Source: a virus
Lineage: Duplodnaviria; Caudoviricetes
Strand: one strand, 5' to 3'
IMG/VR virus record: IMGVR_UViG_3300011335_000278
Span: 3,447 to 67,446 of that record
Length of the DNA stretch: 64,000 bases
The position numbers were made by a program, and so were the translations under genes. This document shows, piece after piece, positions 1 through 64,000 of this stretch (positions are counted from its first letter, which is position 1; every line of letters begins with the position of its first letter). Below the pieces are notes generated by a model. That model saw only the letters and a program-made list of their open reading frames with translations, did no database searches and was not told where the DNA came from.

Positions 1-286
1 ATGTTTGTTCTGGAATATCTGTTATATAAAGCGTGTTAATATCTGACTTATTTAACTTTTCAAGAAACTTTACTAACGCTCTTCCAACTTTAATAGGGCT
101 ATCTACTGTAAATAAATGCACTTCTGACTCTTTGTTTCCTATAGACATTATAACAAGAATCGTATTATTTTCCTGCAATATCAATGCTCTTTTAGCTTTA
201 ACGGCAGCACCTATAGCCCGTATAGCACTACTTGGATCTCTTCCATCTTTTTGAAAATTAGCATTAATAATTTCTGTAGGTTTCAT
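1..286 (-). CDS. Partial CDS truncated by the window edge; diverged allele of the 127-aa ORF at 62646-63029
   Basis: Not in the ORF track. Manual translation from ATG at 286 gives MKPTEIINANFQKDGRDPSSAIRA...HLFTVDSPIK...; 42 of the first 87 aa are identical to the 62646-63029 product. Confidence 0.85.
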   Translation of the reverse strand, partial: MKPTEIINANFQKDGRDPSSAIRAIGAAVKAKRALILQENNTILVIMSIGNKESEVHLFTVDSPIKVGRALVKFLEKLNKSDINTLYITDIPEQT

Positions 287-316
287 GTCCGGTCACTTTT
301 TAGTAAGTTTATCATG

Positions 317-859
317 TTATACTGCTTCTCCGCCACTAATACTAATAGTGCATCCAGTAGCTGAAGCTTTAACTTGAATAGTTCCAGAATCACTCATAAT
401 CTGTGATCCAGTCCAATGTAAACTAGTGTATGAGGCTAAAGAATATTTGTAGTAAATAGCGTTAGTTGTATCTACAGCGCCTGTTCCTGTAATAGTTACG
501 GGAGTTGCAACAGTTTGGGATACACTAACTTGATATGTGCCTACCCCACCAGCACCTGTTTGTGGGTCTGATATTGCCGCAGTTGTTACACCAGAACCAC
601 TAATAATTTGATTAATTTCAAACCTACCAGAAGCCATAGCAGTTATTGTCATTAACGTGCCAGCTATTGTTCCTGTTCCTACACCGGATGAGGCTGGAAC
701 TAAATGTATGTAAATATCAACAGCAGCATTAGTGGTGTTTGCTACCATAATATCTTTAACAAAAGTGCGGGTATTTGTTGGTACTGTATAAATTACAGAG
801 TAAGCGGTCCCAATAGCTGCTTGGGCTAGTTGTACTGGAGTTATATCGTAAAAAGCCAT
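317..859 (-). CDS. Virion/tail-associated protein, 180 aa, Thr/Gly-rich
   Basis: Lies in the tail operon; 156/180 aa identical to the copy at 63060-63602. Confidence 0.6.
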   Translation of the reverse strand: MAFYDITPVQLAQAAIGTAYSVIYTVPTNTRTFVKDIMVANTTNAAVDIYIHLVPASSGVGTGTIAGTLMTITAMASGRFEINQIISGSGVTTAAISDPQTGAGGVGTYQVSVSQTVATPVTITGTGAVDTTNAIYYKYSLASYTSLHWTGSQIMSDSGTIQVKASATGCTISISGGEAV

Positions 860-1041
860 TAGTTATTTCCTAGCCACATAAGAACATTTTGTGAATTTTG
901 TTGAGTAGCTGATTGAATATTGTATTGGTCTAAACGGTTAAAATACAACCGTAAAGCGTTTTGGAACTGATCCATTTGGCTACGATTATATTCATTCGGC
1001 TGAATTGGTAGCGCAGGGGAACGAACTTTATAATTTGCCAT
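859..1041 (-). CDS. Small conserved tail-module protein, 60 aa
   Basis: Abuts both neighbours; 51/60 aa identical to 63602-63784, which supports coding status. Confidence 0.75.
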   Translation of the reverse strand: MANYKVRSPALPIQPNEYNRSQMDQFQNALRLYFNRLDQYNIQSATQQNSQNVLMWLGNN

Positions 1042-2945
1042 TATCGTTTACCGTCTTGCTTACCATCTAAACGAGGGCTACCTAACTGCCACTGTACACC
1101 TATGTCAGCGGATGATATTTTAAATCCCATTTGTCTAGCTCTAGCCCGTAAGAATATCTGGTTGGTGTAGGTATTTACGGTGGTTTCTATAACATTCCTA
1201 GCTGGTGACGTTGAGTAGTCTGCGCCCGGAAAATTTCTAGGCTTCATAGTCATTACAATAGTTGGGTTAGGATTAACTACTGTATTTGAGCCAGTAAAAG
1301 ATACATCGGGAATAATTCTTTTAATTAACAAAAACTGATCGCCATCTACAATGTCAAAGTCTGAGGATGTAATATAGGATTCCATGGGCAATACATCATT
1401 GTCTACACCAATTTCTTGGTTGTATATGTACTGTGCCCCATCTGCTCCACCTACAGATTGCGGATACTGGCGTAATGGACTATCGTTCCATGCCGTGCGG
1501 TTAAGTGTTCCGTAATACCAAATTTTGTCAAAATGGTTGTATATTACATAGGCATCATTAATAAGACTATTTGCTGTCGGATACTGCCACCAAACTTCAT
1601 TCCATTGTTCATTAGTCCCAGAAACTACTTGTTCTAATTGGTTATAGTTTAAGTTTTCAAATACGTGATTACGTAAAGTGCAAGGTAAAGTGTCTACACG
1701 CCCTGAGTAGAAATAAAATTTATCGGTACCCATCCAGTATGCGTTATTACTAACTGTTATTACAGCCCTTGGGCCAGCTATTGAAATATTGTCTGATAGC
1801 TCTTGGATACCAAATACGTCTGTAGTACCTAAGAATTGTAATGAATTAAGTGTTGCGTTTGTGTATACCAATATCTCTTGGCGTGTAGGGATAGCTCTAA
1901 CAATGCTATCACCCCTTGACACCCTAATAAACCCAGCTGAATTTGTTACTTCGGGAGTAAAATTTGTGGGTTCATCTTGGTTAGACCAGCGTATCAATAA
2001 AGGATCAAATGTTGTGCTTCCAAATGCTGTAGCGCCAAAGGCCAATAAATGTTTATCCCCTTGAGATACAAGTAGTTGCCCAACTTTTGTTGGAACACCA
2101 GATGCACCAGCTACAGAAGCTAAAGGAATTGCTCTAGTAGTAAATGTGCCATCATTTGCCCAATAATATGGAGTCCCATTCCGTATATTAGCCACTAAGT
2201 CATTGTCAAAATTGTCAAAAAACCAATCTTGTTGGTATACGGTTATAGGTGTAATAGATCCAGAGCCCCATGTACTACGCCCCCATACGCTTGCGCCCCA
2301 ACCATAACCCGTAACAGTTACTAATGGGCCAGAGTTAATATCATAATAAGCGGTTACAGTGGCTCCGCCTTTATTAGTATTGCCAGCCCCAGCAACAACA
2401 GTTACTGTAATAGTGTATGTTTGTGCACCAGCATTAACTGTTTTTATTTCATACCCGTAATAGGCGTTAAGTATATCTGCGGTTATATTCGCGCCAAGTC
2501 CTGATGCGCCAGAAAAAGTAACATAATTACCCGCAATTGGTAAAAAAGTTGGGTCTGTAGAATAAGATACTGTAACTGTTGCTGAACCTGTAACTGCGGT
2601 AAATGGCCCAGCTGCCGCACCTAAAGTAGTAGATGTATGCTGCAAAGGCGTAATGTCGTATAAGTTAGCACCAGCGTCAATATATAACTTTTTATTAGTC
2701 CCTACTGCCATGTAGTTATCGCCAACTGACGTTATCCATGTAAATAATTGTCTACATGTTCCTATTAACACTTGCGCCGTAGCCTTTAACCATCCACCTA
2801 TTTTTTGTGGTTGCCCAGAACGAAAGCGAATTTTGTCACACTCATACCACCCACCTTCGTTGGTATAGTTGGTTTGATCCCGATTAACTCCGGGTTTAAA
2901 CTGTAGCTTTTGCAGTGCCATACAACCGTGTTCCTTGTTTGTCAA
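1041..2945 (-). CDS. Tail nozzle / packaged-DNA stabilization protein (P22 gp10 / T7 gp12-like); likely start near 2921 (MALQKL)
   Basis: About 630 aa, beta-rich, with Trp/Asp motifs (IRWSNQDEP, WMGTDKFYFYSG, EVWWQYP). It lies just before the ejection-protein genes in circular order. Family assigned by position and resemblance. Confidence 0.6.
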   Translation of the reverse strand: MTNKEHGCMALQKLQFKPGVNRDQTNYTNEGGWYECDKIRFRSGQPQKIGGWLKATAQVLIGTCRQLFTWITSVGDNYMAVGTNKKLYIDAGANLYDITPLQHTSTTLGAAAGPFTAVTGSATVTVSYSTDPTFLPIAGNYVTFSGASGLGANITADILNAYYGYEIKTVNAGAQTYTITVTVVAGAGNTNKGGATVTAYYDINSGPLVTVTGYGWGASVWGRSTWGSGSITPITVYQQDWFFDNFDNDLVANIRNGTPYYWANDGTFTTRAIPLASVAGASGVPTKVGQLLVSQGDKHLLAFGATAFGSTTFDPLLIRWSNQDEPTNFTPEVTNSAGFIRVSRGDSIVRAIPTRQEILVYTNATLNSLQFLGTTDVFGIQELSDNISIAGPRAVITVSNNAYWMGTDKFYFYSGRVDTLPCTLRNHVFENLNYNQLEQVVSGTNEQWNEVWWQYPTANSLINDAYVIYNHFDKIWYYGTLNRTAWNDSPLRQYPQSVGGADGAQYIYNQEIGVDNDVLPMESYITSSDFDIVDGDQFLLIKRIIPDVSFTGSNTVVNPNPTIVMTMKPRNFPGADYSTSPARNVIETTVNTYTNQIFLRARARQMGFKISSADIGVQWQLGSPRLDGKQDGKR

Positions 2946-3342
2946 TAATCAACGCTTGTTTACGGGGTGGGTTATGAATAGAATTAGGGATACTAATGTG
3001 AGTCCATCGGTCAAACTCACGAATAATCTGGTCATAGCCTAAGTCAGAAGCAATTACAGCTTTAACAACTTCATCCGGAATCATACCCGGAACCCTTATG
3101 TCGGCAGCGCAACCAACCCTATGCTGACTAGTATCTTTGCTACCAACAGCATCATTAACCAATTTAGAGCGGAAAGCACTATTAACCATAATGGGCTTGT
3201 TTCCCAGTAGTGTTTTAACTTGTTCAAGAAACTCTGCAAGACGTTGGAGGTTCGCAGTCTCACTATCATTAGGGCTATTATCCAATGTACGATGGTCTGT
3301 ATGCGTAAGTTCTTCAAGTGTAAAGTGCTCCGTTAAATTCAT
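2896..3342 (-). CDS. Peptidase M15 family Zn peptidase, probable endolysin
   Basis: NSAFRS...SQHRVGCAADI...WTHIS metal-binding motifs; adjacent to the holin. Confidence 0.85.
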   Translation of the reverse strand: MNLTEHFTLEELTHTDHRTLDNSPNDSETANLQRLAEFLEQVKTLLGNKPIMVNSAFRSKLVNDAVGSKDTSQHRVGCAADIRVPGMIPDEVVKAVIASDLGYDQIIREFDRWTHISIPNSIHNPPRKQALIIDKQGTRLYGTAKATV

Positions 3343-3755
3343 TTTTTACCCTTCATATCCATGATTTTCTCAAGGGTTCTGCCGCCAAAGTAAAAGGACA
3401 TAATGAGCATACCCCACTGCCCAAGCAACTCAACATAGTTGTTGTTCACTTCAACATCCCATGCGGACATCATACCAAAAGTAGTGTAAGTTACCAAGAT
3501 AAATACTAGCGTCATTGGGCGAATGTTCTTAGATAGCCAAGAGTCTGACATCATGTCGGCTTGAACCCGCTTAGTCAATTCTTGTTGCTCGTTCATGTCT
3601 GCTTGTAATTTAGCCAACTCCCCTTGTTGAGCAAGTTGTTCTAAGGCTAGTTGCGCCGCTGCTTTTTGGTTTGGGTCAGGAATTACTTTATCAATAATAT
3701 TTAAACCAATTTTAACAACCTCATCAATTCCGAACATTAGTTTTCCCCTTTTCAC
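3339..3755 (-). CDS. Holin ('holin of 3 TMs' type); likely start 3737 (MFGID)
   Basis: DKVIPDP...SDSWLSKNIRP followed by two hydrophobic helices and YFGGRTLEK; immediately upstream of the peptidase. Confidence 0.75.
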   Translation of the reverse strand: MKRGKLMFGIDEVVKIGLNIIDKVIPDPNQKAAAQLALEQLAQQGELAKLQADMNEQQELTKRVQADMMSDSWLSKNIRPMTLVFILVTYTTFGMMSAWDVEVNNNYVELLGQWGMLIMSFYFGGRTLEKIMDMKGKK

Positions 3756-4002
3756 GTTCCTCTAGCAACTGTACTTTGACTTGCAGTTGATGTATATCTC
3801 TGTAAATTTCTTCTTTCATTGCATGACGCTTTTCGGCTGAAAGAGGTGAGTCAGTTGGCACATTTTCTTTAGTGATTAACGCTGGCATCTGCCCTTCAAT
3901 CTTAGTTAGCCGTGTAGAAAAGTCTGATACCTGACCAAGTAGCCACGCTAAACACGCTACTACAATCGGCAATACTGCTTTTAAAATGTCTTGTATATTC
4001 AT
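3724..4002 (-). CDS. Small membrane-anchored coiled-coil protein in the lysis cassette
   Basis: N-terminal hydrophobic helix (AVLPIVVACLAWLLG) and a charged helical C-terminus. Confidence 0.6.
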   Translation of the reverse strand: MNIQDILKAVLPIVVACLAWLLGQVSDFSTRLTKIEGQMPALITKENVPTDSPLSAEKRHAMKEEIYRDIHQLQVKVQLLEEREKGKTNVRN

Positions 4003-4145
4003 TTCTTATTTACCAAGTCAAATAAAGCTTTTACCTTTTCCTCTAAGACGGCAATCTGGTTGTGCATCTTAGCCAATACAATAACCAGCGTAACAAACGC
4101 TATTAACAGGCTAGACATCTTAGATATGGTGTCTAGTAAATCCAC
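3999..4145 (-). CDS. 48-aa single-TM protein, not in the ORF track
   Basis: GTG start directly after the tail-fibre stop; reads (M)DLLDTISKMSSLLIAFVTLVIVLAKMHNQIAVLEEKVKALFDLVNKK; ATGA overlap with the next gene. Confidence 0.65.
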   Translation of the reverse strand: MDLLDTISKMSSLLIAFVTLVIVLAKMHNQIAVLEEKVKALFDLVNKK

Positions 4146-6260
4146 TTAGGCAGTCCTGTTCCACATATAAACTACGATATACGGTTGTAAGTTTGCATTT
4201 GTCCCTGATACCCCTGCTGAACTAACTGTAATGCCCGTTGTTACTCCATTTGTTGCGCTTGTTGTTAAAAAATTAGTTCCTGAACCCGGACCTAAGTTAT
4301 TTGTCCCACCAATAATTCCGTCGTTTGATGATTCTATTAAGTGGTTATGACCGGGGTCAGAAATAGAGTGAGAGTGGCTTACTACGACAGCATCAGCAGA
4401 ACCGCCTGTAGTTCCAGCACTAAACCCACCGCCATTACCAATCATTACTTGACCAGCAGCGTATGCACCCCATGTTCCAAAACCAAATAACGTAGCAGGG
4501 TTTGTACTTGATGTGGACGAGTAAATAGAGCCAACAGGATATAAAACTGACAAAGCTGCTTGGACAAAAGCTGTAGTTGCTATTTGAGTATTATTTGTGC
4601 CAAAAGCTTGTGTTGTTCCAGTTGCCCCACTTGCCACAGTTGTTGAAACTGTTCCAGCAGTCGTTGCAGTTGTAGCGGTTGCGGCGTTACCACCAATATT
4701 TAAACTAGATGCTGTTCCAGTAAGTCCTGTACCGGGGCCTGAGAATTGGGTAGAGGCAGTTATTGTTGTACCGCCTATAGTAGTTGCACTTACTGTTCCA
4801 CCTGATAAATTTGTAGCTGTTGTGGCGTTTGTTGCATTTGTAGCGTTTGTTGCATTTGTGGCGTTAGTAGCTGTGCCTACAGTCATACCAGAGTTTGTAC
4901 CTGTAACGCCATTTATTGTGCCACCTGTAATTGCTACAGCATTAGCGTTTTGGGTAGACATTGTTCCACCGCCAGATGCTGTTACCGCTGCTGTTACAAA
5001 AGCCGTAGTGGCTATAGTTGTGTTATTTGTTCCCGGAGCTTGAGTTGTACCTATTGCACTGCCTGCTACTGTAGTTGTAACTGTTGCAGCGCTTGTTGCG
5101 GATGTAGCACTTGTTGCAGTAGCGGCATTACCGCCAATAGAAAGACCTGAAGCTGTTCCAGTAATATTTGTTCCTACTAAAGAACTAGGAGTTCCAAGCG
5201 CTGGGGATACTAAAGTAGGTGAATTACTTAATACAACTGAACCTGTACCTGTAGATGTAGTAACCCCTGTACCGCCATTTGTCACAGGCAAAGTTCCTGA
5301 TACTCCTGTAGTTAAGGGTAAACCCGTACAACTAACTAAACTACCAGATTGGGGTGTTCCAAGAATAGGAGTAACTAGAGTAGGAGAAGAACTTAATACA
5401 ACATTTCCAGAACCTGTAGATGTAGTTACGCCCGTACCTCCATTAAGAACAGCTAAAGTACCTGTAACTTGAGTAGCTAAATTAACTGTGCCTGATATTG
5501 ATCCTGCTGGATAGCCAGTACAATTAGCCAAATTTCCAGATGTAGGTGTTCCAAGAAGGGGGGTAACTAAAGTTGGTGAGGTACTAAGTACGTTATTTCC
5601 AGTACCAGTAGAAGTAGTAACACCAGAACCTCCGTTAACAACAGCAACTACGCCAGTAACGTTTGACGCGGTTCCACCAATATTTAAACTTGTAGCACTT
5701 CCAGTAAGGCCTGTGCCCGGACCGGAAAACTGAGTAGATGCGGTTATTGTTGTGCCGCCTATAGTTGTGCCAGATATAGCTCCTGAACTTGCAAGAGAAG
5801 CGCCAGTAATAGCGCCTGTAACAGCCATTGAAACCGCAGAATTGACTGCCTCAACTACGTTTACCGCATTGTTAAATACAAACATTGACTTACCAGCTGG
5901 TATTGCAATACCTGTACCTGTGGTATTTTTAATAGTCTTAGTTGCTGTAGTTCCGTTATTAACTAAATATAATTTTTCTATTTGGCAGTTAGAGCCTAGA
6001 ATTAAGTTGCCTGTATACCCTACACCAGCACCGGATTCGGTTAAGTTTAACCTTAAATTACGGGCTGTTTGGCTTGTATTTGTATCTATTAAACTAATAG
6101 TAACGTCTGCGGCAGTAGAAAAATCTACAGTTGCTGAGCCTGTTATTGCCTCACCTAAAGCAGCATCGCCAAGGTTTACGTTAGTAGTTGCACCCCAAGT
6201 GCCAGATTGTTCACCTGTGCCTATTAACTCAATTTTTAATGCTGAATATGTGGATGACAT
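4146..6260 (-). CDS. Tail fibre/spike, 704 aa, Thr/Gly-rich modular shaft with a conserved C-terminal tip domain
   Basis: Repeated [13 protein letters not shown]...SPTLVTPxLGTP modules; C-terminal LYPVGSIY...NPATLFGFGTW...NLQPYIVVYMWNRTA, typical of fibre/baseplate tips. Confidence 0.8.
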   Translation of the reverse strand: MSSTYSALKIELIGTGEQSGTWGATTNVNLGDAALGEAITGSATVDFSTAADVTISLIDTNTSQTARNLRLNLTESGAGVGYTGNLILGSNCQIEKLYLVNNGTTATKTIKNTTGTGIAIPAGKSMFVFNNAVNVVEAVNSAVSMAVTGAITGASLASSGAISGTTIGGTTITASTQFSGPGTGLTGSATSLNIGGTASNVTGVVAVVNGGSGVTTSTGTGNNVLSTSPTLVTPLLGTPTSGNLANCTGYPAGSISGTVNLATQVTGTLAVLNGGTGVTTSTGSGNVVLSSSPTLVTPILGTPQSGSLVSCTGLPLTTGVSGTLPVTNGGTGVTTSTGTGSVVLSNSPTLVSPALGTPSSLVGTNITGTASGLSIGGNAATATSATSATSAATVTTTVAGSAIGTTQAPGTNNTTIATTAFVTAAVTASGGGTMSTQNANAVAITGGTINGVTGTNSGMTVGTATNATNATNATNATNATTATNLSGGTVSATTIGGTTITASTQFSGPGTGLTGTASSLNIGGNAATATTATTAGTVSTTVASGATGTTQAFGTNNTQIATTAFVQAALSVLYPVGSIYSSTSSTNPATLFGFGTWGAYAAGQVMIGNGGGFSAGTTGGSADAVVVSHSHSISDPGHNHLIESSNDGIIGGTNNLGPGSGTNFLTTSATNGVTTGITVSSAGVSGTNANLQPYIVVYMWNRTA

Positions 6261-6269
6261 TTTTTACCC

Positions 6270-7379
6270 CTATTGGCTGTTATTTATTTCAGTCCAAGTG
6301 CTAGACTGTGTGTTAATAGTTTGCACCCAAATTGTTGCTTGGCTATCATCTATTTTAATCCATCCACTAACAAAAGTGTTGTCTAAGATAGTAAAAGCCT
6401 CAACTATTGACTGCAAAAATGTAGATTGTTGCGTGCTTAAATCCGCCATCGTAACAGCTTCGGATATAGCTTGTGCGAATTGGGCCGTTATAGTTTGAGT
6501 ATTAGCAGCTCCAAAGTTTTCAGTAATAGATAAATAAAGCTCAAGAATAGCTGTTTGCGCACTAGCAATAGTTGTAGCCTCAGTAATGTTAGTTAGGAAC
6601 GTAGCTGTTATGGTTTGTAAAGCCTCTGGCGTAAAGTTTTCAACAATACTGAAAAGGAATTGCGCTGTTATTGTTTGGGTGTTGGACAAATCTGAGTTTT
6701 CACTTATGGATTGTAAAAATGCAGATTGTTGTGTATTTGAATCCGCCATGTTAATATTTTCAGTATCAGTTAGGTAAAACCCTGAAGATATAGTCTGTGG
6801 GTTATCAACGGTTATAGGTTCGGTAATACTAGATTGAAACTGCGCTGTTAGAGCCTGTAAGGAATCTAGTGTAAAGTTTTCGGCAATACTTGAAATAAAT
6901 TGAGCCGTTATTGTTTGGGTGTTGTCTAATGTAAAATTTTCTGCACGGTCTTGTGCAAAACTAGCTTGTATTAAATCTACCTCAGCCATAGTAATTGGCT
7001 CAGTAATTGACTGCAAGAAAGCGGAAAAAGTTTCTTGAGAATCCGCTATTGTGGTGTTTTCTGTAATGCTAGGGTTAAATTGCGCAGATATTAATTGGTC
7101 GTTAGCTGGTGTAAGGTCTTCCGTAATAGACTGCAAGAATGTTGAAAGCTGAGTGCTTGAATCGTCAAACGCTAAAGTTTCTGTAACGCTACCAAAATAA
7201 ACCAGACCTGCATCATTAATTACATCTGCTATAACTATGTTTTCGGTTTGACTTTGTAAAAATGCAGATAGCTGGGCGCTTGAATCTGCTAAGTTTACGT
7301 TTTCACTAATATCAAATGCGTAAGCGGTTGACCCTAAAGTTGAATAAGGAGCTTGGGCAAATGATGTTATTCCAAACAT
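6270..7379 (-). CDS. Virion structural protein built from ~20-aa tandem repeats
   Basis: About 15 repeats of consensus ITAQFxxSIxENxTxxxxQT; Trp-rich C-terminus; located in the tail operon. Confidence 0.65.
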   Translation of the reverse strand: MFGITSFAQAPYSTLGSTAYAFDISENVNLADSSAQLSAFLQSQTENIVIADVINDAGLVYFGSVTETLAFDDSSTQLSTFLQSITEDLTPANDQLISAQFNPSITENTTIADSQETFSAFLQSITEPITMAEVDLIQASFAQDRAENFTLDNTQTITAQFISSIAENFTLDSLQALTAQFQSSITEPITVDNPQTISSGFYLTDTENINMADSNTQQSAFLQSISENSDLSNTQTITAQFLFSIVENFTPEALQTITATFLTNITEATTIASAQTAILELYLSITENFGAANTQTITAQFAQAISEAVTMADLSTQQSTFLQSIVEAFTILDNTFVSGWIKIDDSQATIWVQTINTQSSTWTEINNSQ

Positions 7380-7924
7380 TATCTAAACTTAGGTCCATTA
7401 ATCCACATAGTTGCGCTATACCTTACACCAGACATAACAGGGGTTACACAATGTTCTAACATTGATGGAAAGGCAATAACAGAACCTTTTTGCAATGGCG
7501 TAACATACTCTTGATACAGCTTTACTTTAAACTCGCCACCAGTAAACTCTGATGGGTCATTTAATAAAGCGACTACAGTAATTTTACGGTCAAGTGGTTT
7601 TAAACCAAGTAAAAAAGTATCTGTATGCCAATTGTATAAATGTTTTTGTGTGTATCTAGCAAACTGTATTTGCTCGTGCTCAGAAAGTAAAAAGTCCCAT
7701 TTACAATTTTCATTTCCTGTATAAGCAATTTCTTTTAAGAATTTTTCTAGCCAATGGTCTTTTGCTAAAAACTGTATTGCTGTTTGTCTATATTCTTCAT
7801 TTCTTTCACTAGACGTTTCACCCATTGATGCAGGCTCGTAATCACGGGTAGAAGCGTCTGCTATTAATTCATCGCATAATGCTGTATCTATATTGGATAA
7901 ATACCAAATGGGTAAGTGGCTCAT
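7379..7924 (-). CDS. 2OG-Fe(II) oxygenase (prolyl-4-hydroxylase/PKHD-like)
   Basis: WHTD (HxD), RKITVV...EFTGGEF, AFPSMLEHCVTPV...RYS: facial triad plus the 2OG-binding Arg. Confidence 0.9.
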   Translation of the reverse strand: MSHLPIWYLSNIDTALCDELIADASTRDYEPASMGETSSERNEEYRQTAIQFLAKDHWLEKFLKEIAYTGNENCKWDFLLSEHEQIQFARYTQKHLYNWHTDTFLLGLKPLDRKITVVALLNDPSEFTGGEFKVKLYQEYVTPLQKGSVIAFPSMLEHCVTPVMSGVRYSATMWINGPKFR

Positions 7925-8193
7925 GGTTTAGGAATCTCGTCTTTTACTTTTTTAATTGTGGCTTTCCAAGCATCATATCCGCCGTGATACAAAGTATCAA
8001 GCTGGTCGGCAACACTAGGATACGCAACCATTCTTTTCTCTTTATACTGCTGGGCATCAATATATGCTTGAACTACAGCCTCATCATATTGAACTTCATT
8101 ACCATCCTTATCATAACAAACATCGCCAATTTTTCTTACAATATGTGGATGGCTTAATAGTATATATGCGCTTGTGTTGTTAAGAATAGCCAT
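7921..8193 (-). CDS. Probable tail-fibre assembly/chaperone protein, 90 aa
   Basis: Directly after the fibre gene; YKEKRMVAYPSVADQLDTLYH...IKKVKDEIPKP motif resembles fibre-associated small proteins. Confidence 0.55.
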   Translation of the reverse strand: MAILNNTSAYILLSHPHIVRKIGDVCYDKDGNEVQYDEAVVQAYIDAQQYKEKRMVAYPSVADQLDTLYHGGYDAWKATIKKVKDEIPKP

Positions 8194-10541
8194 TACTGTT
8201 TTATTTCCTGAATTGTGATTGATGAATTGGTAGCTGCATCCCTATTTAATTGAACCACACCGCCATTAACTAATAAAAGTTGGACATAGTATTGCAAAAA
8301 TCCAGTTGTGCCGTACGAACCATCTAACCATTGCATTGATGCGCTTGCGCCTTGATATGTGCTCCCCGTACTTTCATAACCAATAACATAAGCCATATAA
8401 AATGGTCCGCCTATTTGACTAGCCCCATTTAACAATACTCTGGCATTAGTGTAACCACCACCTGTAGGCGACCTAAATATACCACTTAAACTAACAGTAA
8501 TTAATAATTTACTATTTGCATAGTATGGGTAAATAGCCACGTTTACACTAGTATCACCCCAGTATCCGGGTCCGTAGCTATTCTCTGTCATAGTGTTAAA
8601 ACTTACAGTTTGCACAACTGCACCAACACTTACAGGTCCAGTAGGTCCTGTTGGGCCAGTAGGTCCCGTTGGTCCGGGGCTTCCAGTAGGTCCGGGTCCG
8701 CCAGAAGGTCCTGTGGGTCCAGTTGGTCCGGGACTCCCAGTTGATCCAGTTGGTCCAGTAGGGCCAGTAGGACCGGGTGCGCCTGTTCCACCAGTAGGTC
8801 CAGTAGGTCCAAGAGGGCCAGTAGGTCCGGGGCTTCCTGTTGAGCCAGTAGGTCCGGGAGGTCCGGGAACAGTAGAAGTAGGTCCTGTGGGTCCGGTAGG
8901 ACCAGTTGGTCCGGGAACGGTAGATGCTGGGCCTGTAGGTCCAGTTGGCCCTGTTGGTCCTTGAGGTCCTAAAGGGCCTGTTGGTCCTGTCGGTCCGGTT
9001 GGCCCTTGTGGAACTACAAAGTTAAATACCGCAGCAGTAGGAGATCCTACATTAGTTACAGATGCCGGTCCAGTGCTTGTTGTTCCTGCTGCTACTGTAG
9101 CTCCCGGTCCAGTTGGTCCTGTGGCTCCTGTTGGTCCAGTTGGCCCTATTGGCCCTGTTGGTCCGGGTGAACCCGTTGAACCTGTTGGACCTGTTGGCCC
9201 TAAAGGTCCTGTTGGCCCCGGTGCGCCTGTTGAACCTGTTGGTCCTGTTGGTCCAGTTGGACCTGTTGGACCTGTAGTAGCCGCCCAAGCATAGCCAGTT
9301 CCTGTCCATTGCAAGTATGTGCTTGCTGTTACTGGGGCAGGAGCAAATGTAGTAGCACTAGATCCACTTTGATAAGGTATTTGATTAGCCGCTCCACCAG
9401 CAATATTAGTAGAAGTTGTAGCAGATGTAGCAGTTGCTGCATTGCCGCCAATAGAAAATCCTGATGCGGTTCCAGTAATATTAGTACCAACTAATGAGCT
9501 AGGTGTACCTAAAGCTGGAGTTACTAAAGTTGGAGAGTTAGATAATACATTATTTCCGGAACCTGTAGATGTAGTAACACCTGTACCACCAGCTGCAACA
9601 GGTAGAGTGCCAGCAGCTAAAGCACTTGATGATGTAGAGTAAAGGGCATTGTTAGCCGCAGTAAATGTAGTTAATCCTGTACCACCGTAAGGAGGCTGAA
9701 CTGTTCCACCATTCCATGTACCCCCTGTAATTACAGTACCATTTAAAGCTAAAGAGTTTGTACCCCATTGAACGCTTTCAGGTATGTATGCGTGTACGTC
9801 CCATATACCAGCCACTGTGACATTAGCTAATAAAGATATATTTGCAGCGCCGCCGGGGGCTATAGTACCTACTGCTCCAGAAGCGTTATCAACAATAGTT
9901 AATGTGCCAGTAGCATTGTTATTAAATTCAAACGCAGTTGTGTTAGTTAGTGTTGTTGCATCAGGTAGTTTAAAAGTTTGCCCGCCCGTGCCGTTTAACA
10001 CCCAACTAAATGTAGATGCAACTGTTAATGTAGTTGTTCCACCAGCCGCTGTTACTGTAGTAGTGCTTTGGTTAAGTCGGTTAATAGATACATTTTGATT
10101 AGCATCCCGTAACATTACAGAATTAGCGCCAGATGAAGTTGTTACACCTGTACCACCATAAGCAACAGGAATAGTTGTTCCATTCCAAACGCCAGAAGTA
10201 ATTGTACCTAACGGTGTAACATTACCAGAAGCATCTAAGTTAACAGATTTACCAGCTGGGTAAGTAACAAATATGTTACAAGTACCTACAAATGTAACCG
10301 CAGCGTTAGAGTTTGAGGAAGAATAAACCGTTGTACGAGTTAAAGTAGGGCCTGTAGTTGAATATGTGCCAAGACCTACTTCCCAATTTCCAGAAGAATC
10401 GGTAGCAGCATAGTAAGTGGTGTTGGTATTACCAACAACCGTAAAAGACTGGAATCCGTCTACATTCCCAGTTAGTGTAAAACTAACAGTTGTGTTTGCA
10501 GTCCCAGTCTGTTGAACCCGGTCATAAACTACGAGAGCCAT
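8193..10541 (-). CDS. Collagen-like tail fibre, 782 aa
   Basis: Long (Gly-Pro-Thr)n tracts encoded at about 8630-9290; N-terminal virion-anchor region; GGTG shaft modules shared with 4146-6260. Confidence 0.85.
8630..9290 (-). repeat. Collagen Gly-X-Y repeat tracts (mostly GPT), three blocks
   Basis: 9-nt periodic DNA with synonymous variation, in frame within 8193-10541. Confidence 0.95.
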
Positions 10542-10551
10542 TTAGGACTCC

Positions 10552-11151
10552 TTAACTTGTAGCAGTTGTACTATATGTAACAGTAACAGTATCACCTGAA
10601 GTCACGGTTTTTGCTGTACTAAAGTTTCCTTCAGAATATAAAACTCCAGCCGTGCTTGAGATTGTACTAACAGCGCCTGTACCTGTAACCAAGAAACATC
10701 CATAAACTGTAGCTGAACCTGTCATTGTGTAGGTAATTGCAGTTGCAGTTGATGTTGTGACGTTTGATGGAGTTAGACCAGATGAACTTGCAGCAGCAAA
10801 TACGGCTGTTCCACGAACTGCTGAACCACCAACTGTATAAGTTGTTAGCTCAGTCCATGTTTTAGAAGTCATTGTATCTGCGGCAGCAAATGTTGTGCTG
10901 TTATTAATTAGACCTAAAAACGGTCCAACTGTAGTGTATGTACCAGATGTTCTGAGTAGTGTATTGAGCATTAACTCTTTACCTACGGCTACAACTAAGT
11001 TAGGAAAATTTTCTTCCCACTTTAGATTGCCAGAAGCATCACGACACTCAACAATATATTGACCATCAACGCCCATTCCTTCAGGAATAACAGCGTTAGC
11101 TTGTAATGTGGCTATAGCGTTATCGCCAAAACCTTGAATTTCTTTGTGCAT
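10552..11151 (-). CDS. Tail-module structural protein, 199 aa
   Basis: Thr-rich, beta-type composition; co-oriented in the structural operon. Confidence 0.55.
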   Translation of the reverse strand: MHKEIQGFGDNAIATLQANAVIPEGMGVDGQYIVECRDASGNLKWEENFPNLVVAVGKELMLNTLLRTSGTYTTVGPFLGLINNSTTFAAADTMTSKTWTELTTYTVGGSAVRGTAVFAAASSSGLTPSNVTTSTATAITYTMTGSATVYGCFLVTGTGAVSTISSTAGVLYSEGNFSTAKTVTSGDTVTVTYSTTATS

Positions 11152-11159
11152 ATTTACTC

Positions 11160-11591
11160 CTAAGAGATTGTTATTACTGCGGTTGTCGAACTAGGTGTTG
11201 GGAAAGTAATCGTAAACGTACCCGTTGTTGTTTTATCTGACCCAAAGTTTAAAACTGCTACTGTTGCGGTTGTTGTACTATTGTAAATCAATGCACCCCT
11301 ACAAGTAAAGGATGCCCCCGTCCAAGTTACTGGGTCAAATGATATGTAAGCCACATTATTTGATATATCTCCAGTAGGCCTTGTTGATATAACTAAATCT
11401 TTTCCGCCAGCTGTGTATCCTGTACCTGTAATTTCATTTAAAGTTGTATATACCGCCGTTGAATTATTTAACTCAGCGTTTGCATTATACAAAGCAATTT
11501 TGTAAGTATAAGAAGTTCCAACAGCAAAATTAACCAATCCACTAAGCGCATCGGTCTTAAACCTTGTAGTTTGTCCTTGGATTATGGTCAT
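11160..11591 (-). CDS. Tail-module structural protein, 143 aa
   Basis: YKIALY...GYTAGG...RGALIYN...VAVLNFG motif; located in the structural operon. Confidence 0.55.
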   Translation of the reverse strand: MTIIQGQTTRFKTDALSGLVNFAVGTSYTYKIALYNANAELNNSTAVYTTLNEITGTGYTAGGKDLVISTRPTGDISNNVAYISFDPVTWTGASFTCRGALIYNSTTTATVAVLNFGSDKTTTGTFTITFPTPSSTTAVITIS

Positions 11592-12286
11592 GCTACAACA
11601 TTACCTTTAAGGTTTGTGTTCAGTTTAGTCTGACCATCACGATATGCATCACCACGCTCAAGTCCGTTACCTAATCTAGTTAAGAGAGCTAATGATTCTG
11701 TATAACGATCTTTATAAAAATTAATAAGTTCTGCATCTGATTTCATATACGCCGCTGCCTCTAGCAGTGAGCCATATAGAAGAACAGTATCAAAGTTATC
11801 ACCAAGCCAAGTAGTGCCAGCGGTAACAATAGATTGTGGATAGTAGAAATAATGTAATTCTACTGTGTAGTTGCTGTTTGGAGTAGGCCCTATAATAAAA
11901 CTTAACTCGTTTGGAGAAGAAAATTGTGGTCCAAATAATGCATAGTATGCGGGTAAACCCGTATCTGCTGGTGTTGGATACGCTTCACGAATAAAGTTTA
12001 CATCTTTATTTAATAAAAACGTGTATGTTTCTGTAGCTGTCCCAGCATTTTCAATAACAGCTAAAGAATAAGTAGCCAAATAATCAGTAGGTGCTGACAA
12101 ATATTTATTATTAACAGTTAAATTACCCAATACATTTTTTCGTAACGAAGGTAACTGAACTGTATTATAAATACGCTGTTCTGCCTGTTGTACAAACACA
12201 GGAATATTTTCTACGAAACCACCTGTTCCAGTATCGTAGTTTTCAGCGTATGCCTCTATAGCGGCTTTTAATTCAGTGTAATTCAT
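11588..12286 (-). CDS. Head-tail adaptor / tail tubular protein-like, 232 aa
   Basis: MNYTELK...FVQQAEQRIY...GPTP...YTVELHY...LLYGSLLEAAAYMK pattern of phage adaptor proteins. Confidence 0.6.
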   Translation of the reverse strand: MNYTELKAAIEAYAENYDTGTGGFVENIPVFVQQAEQRIYNTVQLPSLRKNVLGNLTVNNKYLSAPTDYLATYSLAVIENAGTATETYTFLLNKDVNFIREAYPTPADTGLPAYYALFGPQFSSPNELSFIIGPTPNSNYTVELHYFYYPQSIVTAGTTWLGDNFDTVLLYGSLLEAAAYMKSDAELINFYKDRYTESLALLTRLGNGLERGDAYRDGQTKLNTNLKGNVVA

Positions 12287-12546
12287 TAAGCCATTGGCCC
12301 TCTAGCCATTAAACCTTTAGTTGCAGCGCCTGTACCACGAATTTTAATAGCACCGTTAGGGTTCTCTGGAGTATAACTTCCTTTGCTAATTCCACCAACT
12401 GCAATATTCATTTTGTCCATTAACTGCGCACCAGTACCACTATTGGTTTTCATAGAGAGTTTTTTACCAGACATAGTATGTGGCTCTGCATAGACACTAG
12501 CATCACCAACTTCTTTACCCATCATTTTTTTTGAAAACTTTGCCAT
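12286..12546 (-). CDS. Small basic Met/Lys/Gly-rich protein, 86 aa
   Basis: Coupled ORF; ends KIRGTGAATKGLMARGPMA. Confidence 0.6.
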   Translation of the reverse strand: MAKFSKKMMGKEVGDASVYAEPHTMSGKKLSMKTNSGTGAQLMDKMNIAVGGISKGSYTPENPNGAIKIRGTGAATKGLMARGPMA

Positions 12547-12734
12547 TATCTTCCCCTTTGTGCAGCTAATTTAGCTAAATTACGTCCCATTGATTTCATA
12601 TTAGCATTAGTTTTTCCTACGCCATTTTTTATTGGGCCATTTTGTGTTTTAGATGTTGGTCCAGAATTTCCTAAATTTGTACCTTCAGTTTTACCTTTTT
12701 TTGCTACTCCATCGGCTGATTTTCTATATCCCAT
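12546..12734 (-). CDS. Small basic protein with an N-terminal SADGVAKKGKT tag, 62 aa
   Basis: Shares the ADG-x-A-x-KGKT motif with the 14351-16672 array. Confidence 0.65.
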   Translation of the reverse strand: MGYRKSADGVAKKGKTEGTNLGNSGPTSKTQNGPIKNGVGKTNANMKSMGRNLAKLAAQRGR

Positions 12735-12743
12735 TTTACACTC

Positions 12744-13193
12744 CTAAGTTGTCGAGATTGTTACACTATTTACAGTTCCCGTTGCAACCAATGCATTGGG
12801 TGTTAAAACTCTATCAAAACTTCTAGATCCACCAACAGGTGCCCATCCCCATTCAAATACTCTACTACCGCCTTCTTGGTATCCATTTTCATCTATAGTA
12901 TTATTAGTACCGTTTTGAATCTGTAAACCGCTTACACCAGAAGCTAAGTAACTTGTATCAGGTCTTGGCTCTCTTACCGCTTGCGGATCATCTACAGGGT
13001 ACATACCTAAAGATAACTGCGGTTGATCAGGCTCCCAACACTCATTACAAACTTTAATATTCTTCATTTGCTGCTTAATGACCAGCTTTCTAAGTTCTTT
13101 TAACTTAAACCGCTGACCACATCTATCACATTCGGCAATTGCAAACTTGCCACTACTAAACTTATTAGGCATAGAATAAAGTCCTTGGCACAA
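12744..13193 (-). CDS. Conserved phage protein with two CxxC motifs (possible Zn ribbon); likely start 13172
   Basis: CDRCGQRF...VCNECWEPDQP. Confidence 0.6.
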   Translation of the reverse strand: MCQGLYSMPNKFSSGKFAIAECDRCGQRFKLKELRKLVIKQQMKNIKVCNECWEPDQPQLSLGMYPVDDPQAVREPRPDTSYLASGVSGLQIQNGTNNTIDENGYQEGGSRVFEWGWAPVGGSRSFDRVLTPNALVATGTVNSVTISTT

Positions 13194-14100
13194 ATCTAGA
13201 AGGCGCTTTATCCCTATCTTCTGTAGATGCCAGTAACCATTGTTCTTCGTACTCTTGCTTTAAAAATCCTATCCGTGCTTGTCCTTCTGGTAGTTTCTGC
13301 GCCATATAAAACGCTAGTCCAGCTACCATGCAAGGTAATAATCTAAACGGAATATCCTGTTCTGTTGTACCATTGCCGGCATCTTGTATTCTACGCATAC
13401 GCCAGTAAACAAAAGTATATGGTGCTCCGCCAGCATCAGGTGTAGGCCAAACATTTATACATGGCAAATTCTGAATAGTTACAGATGCGCCATCAGCATG
13501 AGTAGTAGCAGTCGTTCCGTTCTGCCCACGAGCACAGTTAGTTAGGGTATTACCTACTATGTTTGGATAACTAATAACCTCTGTGCCTATTAATACAAAT
13601 CCGGCACTTGGTAAATTAGCGCTTGATGAAACATTAATTGAAGTAGCTGTTGCAGTTACCGTTCCACTATTGTTTGCTAACACAGTAGATGCTACAGCAT
13701 TAGTCATTGCAGTTTGACGGTTAATCCATACTTGAATTGGTCTACCCGTAGTTAGTTTATTAGGAATAGTAGAGTAAGTAGACTCAGATATACGGCTAAT
13801 GTTTATGTCAACCTGATTGCTTGCTGATCCGTTATTCTGACGGATAACCATATCTAATAGGTCTATTGTATTGTTTGGTATAGCGTATAACGCCTGTCCT
13901 GTAACAAGGTTTATCTGTCCTTGCTCAATAGTCCATAGATTAATACCACGGTTAGCCCATTCAATACTTAATAAGTTTAAAGATCTACGGGCAGTGCGCA
14001 AGTCATAACCGCTACGCAACTGAGAACCGCAACGCTCAAAAGCCTCTTCAACAAGGTTGTTAAGGTCTAGATTAAATGTTGTGATTCCTGAAGTTGTCAT
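13165..14100 (-). CDS. Head completion / connector-type structural protein, 311 aa
   Basis: EEAFERCG...ARRSLNLL..EWANRG.NLWTI...CMVAGLAFY motifs; lies between the head and tail genes. Confidence 0.55.
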   Translation of the reverse strand: MTTSGITTFNLDLNNLVEEAFERCGSQLRSGYDLRTARRSLNLLSIEWANRGINLWTIEQGQINLVTGQALYAIPNNTIDLLDMVIRQNNGSASNQVDINISRISESTYSTIPNKLTTGRPIQVWINRQTAMTNAVASTVLANNSGTVTATATSINVSSSANLPSAGFVLIGTEVISYPNIVGNTLTNCARGQNGTTATTHADGASVTIQNLPCINVWPTPDAGGAPYTFVYWRMRRIQDAGNGTTEQDIPFRLLPCMVAGLAFYMAQKLPEGQARIGFLKQEYEEQWLLASTEDRDKAPSRFVPRTLFYA

Positions 14101-14378
14101 TACTTCCTCTTTTTAGCCGTCTTTGCTGAATTGATGAAATCCATTGCGGAGGGGGCACCTTTGGCTCCGACTTTCCGCATTTTCTCCCCAGAACCAGCAG
14201 CAATTCTTTTACGCTTTGCATTGATATTATCATATAAACCGACTTTACCACCCTCGGCAAATTGAGTAAAGTCCGTATTATCTCTACGAGCTTTCTTTTT
14301 ACCGCCGGGCATTTTAGATGGGCTTATTGCACCCATTCCACGAGATGGCCTCATTTTTTGTACATACCTCCACCACAC
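14100..14378 (-). CDS. Small basic protein with an FAEGG motif; likely start 14354
   Basis: ORF track; very Lys/Arg-rich; an ATGA overlap at 14351-14354 supports the shorter start. Confidence 0.6.
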   Translation of the reverse strand: MWWRYVQKMRPSRGMGAISPSKMPGGKKKARRDNTDFTQFAEGGKVGLYDNINAKRKRIAAGSGEKMRKVGAKGAPSAMDFINSAKTAKKRK

Positions 14379-14680
14379 ATTACAATTGTTCCTTTAGTCT
14401 TGCCACGAATAGCGCAACCATCAGCACGTTTAGATGCACTACCAACACTACCACCTTTTTTATATCCCGCACCTTGGTAAGCTTCATATTCACGAACTGG
14501 CTCTGGAACTGATTCCCTCATTTTTTTACCAGTACGAATTTCATCACGGGCAGATTTAGCCATTGTTGTAGATATTTTAGATAGAAAGTCTTTTTCCCCT
14601 TCAATACCGCTTTGCATTAATTCACGGGATCTATCTAGTTTTTCTACTTCTTTGTAAGTTGGTTTGCGTATGTTAGCCAT
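14351..14680 (-). CDS. GG-tag family small protein, 109 aa
   Basis: C-terminal YKKGGSVGSASKRADGCAIRGKTKG. Confidence 0.75.
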   Translation of the reverse strand: MANIRKPTYKEVEKLDRSRELMQSGIEGEKDFLSKISTTMAKSARDEIRTGKKMRESVPEPVREYEAYQGAGYKKGGSVGSASKRADGCAIRGKTKGTIVMCGGGMYKK

Positions 14681-14681
14681 G

Positions 14682-15239
14682 TTAACAAGCTCCGCCCTTG
14701 TTCATTCTTACCATTGTACCTTTAGTTAAACCTTTTTTTGCAACACCGTTAGCGGCTGAACGGAAAGATCCACCTTTGGCTAGTTTAAGCTTAGTACCTT
14801 TACCGCCTTTGTGCTCTTGCTCATCATGCTGTCGAATAGCTTTTTTAATCATAGCTTTATCTTGAGCCATATCGGATTTCATTTCACTCTTTTCAGAATG
14901 AGCCATTCCACCTTTTTTCATTGGCATTGCAGGCGTTCCGGGTTGAGGCATTCCAGCTTGACCAGTTTGATTATCCATACCCATACGACCACGCATTGGC
15001 ATTTGTGGCATTGAAGCTCTTTTAGGCATTGCTGGTCTTTTAGCTGCCATTAATGCTGCCATCATTTTAGGATCCATTTTTGAAGCCATAGTATCACCAC
15101 CTTTTTTAAAAGTTTTGCCTTTGTCGGCGTTTGAAAATTCACGCCCCACAGACTGTGGGACACCTACCTTCTTAGCAAAAGCTTTATTATGAGCTATTGC
15201 TTCCATAAAATTATGTTGCTTTTTTGATTTACTAGGCAC
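14682..15239 (-). CDS. GG-tag family Met/Lys-rich protein, 185 aa
   Basis: FKKGG, MKKGG, LAKGGSFRSAANGVAKKGLTKG and MNKGG motifs. Confidence 0.75.
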   Translation of the reverse strand: MPSKSKKQHNFMEAIAHNKAFAKKVGVPQSVGREFSNADKGKTFKKGGDTMASKMDPKMMAALMAAKRPAMPKRASMPQMPMRGRMGMDNQTGQAGMPQPGTPAMPMKKGGMAHSEKSEMKSDMAQDKAMIKKAIRQHDEQEHKGGKGTKLKLAKGGSFRSAANGVAKKGLTKGTMVRMNKGGAC

Positions 15240-15852
15240 GAGTAAAACCTTTTCTTGCTATACCATCCGCACGTTTTGATGCTTTTGATCGAACAACGCC
15301 ACCTTTTTTCATACCTGATCTACCAAACGAATCTAACATTTCTTTAGTAGATTCATTTTCAGAAATGCGAGGACCACGACTAAGGCCTTCCTCGCCATAT
15401 TCTTTTAATCGTTCTTTAGAACTTTTAGATAATTCAGCTTTATCACGCATGTTAACAACTTTGTCAATTGCTGGACCAATGCCTGATTTTTCTACAATGT
15501 TTTTACCCAAATCTGGATAATTTTTATTTAATTCGTTTCCTATTACCGACCCAATTCCCAATCCAGTTCCTAAAACACCAGCCCTACTCATATGTCGAGT
15601 AATTCCACGCCCCGCTGCATCTTTTTGCGACAGGTTTCCATGTGGACTGTTACGTCTTGATTCTGTTTGTGCTGGGCTTTCTCCTGCAGCATCTAATCCT
15701 TTTTTAATGCGTTCATTATCTGCTTTAACAGATTTTAAAAAATCTTCGTTTAAATTTGCTGTATAGTCTTGAGCATTAGTTTGATTAGGAGACTTGTAAT
15801 CGTACCCTTCTTTTGCTGGTTTATTTAACCTACCAAGAATTTTGCCAGCCAT
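15232..15852 (-). CDS. GG-tag family protein, 206 aa
   Basis: C-terminal MKKGGVVRSKASKRADGIARKGFTRA. Confidence 0.75.
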   Translation of the reverse strand: MAGKILGRLNKPAKEGYDYKSPNQTNAQDYTANLNEDFLKSVKADNERIKKGLDAAGESPAQTESRRNSPHGNLSQKDAAGRGITRHMSRAGVLGTGLGIGSVIGNELNKNYPDLGKNIVEKSGIGPAIDKVVNMRDKAELSKSSKERLKEYGEEGLSRGPRISENESTKEMLDSFGRSGMKKGGVVRSKASKRADGIARKGFTRA

Positions 15853-16148
15853 TACACCATTCTCCCTTTGGTCTTGCCTTTAATACAGCATCCGTCTGCA
15901 CGTTTAGACGCACTAGATACAGATCCGCCTTTTTTCATAGACTTTATTTTATTTACTGGAATATTATCAAAACCTTCTACCCCTGTTTTTATTTTTGAAT
16001 CAGTTGGAGTTAATTTTTTTAATGGGACATCGTTTATATCTCTACCATTCATTTCAAAAGCATAATCTTTGTTTGGTTTAACCAGCATTTTTTTGTCTGT
16101 TGCTTTGCCAGATTTTAATGCGTTTGAAAATTCTTCTATATCAGCCAT
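15852..16148 (-). CDS. GG-tag family protein, 98 aa
   Basis: C-terminal MKKGGSVSSASKRADGCCIKGKTKGRMV. Confidence 0.75.
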   Translation of the reverse strand: MADIEEFSNALKSGKATDKKMLVKPNKDYAFEMNGRDINDVPLKKLTPTDSKIKTGVEGFDNIPVNKIKSMKKGGSVSSASKRADGCCIKGKTKGRMV

Positions 16149-16672
16149 TATATTATCCGTCCTCTTGTTTTTCCTTTAATTGCGCAACCGTCAGCTCTTT
16201 TAGATGCGCTTGATACAGTGCCACCTTTTTTAAAAGTTCCTCCAATTCCAACGGTTAAATTTGGTTTAGAACGGCCCCCTGCACCTTTATTAAGCCCTAA
16301 TCTAAGTCCATCTTTTTTGTAATTTATATCTGTTCCTGTAAATTTAGTTATTTTTTCACCTTGAGGAGTTTCTAAATGAACTCCTGATCCACCTATTCCA
16401 AATTCTCCGTAATCTGTTTTTTTGTTAAGTCCTAGCCTAGCAAATGCGCCCTTTGGTGTTGGCATACCGCTTTCAGGTGGCGGTGATGGCATAGATCCAC
16501 CACCCAAAGAAAATGGTGTTTTTGCAAAGTTTGGAAAATCTGCTCTATATCTTGCCTCATCACTGTCTTCAGGCATAGCACTTTTAGCTATTTTACTAGA
16601 CAACGATTCTTCTATATCTCTATCGCCAGTTACATAGAGATCAGCAGTTGGATCGTATTTAGCTCGTGGCAT
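16148..16672 (-). CDS. GG-tag family protein, 174 aa
   Basis: C-terminal FKKGGTVSSASKRADGCAIKGKTRGRII. Confidence 0.75.
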   Translation of the reverse strand: MPRAKYDPTADLYVTGDRDIEESLSSKIAKSAMPEDSDEARYRADFPNFAKTPFSLGGGSMPSPPPESGMPTPKGAFARLGLNKKTDYGEFGIGGSGVHLETPQGEKITKFTGTDINYKKDGLRLGLNKGAGGRSKPNLTVGIGGTFKKGGTVSSASKRADGCAIKGKTRGRII

Positions 16673-16674
16673 CT

Positions 16675-16917
16675 TTATCTCGAAATAAGCTGATCAATTT
16701 TGTTTTCAAGCTTGTTAAACCTTGCGTCAATGTGTTCAACAATGCGGTCAACTTCTGCTTTAGTGACGTTATCACGGGCTACCTCTTCTCTTGTTTTGTT
16801 TAACAAAATACTAATACGGGCTAACTCTGCAAACTTTTCGTGCATCATGTATCCAATTACTGCTATTAGTATAGTCAGTCCGCTTGTCCATAATTCCATC
16901 ATGTTTAGCATTTCCAT
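16675..16917 (-). CDS. Small TM plus coiled-coil protein, 80 aa
   Basis: N-terminal hydrophobic helix followed by heptad-like EHIDARFNKLENKIDQL. Confidence 0.6.
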   Translation of the reverse strand: MEMLNMMELWTSGLTILIAVIGYMMHEKFAELARISILLNKTREEVARDNVTKAEVDRIVEHIDARFNKLENKIDQLISR

Positions 16918-17162
16918 CTCTTTAGACTAGCAGCCTTCCTAGTTGGTTTGCCGTTCTCGTCTTTCATTGGTCCGGGCATCCCTGACATTCTAGCGCAGAA
17001 TGACCTCTTTCTTGCGCCACCTTGTGGTTGCGGAGCCTTTAGATTAGACCCCGTAGCCGCATTATACTTAGCTCTGCCTTTTGCAGTAAGGCCCGCCCCT
17101 TTAGATACAGGTAGCTTCTCACCCCTACCAATAGCCAGAGACGGACCTTTTTTCTTAGCCAT
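16905..17162 (-). CDS. Conserved small basic phage protein, 85 aa
   Basis: GLTAKGRAKYN...RSFCARMSGM...SLKRWKC. Confidence 0.65.
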   Translation of the reverse strand: MAKKKGPSLAIGRGEKLPVSKGAGLTAKGRAKYNAATGSNLKAPQPQGGARKRSFCARMSGMPGPMKDENGKPTRKAASLKRWKC

Positions 17163-17439
17163 AAAACACCGTGATTTTTGCGCCAGTTGGCAAAGTTACA
17201 TGAACATCTGTTCTAAATAAAATTCCTTCACCGGGAATTAAAAAAGATAAAGGATTTGTTGGTGTTGCAGAAATGTTAAATTGCAGTCGAACAATACCAG
17301 TAGCGCCACCATCACGAAGGATAATGTCTCCAGCAGTTCCACCAGTTAAAAACTGATAGCCTTTAACACGAGTACCGTAACTTACCATAGTACCCGTTGC
17401 TTCAACGTGTGCAGCTTGTACATCGGTTTGCATACCCAT
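17155..17439 (-). CDS. Small beta-rich virion-associated protein, 94 aa
   Basis: RBS (aggag) upstream; PGEGILF motif; head-gene neighbourhood. Confidence 0.55.
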   Translation of the reverse strand: MGMQTDVQAAHVEATGTMVSYGTRVKGYQFLTGGTAGDIILRDGGATGIVRLQFNISATPTNPLSFLIPGEGILFRTDVHVTLPTGAKITVFYG

Positions 17440-17451
17440 AATTAATCTCCT

Positions 17452-17475
17452 AAAGTTAAAAGGGGGCGAACCCCC
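17452..17475 (-). terminator. Intrinsic terminator
   Basis: Minus strand GGGGG-UUCG-CCCCC hairpin followed by UUUUAACUUU, just after the 17483-17974 stop. Confidence 0.75.
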
Positions 17476-17482
17476 AGATTAA

Positions 17483-17974
17483 TTAAGCCTGTTGTGCTGT
17501 AGGAACGTATGTACCGTCTGATTGCTTAACTATATATCTTATAGTTAAGATACCAGCACCTGAAGTAGCTGTTACGTTAGCTTGAGTAAATGTAATTACC
17601 GCATCAGTTGAACCTACGTTAGAACAAAGAACTGCCGCAGCTGCACTGTTATTACCAAGTAATAAGTTAACAATACCTGTGTTAGTAAATACGCTACCGT
17701 TAGCTGCTGTGTTAATAGCTGTACCATTTACAAACAAAGCGTATGTAGGGGTAGTAGTTGCATAAGCAACTGTTGTATTAAACTGAGCATCTAGAATTTG
17801 TGCTCCAGCTGGCAATGTAAATGCGTATGTTCCAGCAGTAATGTCTGTATAAGCAATAGCAACAGATTGAGCTACAGTAGTTGCGCCCATATTGCGTAGT
17901 GTTCCAGCTGTTGAGCCAGTAGTATTTTTAACGGTTCCTAATAGCCAAGGACCTAAATGCGAAGCTAAACCCAT
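17483..17974 (-). CDS. Probable capsid decoration/spike protein, 163 aa
   Basis: Thr/Ala-rich beta protein (FTLPAGAQILD); strong RBS (aggaga); has its own promoter and terminator. Confidence 0.55.
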   Translation of the reverse strand: MGLASHLGPWLLGTVKNTTGSTAGTLRNMGATTVAQSVAIAYTDITAGTYAFTLPAGAQILDAQFNTTVAYATTTPTYALFVNGTAINTAANGSVFTNTGIVNLLLGNNSAAAAVLCSNVGSTDAVITFTQANVTATSGAGILTIRYIVKQSDGTYVPTAQQA

Positions 17975-17980
17975 GAGAGT

Positions 17981-18058
17981 TCTCCTATATACAAGTTAAG
18001 CTTACTAATCGGTATATCGTCTGCTGGGTGCAGTTTAATAAGCTGGAATTACCCAGAT
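17981..18058 (-). ncRNA. Candidate structured 5' leader RNA (two hairpins with complementary loops)
   Basis: Stems CUGGGU/ACCCAG and AUAUAC/GUAUAU; loop segments AGCUUAUU and AGUAAGCU can form 8 bp; the second stem abuts the SD. Confidence 0.5.
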
Positions 18059-18063
18059 AATTA

Positions 18064-18091
18064 ATCATACTACATTTTAAACTTTGTGCAA
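18064..18091 (-). promoter_or_regulatory. Sigma70-type promoter
   Basis: TTGCAC-16 nt-TATGAT, between the capsid-gene terminator and the leader. Confidence 0.65.
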
Positions 18092-18132
18092 CTATTTTAA
18101 ATGTTTTTTAATGTTTTAAATGTTTTTTAATA

Positions 18133-18161
18133 ATAAAAAACCCCACCTTTTGAGTGGGGTT
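18133..18161 (-). terminator. Intrinsic terminator after the major capsid gene
   Basis: AACCCCAC-7 nt-GUGGGGUU stem followed by a U-run. Confidence 0.8.
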
Positions 18162-18173
18162 CTTATAAAACCA

Positions 18174-19082
18174 TTAAGCTCCGGGTGAACCGTACATGCC
18201 TAATGGATCTGACCAACCAAATGAATAACGCTCACGAGACTTGTAACGTACGTTACCTGTGTCGAAATCGCCATCCATAGAGTTGGATAGTGGTGTACGA
18301 ACAAAGTGCTTCATGCCGTTAGGTACATCAGTACACAAATACCAACCGTTTGAATCGGTTAGGAAGTTGTTAACTGTGTAGCCTTCTGGAATAGAACCGT
18401 TGTTCTTTAACGCATTGATGTCGTTATCAGTTGTACCAACACGGAGTTCAGTCTCTAACAAACGAGTAGCAACGAACTGTAGTGCAGGAGGAACAACCAA
18501 TTTACGAGGCTTAGCTGCAATTAACAAACTACGCTCATCAGTCCAAGCGGCGATTTGAATAACTGCGTTTTCCAACGAAGTCTCATTCAAGTCAGCAGGA
18601 ACAGATGGAGTGTTGCTGTTAAATGCTCCACTAACTAGTGGGTGAGCAGTGCTGAATAAAGCAACGCCATCGCCACCAGCATAAGCTGCGGAGAAGCCGT
18701 TGTTAATAACAGCAGCAGCTTTCACTTGTTTAGTGTAAGCCATAGCACGAGCTAGACCTTTAGTATAGCGAGCTGATAAAGAATCGTAGAGGTTATCTTC
18801 GATTGCTTCTTCAGTCAAGCTAAAGCCAAGGGCGATAGTTTCGTGGTTGTAGCGAGCTGTCCAAGCTTCTTGCGCATTGTCATAAGCAATGGCAGAACCT
18901 TCATTCTTAACCGGAGCGGCTGAGAATCCAGACAGTTTTGTTTCTTCTTCGAACGAACGCTCAGAGGTTTCTGTTTCATAAATCTCTTTGTGTTGTTGTC
19001 CGTAAGTTGCGTACTCCAAACCGAATAATGCATTCAATCCGGGGAGCAACTCTTTCAGTAGTTGTGCGCGTGAAATAGCCAT
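18174..19082 (-). CDS. Major capsid protein, 302 aa
   Basis: MAISRAQLLKELLPGLNALFGLEY...ARYNHETIALGFSLTEEAIEDNLYD...RYKSRERYSFGWSDP; resembles HTVC010P-like capsids (recalled); follows the scaffold and has a strong terminator. Confidence 0.85.
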   Translation of the reverse strand: MAISRAQLLKELLPGLNALFGLEYATYGQQHKEIYETETSERSFEEETKLSGFSAAPVKNEGSAIAYDNAQEAWTARYNHETIALGFSLTEEAIEDNLYDSLSARYTKGLARAMAYTKQVKAAAVINNGFSAAYAGGDGVALFSTAHPLVSGAFNSNTPSVPADLNETSLENAVIQIAAWTDERSLLIAAKPRKLVVPPALQFVATRLLETELRVGTTDNDINALKNNGSIPEGYTVNNFLTDSNGWYLCTDVPNGMKHFVRTPLSNSMDGDFDTGNVRYKSRERYSFGWSDPLGMYGSPGA

Positions 19083-19097
19083 TTAAATTCTCCTAGA

Positions 19098-19949
19098 TTA
19101 AATTGCGTAGTAAGCGTGAACAGTCATATTGAATTTCACGAGTACTTCCGGGGATTGAACTAAAGCAATAGTAGCACTTGCCGATGGAGTTACTGTTGAA
19201 GCAACAGCTGTAAGCGTAGTGCTTCCAGTTGTTGTTACAGTCGTTGCTGCTGTGGTTGCAGACACAATACTCTGTAGTTGACCATTAACACTTTGGAAAA
19301 TATCTGTTCCAATAGGGATATAAAGCCCTACAGGTAATCCAGATACAACAAAAGATGTTGTGGTAGCGCCAGATACATAAGTACAAGAAGTACTAATTTG
19401 TGTATCAGGAACCACGTTTAATACACGCCATACACCACCAGAACCTAGCGCAGTAGTAGTTGCAGAAGCAACAACAGCGGCGGCAGAATTACCAGTAGAA
19501 GTAGAGCCAGTCAACGTGTTACCAACTACGTTTAGACCAACCATGCTTTGTGGCAAGGAAGCGATTGTTGTGCTACCAGCAGCAGCTGTAACTGCAACTT
19601 TAAACACTTGATCAGGGTCATCAGCAATAATAGCAGTAATATCGCCAGCTAATACATTGCCGGGATAGTATTGCGCATATTGACGCTGTTTGGTTGTTGG
19701 GTTTGTGTAATAACATCCCATAAAAATACCAACTGTGCCTTTAACATATGACGCACCTGTTAAAGAAGCACCACCGGGAGCTAGAATAGTATAGCCACCA
19801 GATAGTTGGACAGGATCGCCGTAAAAAATTGCGGTTCCGTAATTGTAGGCAATCGGTTCATTCCGAGTTGACCCAGCAAATACTTGACCCCCAATTAAAT
19901 TAACGGGCTTAATGCCATACGGCGCACTAACGGTAGGATAAGCTGCCAT
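19098..19949 (-). CDS. Capsid cement/decoration-like protein, 283 aa
   Basis: APYGIKPV...IFYGDPV...GIFMGCYYTNP motif; immediately upstream of the capsid gene. Confidence 0.55.
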   Translation of the reverse strand: MAAYPTVSAPYGIKPVNLIGGQVFAGSTRNEPIAYNYGTAIFYGDPVQLSGGYTILAPGGASLTGASYVKGTVGIFMGCYYTNPTTKQRQYAQYYPGNVLAGDITAIIADDPDQVFKVAVTAAAGSTTIASLPQSMVGLNVVGNTLTGSTSTGNSAAAVVASATTTALGSGGVWRVLNVVPDTQISTSCTYVSGATTTSFVVSGLPVGLYIPIGTDIFQSVNGQLQSIVSATTAATTVTTTGSTTLTAVASTVTPSASATIALVQSPEVLVKFNMTVHAYYAI

Positions 19950-19969
19950 TTAAATCTCCATTAATAAAG

Positions 19970-20419
19970 TTAAGTTCCTTTACCAAAGGTACTCGTAGAT
20001 CGTCTCTCGTTAAAGAGCGGCATCCTTGGGTCACTTTGGCGCATTAAATTATTGTCCACAGCATCCGTTTGAGCTCTTGTTTGCTTATCGTAATGTTCGG
20101 TACGTTGAGCAACAAACTCTTCCGGAGTCTTGCAAAGCAATAACCCGCCAATTTCAATGTTGTCTTTAAACTTTCCATCGCCACTGGCTAACAGTCTGTA
20201 CTTGGGTTGTTCTTCAATACCAACCGGCTCCCAACCTTCTCTCAGTTTCGATGAGATATTTCTTGGATCTGCCGCATTAAGTGTTGAAACACGAATCCAT
20301 CTATAAGCGTATCCGGGTTGCTTATCCGGTTCAGGGAGAAGCTCAGGAGGCATCCACTGCTTGGGACGTTCCTGCACGTCACGAGTTTCTATTTCACGGG
20401 TATTTCTATTCGTAGTCAT
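19970..20419 (-). CDS. Conserved head-module protein, 149 aa
   Basis: WMPPELLPEP...YRWIRVS...LREGWEPV...GGLLLCK; between scaffold and capsid genes. Confidence 0.6.
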   Translation of the reverse strand: MTTNRNTREIETRDVQERPKQWMPPELLPEPDKQPGYAYRWIRVSTLNAADPRNISSKLREGWEPVGIEEQPKYRLLASGDGKFKDNIEIGGLLLCKTPEEFVAQRTEHYDKQTRAQTDAVDNNLMRQSDPRMPLFNERRSTSTFGKGT

Positions 20420-20423
20420 GTTA

Positions 20424-21377
20424 CTATTCCTTTATAAGTTCACGAGCGTATTGCTCATTTGTTAGTCCCAACCTTTTAGCAATTGATTGCTGCGATGTTG
20501 TTAGTCTCACCTTTTTCGAAGATGTACTACGACTAGCTGATGCAACTACGGTACTCGGTTTTTGTCGTGGTTTTTCGTCTTCAACCTCTTCAAAATTTTC
20601 AGGAAATCTTTTACGCATAGTTTCGTCTATACGTTTGTAATACTCGTCAGTGGTAGCATACGCCATTCCGTTTTCTTTGACAAGCTTTTCGTGTAGCCCT
20701 AAAGCTAGACTTGTCATTTCATCATCCTGCCCAAACCAAGAGTTTCGGTCTTGCCATGAGGAGGCTTTTTGATCACGGACGGGTTTTTCCGCCTGATTTT
20801 GTATTTTTACTTCATTTTGCTCTTCTTGTAAAGCATTTTTTTGTTGCATGTTTTGTGCAACATTGTCTGCCTTGTCTAATTTAATACGGGCAGTAGTCAT
20901 TTTTTCTTGTGCTTCGACTAGTCTATCGCCATCTCCAGAGTCATAGGCTTCCTTGTATTCCTTTTTAGCCATCTCTAATTCACGCTCTGCAGATGTCTTA
21001 AATGAATCAACAGCATACTTTTCACTGTTGTTAACTCTGCCTTTTAGGTTTTTGTTTTCCTCAAATAACTGTTTAGCAAGAGCTATAGCCTCTTGTCGTT
21101 CACGGTCAGCCTCTTCTGCTCTACGGCGCTCATCGTGATAAATCTTCCTAAATCCAGCTATTTTTTGTTTAGCTGCTTCAGAATATTCATCAAGCTCGTC
21201 ATTTTCCATGCTCTCGACAAATTCAGGCTCTGATGGTGTTCTGCCACGATCCTGTTTAGGAACGTCACTTTCTACCTCAACCTCTATTTTGTCTGCTTCA
21301 TCTGGAAATTTGTATTCTTCAAATGTTGTTTCTTTGGTTTCTGCCATCGTAAGCTCCTTATTTTCGTCTAATACCAC
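20424..21377 (-). CDS. Capsid scaffolding protein; likely start about 21347 (MAETK)
   Basis: Acidic coiled-coil; WQDRNSWFG motif; C-terminal QQSIAKRLGLTNEQYARE; positioned between portal and capsid. Confidence 0.7.
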   Translation of the reverse strand: MVLDENKELTMAETKETTFEEYKFPDEADKIEVEVESDVPKQDRGRTPSEPEFVESMENDELDEYSEAAKQKIAGFRKIYHDERRRAEEADRERQEAIALAKQLFEENKNLKGRVNNSEKYAVDSFKTSAERELEMAKKEYKEAYDSGDGDRLVEAQEKMTTARIKLDKADNVAQNMQQKNALQEEQNEVKIQNQAEKPVRDQKASSWQDRNSWFGQDDEMTSLALGLHEKLVKENGMAYATTDEYYKRIDETMRKRFPENFEEVEDEKPRQKPSTVVASASRSTSSKKVRLTTSQQSIAKRLGLTNEQYARELIKE

Positions 21378-21753
21378 GGGGATCGTCTACTACACCTTCT
21401 ACTGAATCGTCATTAATAATGCGGAACTCTCTGCCATGAATGACTAACCTTGTGCCTGCGTGGGGGCGTACTAGGACAAAATCACCTTTTTTACACCACG
21501 GCCCAGTTGGAAACTTAGCTTTATCAACATAACAATCGGGTCCTAAATCTATTACAAACAACACTGTCGTAAGCGTTTCTTCGTTTCGCATTGTTTCGTC
21601 TGACTTGAGGATGCCTCCATCGTGCTCTTTTTCAGCCTCTGGAATTGCACATAACATGCGATATCCAGATGGTTTTGGGAGCTGTGTTGCTTTCTCTTCG
21701 TTCTTTTTATTCAGAACTAAAGACAAATCTACTGCTTGGGATAAATCATTCAT
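21358..21753 (-). CDS. GroES/Cpn10-like co-chaperonin
   Basis: LPKPSGYRML...GGILKS...VIDLGPDCY...KKGDFVLV...HAGT...FRIINDDSVEGVV matches the GroES fold pattern. Confidence 0.8.
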   Translation of the reverse strand: MNDLSQAVDLSLVLNKKNEEKATQLPKPSGYRMLCAIPEAEKEHDGGILKSDETMRNEETLTTVLFVIDLGPDCYVDKAKFPTGPWCKKGDFVLVRPHAGTRLVIHGREFRIINDDSVEGVVDDPRGIRRK

Positions 21754-21937
21754 CGTCTGCCTTCTCCAATCTATCTTTGAGGTCTAATGCGTAACCCCGT
21801 GCAACTAGCAGACCTCGAATCTCGCCACACGTTCTTTTATACTCTTCGAATAATTCAAAATTACCTGTTGTTACTGCTTCTTTTAGTTGTGCAATTTTTT
21901 CGTCTATCTGCTGTACTAAAATTTCAAGTGCTCTCAT
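21746..21937 (-). CDS. Small conserved head-module protein, 63 aa
   Basis: Coupled between portal and GroES-like genes; EEYKRTCGEIRGL. Confidence 0.65.
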   Translation of the reverse strand: MRALEILVQQIDEKIAQLKEAVTTGNFELFEEYKRTCGEIRGLLVARGYALDLKDRLEKADDE

Positions 21938-24414
21938 TTTTTATTCCCTATTTTTGAACTTCTTTGTCTTGCTGCCATAATGCTTTTTTGCCTATTTGCT
22001 TCTTTATTCATGGCGTTTCGTTCTCTTTCAGCTGCCATGTCAATGCCCATCTGTGTTGCTTGCATCTCGCTGTCTCGATCTAGCTTGTCTTTGTCGTAAG
22101 CCATCTTAGCGCCAGCTTTTTGACCTTCAATATCTATTTGAGCTTGTATACGCTCTCGCTCAATCTGAAGTTGTTGTCCTTTAAGCTGTGCATCCACTTG
22201 ATCTTTTTGGGCTTTACGCTGTACATCTTGCATCTTGATCTGTAATTCTTGTTGTTGCATTTGAATAATTGGATCTTGTTGCTGTTGTTGCGCTTGCTCT
22301 TGAGATGCTTGTGCCATATTCTGCTGGAGTAATTGCGATGATGCTTGAGCAATCAACCTTGAAATCTGGACTTCGTACTCTTCCGGCATTGTATCTTCGT
22401 CTTCCTGTAGATACGGGAGCGGTGCACCCAACTGCTGTTCTATTAGTTGACGATACTTAAATCCAAAGTGTTCTGCTATATGTGCTTGCATAGCAGCCAT
22501 CATTACTTGAGCTTGTGGATTCTGGCCAATAATCTTGGCTGTTAATGGATCTTTTAGGAAGTTTGTATGCGCTGTAATGTGCGCTTCCTGATCCTGATAG
22601 ATAAACGCTTTAAGCGGTTTACTATTAATAACATCCATATTTTCAGTAATCGGATCTTTTGGTTTTTTGTCTTCGGGTAAAGGAATTAACTTCTGTGGGT
22701 TCCGAATACCTAAAACTTCCAACATCTGCCGGTGTAACTGTGGCATGTTATATATCTGTGGTGCACCCTGAGCTAACTGAAGAACCGCCTGATACTGAAC
22801 AATCTTTTGTGCCATGGTTGCAGCATTTGGATCACTGACAGGTATCACGGTAACTAAGTCATAATCCGACTGTTTGGCCTTTGGGCTACCTTCTTCTGGT
22901 TCGTAGTCGTAATCTTCAGGAGTGTAGTCACGGATAATTTCTTTGAGTAACTTTAATTCCTGTTTCATTGAGTAGTGGATACGAGACTGAACCGCACTCA
23001 TTACTTTTAAGGTACGCTCTAATATAGCTAACGTAGTTCCAACAGGAGAGTTGGCTGACATATCAGATATTTTCATATCTGCTGCCGAGGCAAATCTACG
23101 GCCTTCTTCTACAATAGTACCTAATAGACTATACAAAACCTGACTTGGTTCTTTGTAAGGCAGACTCATTAAGTTGTCTTTGAGTGCTCCACTTGGAACG
23201 TCAGCATCACGCCATTCGCCCGGAGCTATTGGCGTGTCGTCTCCTTTGATTCGCAATCCACGGGTTTTAAAGCCACCCGGCAAGTTGGATAGTGTGCCTG
23301 CGTCCACCAATTGACGTATAAGGGAAGTACCAGACTTGGCAAAAGCACCAACAAGATGGATAAGACCAAAACAGTAGAAACCAAAGCCCGGAACATAGCC
23401 ATAATGTACAAAATGCTGTCTTTTTTGATGAGTTTCATCTTCTGGCCTCCAGTTACGCCGAATAGATAAGATAATTTCTGAATCCTTATCTATGGTTACT
23501 ACATACGGTAGAGCAATTCCCGTAGCCTCTCCGTCTTCTTTGTCCTCGTATCCATCTAAGTCTAAGTCAACGTGCATTTCAAGAAGTTTGTAACGGTCAT
23601 CCGTAGTTGCACGGAATCCCATCTTTTCTGCTATCTTTTTTTCTACCTCGTCTAGCGATGAGCTTGCATCGCCTAAGTCTACATCTCGATAAAACCCTGC
23701 ATGCTGTAACCGCTTAACCTCATTCTCGGTTTTTCGCATAACATGCGTTACTCGTGGTGACTGTTCTAGACTTGACGCACCGTAAGGCACGACTATATCT
23801 TCGGCGGGGATAAACATTGATACTTGCCGGTTTAACGCTGGATCAAAGTAGACTTTCTTAAACGCATTACCTGAAAGCCCTAGTCCCCAAATCATCCTCT
23901 CGTGTTCTGGTCGGTACTCAGTCATCACATCTGTCAACTGATAGTTCATGTCATCTTGAACTCTTAGCGCAGCGTCTTTCTTTTCGGGTGTTTCTTTACC
24001 AACAATCTGCGTTTTAACGGGACCCGCAGCTGGGAAAGTTTCCATGATGGTTTCAGCTTGGAACTTAACAAGAGCTTCAGATAAAAGGGGATGATATACA
24101 CCGCAAGCTCCTTCCCATGGTTCGGTTCTTTCTTCAATTCGCATACCCAACAGCTCAAGGCCGTCAACGTAAGTTTGAATCCAATCTTTCCGTGCAGATA
24201 CGTCATCTTCAAAGTCTGACAGAAGCTCACCAGCTATTTCAGTTAGTAATTTTTCGTCTAACTTCTCAGCAAGGTTTGCGTTAAATTCATCTTCTTCTAT
24301 GACATCAATCTCTAACGCTTCTAACCCAACCGGAACTTCAATCTCAATCTCAATATCGGGCATTTCTATTTCTTCGTTTAGCCCAATAGGAGCTGCGTAT
24401 AAACTTTTTTCCAT
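21934..24414 (-). CDS. Portal protein, 826 aa, with a Gln-rich C-terminal coiled coil
   Basis: Follows TerL; PWEGACGVYHPLL, GNAFKKVYFD, HYGYVPGFGFYCFGLIH and GTLSNLPGGFK motifs. Confidence 0.85.
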   Translation of the reverse strand: MEKSLYAAPIGLNEEIEMPDIEIEIEVPVGLEALEIDVIEEDEFNANLAEKLDEKLLTEIAGELLSDFEDDVSARKDWIQTYVDGLELLGMRIEERTEPWEGACGVYHPLLSEALVKFQAETIMETFPAAGPVKTQIVGKETPEKKDAALRVQDDMNYQLTDVMTEYRPEHERMIWGLGLSGNAFKKVYFDPALNRQVSMFIPAEDIVVPYGASSLEQSPRVTHVMRKTENEVKRLQHAGFYRDVDLGDASSSLDEVEKKIAEKMGFRATTDDRYKLLEMHVDLDLDGYEDKEDGEATGIALPYVVTIDKDSEIILSIRRNWRPEDETHQKRQHFVHYGYVPGFGFYCFGLIHLVGAFAKSGTSLIRQLVDAGTLSNLPGGFKTRGLRIKGDDTPIAPGEWRDADVPSGALKDNLMSLPYKEPSQVLYSLLGTIVEEGRRFASAADMKISDMSANSPVGTTLAILERTLKVMSAVQSRIHYSMKQELKLLKEIIRDYTPEDYDYEPEEGSPKAKQSDYDLVTVIPVSDPNAATMAQKIVQYQAVLQLAQGAPQIYNMPQLHRQMLEVLGIRNPQKLIPLPEDKKPKDPITENMDVINSKPLKAFIYQDQEAHITAHTNFLKDPLTAKIIGQNPQAQVMMAAMQAHIAEHFGFKYRQLIEQQLGAPLPYLQEDEDTMPEEYEVQISRLIAQASSQLLQQNMAQASQEQAQQQQQDPIIQMQQQELQIKMQDVQRKAQKDQVDAQLKGQQLQIERERIQAQIDIEGQKAGAKMAYDKDKLDRDSEMQATQMGIDMAAERERNAMNKEANRQKSIMAARQRSSKIGNKK

Positions 24415-24422
24415 AATATGTC

Positions 24423-25910
24423 CTAGTAATATGCTGCTTTACGTCTAAAGGATCTTACTTCGTCCTCCTCATCAGAGGGAAGTTTTAAAAATCCACCTTT
24501 TCTAAATCTAATCAACGCCTGTGTACTGCTGTCCACTAAGTCATCGTGGTCTGAATTTGGAAACGCTGCCATTTCTTCCATAACTTCTTCTGCCCATCTT
24601 GTAGTTGGTGCCCACACCTTCCCAGAAGAAAATAAATCGGATACACTATTAATACGGACTATCTTATCATTACCCCTTGTCGGTGTAAACTCTTGGACGG
24701 GGATACCCATTGCCCGTAATTCAAAAATCAGTGGTGCTCCCGAAGCTTTTGCCTCTACTACAAACGCATCAGGCTCCCATTCTCGGTAATGTTCCATTGC
24801 TTTTTCTTTTAATTCTGGAAATTCCATGCGCCGTTTAAATGCGTCTAACAGAATAACATTGGGATCCGCCTCGTTTTCGTCTTTATAAAACACACCCCAT
24901 GTTGTACACGCTGAATAGTCAGCCCGTTCTGATTTTGTAAACGCAGTATCCCAGCTTTGGATGATAAACTCACACCTTGGCGGTCTTTCTGGCTCCCAAA
25001 TCTTCCACCATTCCCGTTTTATTATCGCACCTTCTTCCGAAGTAGGGTCCTGTTGGTACTGTGCCTGCCATTTTGCAATGGGAAGTTCGTTTCTTAATTT
25101 AAGTAACTCGTCTAAACTCCAAAATTCAGGCCATAATGGTTTTTCTGAGGGCATAATAGCTGGTAACTGGATGATTTCCCACTCATCGCCATCTCTTTCT
25201 ATCATTGATTGCAGGACTTTACCCGTCAAATCCCTTTTTCCCCACCTTGTCATCACGATTACTATACTTCCGCCCGGTTGCAAACGCTGTCTTGGACCAG
25301 ATGTAAACCATTCGTGGACCTTATCGTAGACCGAAGGGTCTCCAGCGGCTAACGCTGCTTCTTGTTCGGAATGTGGGTCATCAATAATAAGCAGATCAGC
25401 TCCTTTACCAGTAACAGTCCCGCCCACACCAATAGCAAAATACTCGCCATTAGAATTAGTGGACCAACGACCAGCAGCTTTACTATCTGACCGCAAACTG
25501 ACATTTGGGAATACCTTTGCATAATGCTCTCCGCCTACTAAGTTTCTGACCTTTCGTCCAAATCCAACCGCCAGCTCGGCTGTATTAGAACACTGAATAA
25601 TTTTTTTATGGGGGTATCTACCCAAGAACCATGCCGGTAGAAGATAACTAGCAAACTCTGACTTTGTATGTCTTGGTGGCATATTAATAATTAATCGCCG
25701 AGTCTTCCCTTCCGCTATCTCTTCGAATTTTTTTGCCATTAGTGCATGGTGTCTACCCAAAATAAATCCGGGCCACATTTCATTAACAAACGTCATAAAG
25801 CTTGTTTGACTCTTTTCCCGCGTCAACGACTCTTGATATGCCTGTGTTATGACTAACAGGTTTTCTCTGTCCGCTTCGTTAAGCCCACTGATAAAAGATT
25901 CAAAGTCCAC
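24423..25910 (-). CDS. terL: Terminase large subunit
   Basis: INMPPRHTKS (Walker A variant), LLIIDDPH (Walker B), QSWDTA nuclease Asp, VEAKASG, HDDLVDS. Confidence 0.95.
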   Translation of the reverse strand: MDFESFISGLNEADRENLLVITQAYQESLTREKSQTSFMTFVNEMWPGFILGRHHALMAKKFEEIAEGKTRRLIINMPPRHTKSEFASYLLPAWFLGRYPHKKIIQCSNTAELAVGFGRKVRNLVGGEHYAKVFPNVSLRSDSKAAGRWSTNSNGEYFAIGVGGTVTGKGADLLIIDDPHSEQEAALAAGDPSVYDKVHEWFTSGPRQRLQPGGSIVIVMTRWGKRDLTGKVLQSMIERDGDEWEIIQLPAIMPSEKPLWPEFWSLDELLKLRNELPIAKWQAQYQQDPTSEEGAIIKREWWKIWEPERPPRCEFIIQSWDTAFTKSERADYSACTTWGVFYKDENEADPNVILLDAFKRRMEFPELKEKAMEHYREWEPDAFVVEAKASGAPLIFELRAMGIPVQEFTPTRGNDKIVRINSVSDLFSSGKVWAPTTRWAEEVMEEMAAFPNSDHDDLVDSSTQALIRFRKGGFLKLPSDEEDEVRSFRRKAAYY

Positions 25911-26145
25911 TAATATCCCTGACCTTTAAATACGATGGGCGAATAGATCTAGCTCTACCCTTTATACCCTTACACACGCCAAGATCAACTAAACTTTTCA
26001 TTTTACGATTTATATTCCCACGGCCTGTTTTGCCAGTTATTCTCATTATGTCATCAATAGACGGACCGAACCCATACTTCTTCCACCATGCATCTATGAT
26101 GTCAAATATTTCTCTTTGCGCTTCTGTCATACCACACCCTCGCAA
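25900..26145 (-). CDS. LexA N-terminal-like winged HTH protein; likely start 26130 (MTEAQ)
   Basis: TEAQREIFDII...YGFGPSIDDIM...GRGNINRKMKSLVDLG...KGRARSIR matches the LexA DNA-binding domain pattern; no peptidase domain. Confidence 0.7.
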   Translation of the reverse strand: MRGCGMTEAQREIFDIIDAWWKKYGFGPSIDDIMRITGKTGRGNINRKMKSLVDLGVCKGIKGRARSIRPSYLKVRDISGL

Positions 26146-26354
26146 ATTACCTCTGCCTCGGTTTCAATCCAAACCCGTGCGCCGCAACTCAATGGTTTGT
26201 GTGGGCTGTACACAATCTTACTAGGACCAAGTATATCTACAGATGTAGCGTATGTATTTGACTTATACGTCTTAACCGTAAGCACAGGGTTATCCGTGCC
26301 GTTTTTTGTGTTCTTTTTTATCTCATGCTGGTTAACATGAATAATCGTCTTCAT
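26127..26354 (-). CDS. Hypothetical phage protein, 75 aa
   Basis: Coupled ORF; MKTIIHVNQH...PLSCGARVWIET. Confidence 0.6.
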   Translation of the reverse strand: MKTIIHVNQHEIKKNTKNGTDNPVLTVKTYKSNTYATSVDILGPSKIVYSPHKPLSCGARVWIETEAEVICEGVV

Positions 26355-26542
26355 TTCTTAGCCTTCTCTATTACTTCATACGTCATTGCTACACTTTCCC
26401 GCAACTTTAAATTCTGAATCATTATGAACATAATCAATTTTAATTTCTTAGGATCTGTATCCATTAAACCAAGCAAGTAATCCAATACCTCTATATGTTC
26501 AACATCATCATTTTTCATACCCCCCCCTATTTTTCTGTCCAA
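26351..26542 (-). CDS. Hypothetical protein; likely start about 26518 (MKNDD)
   Basis: ORF track; ggggggg RBS-like run before the internal ATG. Confidence 0.45.
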   Translation of the reverse strand: MDRKIGGGMKNDDVEHIEVLDYLLGLMDTDPKKLKLIMFIMIQNLKLRESVAMTYEVIEKAKK

Positions 26543-27411
26543 ACAGTGACGGGGGGCTTTTCTGTATTATTATTTTTTTCGCTTTCCGGTGGATTTTGCA
26601 CCCCACCCCCTTCGCAAGTATCTGATTCTATTGAATTTTCATATCTAACAGGTGTTAGATATAGATTTTTATCTTCTATTTTTTGTGGAGTTTCAATGTC
26701 TGGAATACTATGCAAAGTTGCCGAAGTTTCGGGTGTCGAAAATTCGGGTTCCGCCCCCTGTGGGTTCACAAGATCCCCGTTTTCCGAGGCCACCCCTGAC
26801 AATTCTGCGAGCAAGTCATCCGCTTTCGATGAGTCCACGACATCTACATAACCATTCGACCTCATAGCAAGTCTCATTGTTGCCAGTAACTTCTCCTTCA
26901 TTACTTCACTGCTACTAATAGTAACTGTCTCTCTTCTCTCTGTGAACAGTCCTACCTCAGTAATCTGTCCTAGAAGTTTTAGTGCCGTCAATTGCTGACT
27001 GTCCCCAACCTTTGGATCTAACACCTTCTCTGTTAGTTTGTTTATTACCAGTGCCCTTATATGAGCAGGAGTTTGATATTTCTGTGCCTCAAGTGCCACC
27101 TTAAACGCTTCGACCTGACTCTGTATTGCATCCGTCTTACATAACTCCTGTCCTTTAGTGCTCGCTACCTTTGGTGATGCCTTACTCTTTCTTCCGTTTG
27201 GTCTACTCTGTCTATACGCTTCTGCTTTAGTCTTACCCTTTGCTATTTCTTCTGCGAACTTGATTTGACTAGCCGTTAGTGTTTTCTGCTTGCTTGTCAT
27301 ACCGCCCATTAGTATCGCTTCCATTGGAGTATGATCCAACACTTCTTTAATTTGTGCCTTTGATAATCGCTTAGGTATTTTGTGGGTATCCATCCCTTGT
27401 ATTCTAATCAC
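26527..27411 (-). CDS. Probable terminase small subunit-like protein, 294 aa
   Basis: LTASQIKFAEEIAKGKTKAEAYR HTH-like start typical of TerS; ALKLLGQ...GLF; first gene of the late arm. Confidence 0.6.
   Translation of the reverse strand: MIRIQGMDTHKIPKRLSKAQIKEVLDHTPMEAILMGGMTSKQKTLTASQIKFAEEIAKGKTKAEAYRQSRPNGRKSKASPKVASTKGQELCKTDAIQSQVEAFKVALEAQKYQTPAHIRALVINKLTEKVLDPKVGDSQQLTALKLLGQITEVGLFTERRETVTISSSEVMKEKLLATMRLAMRSNGYVDVVDSSKADDLLAELSGVASENGDLVNPQGAEPEFSTPETSATLHSIPDIETPQKIEDKNLYLTPVRYENSIESDTCEGGGVQNPPESEKNNNTEKPPVTVWTEK
26641..26662. promoter_or_regulatory. Palindromic operator-like site, copy 1 (ATATCTAACA-GG-TGTTAGATAT)
   Basis: 10-bp inverted repeat; 19 of 21 nt identical to 43011-43031. 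Confidence 0.5.
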
Positions 27412-27491
27412 TCTCTACAATAGATGCAACACTATCTCGCTTCGCTATTTCCGCCCGACAAAAAATATTTTAAAATAAACAACAAAAGTGC

Positions 27492-27520
27492 TTGACAGTC
27501 AAGTAATAGGATGCAAAACT
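27492..27520 (+). promoter_or_regulatory. Probable early promoter
   Basis: TTGACA-17 nt-AAAACT with an extended -10 TG, at the start of the rightward gene cluster. Confidence 0.55.
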
Positions 27521-27532
27521 AGAGTCCTGATC

Positions 27533-27544
27533 AACTGCTAGGAG
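27533..27544 (+). promoter_or_regulatory. AACTGCTAGGAG motif overlapping an SD (copy 1)
   Basis: Exact 12-mer; ATG at 27553. Confidence 0.7.
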
Positions 27545-27552
27545 TAAATAAG

Positions 27553-27732
27553 ATGAACATTCAAGTAGAAATTCGTAGTGTATATGGTGTGAAGACTGTC
27601 TACCCAGTTTGCGATACTGCTAAAAGGTTAGCAACCCTGTCAGGCAATAAGACATTGACTAACTCTGCGATTATCACAATCAAACAACTAGGTTACAAAA
27701 TTGAAATAGTCCACCCAATGGTGGTTCTATGA
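27553..27732 (+). CDS. First early gene, 59 aa, not in the ORF track
   Basis: MNIQVEIRSVYGVKTVYPVCDTAKRLATLSGNKTLT...; strong SD. Confidence 0.75.
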   Translation: MNIQVEIRSVYGVKTVYPVCDTAKRLATLSGNKTLTNSAIITIKQLGYKIEIVHPMVVL

Positions 27733-28063
27733 AAGAGATTGACTGCCCTTCGTGTGGTGGTTACTGGTTCAGTGACACCGATGAAACTGGGACACCTTAT
27801 ACCTGTTACAAATGTTGCAATGGCACACAACCCTGTTACGAGGAGGATGAAGATGAAACTATTTAAATTGTTATTCGAGGGAATGTTTTGGGAGTATGTG
27901 TGGTGCGGAGTATTCACTGTTGCGATTACTCTTGGTCTGTCTTATATCTATTTTTATGCGAAAGGATGGTTATGAAATTCTACGAGATCGGTCTGTTTAT
28001 TATCTGTGCCGTTTTTATTGCGCTGATGATAGCGCTTTGCCTTGCAGTGGAGGGCACACAATG

Positions 28064-28234
28064 GATGATTTAGAACTACAGATCAATGATTTCTTACTCG
28101 AACTGCGTGAGTCAGGTGAGATCAATATGTTTGGTGCAGTCTCTTACCTAATGGATGAATTCGGTCTGAACAAACAACAGGCAAAAAAGTATTTACTAGA
28201 CTGGTTCCAGTCATTTCGACCACAGGAGTTTTAA
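28064..28234 (+). CDS. Small conserved phage protein (C-terminal part of the 27896-28234 ORF)
   Basis: MDDLELQINDFLLELRESGEINMFGA...; GGAGG-like RBS upstream of 28064. Confidence 0.55.
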   Translation, partial: DDLELQINDFLLELRESGEINMFGAVSYLMDEFGLNKQQAKKYLLDWFQSFRPQEF

Positions 28235-28489
28235 ATGATCACAACTGTTATCGTGAGTAAAAATGGTGAACAAGTGGCTGAACATCAATGCCAGTCTTGG
28301 GCGCAGTGCATGGAATGGATCAATGGTTACTTAACCTACAACGATCTCAAACGAGTCTGTGCTGATCACATGGCGCACCAATTCCATTATGTTTGGGTTA
28401 AAGATAATGAATCCAAACCCATGGGTGAATTAGTAAATGAAGATCAAAAAGAAATTTACGAACAAATATTGAAAGGTAAAAATGCTTAA
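28235..28489 (+). CDS. Hypothetical early protein, 84 aa
   Basis: RBS (caggag) upstream; coupled to the next ORF. Confidence 0.55.
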   Translation: MITTVIVSKNGEQVAEHQCQSWAQCMEWINGYLTYNDLKRVCADHMAHQFHYVWVKDNESKPMGELVNEDQKEIYEQILKGKNA

Positions 28490-28673
28490 TACAACTAATC
28501 AGATCGAGCACTTTCGACTGCTGACCTTGCGCCAAATGTTACGCTTGGAACTCATTGGAATGAAGAGAAGTGGCAGATCCGCTTACTCCATTATCAAGGA
28601 CGAACTGGGATTAAAGGGCAACAAACAATCCGTATTCAATCAACTATCGGAGATGTTGGGCAAGTCAAACTGA
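28482..28673 (+). CDS. Hypothetical early protein, 63 aa
   Basis: LRLELIGMKRSGRSAYSIIKDELGLKG motif. Confidence 0.6.
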   Translation: MLNTTNQIEHFRLLTLRQMLRLELIGMKRSGRSAYSIIKDELGLKGNKQSVFNQLSEMLGKSN

Positions 28674-28720
28674 TGATGGGTTCATTACCCGAAACCGCAG
28701 ATTTGCGGTCTTTGACAAAC

Positions 28721-28732
28721 AACTGCTAGGAG
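28721..28732 (+). promoter_or_regulatory. AACTGCTAGGAG motif (copy 2)
   Basis: Exact 12-mer; ATG at 28741 opens a 9-codon mini-ORF; preceded by a hairpin at 28694-28709. Confidence 0.7.
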
Positions 28733-28753
28733 TTTTAATCATGAATTTTATCA

Positions 28754-29125
28754 ATGTATCTTTATTTTAAAGGGGTAAAAATGAAAACTGTCATGGATTT
28801 GAGTGGTTTTACTGGCACTGAAAACTATTGGAGAACTTGTGCGTTCGCACCGAAACTGGTTCACACAGATGGCGTTCAGTATTTTGCAGATCATGCGAGG
28901 GCTTACTGGTTCTTGGACATCATTGGAACAGAGTTTTACAGTGGCTTTGCTGATGATTTTGTTAGCATCAAACTGACTGTAAAAAATAACACGGCTTGTA
29001 TCACAGTTACAGATGGTGATGACAATGTTATCAAAACAAAGGACATCGAGTTTACAGACTGTCCTGAAGGCATCTACAAGTTTTTTTTGACTAACAATGT
29101 TCTGATGCTCACCTCAGAATACTAA
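28754..29125 (+). CDS. DUF6876-like protein; likely start 28781
   Basis: HTDGVQYFADHARAYWFLDII...IEFTDCPEG...LMLTSEY pattern (family recalled). Confidence 0.6.
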   Translation: MYLYFKGVKMKTVMDLSGFTGTENYWRTCAFAPKLVHTDGVQYFADHARAYWFLDIIGTEFYSGFADDFVSIKLTVKNNTACITVTDGDDNVIKTKDIEFTDCPEGIYKFFLTNNVLMLTSEY

Positions 29126-29131
29126 ACAGGG

Positions 29132-29150
29132 AAAGGGGGAAACCCCTTTT
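29132..29150 (+). terminator. Terminator-like hairpin
   Basis: AAAGGGG-GAAA-CCCCUUUU just after the 29125 stop. Confidence 0.6.
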
Positions 29151-29156
29151 AAAATA

Positions 29157-29372
29157 ATGGACTTAGACGGCAAAAAAGGTTTGGCAAGGGATATTGAACA
29201 GTATGGCTTTCACAGGCACAACGGCTATGCGTGGGATGTATTTGATGCACAGGGTATTTTCCTGACACGAGTCTGCGAAGTGTGTGAACAGGAAAAACTG
29301 GCAATTTACCGCCCTGAGATACTAACAGGGTATTCACAGGCTGATGTTGATGAACAAATTGAGGAGAATTAA
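29157..29372 (+). CDS. Hypothetical early protein with CxxC, 71 aa
   Basis: DAQGIFLTRVCEVCEQEKL...YRPEIL motif. Confidence 0.6.
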   Translation: MDLDGKKGLARDIEQYGFHRHNGYAWDVFDAQGIFLTRVCEVCEQEKLAIYRPEILTGYSQADVDEQIEEN

Positions 29373-29570
29373 ATGGAATTAACTATCAAAATCAAATTAG
29401 ACAATGATGCGTATGTTACTAACGAAAGAATGGCTAACGCTGAATTGATGGAAAACCTAATGCTCATTATTAACAAAATGTCATGGGGTGATACCAATGG
29501 AATGGTTCTCGATTCCAATGGTAATAAAACTGGTTACTGGGACATTGAAACAGAGGAAGAGGTTGTTTGA
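29373..29570 (+). CDS. Hypothetical acidic early protein, 65 aa
   Basis: RBS gaggag; IKLDNDAY...VLDSNGNKTGYW. Confidence 0.6.
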   Translation: MELTIKIKLDNDAYVTNERMANAELMENLMLIINKMSWGDTNGMVLDSNGNKTGYWDIETEEEVV

Positions 29571-29743
29571 TGAAATTATGTATCAGAGTTTATGTTGCAA
29601 ACACTGCCCATCCTGAAGACTTGAAGAAAAGATTAAGCGAGGCGATGTCTTTTATTCGATTCGATCAGGCTGAGGGCATTTTTACTAACCATCCACACGG
29701 CTACGGCAAGTGGGAAATTTTAAAAGATAACGAGGAAATTTGA
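29570..29743 (+). CDS. Hypothetical early protein, 57 aa, not in the track
   Basis: Manual translation MKLCIRVYVANTAHPEDL...; fills the gap between coupled ORFs. Confidence 0.5.
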   Translation: MKLCIRVYVANTAHPEDLKKRLSEAMSFIRFDQAEGIFTNHPHGYGKWEILKDNEEI

Positions 29744-29744
29744 T

Positions 29745-30311
29745 ATGCCAAATTGGTGCTATAACAATCTGACGATTGACGGAACTACAAAAGGGGGAAA
29801 GATACTTGCAGAGGCTTTCAGACCAAAATACAAAGACGAAGATGGCGATCTGTTTGCCAATCCATTTCAAGACTTAATGCCAATCCCCGAAGATTTACAA
29901 ATTGAGGCTGGATATTTTGGCGATGGGACTGACAAAAATAATGAAATGCAAGAGCGGTATGCAAGAAACAAAGAAAAGTATGGTCATCAACACTGGTATG
30001 ACTGGTGCATTGCTAACTGGGGAACTAAGTGGGATGCAAGGGTGGAAGACTTCAATGCCAAGAATATCAATGATATTTCGGTTTACTTTGAAACTGCTTG
30101 GAGTCCGCCATTGGACTTTTTAAGTTGGTTCTGTGAACAGCATCCTGATACTGTATTCAGTATGCACTACGATGAAGAGGGCTGTTTCTTTGAGGGCGAG
30201 TGCTACCACAATCCTGATGATGGCTTTAACGATGACTGTTGGACACCTGTAAGGGATGAAGATGAAATGGAATCTGATTTGGAACTGGACACGGAAGTAG
30301 AAAAATCCTAG
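29745..30311 (+). CDS. DUF1281 / YubB ferredoxin-like domain protein, 188 aa
   Basis: MPNWCYNNLTI...WYDWCIANWGTKWDA...FETAWSPP signature. Confidence 0.75.
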   Translation: MPNWCYNNLTIDGTTKGGKILAEAFRPKYKDEDGDLFANPFQDLMPIPEDLQIEAGYFGDGTDKNNEMQERYARNKEKYGHQHWYDWCIANWGTKWDARVEDFNAKNINDISVYFETAWSPPLDFLSWFCEQHPDTVFSMHYDEEGCFFEGECYHNPDDGFNDDCWTPVRDEDEMESDLELDTEVEKS

Positions 30312-30364
30312 TGCTGTAATCCTGATGCCCAGTTGGGCATTGGGATTGCCATTGGGGTGATCAT

Positions 30365-30376
30365 AACTGCTAGGAG
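30365..30376 (+). promoter_or_regulatory. AACTGCTAGGAG motif (copy 3)
   Basis: Exact 12-mer; ATG at 30382; preceded by a 13-bp hairpin at 30318-30347. Confidence 0.7.
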
Positions 30377-30381
30377 ATATT

Positions 30382-30699
30382 ATGGATTTTCAAAGAGATT
30401 TAAAAGTTGGCGAGTATATTCTTATGGGCTGTGGCTCAGACAATAACGGCAAAAGGGATCAAATTTCTGCTTTGTGTTACTGGCGGAACAGTCCTGACAA
30501 GGCCAAAAAACATATGCATGAGATTTGGGAAAGAAATAAAGGCGATGTGTATTACTTGTTAAGGGTTGAACGAGTTGTATGTTCGGGCAGTTACCCGATG
30601 GTTATTGATCTACCCAAACCAGTTGAAAGAGTAAATTTAACACTGGAAAAGGCTGAAGGCGATGACTGGAATGTTTATCAGGGAGAAGGAAATGACTGA
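30382..30699 (+). CDS. Hypothetical early protein, 105 aa
   Basis: ORF with a strong SD (within motif copy 3). Confidence 0.65.
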   Translation: MDFQRDLKVGEYILMGCGSDNNGKRDQISALCYWRNSPDKAKKHMHEIWERNKGDVYYLLRVERVVCSGSYPMVIDLPKPVERVNLTLEKAEGDDWNVYQGEGND

Positions 30700-30865
30700 A
30701 TACATTGTTAAAAAAACAATAGAAGTTATCTACACCATTGATGCCGAAACAGAACTTGAGGCGGTCAATTTGGCTAACACCATGGAACTAGACGAGGCTG
30801 ATCAATTCTCAGTTTATGAAATTGAAGTGGAATCTATTAACGAGTATGAGGAGAGTGTCAAATGA
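30692..30865 (+). CDS. Very acidic small protein (start refined to MTEYIV)
   Basis: C-terminal part of ORF 30662-30865; GGAG-like RBS upstream. Confidence 0.55.
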   Translation: MTEYIVKKTIEVIYTIDAETELEAVNLANTMELDEADQFSVYEIEVESINEYEESVK

Positions 30866-31029
30866 CTGAATTTAATAGCGATCTACTAGACGAATACTGC
30901 GAAGAAGAGTTTGGGCATACCGATTGGGCTATGGCTTGGGATGCTCAAGGTAACATGGTTATTACATTTTTTAAAGAAGCTCGGCAAGATTATTTAGACG
31001 ATGAAAGCGAAGAGGAGGAAGAAGAATGA
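30862..31029 (+). CDS. Very acidic 55-aa protein, not in the track
   Basis: MTEFNSDLLDEYCEEEFG...DDESEEEEEE: 20 D/E versus 2 K/R; ATGA overlaps at both ends. Confidence 0.6.
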   Translation: MTEFNSDLLDEYCEEEFGHTDWAMAWDAQGNMVITFFKEARQDYLDDESEEEEEE

Positions 31030-31205
31030 TCGCAGAAAATTTAGGTGGGTTTAATGAGTTGGAAGACGAGGCAAACCAAGAGTTTTATGACTACGAGGAT
31101 AAAACATATCCAAATGGTGACACGCCATTCAGCGACCACGACAGAGCGTTATTCATAACTGCTTACTGCCTTGGGTTTAATAATGGGTGGCGATATGACC
31201 GATAA
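31026..31205 (+). CDS. Acidic 59-aa protein, not in the track
   Basis: MIAENLGGFNELEDEANQEFYDYEDK...; coupled to its neighbour. Confidence 0.55.
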   Translation: MIAENLGGFNELEDEANQEFYDYEDKTYPNGDTPFSDHDRALFITAYCLGFNNGWRYDR

Positions 31206-31407
31206 ACAAACCATAACATCATGGCGTTTTAGTATTACTTGGTCTGATGGTGAAACTGAGGGCTTGGCTAGTTGCTTGCCTGATCATATCTATGATGAAC
31301 TACTCATTTACTTCAAAGAACTTGAAGACTTGCGAGAAGAGCATGACGCAGAAATGCGTGATGAGCCATATAACTTTGAAGACAATACTGAAAAGGAAAT
31401 AGTATGA
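31171..31407 (+). CDS. Acidic hypothetical protein; likely start 31195
   Basis: ORF track; coupled to 31404. Confidence 0.55.
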   Translation: MGLIMGGDMTDKQTITSWRFSITWSDGETEGLASCLPDHIYDELLIYFKELEDLREEHDAEMRDEPYNFEDNTEKEIV

Positions 31408-31679
31408 AAGTAATGATTGAAATAGATTTGCCTGATGGTCAGGCAATACCAACGGAAAGTGATATAAGGCGTTTGACTGATCCTGATTGGATTTGTGATT
31501 GGTGGCATATAGATGATGTTCAAAGTTTAAATCAAGATTTAACTGATGATGAGTGTAGGGAAGTGCTTAAAAAAATTGAGCATAACTTTGATGCCACTGT
31601 AGGGATTAACTGGGAGGTAATTAGTTATTACATTGAATACTACACAGATAAAACAGTTGAGGGAAGAAAATTAACATGA
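31404..31679 (+). CDS. Hypothetical protein, 91 aa
   Basis: WHIDDVQ...LTDDECREVL...FDATVGINWEVI motif. Confidence 0.65.
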   Translation: MKVMIEIDLPDGQAIPTESDIRRLTDPDWICDWWHIDDVQSLNQDLTDDECREVLKKIEHNFDATVGINWEVISYYIEYYTDKTVEGRKLT

Positions 31680-31855
31680 TTACAGAAAAGCAAGTAAAGA
31701 AAGTTGGCTACACTGTGTTGCCCAAAGGTGGATGGATTCGGATTGATCCTGAAACTATGCCACACGATTGGGAAGATGTTTGTTTAGGATTTGGCATTGA
31801 TCCTGAGTGCAAAAGCGCAATTCTGTGCGTAGTTGGTGTGAAGGAGGAATGGTAA
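31676..31855 (+). CDS. Hypothetical 59-aa protein, not in the track
   Basis: MITEKQVKKVGYTVLPKGGW...; overlaps the start/stop codons of both neighbours. Confidence 0.5.
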   Translation: MITEKQVKKVGYTVLPKGGWIRIDPETMPHDWEDVCLGFGIDPECKSAILCVVGVKEEW

Positions 31856-32145
31856 TGTTTAAAGCAAAACCGACTTTTTTTGGCAATCCTGATCGAGGTC
31901 AAGATCCTAATCGAAGGCCGTATGGTGTGGAGATTAGGGCTTTACAAGGTGAAACGATGTCTAAACTGCTTGATGATTTTGACAAGTGGCGAATGGATAA
32001 CCCCAATATTGGCGGTGGCAATTGGGGGACTTGCAAAGTCTACAAGGACAATAAGTTGTTTGGCTATATGAGTTGGAACGGACGCATTTGGGATCGAGAT
32101 ATTTGGTCAGAACACGCAAAGGAGTTAAAAGATGAAACGATTTGA
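31855..32145 (+). CDS. Hypothetical protein (start refined to MFKAKPTFFGNPD)
   Basis: Part of ORF 31807-32145; aggagg RBS upstream; IGGGNWG...GYMSWNGRIW. Confidence 0.6.
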   Translation: MFKAKPTFFGNPDRGQDPNRRPYGVEIRALQGETMSKLLDDFDKWRMDNPNIGGGNWGTCKVYKDNKLFGYMSWNGRIWDRDIWSEHAKELKDETI

Positions 32146-32299
32146 GGTAATATTTTATACAACACGAGAAATACATGTCACAGTGGATGTGCCGAATGGC
32201 GAAGATCCGATGACATATGCTTGGGATGAGGTGGAGTTTGCGCCAAACGAGGAAGTAATCGAGACTGATTGCAGTGAGGTAGATCCTGATGAATCTTAA
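32132..32299 (+). CDS. Acidic 55-aa protein, not in the track
   Basis: aaggag RBS; MKRFEVIFYTTREIHV...EVDPDES. Confidence 0.55.
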   Translation: MKRFEVIFYTTREIHVTVDVPNGEDPMTYAWDEVEFAPNEEVIETDCSEVDPDES

Positions 32300-32588
32300 A
32301 GAATGTAACGGCAGAGTGCCAATCCTAACGGGGGATGTGGATCGCCCGTTTTTGCTAATTGACTTTCCCACACGAGAAAAATTTGATTTAATCTTTAAAA
32401 ACAGTAGCGCAGAGCATAAAGACAAGTATTGGGAGATCATCCAAGGTAGATCAAACGGACATGCATTGGCTTTTTTGGCAAAATCTTATTCTCTTTCAAG
32501 AGAACGGATTCGGCAAATTGAGGCAAAGTTTATCCGTAGGATGAGGCTAGACTACCAACGATCTTTTTTAAACTCTGCGAAGCTTTAA
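32289..32588 (+). CDS. Sigma70 region-4-like HTH protein, 99 aa
   Basis: LAKSYSLSRERIRQIEAKFIRRMR resembles sigma region 4.2. Confidence 0.7.
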   Translation: MNLKECNGRVPILTGDVDRPFLLIDFPTREKFDLIFKNSSAEHKDKYWEIIQGRSNGHALAFLAKSYSLSRERIRQIEAKFIRRMRLDYQRSFLNSAKL

Positions 32589-33354
32589 ATAGACCTACTC
32601 TTATATGATAATCGTTGAAGTCTTCCCCGACTGTATCGGAGATCCAATAAGGGTAGCCTGTTACTTTAGCCACAGACTCGCCAGTTTGGTTGGGGTCATT
32701 GTCAGCGATGACGATGCCCTTCCCGACTGTCCTCGCTACTTCCTTCATGTTAGTTGCGGAAAAGCACACATAAATACTGTATCTGAACTTGTTGGCTTCC
32801 ATGGCACTGCGAACGGACAAACCAGTTGCAAATCCTTCACAGAATATCGGGACTCCTTTTGCATCCATGCAGAAAAATGCTCCTTTGGTTCGTTGTCCGT
32901 AGAGAAACTTCTTTCCCCCCTTGTCATCGACCATCTGAACTCCCTGTATTCCATTTTTCCCATACATCGGAATGACTAACTTGCTTTCCCAGTTATCAAT
33001 GCAGACCAACATCTTTTCTTCAGGGAAGCCCTTGGATGCCAAGTATGGATGCGTTTCTAATTCACTCTCTGCCATGATGGCTTTGGCTTTAGCCACTGCC
33101 TTTTGGGCATCTTGTTCACGAGTATCTTTGGCAATTTGAATCTGCCGTCTTGGCTGTGAGATTACCTTGTCTGTCCGCCACATTGATGGCTTATCCATTG
33201 TTGCCCAGTTTTGCACCCACCCAACATCGCCTAAAAATTTGTATCGACCATTACTCGATTTGGGATGATCAACTGTTGGCGTAGGAATCCACCGATCATA
33301 AATTATGTGTTTAATAATTAGCCCATGGCTTTGGGCAAAATCTTCAAAATTCAT
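32530..33354 (-). CDS. Toprim-domain primase-like protein, 274 aa
   Basis: FCEGFATGLSV, IIADND and EDFNDY Toprim acidic motifs; coupled to the helicase. Confidence 0.85.
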   Translation of the reverse strand: MNFEDFAQSHGLIIKHIIYDRWIPTPTVDHPKSSNGRYKFLGDVGWVQNWATMDKPSMWRTDKVISQPRRQIQIAKDTREQDAQKAVAKAKAIMAESELETHPYLASKGFPEEKMLVCIDNWESKLVIPMYGKNGIQGVQMVDDKGGKKFLYGQRTKGAFFCMDAKGVPIFCEGFATGLSVRSAMEANKFRYSIYVCFSATNMKEVARTVGKGIVIADNDPNQTGESVAKVTGYPYWISDTVGEDFNDYHIRVGLFKASQSLKKIVGSLASSYG

Positions 33355-34823
33355 CTCTTTCTCTTAGCCCATCTAATGTTTTGACCCCTTACCCATTTCA
33401 TTGTTTGTATGCTTGGCACATGCCCAGTGTCATGCAGTCCACGAGGCCAAACCCCAAATTTTTCCCGATATTTGTAACTTGCCCAATGTAAATCGTAGTC
33501 CTCTTTTCTTGCAATATAAAGTAACTCTGAGTAGAACTGTTGCTTGTCTTCTTTAACCGCTTTACCAACCGCAATCAACTCTTCCAGTTCACCACTAACA
33601 TTGATTACTTCGTTTCGGCGTTGGCGTACATAACCGCAACCTGAACAACTGAGAGCGTTTGTTCCCCACAAAAGCCCACAATTCGGGCATTTTGAATCTT
33701 CTTTAAACTTTTCTGTCGGTTCTTTCTTTGTCTTCTCAACAATTTTATCTAACTGGCTTACGCCACAAGTATAAATCTGCTCCCAATCATCCCTGAATCG
33801 TAGGAAATTGCCTGAATGATCAAGCCACAATCCAAATTCCTTACCTTCGTAACTACGCATGATCCTTCCCATTTGCTGAATGTGTGAGGATAAACTTTTT
33901 GAAAATGGTCTTGCCGATACGCCAATCATTACATCAGGCACATCAAACCCACGAGTTAATATGTCAGTGGCAATCAACCCATTAATCTCCGTATCTGGCT
34001 TGGCAAAGTCTTCAATTGCCGCTTTTTTATAATCTTCATTGTCTCTGTAAGAAATAGAAATGAAGTTATATCCTTTGTTGGCAAACTGTTTAACCAAGTC
34101 TGCGCCATGCTCAACACCCGCACAAAACACAATCGTCTTCCTTGGCTTACCGAATATTTCGTGCGTCTTCTTACTCCACTCCTCAACAATATCGCCAGTG
34201 ATTTGCATGCCTCTTTTTGTCACTTCGTCCTGCGCCCACTCGCCTGCAACCTTTTTAACACCTGTCATGTCTATTTCTTTTGCAACATAGACACGCAGTG
34301 GCGCTAACCATTTGTTGTTGACCAAGTATTCTGTGGTAGCTCCACATACAACCTCTTGATACAAATTACCCAATCCTTTGGTAAATGGTGTTGCCGTCAA
34401 TCCGATTACCTTTACTTGGGGATTTGACTTAATAAAATCTGCAGTTTGCTTTCTAGTGATATGGCATTCGTCAACGATTAATAAATCCATCGTAGGAAAA
34501 TTACTGCGCTGTTCAAGTGTCTGTGCGGAACAAACTTGTAGCTTTTCAAAAGTGTTATACCGCCAGTGTCCTGATTGAAAAACACCGTGAGGGATTTGGT
34601 ATTTGTCCAACCTGTCACTGGTTTGATCTACTAACACAATTCGATCCATTACCATGGCAGCTCTTTTTTCTTTACTTGCTGTTGCTTGCATCAAGGCAAT
34701 GGCAACCTCCGTCTTGCCAAAGCCTGTTGGTGCGTATAACAACTGTGCCCTGTTGCCATTTTTGAAACCCTGTCGTAGGGCATCAATAACTGTATCTTGA
34801 TGCTCTCTAAGTTTTAGTTCCAT
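33351..34823 (-). CDS. Superfamily II DNA helicase (DECH box) with a C-terminal Zn ribbon
   Basis: APTGFGKT, LIVDECH, GLTATP, TRGFDVP, QQMGRIMR, CPNCG...CSGCG. Confidence 0.92.
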   Translation of the reverse strand: MELKLREHQDTVIDALRQGFKNGNRAQLLYAPTGFGKTEVAIALMQATASKEKRAAMVMDRIVLVDQTSDRLDKYQIPHGVFQSGHWRYNTFEKLQVCSAQTLEQRSNFPTMDLLIVDECHITRKQTADFIKSNPQVKVIGLTATPFTKGLGNLYQEVVCGATTEYLVNNKWLAPLRVYVAKEIDMTGVKKVAGEWAQDEVTKRGMQITGDIVEEWSKKTHEIFGKPRKTIVFCAGVEHGADLVKQFANKGYNFISISYRDNEDYKKAAIEDFAKPDTEINGLIATDILTRGFDVPDVMIGVSARPFSKSLSSHIQQMGRIMRSYEGKEFGLWLDHSGNFLRFRDDWEQIYTCGVSQLDKIVEKTKKEPTEKFKEDSKCPNCGLLWGTNALSCSGCGYVRQRRNEVINVSGELEELIAVGKAVKEDKQQFYSELLYIARKEDYDLHWASYKYREKFGVWPRGLHDTGHVPSIQTMKWVRGQNIRWAKRKR

Positions 34824-35613
34824 TGCTCTTCTTCATTCTGTTAATTGTTTTCATTAGTTCTGCATTACGATTTTGAAACATGTCTCGGCTTTCTCGCAAA
34901 GCTTTGTTATCAATCTCCAAAAGCCTGATCTGCTCTCTCAGGTCTTTGATTGTTTCTTCCACATCAATTTTTTCAATATCTGATGCATCCCATGAGCCAA
35001 TTGCAATTTGATCTTTTATCTGCGTATTCTCTTCCACAACTTCGTTAACAGTAGAGGTCAATTCTTTAATCTTTTGCTGTAGCTGTTCAACCTCACTTGG
35101 CTTTGCAACAGTCCCTTGATTTGTAGTATCTACCGCATATTCTTTGCCTTTGCGAATAGCTTTTTTCTTTGCCGGCTGTTGCACATTGGCCTTCTTTTTA
35201 ATTCTGCCAACAGTCATTGCGCTTACGCCAACCCAGTCAGCTATGGCCTTATTTGACCATTGTCCCCATTCTTTATCATTTACCATCGACAGAACAATAT
35301 ATTGATTATCTTTGGCGCTCATGCTCATGCCTCGACCTTTGTTAGCCGTTTTAGAAAACAATTGGGCATCTCGTAGTGTGCCCTTTCTAATATCAACCGA
35401 AATCTCTGTAAAACCAAGTCTCTTGTGCGAAAAATACCGATGAAATCCATCCGCCAACCAATATTCTTTACCGTCAAAATAGACAATAACAGGAGGCATT
35501 AAAACTTTTTCCGAGAGTAAACTTGCATACTCTTCAACCATATTTTCATTAATTTCTGCTCGTGGCTGTGTGCCTCCGTCAATGCGGATTTTTTCAATCT
35601 GTAAATGAGTCAT
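34807..35613 (-). CDS. ParB-like N-terminal domain protein with a C-terminal coiled coil
   Basis: IRIDGGTQPR...PPVIV...WLADGFHRY; an HTH-like SNKAIADWVGVS segment. Confidence 0.8.
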   Translation of the reverse strand: MTHLQIEKIRIDGGTQPRAEINENMVEEYASLLSEKVLMPPVIVYFDGKEYWLADGFHRYFSHKRLGFTEISVDIRKGTLRDAQLFSKTANKGRGMSMSAKDNQYIVLSMVNDKEWGQWSNKAIADWVGVSAMTVGRIKKKANVQQPAKKKAIRKGKEYAVDTTNQGTVAKPSEVEQLQQKIKELTSTVNEVVEENTQIKDQIAIGSWDASDIEKIDVEETIKDLREQIRLLEIDNKALRESRDMFQNRNAELMKTINRMKKSNGTKT

Positions 35614-35690
35614 TTGTTTCTCCTAAAGGGATGTGATCCAATGTTTCTTGGAAGTTGTTTCAAGTATTTTTTCCTAGCAGTGGAATGTCC

Positions 35691-35719
35691 ATTGTATAAA
35701 ACTATTTTGCCAATTGCAA
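35691..35719 (-). promoter_or_regulatory. Sigma70-type promoter of the replication operon; ACTGCTAGGA motif just downstream (35672-35681)
   Basis: TTGCAA-17 nt-TACAAT. Confidence 0.65.
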
Positions 35720-35997
35720 CAAAAATTTCACATCTGTTTTTCAAAACGATAGTTCCCCCAAGGGTGATAAGCCCACATCCATTCAAGAAGTCTATCCTGA
35801 ACTAATGCTCCCAAAGGTAATGTTCAATCGTCATGGTAGTTGTCTCACCACTGTCCACCATAACTTGTGTGATACCCATTTAAGTCCACGAGGCATGCAA
35901 TCGGGTGAAGGATCAGCCTATGTTTTTTTCCACGCTACCCATTTAGGTACTTACTATCGTGCGGAGTACGCTGTTATTTGAAACCTAGCAGACAGAC

Positions 35998-36026
35998 AGA
36001 TTACACCAACTAAAAAAAATATGCAA
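35998..36026 (-). promoter_or_regulatory. Sigma70-type promoter; its transcript would begin CUGCUAGGUU
   Basis: TTGCAT-17 nt-TAATCT, immediately after the sRNA terminator. Confidence 0.55.
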
Positions 36027-36034
36027 TAGTTTTA

Positions 36035-36069
36035 AAAGAAAAACCCCCAGATTTTACTCTGAGGGTTTT
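36035..36069 (-). terminator. Intrinsic terminator of the candidate sRNA
   Basis: AAAACCCUCAG-AGUAAAAU-CUGGGGGUUUU-CUUUU. Confidence 0.75.
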
Positions 36070-36162
36070 GGGGATCGTGGATCCTTTTGGGCTTGCCGAA
36101 GCACAACTGCTAGGTTAGTGTAGACGGCATATCGAATTTTCGTGTGAAGGAGCATTCGACAT
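36035..36162 (-). ncRNA. Candidate small regulatory RNA, about 125 nt
   Basis: Has its own promoter (36167-36196) and terminator (36035-36069). Four hairpins; G-U wobbles form only on the minus strand; no ORF with an RBS. Confidence 0.65.
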
Positions 36163-36166
36163 AAAG

Positions 36167-36196
36167 AGTATACCCTACATATTAGATTTTTGTCAA
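36167..36196 (-). promoter_or_regulatory. Near-consensus sigma70 promoter
   Basis: TTGACA-18 nt-TATACT. Confidence 0.75.
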
Positions 36197-36469
36197 ACAG
36201 TCATTGTCAAACAACCAACCAATCGTTTTTCTGTGTGCTTCCTCCCACATTTCCACACGCTCCTGTTTAGACATTCGTGTGCCTTGGTCTAATTCCATAT
36301 GGCAACCGTAACATAGTGCTGAAATACGGTAATCGTGGGCTTTGATACCGCGCCCCTTGCCATCTCGCAACTGATTACTGTGCGCAGCCACCACCGTCCC
36401 ATCCCGAATTCCGCAATTTTGGCACGGGGATTCCCTGATTATCTCTAATAGTTTCTTGTTTCTGTACAT
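36182..36469 (-). CDS. DUF1364/DUF968-like Zn-binding protein (possible nuclease/recombination), 95 aa
   Basis: PCQNCG...VVAAHSN...GKGRGIK...LCYGCH. Confidence 0.7.
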   Translation of the reverse strand: MYRNKKLLEIIRESPCQNCGIRDGTVVAAHSNQLRDGKGRGIKAHDYRISALCYGCHMELDQGTRMSKQERVEMWEEAHRKTIGWLFDNDCLTKI

Positions 36470-36858
36470 ATATAGCCCCGTCTATTTCGGTTAAAACATA
36501 CCCCATCTTGGCGTATTCTTTTTCAACATCTGCCATCGTCATCTTCATAAACAATCCGTTTAGCTGTTTGATACAGTTTCATTACCAAACTGGCGTTAAT
36601 AAATATGGAAGTGCCGTGTTCATCATAAAAACTTACATAATCATCATGGGCAGTCATGCACTCGCCGTCTTCAATATACACCCCATCATCTAAAATAAGC
36701 ATAATTTCTCCTTGGTTAAGTTGACCGGATATGTAGATTACTTGCCGGCCTCAAGTTTTTGAAAGGGTTGAGTGATGGTGTACTTTTGCGGGGGTCCATC
36801 ACCCACCATGCTAATAGCGCTTTGTATCTACAAGACTAATCGCCGAACACTATAAATA

Positions 36859-37188
36859 TCAACCCCCTAATCCTCGCTTGCTCTTTAATATTTCGTTCAA
36901 TAATTTTTCTTTTTCGGTACTAACTACTTTTAAGTTATTGACTTTTAGATAATTTGATGATAAGCAATAACCATTTGGTGAATACATAGATCCTGTAATA
37001 ATATCCATAAACCGAAATCCTGTCTGCAATATTAATGGCGTAAAGTATCTTTGTCCTAACGGCGTATCGCCTGTATATATCTTTTTTCCTTTTAACCAAT
37101 TTTTCATTACAACTTTTTTTGGACTAAACAATGGAAAACATTTGTTAGCCAATGCGTAGGTGTTATATGAATCACAATAATCACTCAT
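36859..37188 (-). CDS. Hypothetical protein, 109 aa
   Basis: Co-oriented ORF; FMDIITGSMYSPNGYCLSS. Confidence 0.55.
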   Translation of the reverse strand: MSDYCDSYNTYALANKCFPLFSPKKVVMKNWLKGKKIYTGDTPLGQRYFTPLILQTGFRFMDIITGSMYSPNGYCLSSNYLKVNNLKVVSTEKEKLLNEILKSKRGLGG

Positions 37189-37199
37189 GTAATGCCTTT

Positions 37200-37412
37200 C
37201 TATTTTGAATTAAGTGCTTTTGTAGCTACGGAAATAACAAGATTTAAATGCTCAATCTCCTCTTGATCTTTTTGTCGCTGTTTTTTAATGGCTATATTCC
37301 ACGCCCGTTGCCATGCTGACCAAGCAATCTGTGCGTTTATGTTGGCGTAAGACTTACCTTGATGGGCTAGTGAAATCTTGCCATGTGCCCATTCTTCAAA
37401 ATCTTGTTTCAT
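37200..37412 (-). CDS. Hypothetical protein, 70 aa
   Basis: aggagg RBS; QIAWSAWQRAW motif. Confidence 0.6.
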   Translation of the reverse strand: MKQDFEEWAHGKISLAHQGKSYANINAQIAWSAWQRAWNIAIKKQRQKDQEEIEHLNLVISVATKALNSK

Positions 37413-37638
37413 TCTTCCTCCTTATTTACGGCAGTACGGACACTTGACCAGTATGGTTAGTATCTTTGACTTACAGTGTACGCAAATGTAGCGGGTCATT
37501 TCTTTTCGTAAAACATTTGAGTAGACCAATTGTTTAAAATAACAGCCTTGACCTCTTCTCGTTTATTTTCGGGCAAGTTGGCAACAGAATCTTCAAGGCA
37601 TTTCAAAACATCTTTGACCATTTGTTGTGGAGTAATAA

Positions 37639-37812
37639 TCATTTCTTGCTCGCCTTCTTTAGTAATTTTCTAAAGTCATCCAATCCAACACCAACCATTT
37701 TTATTATTTCCTTATCGGTTAACTCACGTTGTTGCTTAACCATCTTGCAAACTAATCTCCACTCTTTTTGTGTAGGCAAGATGTCAGGATTCATTACAAT
37801 TTCTTTATTCAT
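37639..37812 (-). CDS. 57-aa paralog of the C-terminus of 37809-38054, not in the track
   Basis: ...KQQRELTDKEIIKM...LLKKASKK versus MRELTDEEIIEV...LLQKASEK. Confidence 0.55.
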   Translation of the reverse strand: MNKEIVMNPDILPTQKEWRLVCKMVKQQRELTDKEIIKMVGVGLDDFRKLLKKASKK

Positions 37813-38054
37813 TTCTCACTCGCTTTCTGTAATAATGCTCTTGCAAAAGTTATGATGTCTATGTCCTCATAATATTTATCCCAAACTTCTATTATTTCCT
37901 CATCTGTTAATTCACGCATTGGTTGCTCTTTAACTAAGTTATGCAACTCTTGTATTTCAGCAGATGTATACAACGGACTTAATTTAAGTATTGAATCAGG
38001 TGGTGACTCTTTAAACAATATACCGCCATCAGATATGTATGCACTTGGTTTCAT
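37809..38054 (-). CDS. Hypothetical protein, 81 aa (RELTDEEI motif)
   Basis: RBS ggag; coupled ORF. Confidence 0.6.
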   Translation of the reverse strand: MKPSAYISDGGILFKESPPDSILKLSPLYTSAEIQELHNLVKEQPMRELTDEEIIEVWDKYYEDIDIITFARALLQKASEK

Positions 38055-38193
38055 TTCTTACTCCAATAAAATAGTTTAATGACTAACCTAAACCATAAAG
38101 GTACATTAGGTTTATTAGGTTTATCTTCCTCAACCGATTTAGTTTCCCCATACAAACTTCTTGCGTCATGCCAACCAAATGTGTATCTCTTTT

Positions 38194-38439
38194 TCATTTG
38201 TTCCTCGCCTTCATCATGGCATCTGCAAATTTATACGCAACATTCGCATACCCATCATACGGAAACTCATCCATCTCGTTAATATACCAAGCACTATCGC
38301 CTCTACTGCCTTTTAACGGTAGTCCCATATGCTTCATGGCTTGAGCCGCAAAGTAATCCCTTAAATCCATACCGCTATTCTCTTTAACACCTACTACGTT
38401 GTTACCATAAATTGCTTCGCTACTTGGAAATGCTTTCAT
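38194..38439 (-). CDS. Small phage protein of the GMDLRDYFA family
   Basis: AFP...GMDLRDYFAAQAM...AYKFADAMMKAR. Confidence 0.7.
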   Translation of the reverse strand: MKAFPSSEAIYGNNVVGVKENSGMDLRDYFAAQAMKHMGLPLKGSRGDSAWYINEMDEFPYDGYANVAYKFADAMMKARNK

Positions 38440-38633
38440 CTGTTACTCCTCATTGTTCGTTTAGCCTCTTCACATAAGGCAATGTAATCTTTAGGTGCAT
38501 CGGGGTGCCACCCACCGAGCAGTAGTTCGCAGTTTAATTTGTAGACCTCTTCTCTGCGGCTTACCTCAGTCATGTAAATAATCAGGCCACAGAACACAAT
38601 CCACATGCATATAGCCCAACTAAAACGGTGCAT
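38436..38633 (-). CDS. Small TM protein, 65 aa
   Basis: N-terminal hydrophobic helix; coupled ORF. Confidence 0.55.
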   Translation of the reverse strand: MHRFSWAICMWIVFCGLIIYMTEVSRREEVYKLNCELLLGGWHPDAPKDYIALCEEAKRTMRSNR

Positions 38634-38755
38634 CTTCTAACTCCACTTGTTGTTTTACTTCTTCTTTAAAAAACTTCTTAGTCCAGCCGTAGGCATCGAC
38701 AAAGTAGTCGGCTTCTTCTTTACGCTTGACTATGCGTATTAACTCCTCATATTCG

Positions 38756-39382
38756 TTATATATTTTGTACATCGTCTTCCCCCTCGTTTTTATATAGCAT
38801 GTCTTTTAATTCATCTGAGCGTGATGGGTGTCGCATCTTCCGTAGTGCCTTTGCTTCTATTTGCCTAATTCTTTCCTGAGTCATGTCAAATTTACTTGCA
38901 ATTGCTTCTAAAGTATGTTCATCGGTATCATTAAGACCAAACCTAAGCTTTAAAACCTTAGCCTCTCGTGGGGTTAAAGAATCAACCATATCGCCTAATA
39001 CTTTTCTGTTGTCTTCTTTTTCAAACGTATTTGCAGGGTTATCTAATATTAAACGAGAGTTGCCGCTACTAATGTATAAATCTATTGATTCTTTTCTAAG
39101 TTCCTTTGTCATATGGTTAGTTCTTAACTTCAAGGTTAGTTGTTCTTCAGTCCATAAATCACTAGGACTAGCACCTAACGCTTCCATTAATGTTTTAGCG
39201 GCATTTGAAAATTCTCCCCCTGTTCCAATCGGGGGTTCTCTTAAATTAATTAAATCGTATAGTCCAGCCAAAGATACATAGTTATCTTTAGAAAATTTAT
39301 GTAGGTTTGTATACCCCATATCTTCTATAGCCTTCAATATTAAATTGTTTTTTACTGATACCTTGACACGATATTCTTCCAT
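38756..39382 (-). CDS. Transcription regulator with a C-terminal RpoD region-4 domain, 208 aa
   Basis: LTPREAKVLKLRFGL...HTLEAIASKFDMTQERIRQIEAKALRKMRHPSRS closely follows RpoD region 4; probable N-terminal HTH. Confidence 0.85.
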   Translation of the reverse strand: MEEYRVKVSVKNNLILKAIEDMGYTNLHKFSKDNYVSLAGLYDLINLREPPIGTGGEFSNAAKTLMEALGASPSDLWTEEQLTLKLRTNHMTKELRKESIDLYISSGNSRLILDNPANTFEKEDNRKVLGDMVDSLTPREAKVLKLRFGLNDTDEHTLEAIASKFDMTQERIRQIEAKALRKMRHPSRSDELKDMLYKNEGEDDVQNI

Positions 39383-39384
39383 GA

Positions 39385-39579
39385 TTACTCCTTAACCCTC
39401 CGTTTTCTAATTGCAGTTATGCCAGCCTCCGCTTGTGGCCTACGGGCTATTAACATGGCATCCGCTAATTTATAAGATAACTCTGCTACAGCCATATCAT
39501 CATAAGGTTCTTTATTCATCATTACTGCACCCATCATGGCAAACATAGCAAAGCAATCTCTTAGATCATTTTCGTTCAT
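39385..39579 (-). CDS. Paralog of the LRDxFA family, 64 aa
   Basis: DLRDCFAMFAM...SYKLADAMLIAR. Confidence 0.65.
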   Translation of the reverse strand: MNENDLRDCFAMFAMMGAVMMNKEPYDDMAVAELSYKLADAMLIARRPQAEAGITAIRKRRVKE

Positions 39580-39806
39580 TAATTCATCTCTTTTCTTAAT
39601 CGTTTAATTCTTCGTTTGGCTTCGCCATAAGATTTTCTAAATGCATACACAGCTTTTTCTTCTTCGTATCCAGCTTCACACGCTATGGTTGCTGTAACTA
39701 TACTTAATGCAGCCAATATCCCTGCTGTTGGCGTTCCTTCTAGTGTTCCAATAAATTCCATTAAAGCAATCCCCAATTCCGAACTTGTTAATGTGTTTCC
39801 TTCCAT
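39579..39806 (-). CDS. Hypothetical protein, 75 aa
   Basis: Coupled ORF in the operon. Confidence 0.55.
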   Translation of the reverse strand: MEGNTLTSSELGIALMEFIGTLEGTPTAGILAALSIVTATIACEAGYEEEKAVYAFRKSYGEAKRRIKRLRKEMN

Positions 39807-39807
39807 G

Positions 39808-40086
39808 TTATTTCCTTAGAGTTTGTATTTTTTCGGACAACAGCGCACCTAAATCTTTGCCTTTAACAGCTATCATTTGTGCCTCTTCGCAATCGTAGAT
39901 AATCTTTGATGCATCTTTACACGCCTGATTGTATCCACTGGTAAACGCATCATTCCCATCAATAATCATATCAATTGCATTGCGAATGAGTGATGATGCT
40001 TGCCGGTTTTTAGCTGCTACTTTTAATTTTTTGTATTGTTCTACTGATATGTAGACCGAATATGGGACTAATTTTTTTGGGACCAT
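39808..40086 (-). CDS. Possible ribbon-helix-helix DNA-binding protein, 92 aa
   Basis: YSVYISVEQYKKLKVAAKNRQASSLIRNAID strand-helix-helix pattern. Confidence 0.5.
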   Translation of the reverse strand: MVPKKLVPYSVYISVEQYKKLKVAAKNRQASSLIRNAIDMIIDGNDAFTSGYNQACKDASKIIYDCEEAQMIAVKGKDLGALLSEKIQTLRK

Positions 40087-40493
40087 GCGTCAAATTCCTT
40101 AAATAATTTAGATAACATATCTCTAGCATGTTGATTTGTTTTTAATTCAGCACGAGTTGTTATGTTTAAATAGGTACGCAACCAATCAGTGGCAGAAGGT
40201 TCGTTCTCTTCCATTATTTGCGCATCTTCAAACAAGTATGTCCAAAATTTGGGATTGCGACACAGAATACATGCCGCCCTCACAAGTTTATCGCCAGCAT
40301 ATTCGTTTGTAGTCATTGGCTGATCATTACTATCCAGCCTCACCATAACAACCTGATACCTTGCCCCAACAAAATCCCTGAGTAAGTCTTCAGGGATATC
40401 GTCAGGGTGCATAGATAAAGTTAATACATAACCTGTTTTATCCTGTTTCAAGGCAACCTTTACAGCTTCAAACTGTAACGTCTTCATTACCAA
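40068..40493 (-). CDS. Conserved hypothetical protein, 141 aa
   Basis: FEAVKVALKQDKTGYVLTLSMHPDDIP; located in the recombination operon. Confidence 0.6.
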   Translation of the reverse strand: MVMKTLQFEAVKVALKQDKTGYVLTLSMHPDDIPEDLLRDFVGARYQVVMVRLDSNDQPMTTNEYAGDKLVRAACILCRNPKFWTYLFEDAQIMEENEPSATDWLRTYLNITTRAELKTNQHARDMLSKLFKEFDAWSQKN

Positions 40494-40762
40494 GGGTCTT
40501 TCGATGTCTGTGTTGTTTGTGCCATTGGTTCAGATAACATAAATGTTAAATACTTTAGGCCATTTTTAGACTCTTGTTTCCAACCTGAAATAGCAATCTT
40601 GATTAGATCTTCGTCTGTTTTTTCCAGTAGGCCTTTTAGTAAACTTCTGTCTAAATGCAACATGCCTGAAAAATCAGGAGACTTTTCGCTTTTCTTTTCC
40701 TTTGTTGGGAACAACGTACCAGTGTTTGGTTTTGTGTCATACTGCTTCTGTTCATACGCCAT
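40487..40762 (-). CDS. Probable ssDNA-binding protein (DUF736-like OB fold), 91 aa
   Basis: NTGTLF...KSPDFSG...IAISGWKQ...YLTF pattern; follows the annealing protein. Confidence 0.65.
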   Translation of the reverse strand: MAYEQKQYDTKPNTGTLFPTKEKKSEKSPDFSGMLHLDRSLLKGLLEKTDEDLIKIAISGWKQESKNGLKYLTFMLSEPMAQTTQTSKDPW

Positions 40763-40765
40763 GGT

Positions 40766-41446
40766 TTAATCCTTTTTAAAATTACTACGTTTTTCGGTAA
40801 ACTTCAACATCATTTCTTTAAAGAATACGGAATCTGTACTTTTAACGGTATCAAATAAAATCTTATTCTTTTTGAAAATAGCCATTACATCATCTTCTGA
40901 ATTGGTTAAATCCAGTAAAACATATGCTGTTTTTTTGATTACATTTAACCATTCATCTACATCGCCTTCAGGTACAGCCGGTGCTACAATTTGCCACGAT
41001 CCTCGATCTCCAACAATCTTTTCTACCACTTTAGCCGTAGGCAATACTGTTGGTTTAACTGGCGCAATATCGCTACCAGTAACAGCATCCAATGCGTCAT
41101 GCTCAACAATTGCTAGTGCAGACACATAAAGATACCTACGCTGATACGTTTCAACCGCCCCGATATTTTGCACCTCATGGCATCCTTTTAACTGAGCAGA
41201 TCCCATTGGCGATGTAAACGCCACAGACGAGCCATCTTCTATGTCATAGATAGTCATTGTTGCAATTGTTTCTGTAAAAGTTATAACATCACACAACCCG
41301 ACATGCTCAAAAATAGCCTGAACATGTGGCAAAAAATCACCCAGTTCAAAGTATTGATATCCCGCAAACTTGTTATGGCCTGACTTCCTTAACTCTAGCT
41401 TTCTAAGCATATTTCTAGCTACTATTAATTTTTTACAAACTTTCAT
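40766..41446 (-). CDS. ERF-like single-strand annealing protein, 226 aa
   Basis: KSGHNKFAGYQYFELGDFLP...QNIGAVETYQRRYLY...HDALD. Confidence 0.75.
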   Translation of the reverse strand: MKVCKKLIVARNMLRKLELRKSGHNKFAGYQYFELGDFLPHVQAIFEHVGLCDVITFTETIATMTIYDIEDGSSVAFTSPMGSAQLKGCHEVQNIGAVETYQRRYLYVSALAIVEHDALDAVTGSDIAPVKPTVLPTAKVVEKIVGDRGSWQIVAPAVPEGDVDEWLNVIKKTAYVLLDLTNSEDDVMAIFKKNKILFDTVKSTDSVFFKEMMLKFTEKRSNFKKD

Positions 41447-41625
41447 CCTAAACTCCTTAAGTATTCATCTGCCAATAATTCTGCGACCTTTTTTACATGA
41501 AAACAAAAAGGACCCATATCTCTTAAAGATTTATCTTCAGTCCATTCTTTATAAAATTCACCATTGGAGGACATGGAAATCATAAAGTCGTACACCATTT
41601 CTTGCCTTGTTTTCATAATTTTTCC

Positions 41626-42081
41626 TTATTTTTCACGAATAATTTCAATAACTTTTTTTTCTCTGTTTATGGAAGTCATAATAGACTTTGAACCCCATCT
41701 TGAGTTTGCCCTTGCACATAAATTTGCTTGCAATTTAGGGCCATCATATTTATCAAATGGCACGGCAATAAAATCGTTAACATTTAATTTGTCAAGAATA
41801 GGGTTTACATATTCTTTAAATGACTGTGTTCGAATAATTTTTTTCTTTACCTCTTCTTCTGGCATGTTTGAATATTTTTTACCATTGGGAAGATTTACCG
41901 TATACAAACAACCTCTTGCACTCAGCATATTAATTGCATTTAACACAGCCTGTAACTCTAACTTTGAAAACTGTGGTTCATCGTTGTATTCAATAAGTTC
42001 ACTTGGTGGAAACAAAGTTTTTAAAACCTTTAAATTATTCATGCTTGCTCCTTTAAATAAGATTGATATTGAGTACACCAA
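41626..42081 (-). CDS. Hypothetical protein; likely start 42042
   Basis: aaggag RBS before MNNLKVLK. Confidence 0.55.
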   Translation of the reverse strand: MVYSISILFKGASMNNLKVLKTLFPPSELIEYNDEPQFSKLELQAVLNAINMLSARGCLYTVNLPNGKKYSNMPEEEVKKKIIRTQSFKEYVNPILDKLNVNDFIAVPFDKYDGPKLQANLCARANSRWGSKSIMTSINREKKVIEIIREK

Positions 42082-42914
42082 TTGCTAACTTGACAATATG
42101 ATTCACAACGAGTGCGCTCGCCTTTACGAACTTCTACTTCATACCCTTTTCCTAAATCTTCCATCTTTACATCTGCTTCTTCTTTGGTATTAAATACATT
42201 TGTTGCTCTTTTGTTGCCAACTTTTTTAACCGCATATGTAGTTGGCTTTTCCCACATTTGCTCTGCCGTACATTTAGGTAAATCACCATCTGTTTCTAAT
42301 GCAAAATCACTAGCACTATGAATTGCTATTTGCCTAGACACATATTGCTCTCTATCCGCCATTGACCACAAAGTAATTGGAACTTCTTTAATTGGTGACT
42401 GTGGGTAAAACTCACGAGTTTCTGACTCTCTTCTGCTCCAATCTCGCAAGATTGCCACAATCCCAACATCGGTTACTCGAACATTTTTTACCATTTCAAC
42501 TAACCATGCGTACATGTTTAACTGAACTTCCCATTCATACTTCTCATTCATTACAGCCCAAACACTGGTTGTTTTGTAATCTTTGATAGATATGCCATTA
42601 GGGTTAACTATTTGCAAATCAATAGCACCTGAAATATTCCACCCATCGTGCTCAATGTGCAGTCTTTCCTCTATCAAATGATTAGCATCTTTGCCATGCT
42701 CCAAAATGTTATGAACCGCAGAACCAAAAATAGACCACACCATATCAGACGCATCCTGCTCCAAATGATCTTCGTACTTTTTCATTAAGCTAACAATCTG
42801 TGGGCTGTTAAGTAACTGCGTTACCGACAGATGCGCTTTGCCTTTAGAATACGTTGGGCGTTTTAAAACATTAACAAATGTTTGTGGAATGTTTCTTTTA
42901 TTGGTAATCTTCAT
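42039..42914 (-). CDS. PD-(D/E)XK (Cas4-like) exonuclease, 291 aa
   Basis: SVTQLL...GSAVH...ISGAIDL...IKDYKTT...QLNMYAWL...RCESYCQVSNWC; heads the recombination operon. Confidence 0.85.
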   Translation of the reverse strand: MKITNKRNIPQTFVNVLKRPTYSKGKAHLSVTQLLNSPQIVSLMKKYEDHLEQDASDMVWSIFGSAVHNILEHGKDANHLIEERLHIEHDGWNISGAIDLQIVNPNGISIKDYKTTSVWAVMNEKYEWEVQLNMYAWLVEMVKNVRVTDVGIVAILRDWSRRESETREFYPQSPIKEVPITLWSMADREQYVSRQIAIHSASDFALETDGDLPKCTAEQMWEKPTTYAVKKVGNKRATNVFNTKEEADVKMEDLGKGYEVEVRKGERTRCESYCQVSNWCTQYQSYLKEQA

Positions 42915-42919
42915 TATTT

Positions 42920-42931
42920 CTCCTAGCAGTT
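42920..42931 (-). promoter_or_regulatory. AACTGCTAGGAG motif (copy 4)
   Basis: Exact 12-mer on the minus strand; ATG at 42914. Confidence 0.7.
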
Positions 42932-42940
42932 GGAAATTTA

Positions 42941-42969
42941 ATTATGAACAAGTATATAATAAATGTCAA
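42941..42969 (-). promoter_or_regulatory. Sigma70-type promoter of the recombination operon
   Basis: TTGACA-17 nt-CATAAT. Confidence 0.75.
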
Positions 42970-43010
42970 TAGGTTATTTAAGTATTTTTCATGTGTTTTA
43001 TTTTTCTATC

Positions 43011-43026
43011 TCTAACATATGTTAGA
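43011..43026. promoter_or_regulatory. Palindromic operator-like site, copy 2 (TCTAACATATGTTAGA)
   Basis: Perfect 16-bp palindrome in the divergent intergenic region. Confidence 0.55.
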
Positions 43027-43047
43027 TATAGAAATGTATATTAATCA

Positions 43048-43413
43048 ATGCCTTACAAAGGGGGTTTTATGATACAACTTATTTTGCCTTATCCACCTAG
43101 TGTAAACCACTACTGGGGAGTGTCTGGAAAACAAAGATTTATTGGCAAAAAAGGGAAGATATTTAGAGCCGATGTTTTAGATGCCATGGTTGATTTTGGC
43201 GGCACTGAACTAACTGGCAGACTCTCTGTGCATGTGTCGTTGTTTCCACCTGATCGCAGGAAACGAGATCTAGACAATGTTTTAAAACCATTGTTAGATG
43301 CTTGCGAACATGCTGGTTGTTATGTAAATGACTCCCAAATAGATGAGTTGCACATTATCCGTCAAGACATTCGACCTAACGGATCTTGCACAATTATCAT
43401 CTTAGAAATTTAA
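43048..43413 (+). CDS. rusA: RusA-like Holliday junction resolvase; likely start 43069
   Basis: LPYPPSVNHYW...PPDRRKRDLDNVLKPLLDA...NDSQI. Confidence 0.9.
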   Translation: MPYKGGFMIQLILPYPPSVNHYWGVSGKQRFIGKKGKIFRADVLDAMVDFGGTELTGRLSVHVSLFPPDRRKRDLDNVLKPLLDACEHAGCYVNDSQIDELHIIRQDIRPNGSCTIIILEI

Positions 43414-46400
43414 AACCCAGCCTGTTTTCTTCTTTCTATAACATCTTTAAGGATGTTTTCTTTTGTTTGCTGGAATTCTAAAATCTTTTGCCTACGTTCA
43501 TCTGGCGTACCTGTTTGTTTAGACTCGCCATACATTCTAATAATGCGATTTATTTCTGCTAAACTTGCACCCACCCCTTGAGTGTAACCGTGCATTTCAA
43601 TTAACTTTTGATTTTCTTTAAGGAACTTCTCCGCTCTTTCGTGTTCTTGGCGTGTTGGCCCATGTAAGTTTTGGAAAGTTTTATATGCAGTATCAGTTTT
43701 AGATTTAAGGTCATAGAACAAGTCTTCCCTGCCTCTTTTTACATCTGCCATAACAAACCCACCATACAATGGATTGTCTTTGTCCTGCGGCGTTACACGA
43801 TCTCCGTTGAATATGTTTGAGCCATACATGGCTATAACGCCGGCTGATCCAAATAGTCCACGCACAATGTGGTCTGCTTGTATTGGAGAGAGCATTCTAT
43901 TATCAGTCAAAGGAATGCTAGTCAAAGCACTTATTATTTTTCCTAATTCAGAAGTTTTTTCATTGTATTGTTGTGCTGGAATTAAACCTTCTAAACCTTT
44001 TGGCGTTACTGTAGATCCTGTAAAGAAACTATAATCTAAACCAATTTCAACAAACGGCAATGCGCCAGACGGTATGGGTGTTGGCCCAAGGAATGCATCC
44101 ATGGCGGCTGTCATTAGTGCTGTACGCAACCGCCTGTTATCTACTTCATTCTTGGTGCCATCTTTAGTAACATAGTTGTATAGCATTTCTGGCACAGATT
44201 TGAAGAAGAAGCTGGCAGACGTATTCATTGGAATTTTAATATTTAATCCGGGAATATATATGTTGCGTAGCTTAGTTTGGTCATCTAACTTGTTGTATTC
44301 ATCATCATCACCCACCAACATACAATAAATCATTGTTGTGCCGGCTAACAGTGCGCCAGTTTTTAACATTTGGTTAAATAACTCTTCTCGTGTTTTGCCT
44401 TTAACTCCACCGCCACGCAATGTCTCTGCTAACACATCAATAGACACAGCGTATGCATTCATAAATGAAACATTTCTAGCTAAAAACTGTGCTTTTGCTG
44501 AACTACCTTTTTTAAGGAAGTCTATTACATCATTAGATTGAATTAACGCCTGCATTGGGTTGTTTGTTTCTTTTAAAACCTGTTTGTAAACACCAATACG
44601 CTGTGAATAATCAGATGCATCACCAACCTTATCAATAAGGTTTAATGTTTTTGCCCAAATTTTATCGTCAATTAAACCAAGTTTAATTTGCAATTCTTTT
44701 TGTGGAGATCTTGCCACTGATTGATAACCGCCAATGCCGTATGACTTTAACATATCTACAATTGGGTCATTAGGTAACAATGCTTGTACAAATCCTGCGT
44801 AAGCTTTTGCCCATAACGCAAATGGATTTTTTACTCCGCTAATCCATGCTGCAGCCGGCGCATCTTTAAATGCTTGTTTTAACTGAAAGTATCCTGAAAA
44901 TGTAATACTTCTTCGTAAAATGTTTGACGTAATTGCCAAAATGTCATTCATTGGAATAAATATATTTTCTAATCCAAGTACAGATTCAGCTATTAATGGA
45001 TCTTCAATTTTAACAATGCTCTTTTTACCATTAATTCGTACATTATATTTAACACCTGTTCGATCTTGTTTTTCACTTTGATATCGAACAATCTTACCGT
45101 TTGGTGATCTAACAGCGTATTCAGCCGTAATACGATTTGCAGCGTAATTTTTGATTGAATTGCGTGTCATCATAGCTATGTTGTTTAGCATATTATCTAT
45201 AATGTCATCAATTTCAGGCAATGTTTCTACATAATCTGCAATTACTTGATCCAATTCTGCCTGCGTTATTTCACCGGCATCAAATTTAGCTTTAGCCCTT
45301 TTAACTTTTGGAACTTCTCTAAACTCTTGTAGCTTGGCTATATTTGTTAAACCACGCACAGCTGTTTGTGTGGCTGGCTGTCTGGAAACAGAATGTATAT
45401 CATCATCCTCTTCCATAATTCGTTGCCAAGGAACATAATCTTTTATTTCTTTTAATCTATCAACTCTTTCCTGACCTAAATATCCAGAGAAGGCCGCCAT
45501 ATCTAACATGTTTTGGTTTACTTTTGTCCAGTTATCTAAGATAGCTCTTAATTCTGGATAATCATTTTCCATTTCTAAGAAATCGTCTATTGCTTCTTGG
45601 CTAAATCGTACCTTTACTCTTGCACGGAAGACATCTTCTAAATGAGCTTTTGCTGTTTCTAATTTGGCTAAAGTTTCTAAGTATTTTTCATCTACTACCG
45701 TTAGTAGTTCGTCTTGTAATTCTTGTATACGATTTTCTGCTGTTTCATATTCATTTAAGATACTTTGAGATCTGGCTGCCTCAAGGTAATCATTAATCAT
45801 ATTGGTAGCATCTTGCAATCCAATTTTTTTAACTAATTTAGATTTTTCCCGCATTACATTTGCCATTCCAAAATTTCTTCTTACCGCTTGGAACATTTGT
45901 GTGGCTTCATTAAACTCTAAAGCCCCACGGGCAATAACTTCTGTAGCTATATGGCCTGCATGAATAGCATTAATTAATGAAACATACGAAGTGGCTTGAC
46001 CTATGCTGTTGACTAACTGACCCCCATACTTTTTAATATCCGCCAGTTTTAATCCGGTACCAAAGAAAGTAGCTTTATTGCGGAAATTAACTAACGCACG
46101 TTCTGCGTTACTTGTCATGTTATTAATTGGCGCAATTGGATCTTTTCTTAATTCATCAAGCGCTTGTTTACCACCAGTAAGCATGTCTTGAACAGTGGGC
46201 GATTGGTTGGTTGGAGTATTTTTAACTCTGTTATGTTTAGCACGTTTTCTTCTGTAATTTTCATCTCCGGAAACCCGACTAAAGTAACCAGCAGTGCCAG
46301 CCCGTTTTTGTTCTTGGCGCTCCCTGTTAATTTCTGCTTGAGTTTTTACTTGAGCAGTTTGCAAAGATGGGAAGTTTACTGGCTCTGTACGACCAACATA

Positions 46401-49400
46401 CTGTTCGGCAGCGCTCAACAGCTCAACGATGTCTCCATCAGAAAAACTAATAGTAAGCCCTTGGCTTCTTAACCAATTGCGTATGGCTTGTATAACACGC
46501 TGTATTAGCCCTGTTTTGTACATGCCACGCTCTGCCATGTTGGCTACAATTTCTTTTGCCCTACGCTCCGGTGATAATCCGGGCTGTGTTTGATCTACTC
46601 TGGCAGCTATTCCTTTAACAAGACTAGAAGTCTTTTCTAAATTTTGTATATTTTTAATTAACACTGCCATTAGTTCTGGTCCCAACATCTCTTCTAAGAG
46701 AGCATGACCAATGGCTTCGTGGGCTAAAACTTGTTGTACTCGTTTTGCATTTGGTAAATTATCTGCAATTAAATATACAGTTCTACCTGATATCCACATT
46801 CCCTCTACATCAGACGGAGCAGTGTTGTCAGGCAACTCATCTACAGACTGTAAAACATTAACTGTAATTCCTTTTACAGGAACAACTTGTGCCTGAACTG
46901 CCTCAACACTTTGTCCACCTTCGGCAACAGTGCGTGATGCTAAACCTTTTTTAGTCTCACTGTTATCAAATTCAACTTTCATTACTTCACGAGCAAACGG
47001 CGCATTATCTGCTTCTACTGTTGCTGGAAAATTTTTATGTAAAAACTTTATTAATTTTATTAATTTTTCTGGATCTTTTAAAGAATAACCGGGACCCATT
47101 TCCCATTTTCCTTTTCCTTTTTTAGAAAGATCAGGACCCGGAATTAAAGTTTTAAGTATTGGATTTGTTACAAATTTCTTTGGCACATCTCCTGCAATCG
47201 TAACTTTAAAATTGTCCGGTGTATACGGATCAATTCGTAATTCCCATGTTTGTGCTGATCCGCGCAATATGACAGCGTTTGATGGCCTTGCTTCTGCTTT
47301 GTCAGCAAAACTTGGTAAATTAGGAATCATTAAAGGTTGCAAACTATTACTTAAGTCTTTATACAATTCAACTTGAGAAGTGTCATATCTTTTTTGTAAT
47401 ATTGCATCCCAAACAGCTAACAAATATTGTGCGGCAGATTCTTGATTTCTTAATCGAATTGGTTGTTCGCTAATTGCAACTGGTACATATTTAGCTGGCA
47501 TAACCACGCCTGATATTGCTTCTTTAGTATTGTTTAATGTAAATTTAGCAATTTCACCGCCATTTGGGCCAAATAATTGGGCAGCTTTTAATATGTTTCC
47601 TAAAGCTATATATCTTGTTGTTCTTCCACCAGTTACGGACTTTAATGCAAACCATTCGTCCAAAGGAGGATTTCTCCATGGGCCACTTTGTTGAATTGAT
47701 GAGCCTTCTAATGTTGCTAAAGTTGGGGATACTCTACCTTCAGGAATATTCCGTTTAATAATAACTTGAAAGTTTGATGGTGAATAAGGATTTCCAGTTT
47801 TTGATTTTCCTATTCGTGCTTTATCTACTTTCAATCCAATAACTACAGCAGCAGCTGGAACATTGTTAACTTCAAACGATTCAAATCCATTACCTATGGC
47901 ATACACGTTTTTTAATGCCGACAAAGTTTTTTCTTTACGGTCATTTAAAGTAGCAAATTGTGTATCTAATGCAGTTTTTTGTTTGTTTAATTCTGCTATA
48001 TCTTTTTCAGTTGCTGCTGGATTTTTTATAGCCTCATCAAGTGCTTGTTGTTTAAGAACAATTTGATTACGCACTTCAATATAAACCGTACTTAAATCTG
48101 TTTCTATTTCATTAACAACGTCTTGCGCTGTTCTGCCGTTTAATGCAAGAGCTATATCATCTTTTATATTTTGTACAGTAGGTATAGAACCAATAATGTC
48201 TACGTTAAACTGTGCCATTACAACATCGGTTAAAAATGGGTTTGTGCTATCTAAACCTTCTTCAATTAAATTTTCTTTAATTATTTCTGCTTCTAACGGC
48301 AACACCCTACGTTCTAAAGCATTTGTTCCTGTAGCATTTCTTAAATCTATTTCTGCTATATAGCTGGCCTCAATAGAATCAAAAAATTCTTTTTGGTCTA
48401 CTGATGATAATAACCCTGCTGTTCCTGATGCTGTATGCGCCAAATCGGTTCCAGCTGCTTCTGCTGGATCTGGGTATTGGGTTACATTTAAAAATGCTTG
48501 TATATCTGGATGTTCATTTAAGTATTCCGCTGTTGATACATCGCCGTACATATTAATAAAATCTACGCCGTCAACTTTTGTACTACTAGATCCGCCAGAC
48601 GTATTTGATTTTAAACTAGACAATTTTTTACGCAACATGGCTAAAATTCGTCTTTCAGCTGGTATTCCAGTTGCTAACATAGTAAATGAAGGCCATTCTA
48701 CTTGGCCTGTTCTATGTATTCTGCCTAATAATTGAATAAAAACACTAATGTCCCCATGTGGTTGCAATACAATCATGTGCCGTGGGCGTTGATCAAATGC
48801 ATCTACTGAGGCATGTAACGATATACCTGTTGCGCCAGCTGAGTTAATTATTAATACATCAATTGGTCCTGTTTTAGATTCATCGCCATTTTGGAATGAC
48901 GAAATCATACTTGTGCGTTCAGGATTATCTAAAGTTATATATTTTGGTATATCTCCAGAATAATCTATTCCACTTTTTCTTCCTGTAATTTCTTTTACAA
49001 CCAAATGTCTTGCTTTAACCCCTTTAGGTGGCGTGTCACCAACATGTACTTTGCCATCAATAGTCCACACATACTTTTGTTCTAATTCTGTGCGTATGTA
49101 ATCAATTGGCGCAGCCGGCAAATCTGATTGAAAGTTTATAAGAGCATTTTCAACATTGTTATATCCAGCTCTAATTGATGGCGGCATTACATCATTAGGA
49201 ATATATACAACTTTATCCATTGATTTATCGCCAGTAGCAGATTTTAAAGTTACTTTTTTAGTAGAATTTACAGCACGTTTAATTAATGTTTGCCATCCAA
49301 AATCAGGAATGTCATCACCTTTTTTAATATTATTCTGTGTAACAAAATCTTCTAATGCGCTACCATTGGTATTTTGTAATCCCACAACTACTTTTTCATT

Positions 49401-52400
49401 GTTGTTTAGTTTTTCAACAACCATGTCCACAGCAGTTTGAGTTTTAGTTGATAGTAATAAAGATCCAATATAGTTATGAACAACAGATGTAAACGCATTA
49501 GCTTTTACTTGATTAAATGCTGTTGGTCCAACTTTGCCAATATACGATCCCGGAGGGCCTAATTTAACTATTTCAGCTTGGCCTGCAGGAGTTTTCATCC
49601 ATTCTTTTAAAGCTCGATCTGCGTTAACTAAAGCTCTTAATATTTCTGTAACTTTGTCAACTTCTCTTGTATCTCTTGCAGTATTTTTATCATCAATTAC
49701 AAAGTCCATTGTTACGCCTTCATACGATCTTTCTCGGCGTATCATTGAACCAGATTCTACTAACATTTCTGAAGACACCTGTTGCAACACATCAGTTCTT
49801 ACGCCTTTACCAAACAAAGCGGTTAAATCTTCTGGAGTGTCGGCGGCATAACGTAAATTTGTATGGATATACAACGGCATATTATCTGGACGTTTTGCAA
49901 ATGTAGCAGACAAATAAACCGTTGGCGGTGGTTGCCAATCATCGGGAGCATCTTGGCCTTTACCTAACAAATCTTTACCTGTTAACAAAGACATAAAGAA
50001 AGCATTTTGACCAGTTGATTCTTTGTCGGCTGGTGATCCGGCAGCGTTATGGGCTTCATCCATAATTAATACAGCATCACCGCTTGCAACTAAAGATGCT
50101 ATTGCTGATTGTCTTGGTGGAGATCCTGTGCCGCCATTTAATTGCGAATATGTTGTAAATAAAACATCTTTACCCGGTGGTAATTTTTTATTTTTTGTTA
50201 TATATTCAACTAATTTTTTACTATCGCCTTCTTTATTTTTAAATACTGATTGTGTTTTGCCTTCCCCAATGTCTTTAATTATTTCTGAATCTGTGTTGGT
50301 CATGGCAACTTTAATATCTCCGTGACCAATATTAATTAAATCTGCATACATTGCAGTGTATAAAGAATCACTAAGAGTAACAAATACGGGAACTTTTCCT
50401 TGTTTTTTTGCCCAAACAATCATGGCTGCCGCTGTTCTGCCTTTGCCTACGCCAGTGTCATCGCCAATAATAAAACCTTTGCCAAGTTTATTGGCTTGAA
50501 TTGCTAACGCTAATGCGTCAATTTGGTAGCCGGCAAGACCTTTTGCCATTTGGTCTACAGATGAATAACCTAATTCTTGGGCAACAAATTCATCTATGTT
50601 ACCAACTTGCGCCTCTAAATTTTCCAACGCTGTATAAGCATGCTGTGATTGCGCACGGGGCAAGTAAATACCATCGCTTGCAAATCTTGATTTGCCTAAA
50701 TAAACAACTCGTGATTCTGTATCAATTGGCTCACTTTGTACTGGTGTTTGATTTTTAGGTCTTCTTTTTACTGTTGTTCTAAGCCCATTAATATATTGGC
50801 GTAAATGAACTTTAATTAAATCACCAAATTTACTAACTAATAAATCATAAACTTTGTTAATGCGTTCTTTTGTATCTTTAATTTTTTGTCCAACAGCTTC
50901 CCAAACTTTTTGAATAATTGGTTGTACGTTAGCATAATCTTGATCACCTTTTCTAGAATAAAGCCCACTGTTAGGATCATTGCTAGTATTTTTTGTATTT
51001 TGAGCAATACGATCCATTGCTTCTTGAGATTGTTTGTCTAAACGCTCTTGGCTATCTTCTAAAGTTGGTTCTTTATTTGTTACTTCTGGCGCTTTACCGT
51101 TTAATGCAGCATCTAAATCATCAAGCAAACTTTCAAGTCCTAAACCTTCTAATTCTTTTGGAATAACTGTTTTAACTCTAACTTTTTGACCTTTAGGCGC
51201 TCTTGGTCCGCTAACAACTTTAGGTTCTCCTTTAGGTGTTGTTGTTCCTGTTTTTGGTTTTTTTCCTAAATTGTCAAATATATCGTCTAAATCTAGGTCA
51301 GAAAGTCCTCCCAGTTCATCTCCTGATTCTCCACTTGATACCTCGCCTCTTCCGGTGGTGCCGGCTGCGCCACTTCCGGATCCCCCTCGTTGACCTTCTC
51401 CGCTATCCTGCTGCTGTTCTGTATCACGAACTCCACCAGCTGTTCCACGTCCTCCGGATTTGGGAGGTATGTTGACCCCTCCTGTCGGAGATACTGGTTC
51501 GCCGATGCCAGCGCCCGTTCCAGTCCCCACTCCTCCGCTAGTTTCGACATCTTCAAAACTATCGCTTGTTGGTACTCTTCCGGTTGTTGTATCTGCACCG
51601 CCAGTAGGTTTCCGTGTTTTTCCGGTACCCACCACGACTTGTTCGCTACGATCACTGGCTTGAACATATCTGCTCCATAATTCATCAAATGATGTTAATC
51701 TATTAACCGCAAAATCATTTGGATATACATTGTCCGTTTGATTTCTACCGGCAATAACTAAGACACGCAACGGAAAAGACGCACCTTGTTTACGATATAA
51801 ATTTCCAGCAATTTCAAAATGGTCAGCAACATTATAGTTACCATATAACCAATTTAAAAATATTTTATCTGTTGATGTAATAGTATTTAATTTAGGATGC
51901 GATCCTAATATTAAAAAAGCTCTACCATTATTTGCCATTGTTCTTAATGATTCAGCAGCAATTAATTGATCTAATGCACCAATTTTGTAAGGTTGACCTG
52001 TCCAAGACATAACATCTACAGGAGATGGCAATGATCCAAATGGTGGATTTGCAAGAACTACATCTACTTGTTGATCTTGTATATCTTTTATTTTTACTAA
52101 TACATCGCCTTCTATTACATCACCCATTTGCATTAACTGTAAATTATTAACACGGTGTTCATCTTTTTCTATTGTGGTTACATTTTTAGGGTTAGCCGTA
52201 ACTACCAACATTCCATTTCCGCCAGTTGGGTCTAATACTGTAGTAGTAGATTTAACACGAGACAACATGCCGGCAATAAATCCAATTGGCAAAGGAGTAG
52301 AGTAGGCATTATTAGTTTTACTTAATATAGTTTGAACATCTAATACAGGTTGATTTTGATACAAGTTAACAATGTAATCATAAATAGCTTTAGTATCTGA

Positions 52401-55400
52401 TCCTTCTGCCCGCATATCAGTAATAACTTGACTAACAAACCTTGTTGCTGCTGCCTCAAAATCTTCTTGAGTTTGTTTTAATTTAATCCGATCACCTTCA
52501 AAATCGGCAATTTTATAACTGTCTATTTGTTTTTGGTCTTTAGCAGGGTTAAATCCCAATAGTTCAGGTGATTGTAAGTACGCTTTTATGCCATATTCAG
52601 CTAATTCACGGTTGTTCTTAGGCCACCATCCTTGACGCATATGGTAAAACATAGATTCAGCCATTGAACCATTTTTAATTTCAGGCCATTTAAACAAGCC
52701 CATTTCTTCCATAATGGCATCAATCCGTTGTGCCATATTGATAATGTGTTGGTTTACTTTGCTAATTTGAATTAATCGTGGCGTTAATATTTCTTCTCTG
52801 CCATCACGTTCTTCTTTAGCTTGTTGTGCTTCTGCTTCAGTTTTAAACCAATTTAAACCACCAGCTTGCCCACGATCAATATAAAACTGATCAACTACTG
52901 CATAGCCTAAATCTTCTACATAAATAATTTGATTTTCTAATTTGTATGTTTTTACTTCTAAAGTATCGGGATCAATTTGATCCAACATCTGTTGATATAT
53001 TTCATTAATTTGAGCACGTTCTTTACCGGCTGGGTAAGAAGTTCCAGCATACCCATTCTTTTTAGATACATATCCATCTGCAACTGTTGGGCCAACAAGG
53101 TATGGGGAGCCGCCTTTTGACAAATCAAATATTAAAGATTCAAAAGCCCTAGACAACATTTCTACTGGAGTACTCCAATATTTTGGATCTCTACCTTGGT
53201 CTAATGCATACGCATCTTTAAAATATTGCGTGTAAACAAATGAATCATCATAAATATCTGCTTCATGGTAACGTCTATTTGAAATTGCATTAAAAAATGC
53301 TTTTTTAGGCGGAATGTTACGGTTGTTTTCACTATTTGATGTATTAGTTAATATATCCCGTAAATTATTTTCTACTTTATCTACAGTTATAATTTTTTGT
53401 AACGCAGCTCCTGTATCAGTCATTAACAACTTGCCATTAGGAGTTTGTTTTAAATTCCAATCTAATCCGTGTTGCCATTCATGCCCTAATGAACCATCGC
53501 CTTTTGTTTTGGTTAAGTTTATTTCATTAAGAGATGGAAAATACCAAGCCGCAGTTTTACCGCCACGGCCTTGCGCACCTACTGCTAGTTTTAATTTTTG
53601 CCCCAATCCCAACATATGGGGTGATATACCGGCAATATCCGCTAGGTCATACATTGCATCGTAAATTGCATTTAAATGCGCTGCTCGTTCTGTTTGATTA
53701 ACCCAATTACCAAAATCAATACCACCCGGAAAAAATTTAAATGTTTCTAAAAAGTCTTGTACATCTACATCTCGTCCTTGCCGGTGATCACGCATGCCAC
53801 GGCGAATAATGTTACCTAACTCTGGTGGGCTTTCTGCATCTTTCTTAACAATTCTGTTTGTTTGATCAGTTGAATTTTCGTTAAGATTAAATAAAGAAAA
53901 TAATGTGTTTAAATAAATAGACATATTATTTTCAGTAATTTTGGTGCGTAAATTTAATCCATCTGGAGTGTATTTTTCAGCTCCTGTTAATTGCTCATCC
54001 TTAATATATTTTGTTTGTAATGCGTTAAACAACGGTGCAACATTAGAATTTTCAGTAAATACAGTTTGTAATTGTTCTAAAGTATTTACATACTCTGTTA
54101 ATACTTCTTTAATTAAATCTTCTTTACCTTCAGCTAATGCTAGTTTGATAACTTGACGCTTACCAGCTTTAGGTGGAATGTATATATTAAATCGTCCACC
54201 CTTTCTTGTTGGTAATGAAATTATTTCATACAAATAATCACCGGCTGACATAACTTTATCTATCAGCCCTTCTTTAAACATCATTGCACCAAACGTATTA
54301 TCTGGATTAGATTGAATGTCAAATATTTTGTCTTTACTTGCCAAATCTAACATTTTTGTTATTTGTGCATCTGTTGCATCTTTTGGCAATGGAGCTGCGG
54401 TAATTTGACCTTTACGATTTTTTACAAATTCTGCACCGCCACCTTCAATAGTTATTCTTTCAGGGTTAAATAATGCTGATATGGTAATTCTTTCAGGCCC
54501 TGTATATGCTGGATCATCTGTAGTTGCTGGAACAGATCGGTCAGTAATACGAAATTTGTTTGCAGTTAATTGTTCTTCTATTTTACTTAAAAAAGATAAT
54601 TCAACTGGAATACGCAATAACATTTCTTCTGGAAAAATAACAGGCAGTAAGTTTTCATCAACAGCGTGACCATATAACAGCGCTGCAACCTCATCTGCAT
54701 TGCCAGTTTCCATGGCAACCTTCATTGGGTTTGTATTAAACTCTTCTACTTTCTTTTTTTGTTCTTCAGCTTTCTTTTTCTTTTCGTCCGCAGCTTTTTT
54801 CTCTTCTTCTTTTTTAGCCTTCTCTTCTTCAATGGCTTTCTTTTCTTCTTCAGTTGGTTCTACTTTTGCTGGCTTTTTTGGCTTTTCTTCTTTTGGTTCT
54901 TCTAATGGCTTGCCTGCCGGTGCTGATGGACCGCCTGTTGGCTTTTCTTCTGTTGTGGTTTTTTTAACTTCTATTTCAAAACGCTGCCGAAGAAATTTTC
55001 CTTTGTCTACGGTATTTGCTTCTAAACTTTTACCTGTATGTAATATAGAATTAATTTGCCATGTTCTTCCTTCGTATTGAAATTTATCTCTTAGATTGTA
55101 TTTTCCTGCTGGTAATTTAGGTAATACCTTTTCTTTCGGTTCTTTTTTAGGCATTGCCAAAATTTGATCAGGCGTAAAGTTTGCAATCTGTTCAATATCT
55201 TTTAATAAAATTGGTTTGTCTGTATCTTGATCGTGGAAGCCGTATAAAATTTCACCGTTTGCGTGTCGGCTTTCAGCGTCTTCTCTTGATGTTACTTCTT
55301 GCCCATTGTCAATTATGTCTTTTAAAGTATATATGGGTTCTTCTACAGGTTCTGCTACTCCTGCTGGCGGTAAAGGTTCTTCAGCTTTTTCAGCTTTAAT

Positions 55401-57461
55401 TTTTTCTAAAATTTGGTAGATATTTTCAGCAGCTTTTTCACCTTCGTCATAATCAACTGGCATCATATCTTGATTAGGATCTATGCCTAATGCTTTTGCT
55501 GTTGGCAAATTACCCATTTGATCACGGATATCGCCAATTCTTTCATTTAACTCATCAGCTGCGGCTTTTAATTCTGGTACGTTGTAGAAGTTGTTTATGT
55601 CTTCTTCAGATCCTTTGTTAAACCAACCGTCTTTTGGTCCATTTCCAAAGTATGGATACCATTGACCAGTGGCAACATTAGTTTTGCCACCTCTACCTGT
55701 GCTTATATAAAATGGTACTTTAACCCCATTAATATCTTTAAGTACAACTACTCGGTTGTTTGTTACAAAAGGTTCACTTTCTAATACTTCTTGTGGTTTG
55801 TTTTCTTCTCGTAACTTTGATGCTGTTTCAATTAATGTTTGTTTTTCTGGTGATTCTGGCAATAAGTTAATAACATTATCAATTGGGTGATCAGCGTTTT
55901 CTCCTACTGCCCATACTTGACCATCATCAAAAAATATAGTTTCTGGATTTAGATCAATAACATCTGTTTCATTTGTTATGCCATTGTCATCAAATACTGG
56001 AATAACTGTTTTGCCATCTTTTATAACTGCCGGAGCTGATGGCCCACCAATTGGTTGTATAACTTCAGGTTGTGTTTCTGGGGTTACACCACCTACTGTA
56101 GGCGGTATTACTTCACCACCGGTTACAGGAGGAACTGTTGGTGGAATTGCTAATAAATCTTCTACTGTTGGTGCGGATGGTTGAATGCTTGGGGGTAGTG
56201 CTGCCCCACCTACTGGAGTAGTAAGCGGCGGCTCTGTCTCTACATCTGTTTCTTTAATTGCTCCAAATGTTGGTTTGCCTGTTGGCGTAATTGGTTGTTC
56301 CGCTTGTTTCTTTAATGCTGCTAATCCTTGTTGTTCTTCTACATTTTTTCTGTATGTTGACACAGCATCTAACGGAGCACCAAAGACTTCGCCTATACCT
56401 TCTTCTATTATTTGTCTTGGGTTTACTTCTTGTTTACCAATGAATGAACCAAGACCTTCACCAGCCATACCAAATCCAGCTTGTTTGCCGGTTTCTTTTG
56501 CAAGCTCTTTTGCTGTAGCTTTTATTGCGCCAGTTTCTATTCCTTTAATAACTTTACCGGCAGCTGTTCCAGCAGAACCAAACGATGCAGCGTCAAATAT
56601 TCCAATAATGGCAGACTTAACTCCAGCCATCTCCCATGCATCTTTGTGTTGAAATCCTTGCTCTCTTAATTGGTTATAGTTTTGACCAAACTCTGTAAAT
56701 GCAGAAGTTGCACCACCAGCCGTCATTGCAGCCGCATTTGATTTAAATCCAAACCGAGCAGCAATACCTGATGCAGCCATAGATATAGATGACGGTAAAC
56801 TTTCTAAACCTATAGAAGCAATGTATTCAGGTATTTCTTTTGGATTTCTTATTAACTCGCCACCAATTGCAGACAATTGCGCTAATGTATCTGCATTTTT
56901 AAACTCAGGTGTTTTTTCTAGTGCATTTAATTTTTTAGTAATTAAATTTTCACCATATTTTTCTGTAATTAAATCTTTAGTTTTTTTATTTTGTTGTTGT
57001 TGATACAAGTAATTATTAATATCAATGTCACGCTCTTTAATCCTTGCCATTTTTTCTGGCGGAGCATTTTCATAATTGAAACCGTAAGTTGCTTTATCAG
57101 CTGCTTGATTTTCAAGTAGTGTTGATAATTTATATTCTGCTGGCAGTTCTGAAAACCCTAAAATTCCTTTTGCTGATGCTGCTAATAACGGACGTTCTTT
57201 GGGTTCTTCTTCTTTGGTAAATTGTTTATATGGATTGATTGTTACCGGCAAAGCATTGGCTAATGCTTGTGCTGGTTTGGCAACATAGTTAGCTAAAAAA
57301 TCTGCAACTTTTGTATTTGGAACTAAGGTTTCTAATCCTTTTGCTTCTGGCCTTGGTGCATTTGGTAATATATCTTTTTGTATAGTGGCTGTAATTGCCT
57401 CCGGAGACATGTCCTTTGGAAACTCTACTACCCCTACATAGGGGATATTTACTTTTGTCAT
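43410..57461 (-). CDS. Giant polyvalent protein, 4683 aa: zincin-like/LPD1-type domain, N6-adenine DNA MTase, strawberry-notch-type SF2 helicase, second zincin-like motif, LPD38-like C-terminus
   Basis: HEWQH at 53469-53483; LDPTGGNG and NPPF (52038-52049); GDDTGVGKGR (50436-50465); DEAH (50049-50060); GATGISLH and GRIHRTGQ; HEAIGH (46704-46721). Last gene of the ejection-protein operon. Confidence 0.85.
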   Translation of the reverse strand: MTKVNIPYVGVVEFPKDMSPEAITATIQKDILPNAPRPEAKGLETLVPNTKVADFLANYVAKPAQALANALPVTINPYKQFTKEEEPKERPLLAASAKGILGFSELPAEYKLSTLLENQAADKATYGFNYENAPPEKMARIKERDIDINNYLYQQQQNKKTKDLITEKYGENLITKKLNALEKTPEFKNADTLAQLSAIGGELIRNPKEIPEYIASIGLESLPSSISMAASGIAARFGFKSNAAAMTAGGATSAFTEFGQNYNQLREQGFQHKDAWEMAGVKSAIIGIFDAASFGSAGTAAGKVIKGIETGAIKATAKELAKETGKQAGFGMAGEGLGSFIGKQEVNPRQIIEEGIGEVFGAPLDAVSTYRKNVEEQQGLAALKKQAEQPITPTGKPTFGAIKETDVETEPPLTTPVGGAALPPSIQPSAPTVEDLLAIPPTVPPVTGGEVIPPTVGGVTPETQPEVIQPIGGPSAPAVIKDGKTVIPVFDDNGITNETDVIDLNPETIFFDDGQVWAVGENADHPIDNVINLLPESPEKQTLIETASKLREENKPQEVLESEPFVTNNRVVVLKDINGVKVPFYISTGRGGKTNVATGQWYPYFGNGPKDGWFNKGSEEDINNFYNVPELKAAADELNERIGDIRDQMGNLPTAKALGIDPNQDMMPVDYDEGEKAAENIYQILEKIKAEKAEEPLPPAGVAEPVEEPIYTLKDIIDNGQEVTSREDAESRHANGEILYGFHDQDTDKPILLKDIEQIANFTPDQILAMPKKEPKEKVLPKLPAGKYNLRDKFQYEGRTWQINSILHTGKSLEANTVDKGKFLRQRFEIEVKKTTTEEKPTGGPSAPAGKPLEEPKEEKPKKPAKVEPTEEEKKAIEEEKAKKEEEKKAADEKKKKAEEQKKKVEEFNTNPMKVAMETGNADEVAALLYGHAVDENLLPVIFPEEMLLRIPVELSFLSKIEEQLTANKFRITDRSVPATTDDPAYTGPERITISALFNPERITIEGGGAEFVKNRKGQITAAPLPKDATDAQITKMLDLASKDKIFDIQSNPDNTFGAMMFKEGLIDKVMSAGDYLYEIISLPTRKGGRFNIYIPPKAGKRQVIKLALAEGKEDLIKEVLTEYVNTLEQLQTVFTENSNVAPLFNALQTKYIKDEQLTGAEKYTPDGLNLRTKITENNMSIYLNTLFSLFNLNENSTDQTNRIVKKDAESPPELGNIIRRGMRDHRQGRDVDVQDFLETFKFFPGGIDFGNWVNQTERAAHLNAIYDAMYDLADIAGISPHMLGLGQKLKLAVGAQGRGGKTAAWYFPSLNEINLTKTKGDGSLGHEWQHGLDWNLKQTPNGKLLMTDTGAALQKIITVDKVENNLRDILTNTSNSENNRNIPPKKAFFNAISNRRYHEADIYDDSFVYTQYFKDAYALDQGRDPKYWSTPVEMLSRAFESLIFDLSKGGSPYLVGPTVADGYVSKKNGYAGTSYPAGKERAQINEIYQQMLDQIDPDTLEVKTYKLENQIIYVEDLGYAVVDQFYIDRGQAGGLNWFKTEAEAQQAKEERDGREEILTPRLIQISKVNQHIINMAQRIDAIMEEMGLFKWPEIKNGSMAESMFYHMRQGWWPKNNRELAEYGIKAYLQSPELLGFNPAKDQKQIDSYKIADFEGDRIKLKQTQEDFEAAATRFVSQVITDMRAEGSDTKAIYDYIVNLYQNQPVLDVQTILSKTNNAYSTPLPIGFIAGMLSRVKSTTTVLDPTGGNGMLVVTANPKNVTTIEKDEHRVNNLQLMQMGDVIEGDVLVKIKDIQDQQVDVVLANPPFGSLPSPVDVMSWTGQPYKIGALDQLIAAESLRTMANNGRAFLILGSHPKLNTITSTDKIFLNWLYGNYNVADHFEIAGNLYRKQGASFPLRVLVIAGRNQTDNVYPNDFAVNRLTSFDELWSRYVQASDRSEQVVVGTGKTRKPTGGADTTTGRVPTSDSFEDVETSGGVGTGTGAGIGEPVSPTGGVNIPPKSGGRGTAGGVRDTEQQQDSGEGQRGGSGSGAAGTTGRGEVSSGESGDELGGLSDLDLDDIFDNLGKKPKTGTTTPKGEPKVVSGPRAPKGQKVRVKTVIPKELEGLGLESLLDDLDAALNGKAPEVTNKEPTLEDSQERLDKQSQEAMDRIAQNTKNTSNDPNSGLYSRKGDQDYANVQPIIQKVWEAVGQKIKDTKERINKVYDLLVSKFGDLIKVHLRQYINGLRTTVKRRPKNQTPVQSEPIDTESRVVYLGKSRFASDGIYLPRAQSQHAYTALENLEAQVGNIDEFVAQELGYSSVDQMAKGLAGYQIDALALAIQANKLGKGFIIGDDTGVGKGRTAAAMIVWAKKQGKVPVFVTLSDSLYTAMYADLINIGHGDIKVAMTNTDSEIIKDIGEGKTQSVFKNKEGDSKKLVEYITKNKKLPPGKDVLFTTYSQLNGGTGSPPRQSAIASLVASGDAVLIMDEAHNAAGSPADKESTGQNAFFMSLLTGKDLLGKGQDAPDDWQPPPTVYLSATFAKRPDNMPLYIHTNLRYAADTPEDLTALFGKGVRTDVLQQVSSEMLVESGSMIRRERSYEGVTMDFVIDDKNTARDTREVDKVTEILRALVNADRALKEWMKTPAGQAEIVKLGPPGSYIGKVGPTAFNQVKANAFTSVVHNYIGSLLLSTKTQTAVDMVVEKLNNNEKVVVGLQNTNGSALEDFVTQNNIKKGDDIPDFGWQTLIKRAVNSTKKVTLKSATGDKSMDKVVYIPNDVMPPSIRAGYNNVENALINFQSDLPAAPIDYIRTELEQKYVWTIDGKVHVGDTPPKGVKARHLVVKEITGRKSGIDYSGDIPKYITLDNPERTSMISSFQNGDESKTGPIDVLIINSAGATGISLHASVDAFDQRPRHMIVLQPHGDISVFIQLLGRIHRTGQVEWPSFTMLATGIPAERRILAMLRKKLSSLKSNTSGGSSSTKVDGVDFINMYGDVSTAEYLNEHPDIQAFLNVTQYPDPAEAAGTDLAHTASGTAGLLSSVDQKEFFDSIEASYIAEIDLRNATGTNALERRVLPLEAEIIKENLIEEGLDSTNPFLTDVVMAQFNVDIIGSIPTVQNIKDDIALALNGRTAQDVVNEIETDLSTVYIEVRNQIVLKQQALDEAIKNPAATEKDIAELNKQKTALDTQFATLNDRKEKTLSALKNVYAIGNGFESFEVNNVPAAAVVIGLKVDKARIGKSKTGNPYSPSNFQVIIKRNIPEGRVSPTLATLEGSSIQQSGPWRNPPLDEWFALKSVTGGRTTRYIALGNILKAAQLFGPNGGEIAKFTLNNTKEAISGVVMPAKYVPVAISEQPIRLRNQESAAQYLLAVWDAILQKRYDTSQVELYKDLSNSLQPLMIPNLPSFADKAEARPSNAVILRGSAQTWELRIDPYTPDNFKVTIAGDVPKKFVTNPILKTLIPGPDLSKKGKGKWEMGPGYSLKDPEKLIKLIKFLHKNFPATVEADNAPFAREVMKVEFDNSETKKGLASRTVAEGGQSVEAVQAQVVPVKGITVNVLQSVDELPDNTAPSDVEGMWISGRTVYLIADNLPNAKRVQQVLAHEAIGHALLEEMLGPELMAVLIKNIQNLEKTSSLVKGIAARVDQTQPGLSPERRAKEIVANMAERGMYKTGLIQRVIQAIRNWLRSQGLTISFSDGDIVELLSAAEQYVGRTEPVNFPSLQTAQVKTQAEINRERQEQKRAGTAGYFSRVSGDENYRRKRAKHNRVKNTPTNQSPTVQDMLTGGKQALDELRKDPIAPINNMTSNAERALVNFRNKATFFGTGLKLADIKKYGGQLVNSIGQATSYVSLINAIHAGHIATEVIARGALEFNEATQMFQAVRRNFGMANVMREKSKLVKKIGLQDATNMINDYLEAARSQSILNEYETAENRIQELQDELLTVVDEKYLETLAKLETAKAHLEDVFRARVKVRFSQEAIDDFLEMENDYPELRAILDNWTKVNQNMLDMAAFSGYLGQERVDRLKEIKDYVPWQRIMEEDDDIHSVSRQPATQTAVRGLTNIAKLQEFREVPKVKRAKAKFDAGEITQAELDQVIADYVETLPEIDDIIDNMLNNIAMMTRNSIKNYAANRITAEYAVRSPNGKIVRYQSEKQDRTGVKYNVRINGKKSIVKIEDPLIAESVLGLENIFIPMNDILAITSNILRRSITFSGYFQLKQAFKDAPAAAWISGVKNPFALWAKAYAGFVQALLPNDPIVDMLKSYGIGGYQSVARSPQKELQIKLGLIDDKIWAKTLNLIDKVGDASDYSQRIGVYKQVLKETNNPMQALIQSNDVIDFLKKGSSAKAQFLARNVSFMNAYAVSIDVLAETLRGGGVKGKTREELFNQMLKTGALLAGTTMIYCMLVGDDDEYNKLDDQTKLRNIYIPGLNIKIPMNTSASFFFKSVPEMLYNYVTKDGTKNEVDNRRLRTALMTAAMDAFLGPTPIPSGALPFVEIGLDYSFFTGSTVTPKGLEGLIPAQQYNEKTSELGKIISALTSIPLTDNRMLSPIQADHIVRGLFGSAGVIAMYGSNIFNGDRVTPQDKDNPLYGGFVMADVKRGREDLFYDLKSKTDTAYKTFQNLHGPTRQEHERAEKFLKENQKLIEMHGYTQGVGASLAEINRIIRMYGESKQTGTPDERRQKILEFQQTKENILKDVIERRKQAGF
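51293..51667 (-). CDS. Candidate overprinted gene (124 aa, +1 frame) nested in the giant gene
   Basis: GGAG-5 nt-ATG at 51667; natural-looking acidic helical protein MFKPVIVANKSWWVPEK...EMNWEDFLT; local GC 53-63% versus 28% in a nearby part of the host gene. Confidence 0.55.
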   Translation of the reverse strand: MFKPVIVANKSWWVPEKHGNLLAVQIQQPEEYQQAIVLKMSKLAEEWGLERALASANQYLRQEGSTYLPNPEDVEQLVEFVIQNSSRIAEKVNEGDPEVAQPAPPEEARYQVENQEMNWEDFLT

Positions 57462-57462
57462 A

Positions 57463-58641
57463 TTATTTTACTGGAACAAGTTTGCCATCTTTAAGTTCAT
57501 AATCTACTTTGCCGGGTTTTGCTGGCATCCACCATGGAGTTTTTTCTGGCTCAGCTGCTGGCGGTTTAAAATCATTATCTAATCTTGGTTTTGGTCTAGT
57601 TAATCCCAATAAGTCTAATTGCGCTTGTGGAACAGTTAAGTCATACTCTTGAGCAGCATCTAATAATGCTTGATTACTATTTCCATTATATTTAAACTTT
57701 TTAATTTCATCTGTCATTAAATCTCTTGCTCTGTCTCTTATAAAAGTTTGTCTTGCTGTTGCAGCGCTAGATATTAATGCGGCTTCTTTTGTACTACGGG
57801 CAGCTGCAAGAGTTGCTTGAATTTGCTCTAGTCCTAATTTTTTGGCATCAACCGCAGCTTGCGCTTGAATTAATGCATTTAATCCACCGACCCTACGCTG
57901 TTCTTTAAATCTTTCACCTTCTATTTGATTCTGCAATAACAGTTTTCTATCTGCTTGTTCTTGTGCGCTAGATGATGCTAATGATTCTACACCTTTTTGT
58001 GCGCCTTTTCCAACATTTGTAAAGAAATAAGGTGAATCTCCTGCTAACATTCCTGCAGCCATATTAGCTAAAGCCAAATTGTTACTTTGGCCTTTTCTAT
58101 CTTGCATTTCTTGTGCATACTGTTGTGCCATTAAATCCGATTTTTCTGTTGGATTAAAATCTTTTTGTGCATCTAATGCTGCCCTAATGTCTGCTTGATA
58201 ATCTGTTGCAATAGGCTGTTTGTTTCCTTTCACCTGATCACCAGCTGCAAATGCAATAATACCACCACCCGCAAGTTGCATAGGTGGAACTGGGTTAGAT
58301 GCTATACCTACATCTGCTGGGCCTTGTGGCTGTTGCGGTTGTTGTGCCATTTGATTCTGTTGTGGCATAGGAGGAGGCATTTGTCCCATAGCTTGTGGGT
58401 TTTCTGCATTTGCATTTTTAGCCATAATCTGATCCATTATGGACTGTTGCGGAACTCCACCTTGGGCTGCTTTTGCTTTTGCGGCACGGTCAATCATGTC
58501 AGCTTTTTTAGCAAGAATGGCTGGCACCATTTCCGGAACAATTTCTTTCCGTTGTGCCATTTGCATAATCATAGTCTGCGGTAATTTAGCTAAGTCTTCA
58601 ATAGACCCGCTTTGTTGTTTGATTGCGCTTAATATACTCAT
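57463..58641 (-). CDS. Probable ejection/internal virion protein, 392 aa
   Basis: Gln/Ala/Met-rich and helical; MQLAGGGIIAF motif; between tail genes and the giant protein. Confidence 0.6.
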   Translation of the reverse strand: MSILSAIKQQSGSIEDLAKLPQTMIMQMAQRKEIVPEMVPAILAKKADMIDRAAKAKAAQGGVPQQSIMDQIMAKNANAENPQAMGQMPPPMPQQNQMAQQPQQPQGPADVGIASNPVPPMQLAGGGIIAFAAGDQVKGNKQPIATDYQADIRAALDAQKDFNPTEKSDLMAQQYAQEMQDRKGQSNNLALANMAAGMLAGDSPYFFTNVGKGAQKGVESLASSSAQEQADRKLLLQNQIEGERFKEQRRVGGLNALIQAQAAVDAKKLGLEQIQATLAAARSTKEAALISSAATARQTFIRDRARDLMTDEIKKFKYNGNSNQALLDAAQEYDLTVPQAQLDLLGLTRPKPRLDNDFKPPAAEPEKTPWWMPAKPGKVDYELKDGKLVPVK

Positions 58642-59909
58642 GATGTTTTACCTATCATATTTGCTAAAGATAATCCGCCAAGTCCAATACCAGCTAATTG
58701 ACTTGCAAAACTAGGAGGAGTTGCTGTAGTTGTTTGCGTACCAAATGCATCACCAAGCGGAACGCCACGCAAAATATTAGACATAGAACCTAATTGTTGT
58801 TCTGGAAATCCTAAAGCTCGCATTTGATCTTGATACTGCGCATCTAATTGTTGTTGTGCAATTTGACGTTCTGTTCCACCGTAAGCACCTAATGCAGCTG
58901 ATCTTGCAATGTCGGCTTGTTGTTGCAACGCACCTTGTTGTCCTAAACCTTGGCCTAACTGACCGTATGTTTGGCCTATTTGGCCTAAACCAGCAGCTCT
59001 TTGCAATTGTGCTGCTTGGTTAGCACGTTGCGCTTCTAAAGACTGACCAGCACCAAGCTGTTGAATACCTAATAATGCTTGAAGATTAGCTTGATTTGTT
59101 CCTTGTTGAGCAGCTTGATTTGCAAGTTGCGCTTGCATATTTTGTCCAGATCCCAATTGTTGCACTCCTAATTGAGCCTGTAAATTTTGAGCATTTGCAG
59201 CTTGTTGCATTTGATTTTGTGCATTAAACTGTTGTTGTGCATTTTGAAACGCATTTTGTGAGCCTGTAGCTTGTATGTTTCCCATCTGCGTTTGTAAATT
59301 GCGATCTCTTTCGGATTGCATTAAAGCATTTCTTGCCCCACCATAAGTGCCTTGACGAGCAGATCCTAAATTAGCTCCCATCAATTGCTTTTGAGCATCT
59401 CGCATAGCTTCAGCTTTTTGTACATCAACAACGTTTTGCTGATACGGAGACATATACTGAGTTACATTTTGCCCAGTATAGTCTTGAGGACCATTCATTT
59501 GATATGTTTGTAAACCTTGCGCAGAAACATTTTGTGGGCCAGCCATTTGATACTGATTTAAATTAGGTGCGCTTACATTTGGACCGTTTTGATACATTCC
59601 TTGAGCTTGCCCAAGTGAACCCAAACCTTGACCGTATGCTGTTTGTCCTTGACCAAATTGGCTAGGCTGACCAAGATTTGCTAGTTGTTGACCGGCTTCT
59701 ACCTCATTAGAAGATAAACCAGCAACTCTACCAGCGCCTTCTAACCCAGATTGCGATAAAGCGTTACCATATGAAGTGGCGTAATCTCTTCCAAATATTT
59801 CTTGCGCTTTTGGTAGTAGACCTGTGCCAGCAGTACCAGTTCCCGTAAAATACGGTTCTAATACCTCTGGTATTGTCTGTTGACCTGATGTTACGGTAGT
59901 TGTTGCCAT
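58638..59909 (-). CDS. Probable ejection/pilot protein, 423 aa
   Basis: Gln/Gly/Ala-rich; QYMSPYQQNVVD; C-terminal SQLAGIGLGGLSLA hydrophobic segment. Confidence 0.65.
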   Translation of the reverse strand: MATTTVTSGQQTIPEVLEPYFTGTGTAGTGLLPKAQEIFGRDYATSYGNALSQSGLEGAGRVAGLSSNEVEAGQQLANLGQPSQFGQGQTAYGQGLGSLGQAQGMYQNGPNVSAPNLNQYQMAGPQNVSAQGLQTYQMNGPQDYTGQNVTQYMSPYQQNVVDVQKAEAMRDAQKQLMGANLGSARQGTYGGARNALMQSERDRNLQTQMGNIQATGSQNAFQNAQQQFNAQNQMQQAANAQNLQAQLGVQQLGSGQNMQAQLANQAAQQGTNQANLQALLGIQQLGAGQSLEAQRANQAAQLQRAAGLGQIGQTYGQLGQGLGQQGALQQQADIARSAALGAYGGTERQIAQQQLDAQYQDQMRALGFPEQQLGSMSNILRGVPLGDAFGTQTTTATPPSFASQLAGIGLGGLSLANMIGKTS

Positions 59910-59919
59910 GATTTATCCT

Positions 59920-62649
59920 TTATACGGGCATGAGTTTAGTTGGTTTAATTTCACGCCCTTGCTTGGGGTTTCCCGTTCTTGCTTTACGAACTCGGTCCAT
60001 CATGGCATATAACTGGGTTGCTCCTGCTTTTGATGAACCATTACCTAAATGTGATACCACATCTGCTGGTATTACAAATTCTCCATCCGCTAATCTAGCC
60101 TCTTGCGCTCCATCTATATTGGCGCGGATTGAGTCTGACATGCCATCTCCACCACCAGATAAGAATCTAGGAGGCATACCGCCAGCAGCCATTTTTACAA
60201 TACCGTATTGACCTTGTAGTGGAAATGCTCCACCAGATCCTGCAGCTGGAGTTCCACCACCCGAAGAACCACCACTACCAGCCATATTAGTTCCACCACT
60301 ACCACCATAAGATGGCAATATTACAGATTCTGGAGTTCCGCCTTGTGGAGTATATGGAGTAGCGTTATTAGATGGATTTGATGTTAACTGACTAAATAAA
60401 CCATTAACTCCATTATTTGACGCTACACTATTTAATGTATTACCAATACCGGCAGATTGCGCCATCATTTGATTTTCCGCACCAAGTCCTAAACCCTGCA
60501 ATGGACTAGCCATTTGCATTTGAGCTTGTTGATTTAAATTTTGCATTGGCGTTTCATTTGCTAATTGAGTTTGATCATCTGGTGGATTTATTGCTCCACC
60601 TTCAGCAAACATGTAAGGGTTTTGACTTACTGCTTGTTGTGCACGTTTTTTACCAGCAGCAGTCCTTGCAGCAAATTTATCTGCATCTTCTTGGTTTTTA
60701 GCTGTAGCAACGTCATATTCTTTTTTCATTGCATTTGACTCGTCTACACCCATCATGCCAGTTGTACCCATCATTAATGGAACGCCCGTATTGTATATGC
60801 CAACTTTGTTTGTTAACGCAGCCATAGCATCTTTGTATGCAGGAGTATTACTATTTTGTAATAAATTTCCTATACCTTTTTGTATTGCTTCAGGATTTCT
60901 AAAATTACTAGGAGGTGGAGCATTTGCATATTTTTCAGATTGTGATTTAATTAAATTTTGCATACCAGTTTCATTAGAAAAAGGAATTTGATCTGGACTA
61001 TAACCCATTGCATCTGGAGCAATTGGCAAAGGTTGATCTACTATAGTTGGAGTTAACTCAGGTGTTCCAGCGGCTTCTAATCCACCCATAAAATTAGACA
61101 TACCATAAGAAGCAACGCCTCCCATAAATGCACGTTTAAAATCAAAACCGCCCGGTTTTCCAAAACCCGATACAATTCCACCAACGCCTGCTGCCATAGC
61201 CGGATTGCCCATCATAGCTCCTGCTGCCATACCAGCGTAAGGGGCTAAGTCTTTTAAGAACGGGGCTGCTTCACCTATAGGTCGTATTACAGCTTTTTCA
61301 AATGGTTGCGCTACACGGGTAAAAGCATCTGATATTTTTCCACCTATGCCGTAATGTTGCACTTCTCCACCTTCTGCATAACGAGTTAAAGGGCGATATC
61401 CTGTTGCGCTACTATATACATTATCAGCGTTTATTCTATTTTTTAATAGATAATTAGGGCTTGATTGTCCAGCAGTTCCATAAGTGTAAACTTTTTTAGC
61501 GGCTGCTTCTTCTGCGTCTATCTGAGCTTGTGATTTACCTTTATTATTGCCACCACCCCCGCCCAAACTAGAAAGACCATAAGCTCCGGCTGCTAACATT
61601 GCCAAATCTGTTTTACTTGCATTGTTATAATAATCTTTAGCTGCATCATATAAATCGCCCGGCATTTCTGACAATGGAGTATTTGTTAAATACCTTTCCG
61701 TTACTAATGCTTTATTAGCTAAGTAATCTTTTACATCCCCAGCTTTTTCTGTAGCATATCCTGTTGGATCGTTTAAGATATTTTTAAGTTTATCTTCACC
61801 GGCAAACGTATATTTATTGTCTAAATTAGCTTGGTCTTTTATTGCTGCATTAGCGTCATACCCTTTTGAAGTTATGTCTGATACATTTTGTAAGTTTGGA
61901 TTCCTATTTATAAACTCTCCAGTATCCGTCATTTGTATTTCACCGCTTATTGGAGGAGGCGCATCTGGATATACATTAGGGCCAAATGGCGTATTTTGTA
62001 CAGTTGGCTCTGGAACAAGCGATGTTACTGCACCTTCTGGATTAAAAATAGGCGGTCCAGAAACTTCGCCGGGCATCCCTAAATCAGGATCAAGGCCTAT
62101 TTCAGCTGGGGCATTCATCATTTCACCCAATGTTCCTAAACCGTATCTTGTTGCACCTGATACAGCACCTTTTTCCGTAGCGCTTTTTACATCTTTATTT
62201 TTTGCATAATCAGATCCTGCGGATGCAGCTGCTGCGGCTGCTGCTTGTATTGGTAGACTTTGTCCCATTGTTGCAATGGCAGCTGCTACTTGCGCTAAAG
62301 TACCCCATCCGCCCGGAATTACATCCGCCACAGCATCATCAATTGCAACACCTACTTCACTAATTGGAGCGGTTATTGGCTGAACTACAGCATCATCCAA
62401 TGCTGATGTAACTTGGCTTATTGGCGCTGTAATAGGTTGAAAAATAAGATCATCAGCCCCAGCAAAAACATCTGAAGCCCCTTGCGCACCTTCATCAAGC
62501 ATATTAAGTAAGCCAGTATCACCACCGCCTGTACCTATCATGTCAGAAAAATTGTCTAACGGATTACCGCCACCACCGTGAAGTCTCATGCGACCAAGGA
62601 TTGGCTGAAAAGCCCCTATAGGAAGATACGATTCGTGGTTATATTTCAT
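59920..62649 (-). CDS. Probable ejection/internal virion protein, 909 aa
   Basis: N-terminal RMRLHGGGG; internal YAEGG, FAEGG and MAAGG; C-terminal GGGDGMSDSI...RLADGEFVIPADVVSHLGNGSS. Confidence 0.6.
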   Translation of the reverse strand: MKYNHESYLPIGAFQPILGRMRLHGGGGNPLDNFSDMIGTGGGDTGLLNMLDEGAQGASDVFAGADDLIFQPITAPISQVTSALDDAVVQPITAPISEVGVAIDDAVADVIPGGWGTLAQVAAAIATMGQSLPIQAAAAAAASAGSDYAKNKDVKSATEKGAVSGATRYGLGTLGEMMNAPAEIGLDPDLGMPGEVSGPPIFNPEGAVTSLVPEPTVQNTPFGPNVYPDAPPPISGEIQMTDTGEFINRNPNLQNVSDITSKGYDANAAIKDQANLDNKYTFAGEDKLKNILNDPTGYATEKAGDVKDYLANKALVTERYLTNTPLSEMPGDLYDAAKDYYNNASKTDLAMLAAGAYGLSSLGGGGGNNKGKSQAQIDAEEAAAKKVYTYGTAGQSSPNYLLKNRINADNVYSSATGYRPLTRYAEGGEVQHYGIGGKISDAFTRVAQPFEKAVIRPIGEAAPFLKDLAPYAGMAAGAMMGNPAMAAGVGGIVSGFGKPGGFDFKRAFMGGVASYGMSNFMGGLEAAGTPELTPTIVDQPLPIAPDAMGYSPDQIPFSNETGMQNLIKSQSEKYANAPPPSNFRNPEAIQKGIGNLLQNSNTPAYKDAMAALTNKVGIYNTGVPLMMGTTGMMGVDESNAMKKEYDVATAKNQEDADKFAARTAAGKKRAQQAVSQNPYMFAEGGAINPPDDQTQLANETPMQNLNQQAQMQMASPLQGLGLGAENQMMAQSAGIGNTLNSVASNNGVNGLFSQLTSNPSNNATPYTPQGGTPESVILPSYGGSGGTNMAGSGGSSGGGTPAAGSGGAFPLQGQYGIVKMAAGGMPPRFLSGGGDGMSDSIRANIDGAQEARLADGEFVIPADVVSHLGNGSSKAGATQLYAMMDRVRKARTGNPKQGREIKPTKLMPV

Positions 62650-63029
62650 ACTTTAGCCATCCATTCATATTTTGGATTATCACTTGGTTGAACATCTACC
62701 CCCAATGTTTTTAACATGGTTAATGTTTGTTGAAGTCTATTACTGTTTGGCACATCTTCTTTTGGGCCATACACAGCTTTAAGGTCAGACTTACGAATTT
62801 TGTCTACAAACCTTGATAATGCTTTTGCTAGTTTAATTGGCCCATCTTGTGTAAATAAGTGTAACTCTGCGTTGTCATCATTAGTGGCAATTAAAAGTAA
62901 CACAGTATCATTTTCCTGCATAATAATTGCCAGCTTTTTATTAAGCGCAATATTTAATGCCCGTAGGAATTTACTTGGATCTTTGCCAAGCTTTTGATAC
63001 TCAGCACTAATAATTTCTGTAGGTTTCAT
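62646..63029 (-). CDS. 127-aa protein between tail and ejection genes (position of T7 gp13-like/GNAT-like proteins)
   Basis: A diverged homolog at 1-286 confirms coding; the function is positional inference only. Confidence 0.6.
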   Translation of the reverse strand: MKPTEIISAEYQKLGKDPSKFLRALNIALNKKLAIIMQENDTVLLLIATNDDNAELHLFTQDGPIKLAKALSRFVDKIRKSDLKAVYGPKEDVPNSNRLQQTLTMLKTLGVDVQPSDNPKYEWMAKV

Positions 63030-63059
63030 GGTTGATCACTTTTTAGTAAGTTTATCATG

Positions 63060-63602
63060 TTATACTGCTTCTCCGCCACTAATACTGATAGCGCATCCAG
63101 TAGCAGAAGCTTTAACTTGAATAGTTCCTGAATCATTCATAATCTGCGCTCCAACCCAATGTAGACTTGTATTTGCTGCAAGGGCATATTTGTAATAAAT
63201 GGCGTTTGATGTGTCTACGGTAGCAGTTCCTGTAATAGTTACGGGTGTAGCAACAGTTTGAGATACGCTAACTTGGTATGTTCCCACACCGCCTATACCT
63301 GTTTGTGGATCTGATATTGCAGCAGCCGTTACTCCAGAACCGCTAATAGTCTGATTAATCTCAAACCGTCCAGATGTCATAGCCGTAATAGTCATGGTTG
63401 TGCCGGCAATTGTTCCTGTTCCCACACCGGACGAGGCTGGGACTAAATGTATGTAAATATCAATTGATCCTGCTGTGGTGTTTGACACCATAATATCTTT
63501 AACAAAAGTGCGAGTATTTGTTGGCACTGTGTAAATTACAGCATATGCCGTACCCACTGCGGCTTGAGCTAACTGCGCTGGAGTTATATCATAAAAAGAC
63601 AT
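63060..63602 (-). CDS. Second allele of the 180-aa tail-associated protein
   Basis: 87% aa identity to 317-859. Confidence 0.75.
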   Translation of the reverse strand: MSFYDITPAQLAQAAVGTAYAVIYTVPTNTRTFVKDIMVSNTTAGSIDIYIHLVPASSGVGTGTIAGTTMTITAMTSGRFEINQTISGSGVTAAAISDPQTGIGGVGTYQVSVSQTVATPVTITGTATVDTSNAIYYKYALAANTSLHWVGAQIMNDSGTIQVKASATGCAISISGGEAV

Positions 63603-63784
63603 TAATTACTCCCTAACCACATAAGAACATTTTGGCCATTTTGTTGTGTAGAGGATTTAATATTATATTGATCTAAACGGTTAAAGTACAACCGCAATAC
63701 GTTTTGAAATTGATCAATCTGACTACGGCTATACTCATCAGGCTGGATTGGTAATGCGGGAGAACGTACTTTATAATCTGCCAT
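63602..63784 (-). CDS. Second allele of the 60-aa protein
   Basis: 85% aa identity to 859-1041. Confidence 0.75.
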   Translation of the reverse strand: MADYKVRSPALPIQPDEYSRSQIDQFQNVLRLYFNRLDQYNIKSSTQQNGQNVLMWLGSN

Positions 63785-64000
63785 TATCGTTTACCATCCT
63801 GTTTACCATCAAGCCGTGGGCTACCTAATTGCCATTGCACACCTATATCAGCGGATGATATTTTAAATCCCATCTGTCTAGCTCTAGCCCGTAAGAATAT
63901 CTGGTTGGTGTAGGTATTTACGGTGGTTTCTATAACATTCCTAGCTGGTGACGTTGAGTAGTCTGCGCCCGGAAAATTTCTAGGCTTCATAGTCATTACA
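63784..64000 (-). CDS. C-terminal fragment of the tail nozzle gene, cut by the window edge
   Basis: Protein identical to the last ~70 aa of 1041-2945; only synonymous differences, all in the last ~30 codons. Confidence 0.9.
   Translation of the reverse strand, partial: VMTMKPRNFPGADYSTSPARNVIETTVNTYTNQIFLRARARQMGFKISSADIGVQWQLGSPRLDGKQDGKR

Follow-up and report, generated by a model that had tools for sequence, protein, structure and literature searches.

A conserved, predicted small RNA of a freshwater phage family with a seed complementary to a private tag at the ribosome binding sites of scattered early genes

The locus described here comes from an uncultured freshwater phage whose host is not known. 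The stretch of DNA analyzed (the window, 64,000 nucleotides) makes up most of a 67.4-kb IMG/VR virus record that is rated complete. A small RNA (sRNA) gene on its minus strand is followed by a second promoter (P2), a separate structured RNA, a third promoter (P3), and the ParB-like/helicase/primase genes (Table 1). The sRNA promoter extends into the final codons of an HNH-endonuclease ORF (36182-36469), and relatives of the phage keep the pattern TTGAC-N17/18-TAnAnT at the equivalent place, often with an extended TGn. An initial annotation, made from the sequence alone, had proposed a minus-strand promoter, an RNA of about 125 nt and an intrinsic terminator, and all three were recovered by our scans. 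The 5′ end of the RNA is inferred from the position of the -10 element, and the 3′ end is taken as the U-run of the terminator.

Table 1. Features of the sRNA locus and of the sites complementary to the sRNA (positions in the window)
Feature	Position	Strand	Basis or remark
sRNA promoter TTGACA-18-TATACT	36167..36196	-	consensus scan, 11/12 matches
Non-coding sRNA, ~125 nt	36036..36160	-	fold z, covariance model R1, no conserved ORF
Hairpin 1 (5′ hairpin)	36130..36160	-	fold; 5/5 modelled pairs with compensatory double changes (40 sequences)
Seed segment, sRNA nt 45-58	36103..36116	-	unpaired probability, conservation, accessibility
Intrinsic terminator, 12-bp stem + T-run	36040..36069	-	scan; 9/10 modelled pairs covary
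P2 promoter TTGCAT-17-TAATCT, directly behind sRNA terminator	35998..36026	-	read from sequence
Tag copy at 5′ end of P2 leader	35982..35991	-	10 nt complementary to seed (35982-91)
Structured RNA, ~230 nt, on P2 transcript, separate from sRNA	35743..35970	-	conservation + compensatory changes
P3 promoter TTGCAA-17-TACAAT, upstream of ParB-like/helicase/primase genes	35691..35719	-	consensus scan
Tag copy at start of P3 leader, 9 nt downstream of -10	35673..35681	-	9 nt complementary (35673-81)
Tag over SD of 59-aa gene (27553-27729), first of rightward early block	27533..27544	+	11 nt complementary (27532-42)
Tag over SD of 9-codon mini-ORF, just before DUF6876 gene (28754-29125)	28721..28732	+	12 nt complementary (28719-30)
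Tag over SD of 105-aa gene, function unknown (30382-30699)	30365..30376	+	10 nt complementary (30365-74)
Tag over SD of PD-(D/E)XK exonuclease gene (42039-42914)	42920..42931	-	11 nt complementary (42922-32)
Possible extra target, 19 nt upstream of tail-fibre gene start	10560..10569	-	10 nt complementary to sRNA nt 49-58

The predicted fold of the sRNA has a minimum free energy of -41.6 kcal/mol (z = -5.06), and none of 200 shuffled sequences folded as well; the opposite strand gives a z of -2.58. The four hairpins that had been drawn by eye are present in this fold. The seed core, CCUAGCAG, lies at 36114-36107, and its CUAGCA forms the loop of hairpin 2 in the window, with unpaired probabilities of 0.84-0.99 in the ensemble. 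Half of the pairing segment sits in a stem in the predicted fold of the window sRNA. The transcript had also been described as free of ORFs, which was not strictly correct: a 33-codon ORF beginning with ATG is present (36155-36054). This ORF has no Shine-Dalgarno sequence (SD). Across 38 homologues no ORF is kept, and 10 of these have no ATG ORF of any kind. Because no ORF is kept among these homologues, a coding role for the locus is ruled out and the sRNA is counted as non-coding.

The sRNA belongs to a conserved structured family. Relatives were collected through the ParB-like protein, which has thousands of metagenomic relatives; 80 viral loci at 40-52% identity were sampled, with more added later, and relatives with 81-93% ParB identity were left out. 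Homologues of the sRNA were sought with nhmmer and then with a covariance model, R1, built from 12 relatives without the window. R1 scores the window sRNA at 48.5 bits (E ~1e-8) and finds homologues in about 50 of 81 related viral loci, on the ParB-sense strand and upstream of the ParB-like gene. Family members share a TTGAC-N17/18 promoter with an extended -10, a 5′ hairpin, the seed, second and third hairpins, and a terminator. The window and some relatives have a long-range stem enclosing the seed in place of the second hairpin.

Alignment across relatives had been named as a check on the original proposal, and the structure covaries in it, strongly so at hairpin 1 and the terminator. When homologues are aligned to the model, 98.5% of cells are paired, compared to 83.6% in shuffles. 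Double compensatory changes occur in 16 of 20 modelled pairs, and sliding the partners by 1-3 columns lowers pairing to 34-58%. These pairing statistics carry the caveat that the alignment itself was fitted to the covariance model. RNAalifold run on a plain MAFFT alignment of all homologues recovered the terminator alone, and the wider fold signal required a sub-alignment together with the covariance-model alignment.

A scan with Rfam 15 of 35000-37000 and 35900-36350, up to E = 10, placed the locus in no known family and gave no C4 match. The sole match was the Bacillus sRNA ncr1575 (RF02452), which we rejected: it scored 34 bits against a gathering threshold of 60, aligned mostly to the terminator, and skipped large internal blocks.

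Among 54 homologues, the seed core varies little or not at all. In 36 of 38 homologues the seed is predicted to be more accessible than the remaining RNA; the mean unpaired probability is 0.80 for UAGC and 0.42 elsewhere in the RNA. The seed was originally described as a displayed loop. This holds for the window and a few relatives, but in most family members the seed lies instead between hairpins 1 and 2, in a linker that is single-stranded. In most relatives it includes a full anti-SD (CUCC).

The sequence complementary to this seed recurs in the window as a 12-nt tag, AACTGCTAGGAG. Allowing at most one mismatch, the tag has five matches in the window where 0.23 are expected, and none of 100 shuffles reached this number. 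The 8-mer CTGCTAGG occurs seven times, compared to an expectation of 1.26. Four exact copies of the 12-mer (27533, 28721, 30365, and 42920) all cover an SD, as had been claimed from the outset together with 10-12 nt of pairing, and both statements proved accurate. The tag at 42920 lies 5 nt before the ATG of the exonuclease gene, at about +2 of the transcript from a TTGACA-17-CATAAT promoter. The DUF6876 gene starts 21 nt beyond the tagged mini-ORF and has its own SD. Apart from the one within the sRNA gene, all tag copies are in the sense orientation relative to the local genes. The leftward early block contains, in addition, genes for an Erf-like annealing protein, a sigma factor, and a RusA neighbour.

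Together with the P2 and P3 leaders, six sites in the window show exact complementarity of 9-12 nt to nt 45-58 of the sRNA. Computed hybrid energies between the sRNA and these sites range from -16 to -21.5 kcal/mol, while an E. coli-type anti-SD gives -6.8 on the same site. A comparison of duplex energies over all start regions had been proposed as a further check. It did not favor the proposal, as a free ranking neither singled out the proposed targets nor placed them first. The assessment of targets is based instead on counts of exact matches and of anchored pairing. The complementarity upstream of the tail-fibre gene could be due to chance.

The tag could in principle be part of a promoter. 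A promoter scan found none before 27533, 28721, or 30365, and the 28721 and 30365 tags are internal ribosome binding sites (RBSs) of an operon. The consensus scan passes promoters only before the 42920 and 35673 tags. Across 122 distinct tag contexts from the family, there is no second conserved block upstream. The absence of a nearby promoter and of a second block argues that the tag acts in RNA and not as a promoter element, and we rejected the latter.

Placement of the tag in relatives follows the same pattern. In 42 distinct loci that bear the sRNA (671 kb), 70 of 133 tag 8-mers are found at an RBS, in the sense orientation and 7-10 nt before a start codon; the other tag 8-mers in those loci occur in about the number expected by chance. 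RBS tags are observed in 46 of 55 loci with the sRNA (139 sites), but in only 1 of 18 loci without it (2 sites), the latter being those sRNA-less loci that still hold the upstream region. This co-occurrence has a Fisher p of 2.7e-9 (shared ancestry uncorrected). The tag is kept on orthologous genes, namely those for DUF6876, the 105-aa protein, ParB, and a 155-aa protein, and the ortholog of the 105-aa gene in locus L074 is tagged as well. A divergent sRNA-like gene in another locus, L194, has 10 nt of complementarity to the RBS of its ParB gene, which is within chance expectation. Conservation of the two A's that precede the tag includes sites at which they cannot pair with the sRNA. Because their conservation extends beyond pairing, something besides the sRNA also constrains the tag.

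If the seed and the tag pair, the two should change together, and the original proposal had been set up beforehand to fall if they did not. Co-variation is observed in at least two lineages and in the sequences flanking the seed, and independent lineages are few. In one lineage, a CGG seed accompanies a CCG tag. The seed of locus L072 reads CCUAGCGG, and four RBS tags on separate genes of that locus read CCGCTAGGAG; L061, a close relative of L072 with its sRNA region cut off, has five RBS tags of the L072 type. In loci with a CAG seed, the RBS tags read CTG in 66 cases and CCG in one, which is in L064. No type-A sRNAs with a CGG seed were found in a scan of viral contigs. A second lineage (L063 and L065) has a seed, CUUAGCGG, that has diverged at several positions. 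This seed forms 15 bp with one mismatch on the changed P2 leader of its own locus (-21 kcal/mol), while canonical seeds reach only -6 to -7 kcal/mol on that leader. Finally, a single base in the seed flank distinguishes L043 from L023, and the complementary base differs in the leader.

Locus-specific pairing into the variable flanks reaches up to 15-17 nt. On average, pairing extends 1.69 nt into the leader flanks with the sRNA of the same locus, and 1.04 +/- 0.17 when sRNAs are permuted among loci (p = 0.0014); a second permutation value for the leader flanks is p = 0.0004. For the RBS tags, the same comparison of own and permuted sRNAs gives p = 0.02. None of the co-occurrence, co-variation, and permutation statistics are corrected for shared ancestry. 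The clear switch of seed and tag at RBS sites rests on one lineage (L072/L061), and the second lineage contributes two sites only.

These data also bear on whether an RNA is the partner of the tag at all. A phage or host protein could instead bind the tag, either as a DNA operator or as a site in RNA. The copy in the sRNA gene would then be one more such site, and the co-variation would reflect a change in protein specificity. A protein would fit a fixed 12-mer in which the first two A's are kept regardless of the sRNA flank, and it would fit the four tag copies that lie within about 10 nt of -10 elements; co-variation at the DNA level cannot by itself separate a protein partner from an RNA partner. 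However, the tag strictly follows the orientation of the gene and keeps a spacing of 7-10 nt to the start codon, and many copies lie within operons, away from any promoter. The only inverted copy falls in the accessible segment of an RNA that is conserved, covaries, and ends in a terminator. Locus-specific pairing into variable flanks is not expected of a fixed protein site, and an RNA-binding protein would recognize the tag and not its complement. No CI/Cro-type HTH protein was found in the record either. We regard a protein partner as very unlikely.

The leaders downstream of the sRNA present the strongest competing claim on its function. The initial annotation had placed two tag copies, at 35672-35681 and 35982-35991, just behind promoters. 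The consensus scan supports the promoter of the first. The promoter of the second, P2, fails this simple scan, but the sequence TTGCAa-N17-TAAyCT is kept in position and sequence across relatives. The two leader tags (35984 and 35673) lie 6-9 nt past the -10 elements, between the sRNA and the ParB-like/helicase/primase genes. The P2 leader of the window starts about 45 nt behind the sRNA terminator, and its tag is followed by neither an SD nor an ORF. The adjacent P2 leader tag is the most widely conserved partner of the seed. At least 8 nt of complementarity to the seed of the same locus is found downstream of the sRNA in 30 of 47 distinct loci, with a median start 45 nt past the 3′ end of the sRNA and behind the conserved promoter. 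Control windows average 5.3 nt. The standing of the P2 leader as the most conserved partner had been overlooked in the first reading of the locus.

Structured RNAs follow on the same transcript. The RNA of about 230 nt is found in the window and in about 10 loci. Its DNA is 78-89% identical in loci whose ParB proteins are only about 42-52% identical, and 19 of its 47 predicted pairs show compensatory changes (9 sequences); Rfam contains no match to it. Of 18 relatives tested, 11 have Rfam RF02932 (Betaproteobacteria-1 RNA) as the next element downstream of the sRNA. It is located about 100 nt past the terminator of the sRNA, on the transcript that bears the tag at its 5′ end. RF02932 is a separate RNA of unknown function and distinct from the sRNA. 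It is not found in the window (no match up to E = 10), where the unrelated RNA of about 230 nt is present instead. In two loci (L016 and L004), a long cis helix is predicted between the leader tag and an internal anti-tag lying about 100 nt further downstream. This anti-tag resembles the sRNA seed. Since such a cis helix is predicted, structural remodelling or sponge effects are possible there, instead of simple occlusion.

It follows that the pairing could be real while the job of the sRNA is local. The sRNA would then control the P2/P3 leader, the structured RNA of that leader, and thereby the replication genes, and the RBS tags would be secondary or weak. This arrangement would resemble that of c4 and icd/ant in P1 (immI), or the antisense copy-control RNAs of plasmids. 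The leader tag close behind the terminator is the most widely conserved partner, and flank co-variation is clearest there. Downstream, the leader always continues into a structured RNA, be it RF02932 or the one found in the window, and both of these lie upstream of replication genes. The cis helix between the tag and the seed-like anti-tag in L016 and L004 points the same way. A purely local job must contend with the RBS tags, which are numerous (139 in 55 loci) and retained on orthologous genes. In L072 and L061, the RBS tags of 4-5 separate genes turned to CCG along with the seed, and this is hard to explain without selection to pair. A local job remains a serious alternative that differs from our preferred reading in emphasis and not in kind, and we consider it unlikely.

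Pairing might also activate or process its targets, by directing RNase III cleavage, opening an inhibitory fold, or protecting a 5′ end, or the P2 leader might act as a sponge. Three tags are located at the extreme 5′ ends of transcripts, where pairing can alter decay, the cis helix of L016 and L004 is one that a competing RNA could open, and the P2 tag of the window has no SD or ORF after it. At the RBS sites, to contrast, the duplex covers the SD itself, the seed of most relatives contains the full anti-SD, and an sRNA duplex over an SD is known to block initiation. Of the explanations considered here, activation or processing seems to us the least probable, with very little weight.

The reading we prefer, and consider likely, is that this is a trans-acting, base-pairing anti-RBS sRNA that controls a scattered set of early genes. 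The core of the original proposal, one RNA pairing with a motif at the RBS or 5′ ends of several transcripts, is upheld by the conserved family, the co-occurrence, and the co-variation of seed, tag, and flanks. The action of the sRNA is inferred from sequence comparison. The host sigma-70-type RNA polymerase would transcribe the sRNA from its near-consensus promoter, with the transcript ended by the intrinsic terminator. The seed core would pair over 9-12 contiguous bases with the private tag (A)ACUGCUAGG(AG). This tag covers the SD of a subset of early genes, which comprises the exonuclease/recombination operon, the DUF6876 gene, and small genes of unknown function, and it would also be presented at the 5′ end of both leader RNAs that lead into the ParB-like/helicase/primase genes. 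With the SD covered by the duplex, the most likely effect is a block of 30S subunits, with mRNA decay probably following. As a stable sRNA built up, the scattered gene set would be turned down together. The outcome may be an RNA-based device for early shut-off or timing in an apparently lytic phage. That the sRNA is transcribed, that the regulation is negative, when it acts, and any need for a chaperone are inferences; what the sequences themselves show is the gene with its structure and conservation, its complementarity to the tags, and the joint occurrence and variation of seed and tag.

The lytic lifestyle is suggested by the absence of the usual lysogeny functions. It had been noted early that the phage has no obvious CI repressor or integrase, and six-frame searches of the complete record agree, with no tyrosine integrase and no CI/Cro-type HTH (HTH_3) repressor found. 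Neither the window locus nor a typical relative matched any GenBank phage at the DNA level. The nearest cultured phages (023Pt_psg01, DSL-LC04, and Pelagibacter phage HTVC027P, with terminases about 54% identical) have no R1 match. In the bacterial genomes examined, the ParB relatives are distant and lack the sRNA, and there is no prophage copy. Full-length ParB matches are mostly in Burkholderiales/Rhodocyclales MAGs. These matches and the RF02932 neighbours hint weakly at betaproteobacterial hosts.

To our knowledge, the phage antisense RNAs described so far (c4, sar, OOP, P4 CI) each act on one neighbouring transcript, mostly in temperate phages. The c4 RNA is processed from an operon transcript, controls icd-ant of a temperate phage, and maintains immunity. 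By analogy, c4 appears closest in logic to the sRNA described here. Both are small structured phage RNAs in which exposed segments pair, or are predicted to pair, around an RBS on the phage's own mRNA, and both are encoded just upstream of a target on the same strand. In both, related phages differ in specificity through matched changes of the RNA and its target, seen here as CAG/CTG versus CGG/CCG. Unlike c4, the sRNA has its own promoter and terminator, and its putative targets, at least four RBSs and two leaders, are spread over three transcription blocks of a phage in which lysogeny genes were not detected. The two RNAs are related neither in sequence nor through Rfam. A recent review of phage sRNAs lists the cis-antisense RNAs OOP, sar, sas, and aQ, c4 of P1/P7, which acts on ant mRNA around the RBS and determines heteroimmunity, and prophage sRNAs that act on host genes (PMC12197685). 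A multi-operon regulon of the phage's own genes is not among the kinds covered in this 2025 review (PMC12197685).

A second parallel is the start-associated sequence (SAS) of Cluster K mycobacteriophages, a private, asymmetric 13-bp AGGAG repeat found 3-7 bp before the starts of non-structural genes (PMC3203893). SAS is conserved across subclusters, several genomes carry a single inverted copy, and the authors left undecided whether its binding partner is RNA or protein (PMC3203893). The tag shares with SAS its character as a private, asymmetric AGGAG repeat near the start codons of many non-structural genes. The sequences and the host phyla differ, and SAS has no identified partner. Here, in contrast, the one inverted copy is part of a conserved sRNA gene and co-varies with the tag.

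In the lytic phage T4, post-transcriptional shut-off of scattered early mRNAs is the work of proteins: RegA is a translational repressor and RegB is an endoribonuclease that cuts GGAG. Both act through the RBS, as the sRNA is predicted to do. Here the proposed recognition factor is an RNA, and the element it recognizes is a private tag. Comparative evidence, from sequences alone, ties one sRNA to tagged RBSs in several operons, in a phage family that appears to be lytic and is abundantly represented in freshwater metagenomes.

It is tempting to speculate that a private RBS tag and a mirror-image sRNA form a general, undescribed program by which lytic phages switch an early regulon off or on, with a specificity that matched mutations in seed and tag can reset and that possibly excludes close relatives. 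SAS of Cluster K would be another instance, and the sRNA would also gate the leader with RF02932 or the RNA of about 230 nt. We hold this broader idea only tentatively, as a possibility that falls short of probable. RF02932, an orphan motif of Rfam, and a new structured RNA are now placed in a regulatory module upstream of phage replication genes. If the sRNA acts as proposed, early shut-off, which T4 carries out with the RegA and RegB proteins, would also be achievable by RNA, and private RBS tags such as the mycobacteriophage SAS would gain a concrete partner. The 12-nt tag and the 125-nt RNA would then make up a compact, reprogrammable regulator for which natural orthogonal variants exist.

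The transcript from P2, a promoter between the sRNA terminator and the ParB-like, helicase and primase genes, carries structured RNA in both the window and its relatives (see the table for coordinates). In the window this is an RNA of about 230 nt for which Rfam yielded no match. Its region retains 78-89% DNA identity at loci where ParB identity is no more than about 42-52%, and in nine sequences compensatory changes occur at 19 of its 47 predicted pairs, among them pairs of a long-range closing helix. One possible role is that of a leader, or of a riboswitch-like element, serving the replication genes. Other relatives have RF02932 (Betaproteobacteria-1 RNA), an orphan Rfam family, in the same place. 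Of the 18 relatives tested, 11 have it roughly 100 nt beyond the sRNA terminator, on the very transcript that bears at its 5′ end the tag, the motif that also covers the Shine-Dalgarno sequences (SDs) of several early genes.

Features of the window and of related loci
Feature	Location	Strand	Remarks
Structured RNA, ~230 nt	window 35743-35970	-	between P2 tag and P3 promoter
Tag/anti-tag region of P2 leader	L016:745-880; L004:4620-4740		predicted fold
RF02932	L033:9572-9691; L004:4733-4853; L016:872-994; 8 more loci		
Divergent, shorter sRNA-like gene	L194:4643-4720		weak match to R1, the sRNA covariance model built without the window; promoter and terminator present
Mini-ORF/DUF6876 start region	window 28741-28770	+	
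10-base complement to sRNA nt 49-58	window 10560-10569	-	19 nt upstream of tail-fibre gene (8193-10541)
End of HNH ORF and sRNA -35 hexamer	window 36182-36215	-	

The P2 leaders of two related loci, L016 and L004, contain an internal anti-tag that includes CUCCUAGCGG. It is predicted to pair with the 5′ tag about 100 nt upstream in a 14-15-bp helix enclosing three small hairpins (-50 kcal/mol). Because this anti-tag resembles the sRNA seed, the segment complementary to the tag, the sRNA could compete with it, if the predicted fold forms. The sRNA-like gene of another relative, L194, lacks the canonical seed; the 10 nt by which it is complementary to the ribosome-binding site (RBS) and spacer of the ParB gene at that locus are no more than expected by chance.

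The tag at 28721 serves a mini-ORF of 9 codons. The start of the DUF6876 gene (28754-29125), which has a separate SD, falls within or after this mini-ORF, an arrangement that could represent translational coupling or a leader peptide. The complement that precedes the tail-fibre gene could mark a target among the late genes or have arisen by chance. The sRNA -35 hexamer falls within the final codons of the HNH ORF (...GWLFDND... in the peptide), which are kept in several relatives; in the window, TTGACA occurs there twice in tandem. Separately, a single 4683-codon ORF at 43410-57461 (-) accounts for roughly one-fifth of the genome.

About a quarter of the ParB-related loci (e.g. L007, L011, L012, L024 and L047) have neither the sRNA nor any RBS tag. 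Since both are absent from the same loci, the module must have been gained or lost as one unit. The start-associated sequences (SAS) of Cluster K mycobacteriophages are likewise private repeats before start codons, and four of these genomes each have one copy in the opposite orientation, unlinked to a gene start (PMC3203893). By analogy with the sRNA locus described here, that lone inverted SAS copy might be part of an sRNA gene.

Follow-up and report, generated by a model that had tools for sequence, protein, structure and literature searches.

The giant polyvalent-protein gene of this virus very probably contains a second protein-coding gene, which is nested in the +1 frame within the linker between two enzymatic domains and encodes a small acidic protein. 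The analysed stretch of viral DNA, referred to as the window, is 64,000 nucleotides long, and the features discussed below are listed in Table 1. A separate overprinted gene between the methylase and helicase domains had been proposed in a preliminary description of the sequence. The openness of the reading frames, the conservation of the gene among relatives, the codon-position pattern of selection, the retention of the start codon, the behavior of the host frame, and the confidently predicted fold bear this proposal out, and we therefore regard the nested frame as a real overprinted gene and the linker as a spacer.

Table 1. Coordinates of the giant gene, the nested gene, and associated features in the window
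Feature	Position	Strand	Basis or remark
Host gene, large polyvalent protein of 4,683 aa	43410..57461	-	domain matches
Strawberry-notch-type SF2 helicase domains	48561..50531	-	Pfam-type domain matches
Conserved host-frame block, starting inside the end of the overlap	51084..51329	-	conservation in relatives
GC island, 54–62% versus about 35% around it	51280..51640	.	coextensive with the dual-coding stretch
Nested gene, 124 codons and TAG stop (51295–51293)	51293..51667	-	+1 frame of the giant gene
Host-frame linker, Gly/Thr/Ser-rich (26% Gly), low-complexity, residues about 1932–2056	51293..51668	-	
Start codon ATG	51665..51667	-	host Tyr codon TAT and G of the following codon
C-terminal 200 residues of the methylase domain	51669..52268	-	search probe
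Shine-Dalgarno sequence GGAG	51673..51676	-	5 nt ahead of the ATG
Alternative in-frame upstream starts, TTG 51688–51686 and ATG 51685–51683	51683..51688	-	without Shine-Dalgarno sequence at proper distance

The giant gene and the start site of the nested gene

The giant protein contains an LPD1 domain (residues 1420–1496), an N6A-methylase domain with an NPPF motif (about 1730–1930), a Strawberry-notch-type helicase composed of AAA_34/ResIII (2311–2588) and Helicase_C_4 (2822–2967), and an LPD38 domain (4386–4549). The matches to AAA_34, ResIII, Helicase_C_4, LPD1, and LPD38 all exceed the Pfam cut-offs. The NPPF motif, at residues 1804–1807, is followed by the SF2 helicase in the same polypeptide, which is the arrangement of a methylase-helicase dyad. 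By analogy with DarB of phage P1, the giant protein may be packaged in the virion and delivered together with the DNA.

The stop-free +1 stretch of 131 codons (51293–51688), from the TTG at 51688 to the TAG, lies wholly within the giant gene on the same strand. It covers host residues from about 1925 to 2056, between the N6A-methylase and helicase domains. The length of this run, the ATG at 51667, the GGAG exactly 5 nt before it, and the product of 124 aa had all been described correctly before. The GGAG is formed by the host Trp-Ser codons (TGG AGC) of the conserved motif ELWSRY. Most relatives have GGAG or GGGAG 5–8 nt ahead of the nested ATG, and in a small number of distant loci the site is reduced to GGAA. 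The first two letters of the nested ATG are supplied by a host Tyr codon, for which all loci with the W..VY motif use TAT. TAT is kept in locus L059, which has 70% GC and in which TAT accounts for 2% of Tyr codons, as well as in L056 (25%), L062–65 (17–26%), and L044 (28%). The codon choice indicates that the nested start codon is under synonymous selection against the strong TAC preference of GC-rich relatives. The GGAG-N5-ATG arrangement and the retained TAT give the nested gene a conserved translation start of its own, from which the protein would be translated separately, by internal initiation on the giant-gene mRNA. The upstream TTG and ATG are used in some database calls, which results in forms of 130–131 aa. 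A promoter-like internal site upstream of the nested gene does not exceed the shuffle expectation.

The +1 frame on the same strand begins precisely where the methylase domain ends, and in some database proteins of the type of P0006 the domain forms the C-terminal part of a longer polypeptide. Both features would fit programmed +1 ribosomal frameshifting, in which the giant protein would be truncated after the methylase and end in the 124-aa domain, and no free protein would be made. This is very unlikely, because a frameshift needs neither the ATG that is kept through synonymous selection on TAT nor a GGAG-like sequence at the canonical distance of 5–8 nt. Furthermore, a +1-frame stop is positioned just 9 codons upstream of the nested ATG in the window and close relatives, no known +1 shift site (CUU-AGG-C, or UUU/CCC before a stop) is seen there, and gene callers recurrently find the 124-aa form.

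Conservation and selection in the overlap

Relatives were collected independently of the nested ORF, with the last 200 residues of the methylase domain as a probe, and the resulting sample contains 43 viral loci chosen solely by the methylase motif. In all 43, the giant frame is open across the linker and an open +1 run is present at the same site, so that both frames are open over the overlap. The +1 runs extend for 129–217 codons from the methylase end, except for 65 codons in one locus that ends at a contig edge, and they are also present in distant AT-rich loci with 42–45% GC. A hidden Markov model of the nested protein matches 26 of the 43 loci. Common to the distant loci are M...W-x-P...L-x-V and, at the C-terminus, L.(E/D)(F/I)L (hhalign E = 1.2e-4). 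The nested gene is kept across relatives whose methylase domains are merely 31–57% identical. In database searches, 88 proteins match the nested product at 43–86% identity, and most of them are 123–125 aa long. Clustering at 50% identity gives 30 clusters, which reach down to 29% identity and are nearly all 119–129 aa long; homologues of 120–127 aa extend over this range.

Homologues from an Acinetobacter phage and from a Yersinia plasmid contain a linker but lack the nested ORF, and the dyad can therefore work without the nested protein. The plasmid homologue of Picosynechococcus PCC 7117/7002 has a +1 ORF in syntenic position that includes the W-I-P motif. In whole related genomes, the gene is present as a single nested copy. 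The carrier phage is uncultured, and neither blastn of the region nor tblastn of the fusion form described below gave a match among cultured phages.

Nucleotide diversity was calculated by codon position in 20 close relatives and is given here for host positions 1/2/3. The core of the overlap has diversities of.309/.205/.144, with gaps in 1 of 109 alignment columns, in contrast to.177/.082/.450 in the methylase flank and.296/.241/.513 in the linker just past the nested stop, where 43 of 100 columns contain gaps. The order in the overlap is that of the nested frame, with its position 3 more diverse than position 1 and position 1 more diverse than position 2. Independent clades repeat the nested-frame order (.264/.128/.108 in L062–65 and.354/.212/.239 in L042–43); in three very divergent clades the test is saturated and carries no information. 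Host synonymous sites in the overlap are suppressed about threefold, and indels are nearly absent. These comparisons indicate that purifying selection at the amino-acid level acts on the nested frame in the overlap, in three clades. The host reading of the linker is kept open, but its sequence is poorly conserved, and the substitution pattern indicates that the host frame here behaves as a disordered spacer constrained in length and openness.

In the giant protein, the overlap leads into a conserved host-frame block (residues about 2045–2126), which consists of GGLSDLDLDDIF, a Lys/Pro-rich spacer, and then IPKELEGLGLESLLDDLDAALNGKAP, and is referred to below as the LSDLDLDDIF / LEGLGLESLL block. 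The Shine-Dalgarno sequence and some of the conservation at both ends of the nested protein are confounded with conserved host motifs, as ELWSRY gives the GGAG and GDELGGLSDLD overlaps NWEDFLT.

Given the host protein and its codon usage, about five stops are expected in the +1 frame of the overlap, and none is present. The probability of a stop-free frame amounts to 5.5e-4 when synonymous codons are resampled, 3e-4 when codons are shuffled locally, and 9e-4 when calculated exactly. The overlapped host segment contains 19 residues with T at codon position 2, and the third frame has nine stops across the overlap. The longest +1 run of the 14-kb giant gene spans 133 codons, and the next one is half as long (66). 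In the opposite direction, the probability that the host frame is open, given the nested protein and codon usage, is 1e-6 in the window; other AT-rich loci give values from 2e-7 to 5e-4. According to an earlier caveat, linkers poor in Leu, Val, and Ile rarely create +1 stops, and a long ORF alone can arise by chance; this does not account for the open frame here.

Openness alone is unremarkable in GC-rich relatives, where the per-locus probability for the +1 frame is weak (0.1–0.5). The Gly/Thr/Ser-rich linker reduces the frequency of +1 stops, and its GGN and ACN codons, when translated in the +1 frame, specify helical-looking residues (Glu, Gln, Ala, and Val). It could be argued on these grounds that no second protein is made and that linker composition, RNA structure, or a regulatory DNA element accounts for the openness and conservation. 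This is extremely improbable in view of the three-base substitution periodicity that tracks the nested frame in three clades, the near absence of indels up to the nested stop, the length of about 124 aa held over the whole range of identity, the confident structure prediction from the alignment (pLDDT 95), and the synonymous selection on the start codon. A weak control is provided by another, longer ORF of the giant gene, on the antisense strand (56185–56652, 155 aa), for which five related genomes contain no counterpart.

The GC island noted in the preliminary description is present (54–62% GC at 51280–51580, with about 30–37% in the surroundings), but its attribution to host codons ending in G or C holds only in part. 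Host GC3 in the overlap rises just from 0.21 to 0.32, and most of the increase affects the first two host codon positions (0.67 and 0.63, compared to 0.50 and 0.38 gene-wide). In relatives, the nested ORF has 53–60% GC in loci of 38–51% GC. The island may owe its high GC to the need to keep two frames free of AT-rich stops in an AT-rich genome. Codon usage was dropped as an indicator of the ancestral frame, because position 3 of the nested frame, with a GC3 of 0.67 versus 0.21 genome-wide, coincides with host position 1, whose composition the Gly-rich linker dictates.

Predicted structure and possible role of the nested protein

The 124-aa product had been described as acidic, helical, and protein-like, which agrees with its net charge of -11, pI of 4.4, and predicted structure. 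An AlphaFold2 model based on 78 sequences has a mean pLDDT of 95.2, a pTM of 0.87, and no segment below 50, and a second model, of a fusion protein, again gives a pLDDT of about 95 for the domain. The predicted domain is compact and acidic, with an N-terminal beta-hairpin, which carries an invariant Trp-x-Pro, followed by a bundle of six helices. A free product would have a mass of about 14 kDa and begin with Met-Phe-Lys. No meaningful family was found for the protein in Pfam, PHROGs, PADLOC, or NCBIfam. Foldseek searches of the PDB and BFVD gave best E-values of 0.57 or worse, the best match in VIA-align wide had a Z-score of 3.3, and the ESM Atlas provided no usable match. According to these searches with the predicted model, the fold and family match nothing known. 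TnpV (PF14198), likewise a small helical protein of mobile elements and similar in size, was considered and rejected: it does not match the nested protein at E <= 0.01, is not among the families for 78 members (E <= 1), and has no match in a six-frame search of the genome (E <= 10). An Rz1-type o-spanin was also rejected, as the product lacks Cys and a signal peptide-like N-terminus and is modeled as a globular helical domain.

In some metagenomic proteins, the domain is fused in frame to the LSDLDLDDIF / LEGLGLESLL block. The fusions exist in both orders, one in P0006, P0011, P0042, and P0118–P0120, and the other in P0039 and P0121. P0120, P0121, and P0042 are encoded on contigs of 31.7, 28.2, and 15.4 kb, respectively. 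The fusions are the sole hint that links the nested protein to the giant protein. In the AlphaFold2 model of the natural fusion P0006, the LSDLD/LEGL helices have pLDDT values of 56–66, from an alignment with just eight rows in this part, and there is therefore no confident docking in this fusion. When the rearranged DNA of P0006, P0011, P0039, P0120, and P0121 was sought in viral and metagenome sequences, solely the normal nested arrangement was found, and a scan of GTDB for rearranged or fused forms gave no locus.

The preliminary description suggested a co-expressed inhibitor, chaperone, or immunity partner that would hold the methylase and helicase inactive before injection. It is possible, and tentatively preferred here, that the nested protein serves the giant protein as a dedicated partner, either as a chaperone for assembly or packaging or by regulating the methylase-helicase dyad. 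Its supply would be tied to that of its client because the same transcript makes both, and it may act through the adjacent LSDLDLDDIF / LEGLGLESLL block.

Acidity is uniform across the family (median net charge -10, median pI 4.46, maximum pI 5.33), as it is in Ocr/ArdA-type DNA mimics, and the lack of predicted docking to the neighboring LSDLD/LEGL motif would suit a protein that acts elsewhere. The nested gene also resides in a gene of the anti-restriction, DarB-like type (cf. Iyer et al. 2017, PMC5512222). The protein might thus target the host cell, for example as an acidic anti-defense effector or DNA mimic, and the linker would merely tolerate a second frame. This reading is rather doubtful. 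The in-frame fusions favor a link to the giant protein, and the acidity is moderate compared to that of classical DNA mimics and partly forced by the Gly-rich host frame, in which GGN is read as GNG. Ocr and ArdA are not among the Foldseek and VIA-align wide matches, although absence from such a list does not exclude a family.

A role as partner of the giant protein could also have arisen in reverse order, with the small gene first and the giant protein assembled by wrong-frame read-through of it, while the nested protein still binds the LSDLD/LEGL block. In this distinctly unlikely scenario, the DNA of a formerly free-standing gene would have become the tether joining methylase and helicase, and the cis-encoded partner, bound to the block, would control folding, capsid loading, or post-injection activation. 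The metagenomic proteins that combine domain and block in either order would then represent this two-part module in unpacked form.

Comparison with known systems

Among the anti-restriction proteins that phages and plasmids package, DarB-like polyvalent proteins are the flagship, and a conserved unannotated inner gene would mean that the genetics of the anti-restriction gene has been incompletely read so far. Knock-outs, truncations, or domain swaps in the linker of the giant gene would also strike the nested protein, and the two genes could be separated by replacing TAT with TAC at the nested start, which leaves the giant protein unchanged. Standard gene callers suppress nested genes on full-length contigs, and the family is visible in databases almost solely via short contigs.

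Phage P1 requires small accessory proteins from separate, non-nested genes for loading DarB into heads. The host gene described here resembles DarB and other dyad genes in its EcoKI/TaqI-like N6A methylase fused to an SF2 helicase and in its LPD domains. No published description of a gene nested in a giant methylase-helicase gene was found. Methylase-helicase dyad polyvalent proteins have been described as packaged or injected anti-restriction factors, with no occurrence of terms for an overlapping or frameshifted gene (Iyer et al. 2017, PMC5512222). In contrast to those proteins, the helicase here is of the Strawberry-notch type.

The arrangement resembles that of small phage genes contained wholly, on the same strand and out of frame, in larger ones. 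Examples are the lambda-type spanin gene Rz1 embedded in Rz (also +1), and B in A and E in D of phiX174. The inner genes of these pairs have their own Shine-Dalgarno sequence and start codon, and one mRNA yields both products. Unlike the Pro-rich lipoprotein Rz1, the nested product has no lipobox and is acidic and, as predicted, globular. Rz is a functional periplasmic domain, whereas the host frame here is probably a disordered spacer in a multidomain protein. The comS gene of Bacillus subtilis lies out of frame within the giant NRPS gene srfAB. It, too, is a small independent gene, in that case for a regulator, which occupies another frame of a very large multidomain gene and is co-transcribed with it. 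ComS has 46 aa, is lineage-restricted, and is encoded inside a catalytic domain, whereas the nested gene encodes a longer predicted domain of its own, is located in a linker, and is conserved across relatives. In hepatitis B virus, the polymerase "spacer" overlaps preS, and there too one frame is a tolerant disordered tether between enzymatic domains and the other carries the constraint. That virus belongs to a different virus world without homology, and its constrained frame encodes an envelope protein rather than a small soluble one. The giant gene probably provides a clean natural case of dual coding, with the protein-level constraint borne by the hidden frame and only a spacer encoded by the visible one.

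A nested reading frame in the methylase-helicase linker

The source record (67 kb) covers the complete genome of a tailed phage, in which terminase, portal, capsid, tail fibre, Erf, and exonuclease are encoded. The product of its giant gene contains LPD1 and LPD38 and is therefore a large polyvalent protein. In the DNA for the region that separates the methylase of this protein from its Strawberry-notch helicase, the +1 frame of the gene is free of stops over a stretch with its own GGAG and ATG, all found in the sequence as the preliminary description had reported them. The third frame carries 9 stops over the overlap, and the host frame encodes a Thr- and Ser-rich linker with 26% Gly. The GC island described earlier is real (54-62% at 51280-51580 versus ~35% in the surroundings). 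However, its attribution to host codons ending in G or C holds only in part, because most of the excess falls on the first two positions of host codons, with a host GC3 of only 0.32 in the overlap versus 0.21 gene-wide.

Positions of the nested gene and of features around it
Feature	Position	Strand	Remarks
Giant (host) gene	43410-57461	-	4,683 codons
Stop-free +1 run	51688-51293	-	131 codons
GGAG	51676-51673	-	5-nt spacer to nested ATG
Nested start ATG	51667-51665	-	124 residues translated from there
Methylase of giant protein	NPPF at residues 1804-1807		ends at motif ELWSRY near 1930
Strawberry-notch helicase of giant protein	AAA_34/ResIII, residues 2311-2588; Helicase_C_4, residues 2822-2967		Pfam
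GGLSDLDLDDIF	51293-51329		host residues ~2045-2056
Promoter-like TTTAAA-16-TATAAT	51831-51858	-	10/12; ~165 nt upstream of nested ATG
Antisense ORF	56185-56652	+	155 codons, inside giant gene
Three large genes directly upstream of giant gene	57463-62649	-	392, 423, and 909 aa

When the host protein was held fixed and synonymous codons were redrawn, ~5 stops were expected in the +1 frame over the nested ORF. A frame without any stop has a probability of 5.5e-4 (resampling), 3e-4 (codon shuffling within the region), or 9e-4 (exact calculation). In the giant gene, the nested run is twice the length of the next-longest +1 or +2 run, and its openness is not a product of chance. In contrast, five related phage genomes lack a counterpart of the antisense ORF, so this frame, longer than the nested ORF, probably arose by chance. 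None of the three large genes on the upstream side of the giant gene matches a PHROG at E <= 1e-5.

Conservation among relatives

A word-indexed search identified 88 database proteins with 43-86% identity to the nested product, most of them 123-125 residues long. With HMMER, a full scan over cluster representatives extended the homologues sought by the preliminary description to 30 clusters, the most distant at 29% identity; nearly all have 119-129 residues and align over their entire length. These matches are biased to loci in which the gene caller picked the nested frame, and loci were therefore gathered by the methylase domain only (alignment A2; 43 viral contigs with 31-91% methylase identity). 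Through the linker, 43/43 loci have an open giant frame, and all 43 carry a syntenic +1 run from the end of the methylase domain, 129-217 codons long except for one of 65 codons cut by the contig end. The proposed conservation of the ORF is thus borne out, also in distant AT-rich loci (L049 and L050, 44% GC; L052, 42%; L054, 43%; L058, 45%). An HMM of the close nested family matches 26 of the 43. The remaining loci have in common a Met and, ~8-12 residues on, W-x-P; L-x-V and an amphipathic helix follow, and the C-terminus carries L.(E/D)(F/I)L. Profile-profile comparison gave E = 1.2e-4.

In a Picosynechococcus plasmid homologue, a syntenic +1 run of 184 codons contains 'RVWIPK...ALFMV' and is the top match of both HMMs. 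The cultured Bacteroides phage BS-TP4 (L089) has a 121-codon +1 run (3605-3967) at the methylase-helicase junction of an annotated 5,391-aa 'hypothetical protein'; similarity of the run to the nested family was not detectable, and an analogous nested gene is a possibility here. Acinetobacter phage and Yersinia plasmid homologues have the linker without the ORF. In Persicobacter plasmid pPP10 (L092), the methylase (2653-3675) and the Strawberry-notch helicase (3672 onward) are separate genes with a 4-nt overlap, and neither linker nor nested gene is present. This arrangement may represent the dyad before its fusion or after a fission.

Selection on the two frames and initiation

In codons of 20 close relatives aligned in the host frame, the mean pairwise differences at host positions 1, 2, and 3 are.177,.082, and.450 in the methylase domain (gap columns 0/200);.296,.241, and.513 in the linker just past the nested stop (43/100); and.309,.205, and.144 in the overlap core (1/109). 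Positions 1 and 3 of the host frame correspond to nested positions 3 and 2, respectively, so the periodicity of the overlap is that of a gene in the nested frame. Variation at synonymous sites of the host frame is reduced about three-fold, as anticipated for overprinting. Two independent clades repeat the pattern: L062-65 (.264/.128/.108 versus ~.15/.11/.42 in flanks) and L042-43 (.354/.212/.239 versus.18/.09/.44); in three very divergent clades the position diversity is saturated. With the nested protein and codon usage taken as given, an open host frame has a probability of 1e-6 here, and in other AT-rich loci the range is 2e-7 to 5e-4. Together with the nested periodicity, this indicates that both frames are maintained, the nested frame for its sequence and the host frame for its openness.

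The GGAG is built from the host Trp-Ser codons of ELWSRY, and its conservation alone is therefore ambiguous. More informative is the nested ATG, which requires TAT at the host Tyr codon; all loci with the W..VY motif use TAT there. TAT makes up 2% of Tyr codons in L059 (70% GC), 25% in L056, 17-26% in L062-65, 28% in L044, and 35% in L055 and L057; multiplied over lineages, these frequencies are of the order of 1e-5. Entry into the nested frame by +1 frameshifting would need no ATG, yet the TAT is kept, and a +1-frame stop lies 9 codons upstream of the ATG here and in close relatives. The codon evidence thus favours initiation at the internal ATG. The promoter-like site falls where a conserved motif of the methylase, NWLYGNYNV, is encoded, and such sites are no more numerous than expected from shuffling.

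Predicted product, fusions, and known nested genes

AlphaFold2 with a 78-sequence alignment predicts the nested product with a mean pLDDT of 95.2, pTM of 0.87, and no low-confidence segment: a hairpin (residues 5-13) with invariant Trp13 and Pro15, followed by six helices. All family members are acidic, with a median net charge of -10 and a pI of 4.46. No fold neighbours were found by Foldseek in PDB and BFVD (E > 0.5) or by VIA-align against 48,161 chains (best Z 3.3). Pfam, PHROGs, PADLOC, and NCBIfam contain no family match, and ESM Atlas gave no lead; TnpV, considered as an identity, gave no match. Protein P0084 (195 aa, 1.2-kb JGI contig) continues from the nested domain without a stop into unrelated, globular-looking sequence, and represents either another architecture or a chimeric contig.

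The host frame exits the overlap via a conserved block of GGLSDLDLDDIF, a basic spacer, and IPKELEGLGLESLLDDLDAAL. The first codons of GGLSDLDLDDIF are shared with the nested C-terminus NWEDFLT, and its L, D, and F are invariant in close and intermediate relatives (alignment A6). Its ending, acidic and then Ile-Phe, resembles the C-terminal tip of SSB. In metagenomic proteins of 203-271 residues (P0006, P0011-15, P0042, P0118-120, P0122), the block is fused in frame upstream of the nested domain, and in others of 214-221 residues (P0039, P0121, probably P0092) downstream of it. Some of these fusions lie on contigs of 15-32 kb, and the fusions look like the module in unpacked form, without overlap; complete related genomes have the nested copy only. 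Fusion in both orders suggests that domain and block work together, which would fit a partner or chaperone of the giant protein. In an AlphaFold2 model of one fusion, the nested domain again reaches ~95 pLDDT, and the block is not docked (pLDDT 56-66). We propose the partner role tentatively; that the product is instead an autonomous anti-defence effector appears somewhat less likely. The inhibitor, chaperone, or immunity-partner function suggested earlier is a hypothesis.

The methylase-helicase dyad is covered by the reference survey of polyvalent proteins, which nowhere mentions overlapping or frameshifted genes (PMC5512222), and full-text literature searches found no account of a nested gene in its linker. 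Openness, conservation, nested-frame periodicity, and the kept ATG agree with the preliminary description of a separate overprinted gene in the linker. The ORF is a real, conserved, unannotated gene within a gene, and its product is a new small protein family. Out-of-frame nested genes are a known kind, as exemplified by Rz1 in Rz, phiX174, comS in srfAB, and the spacer/preS overlap of HBV.
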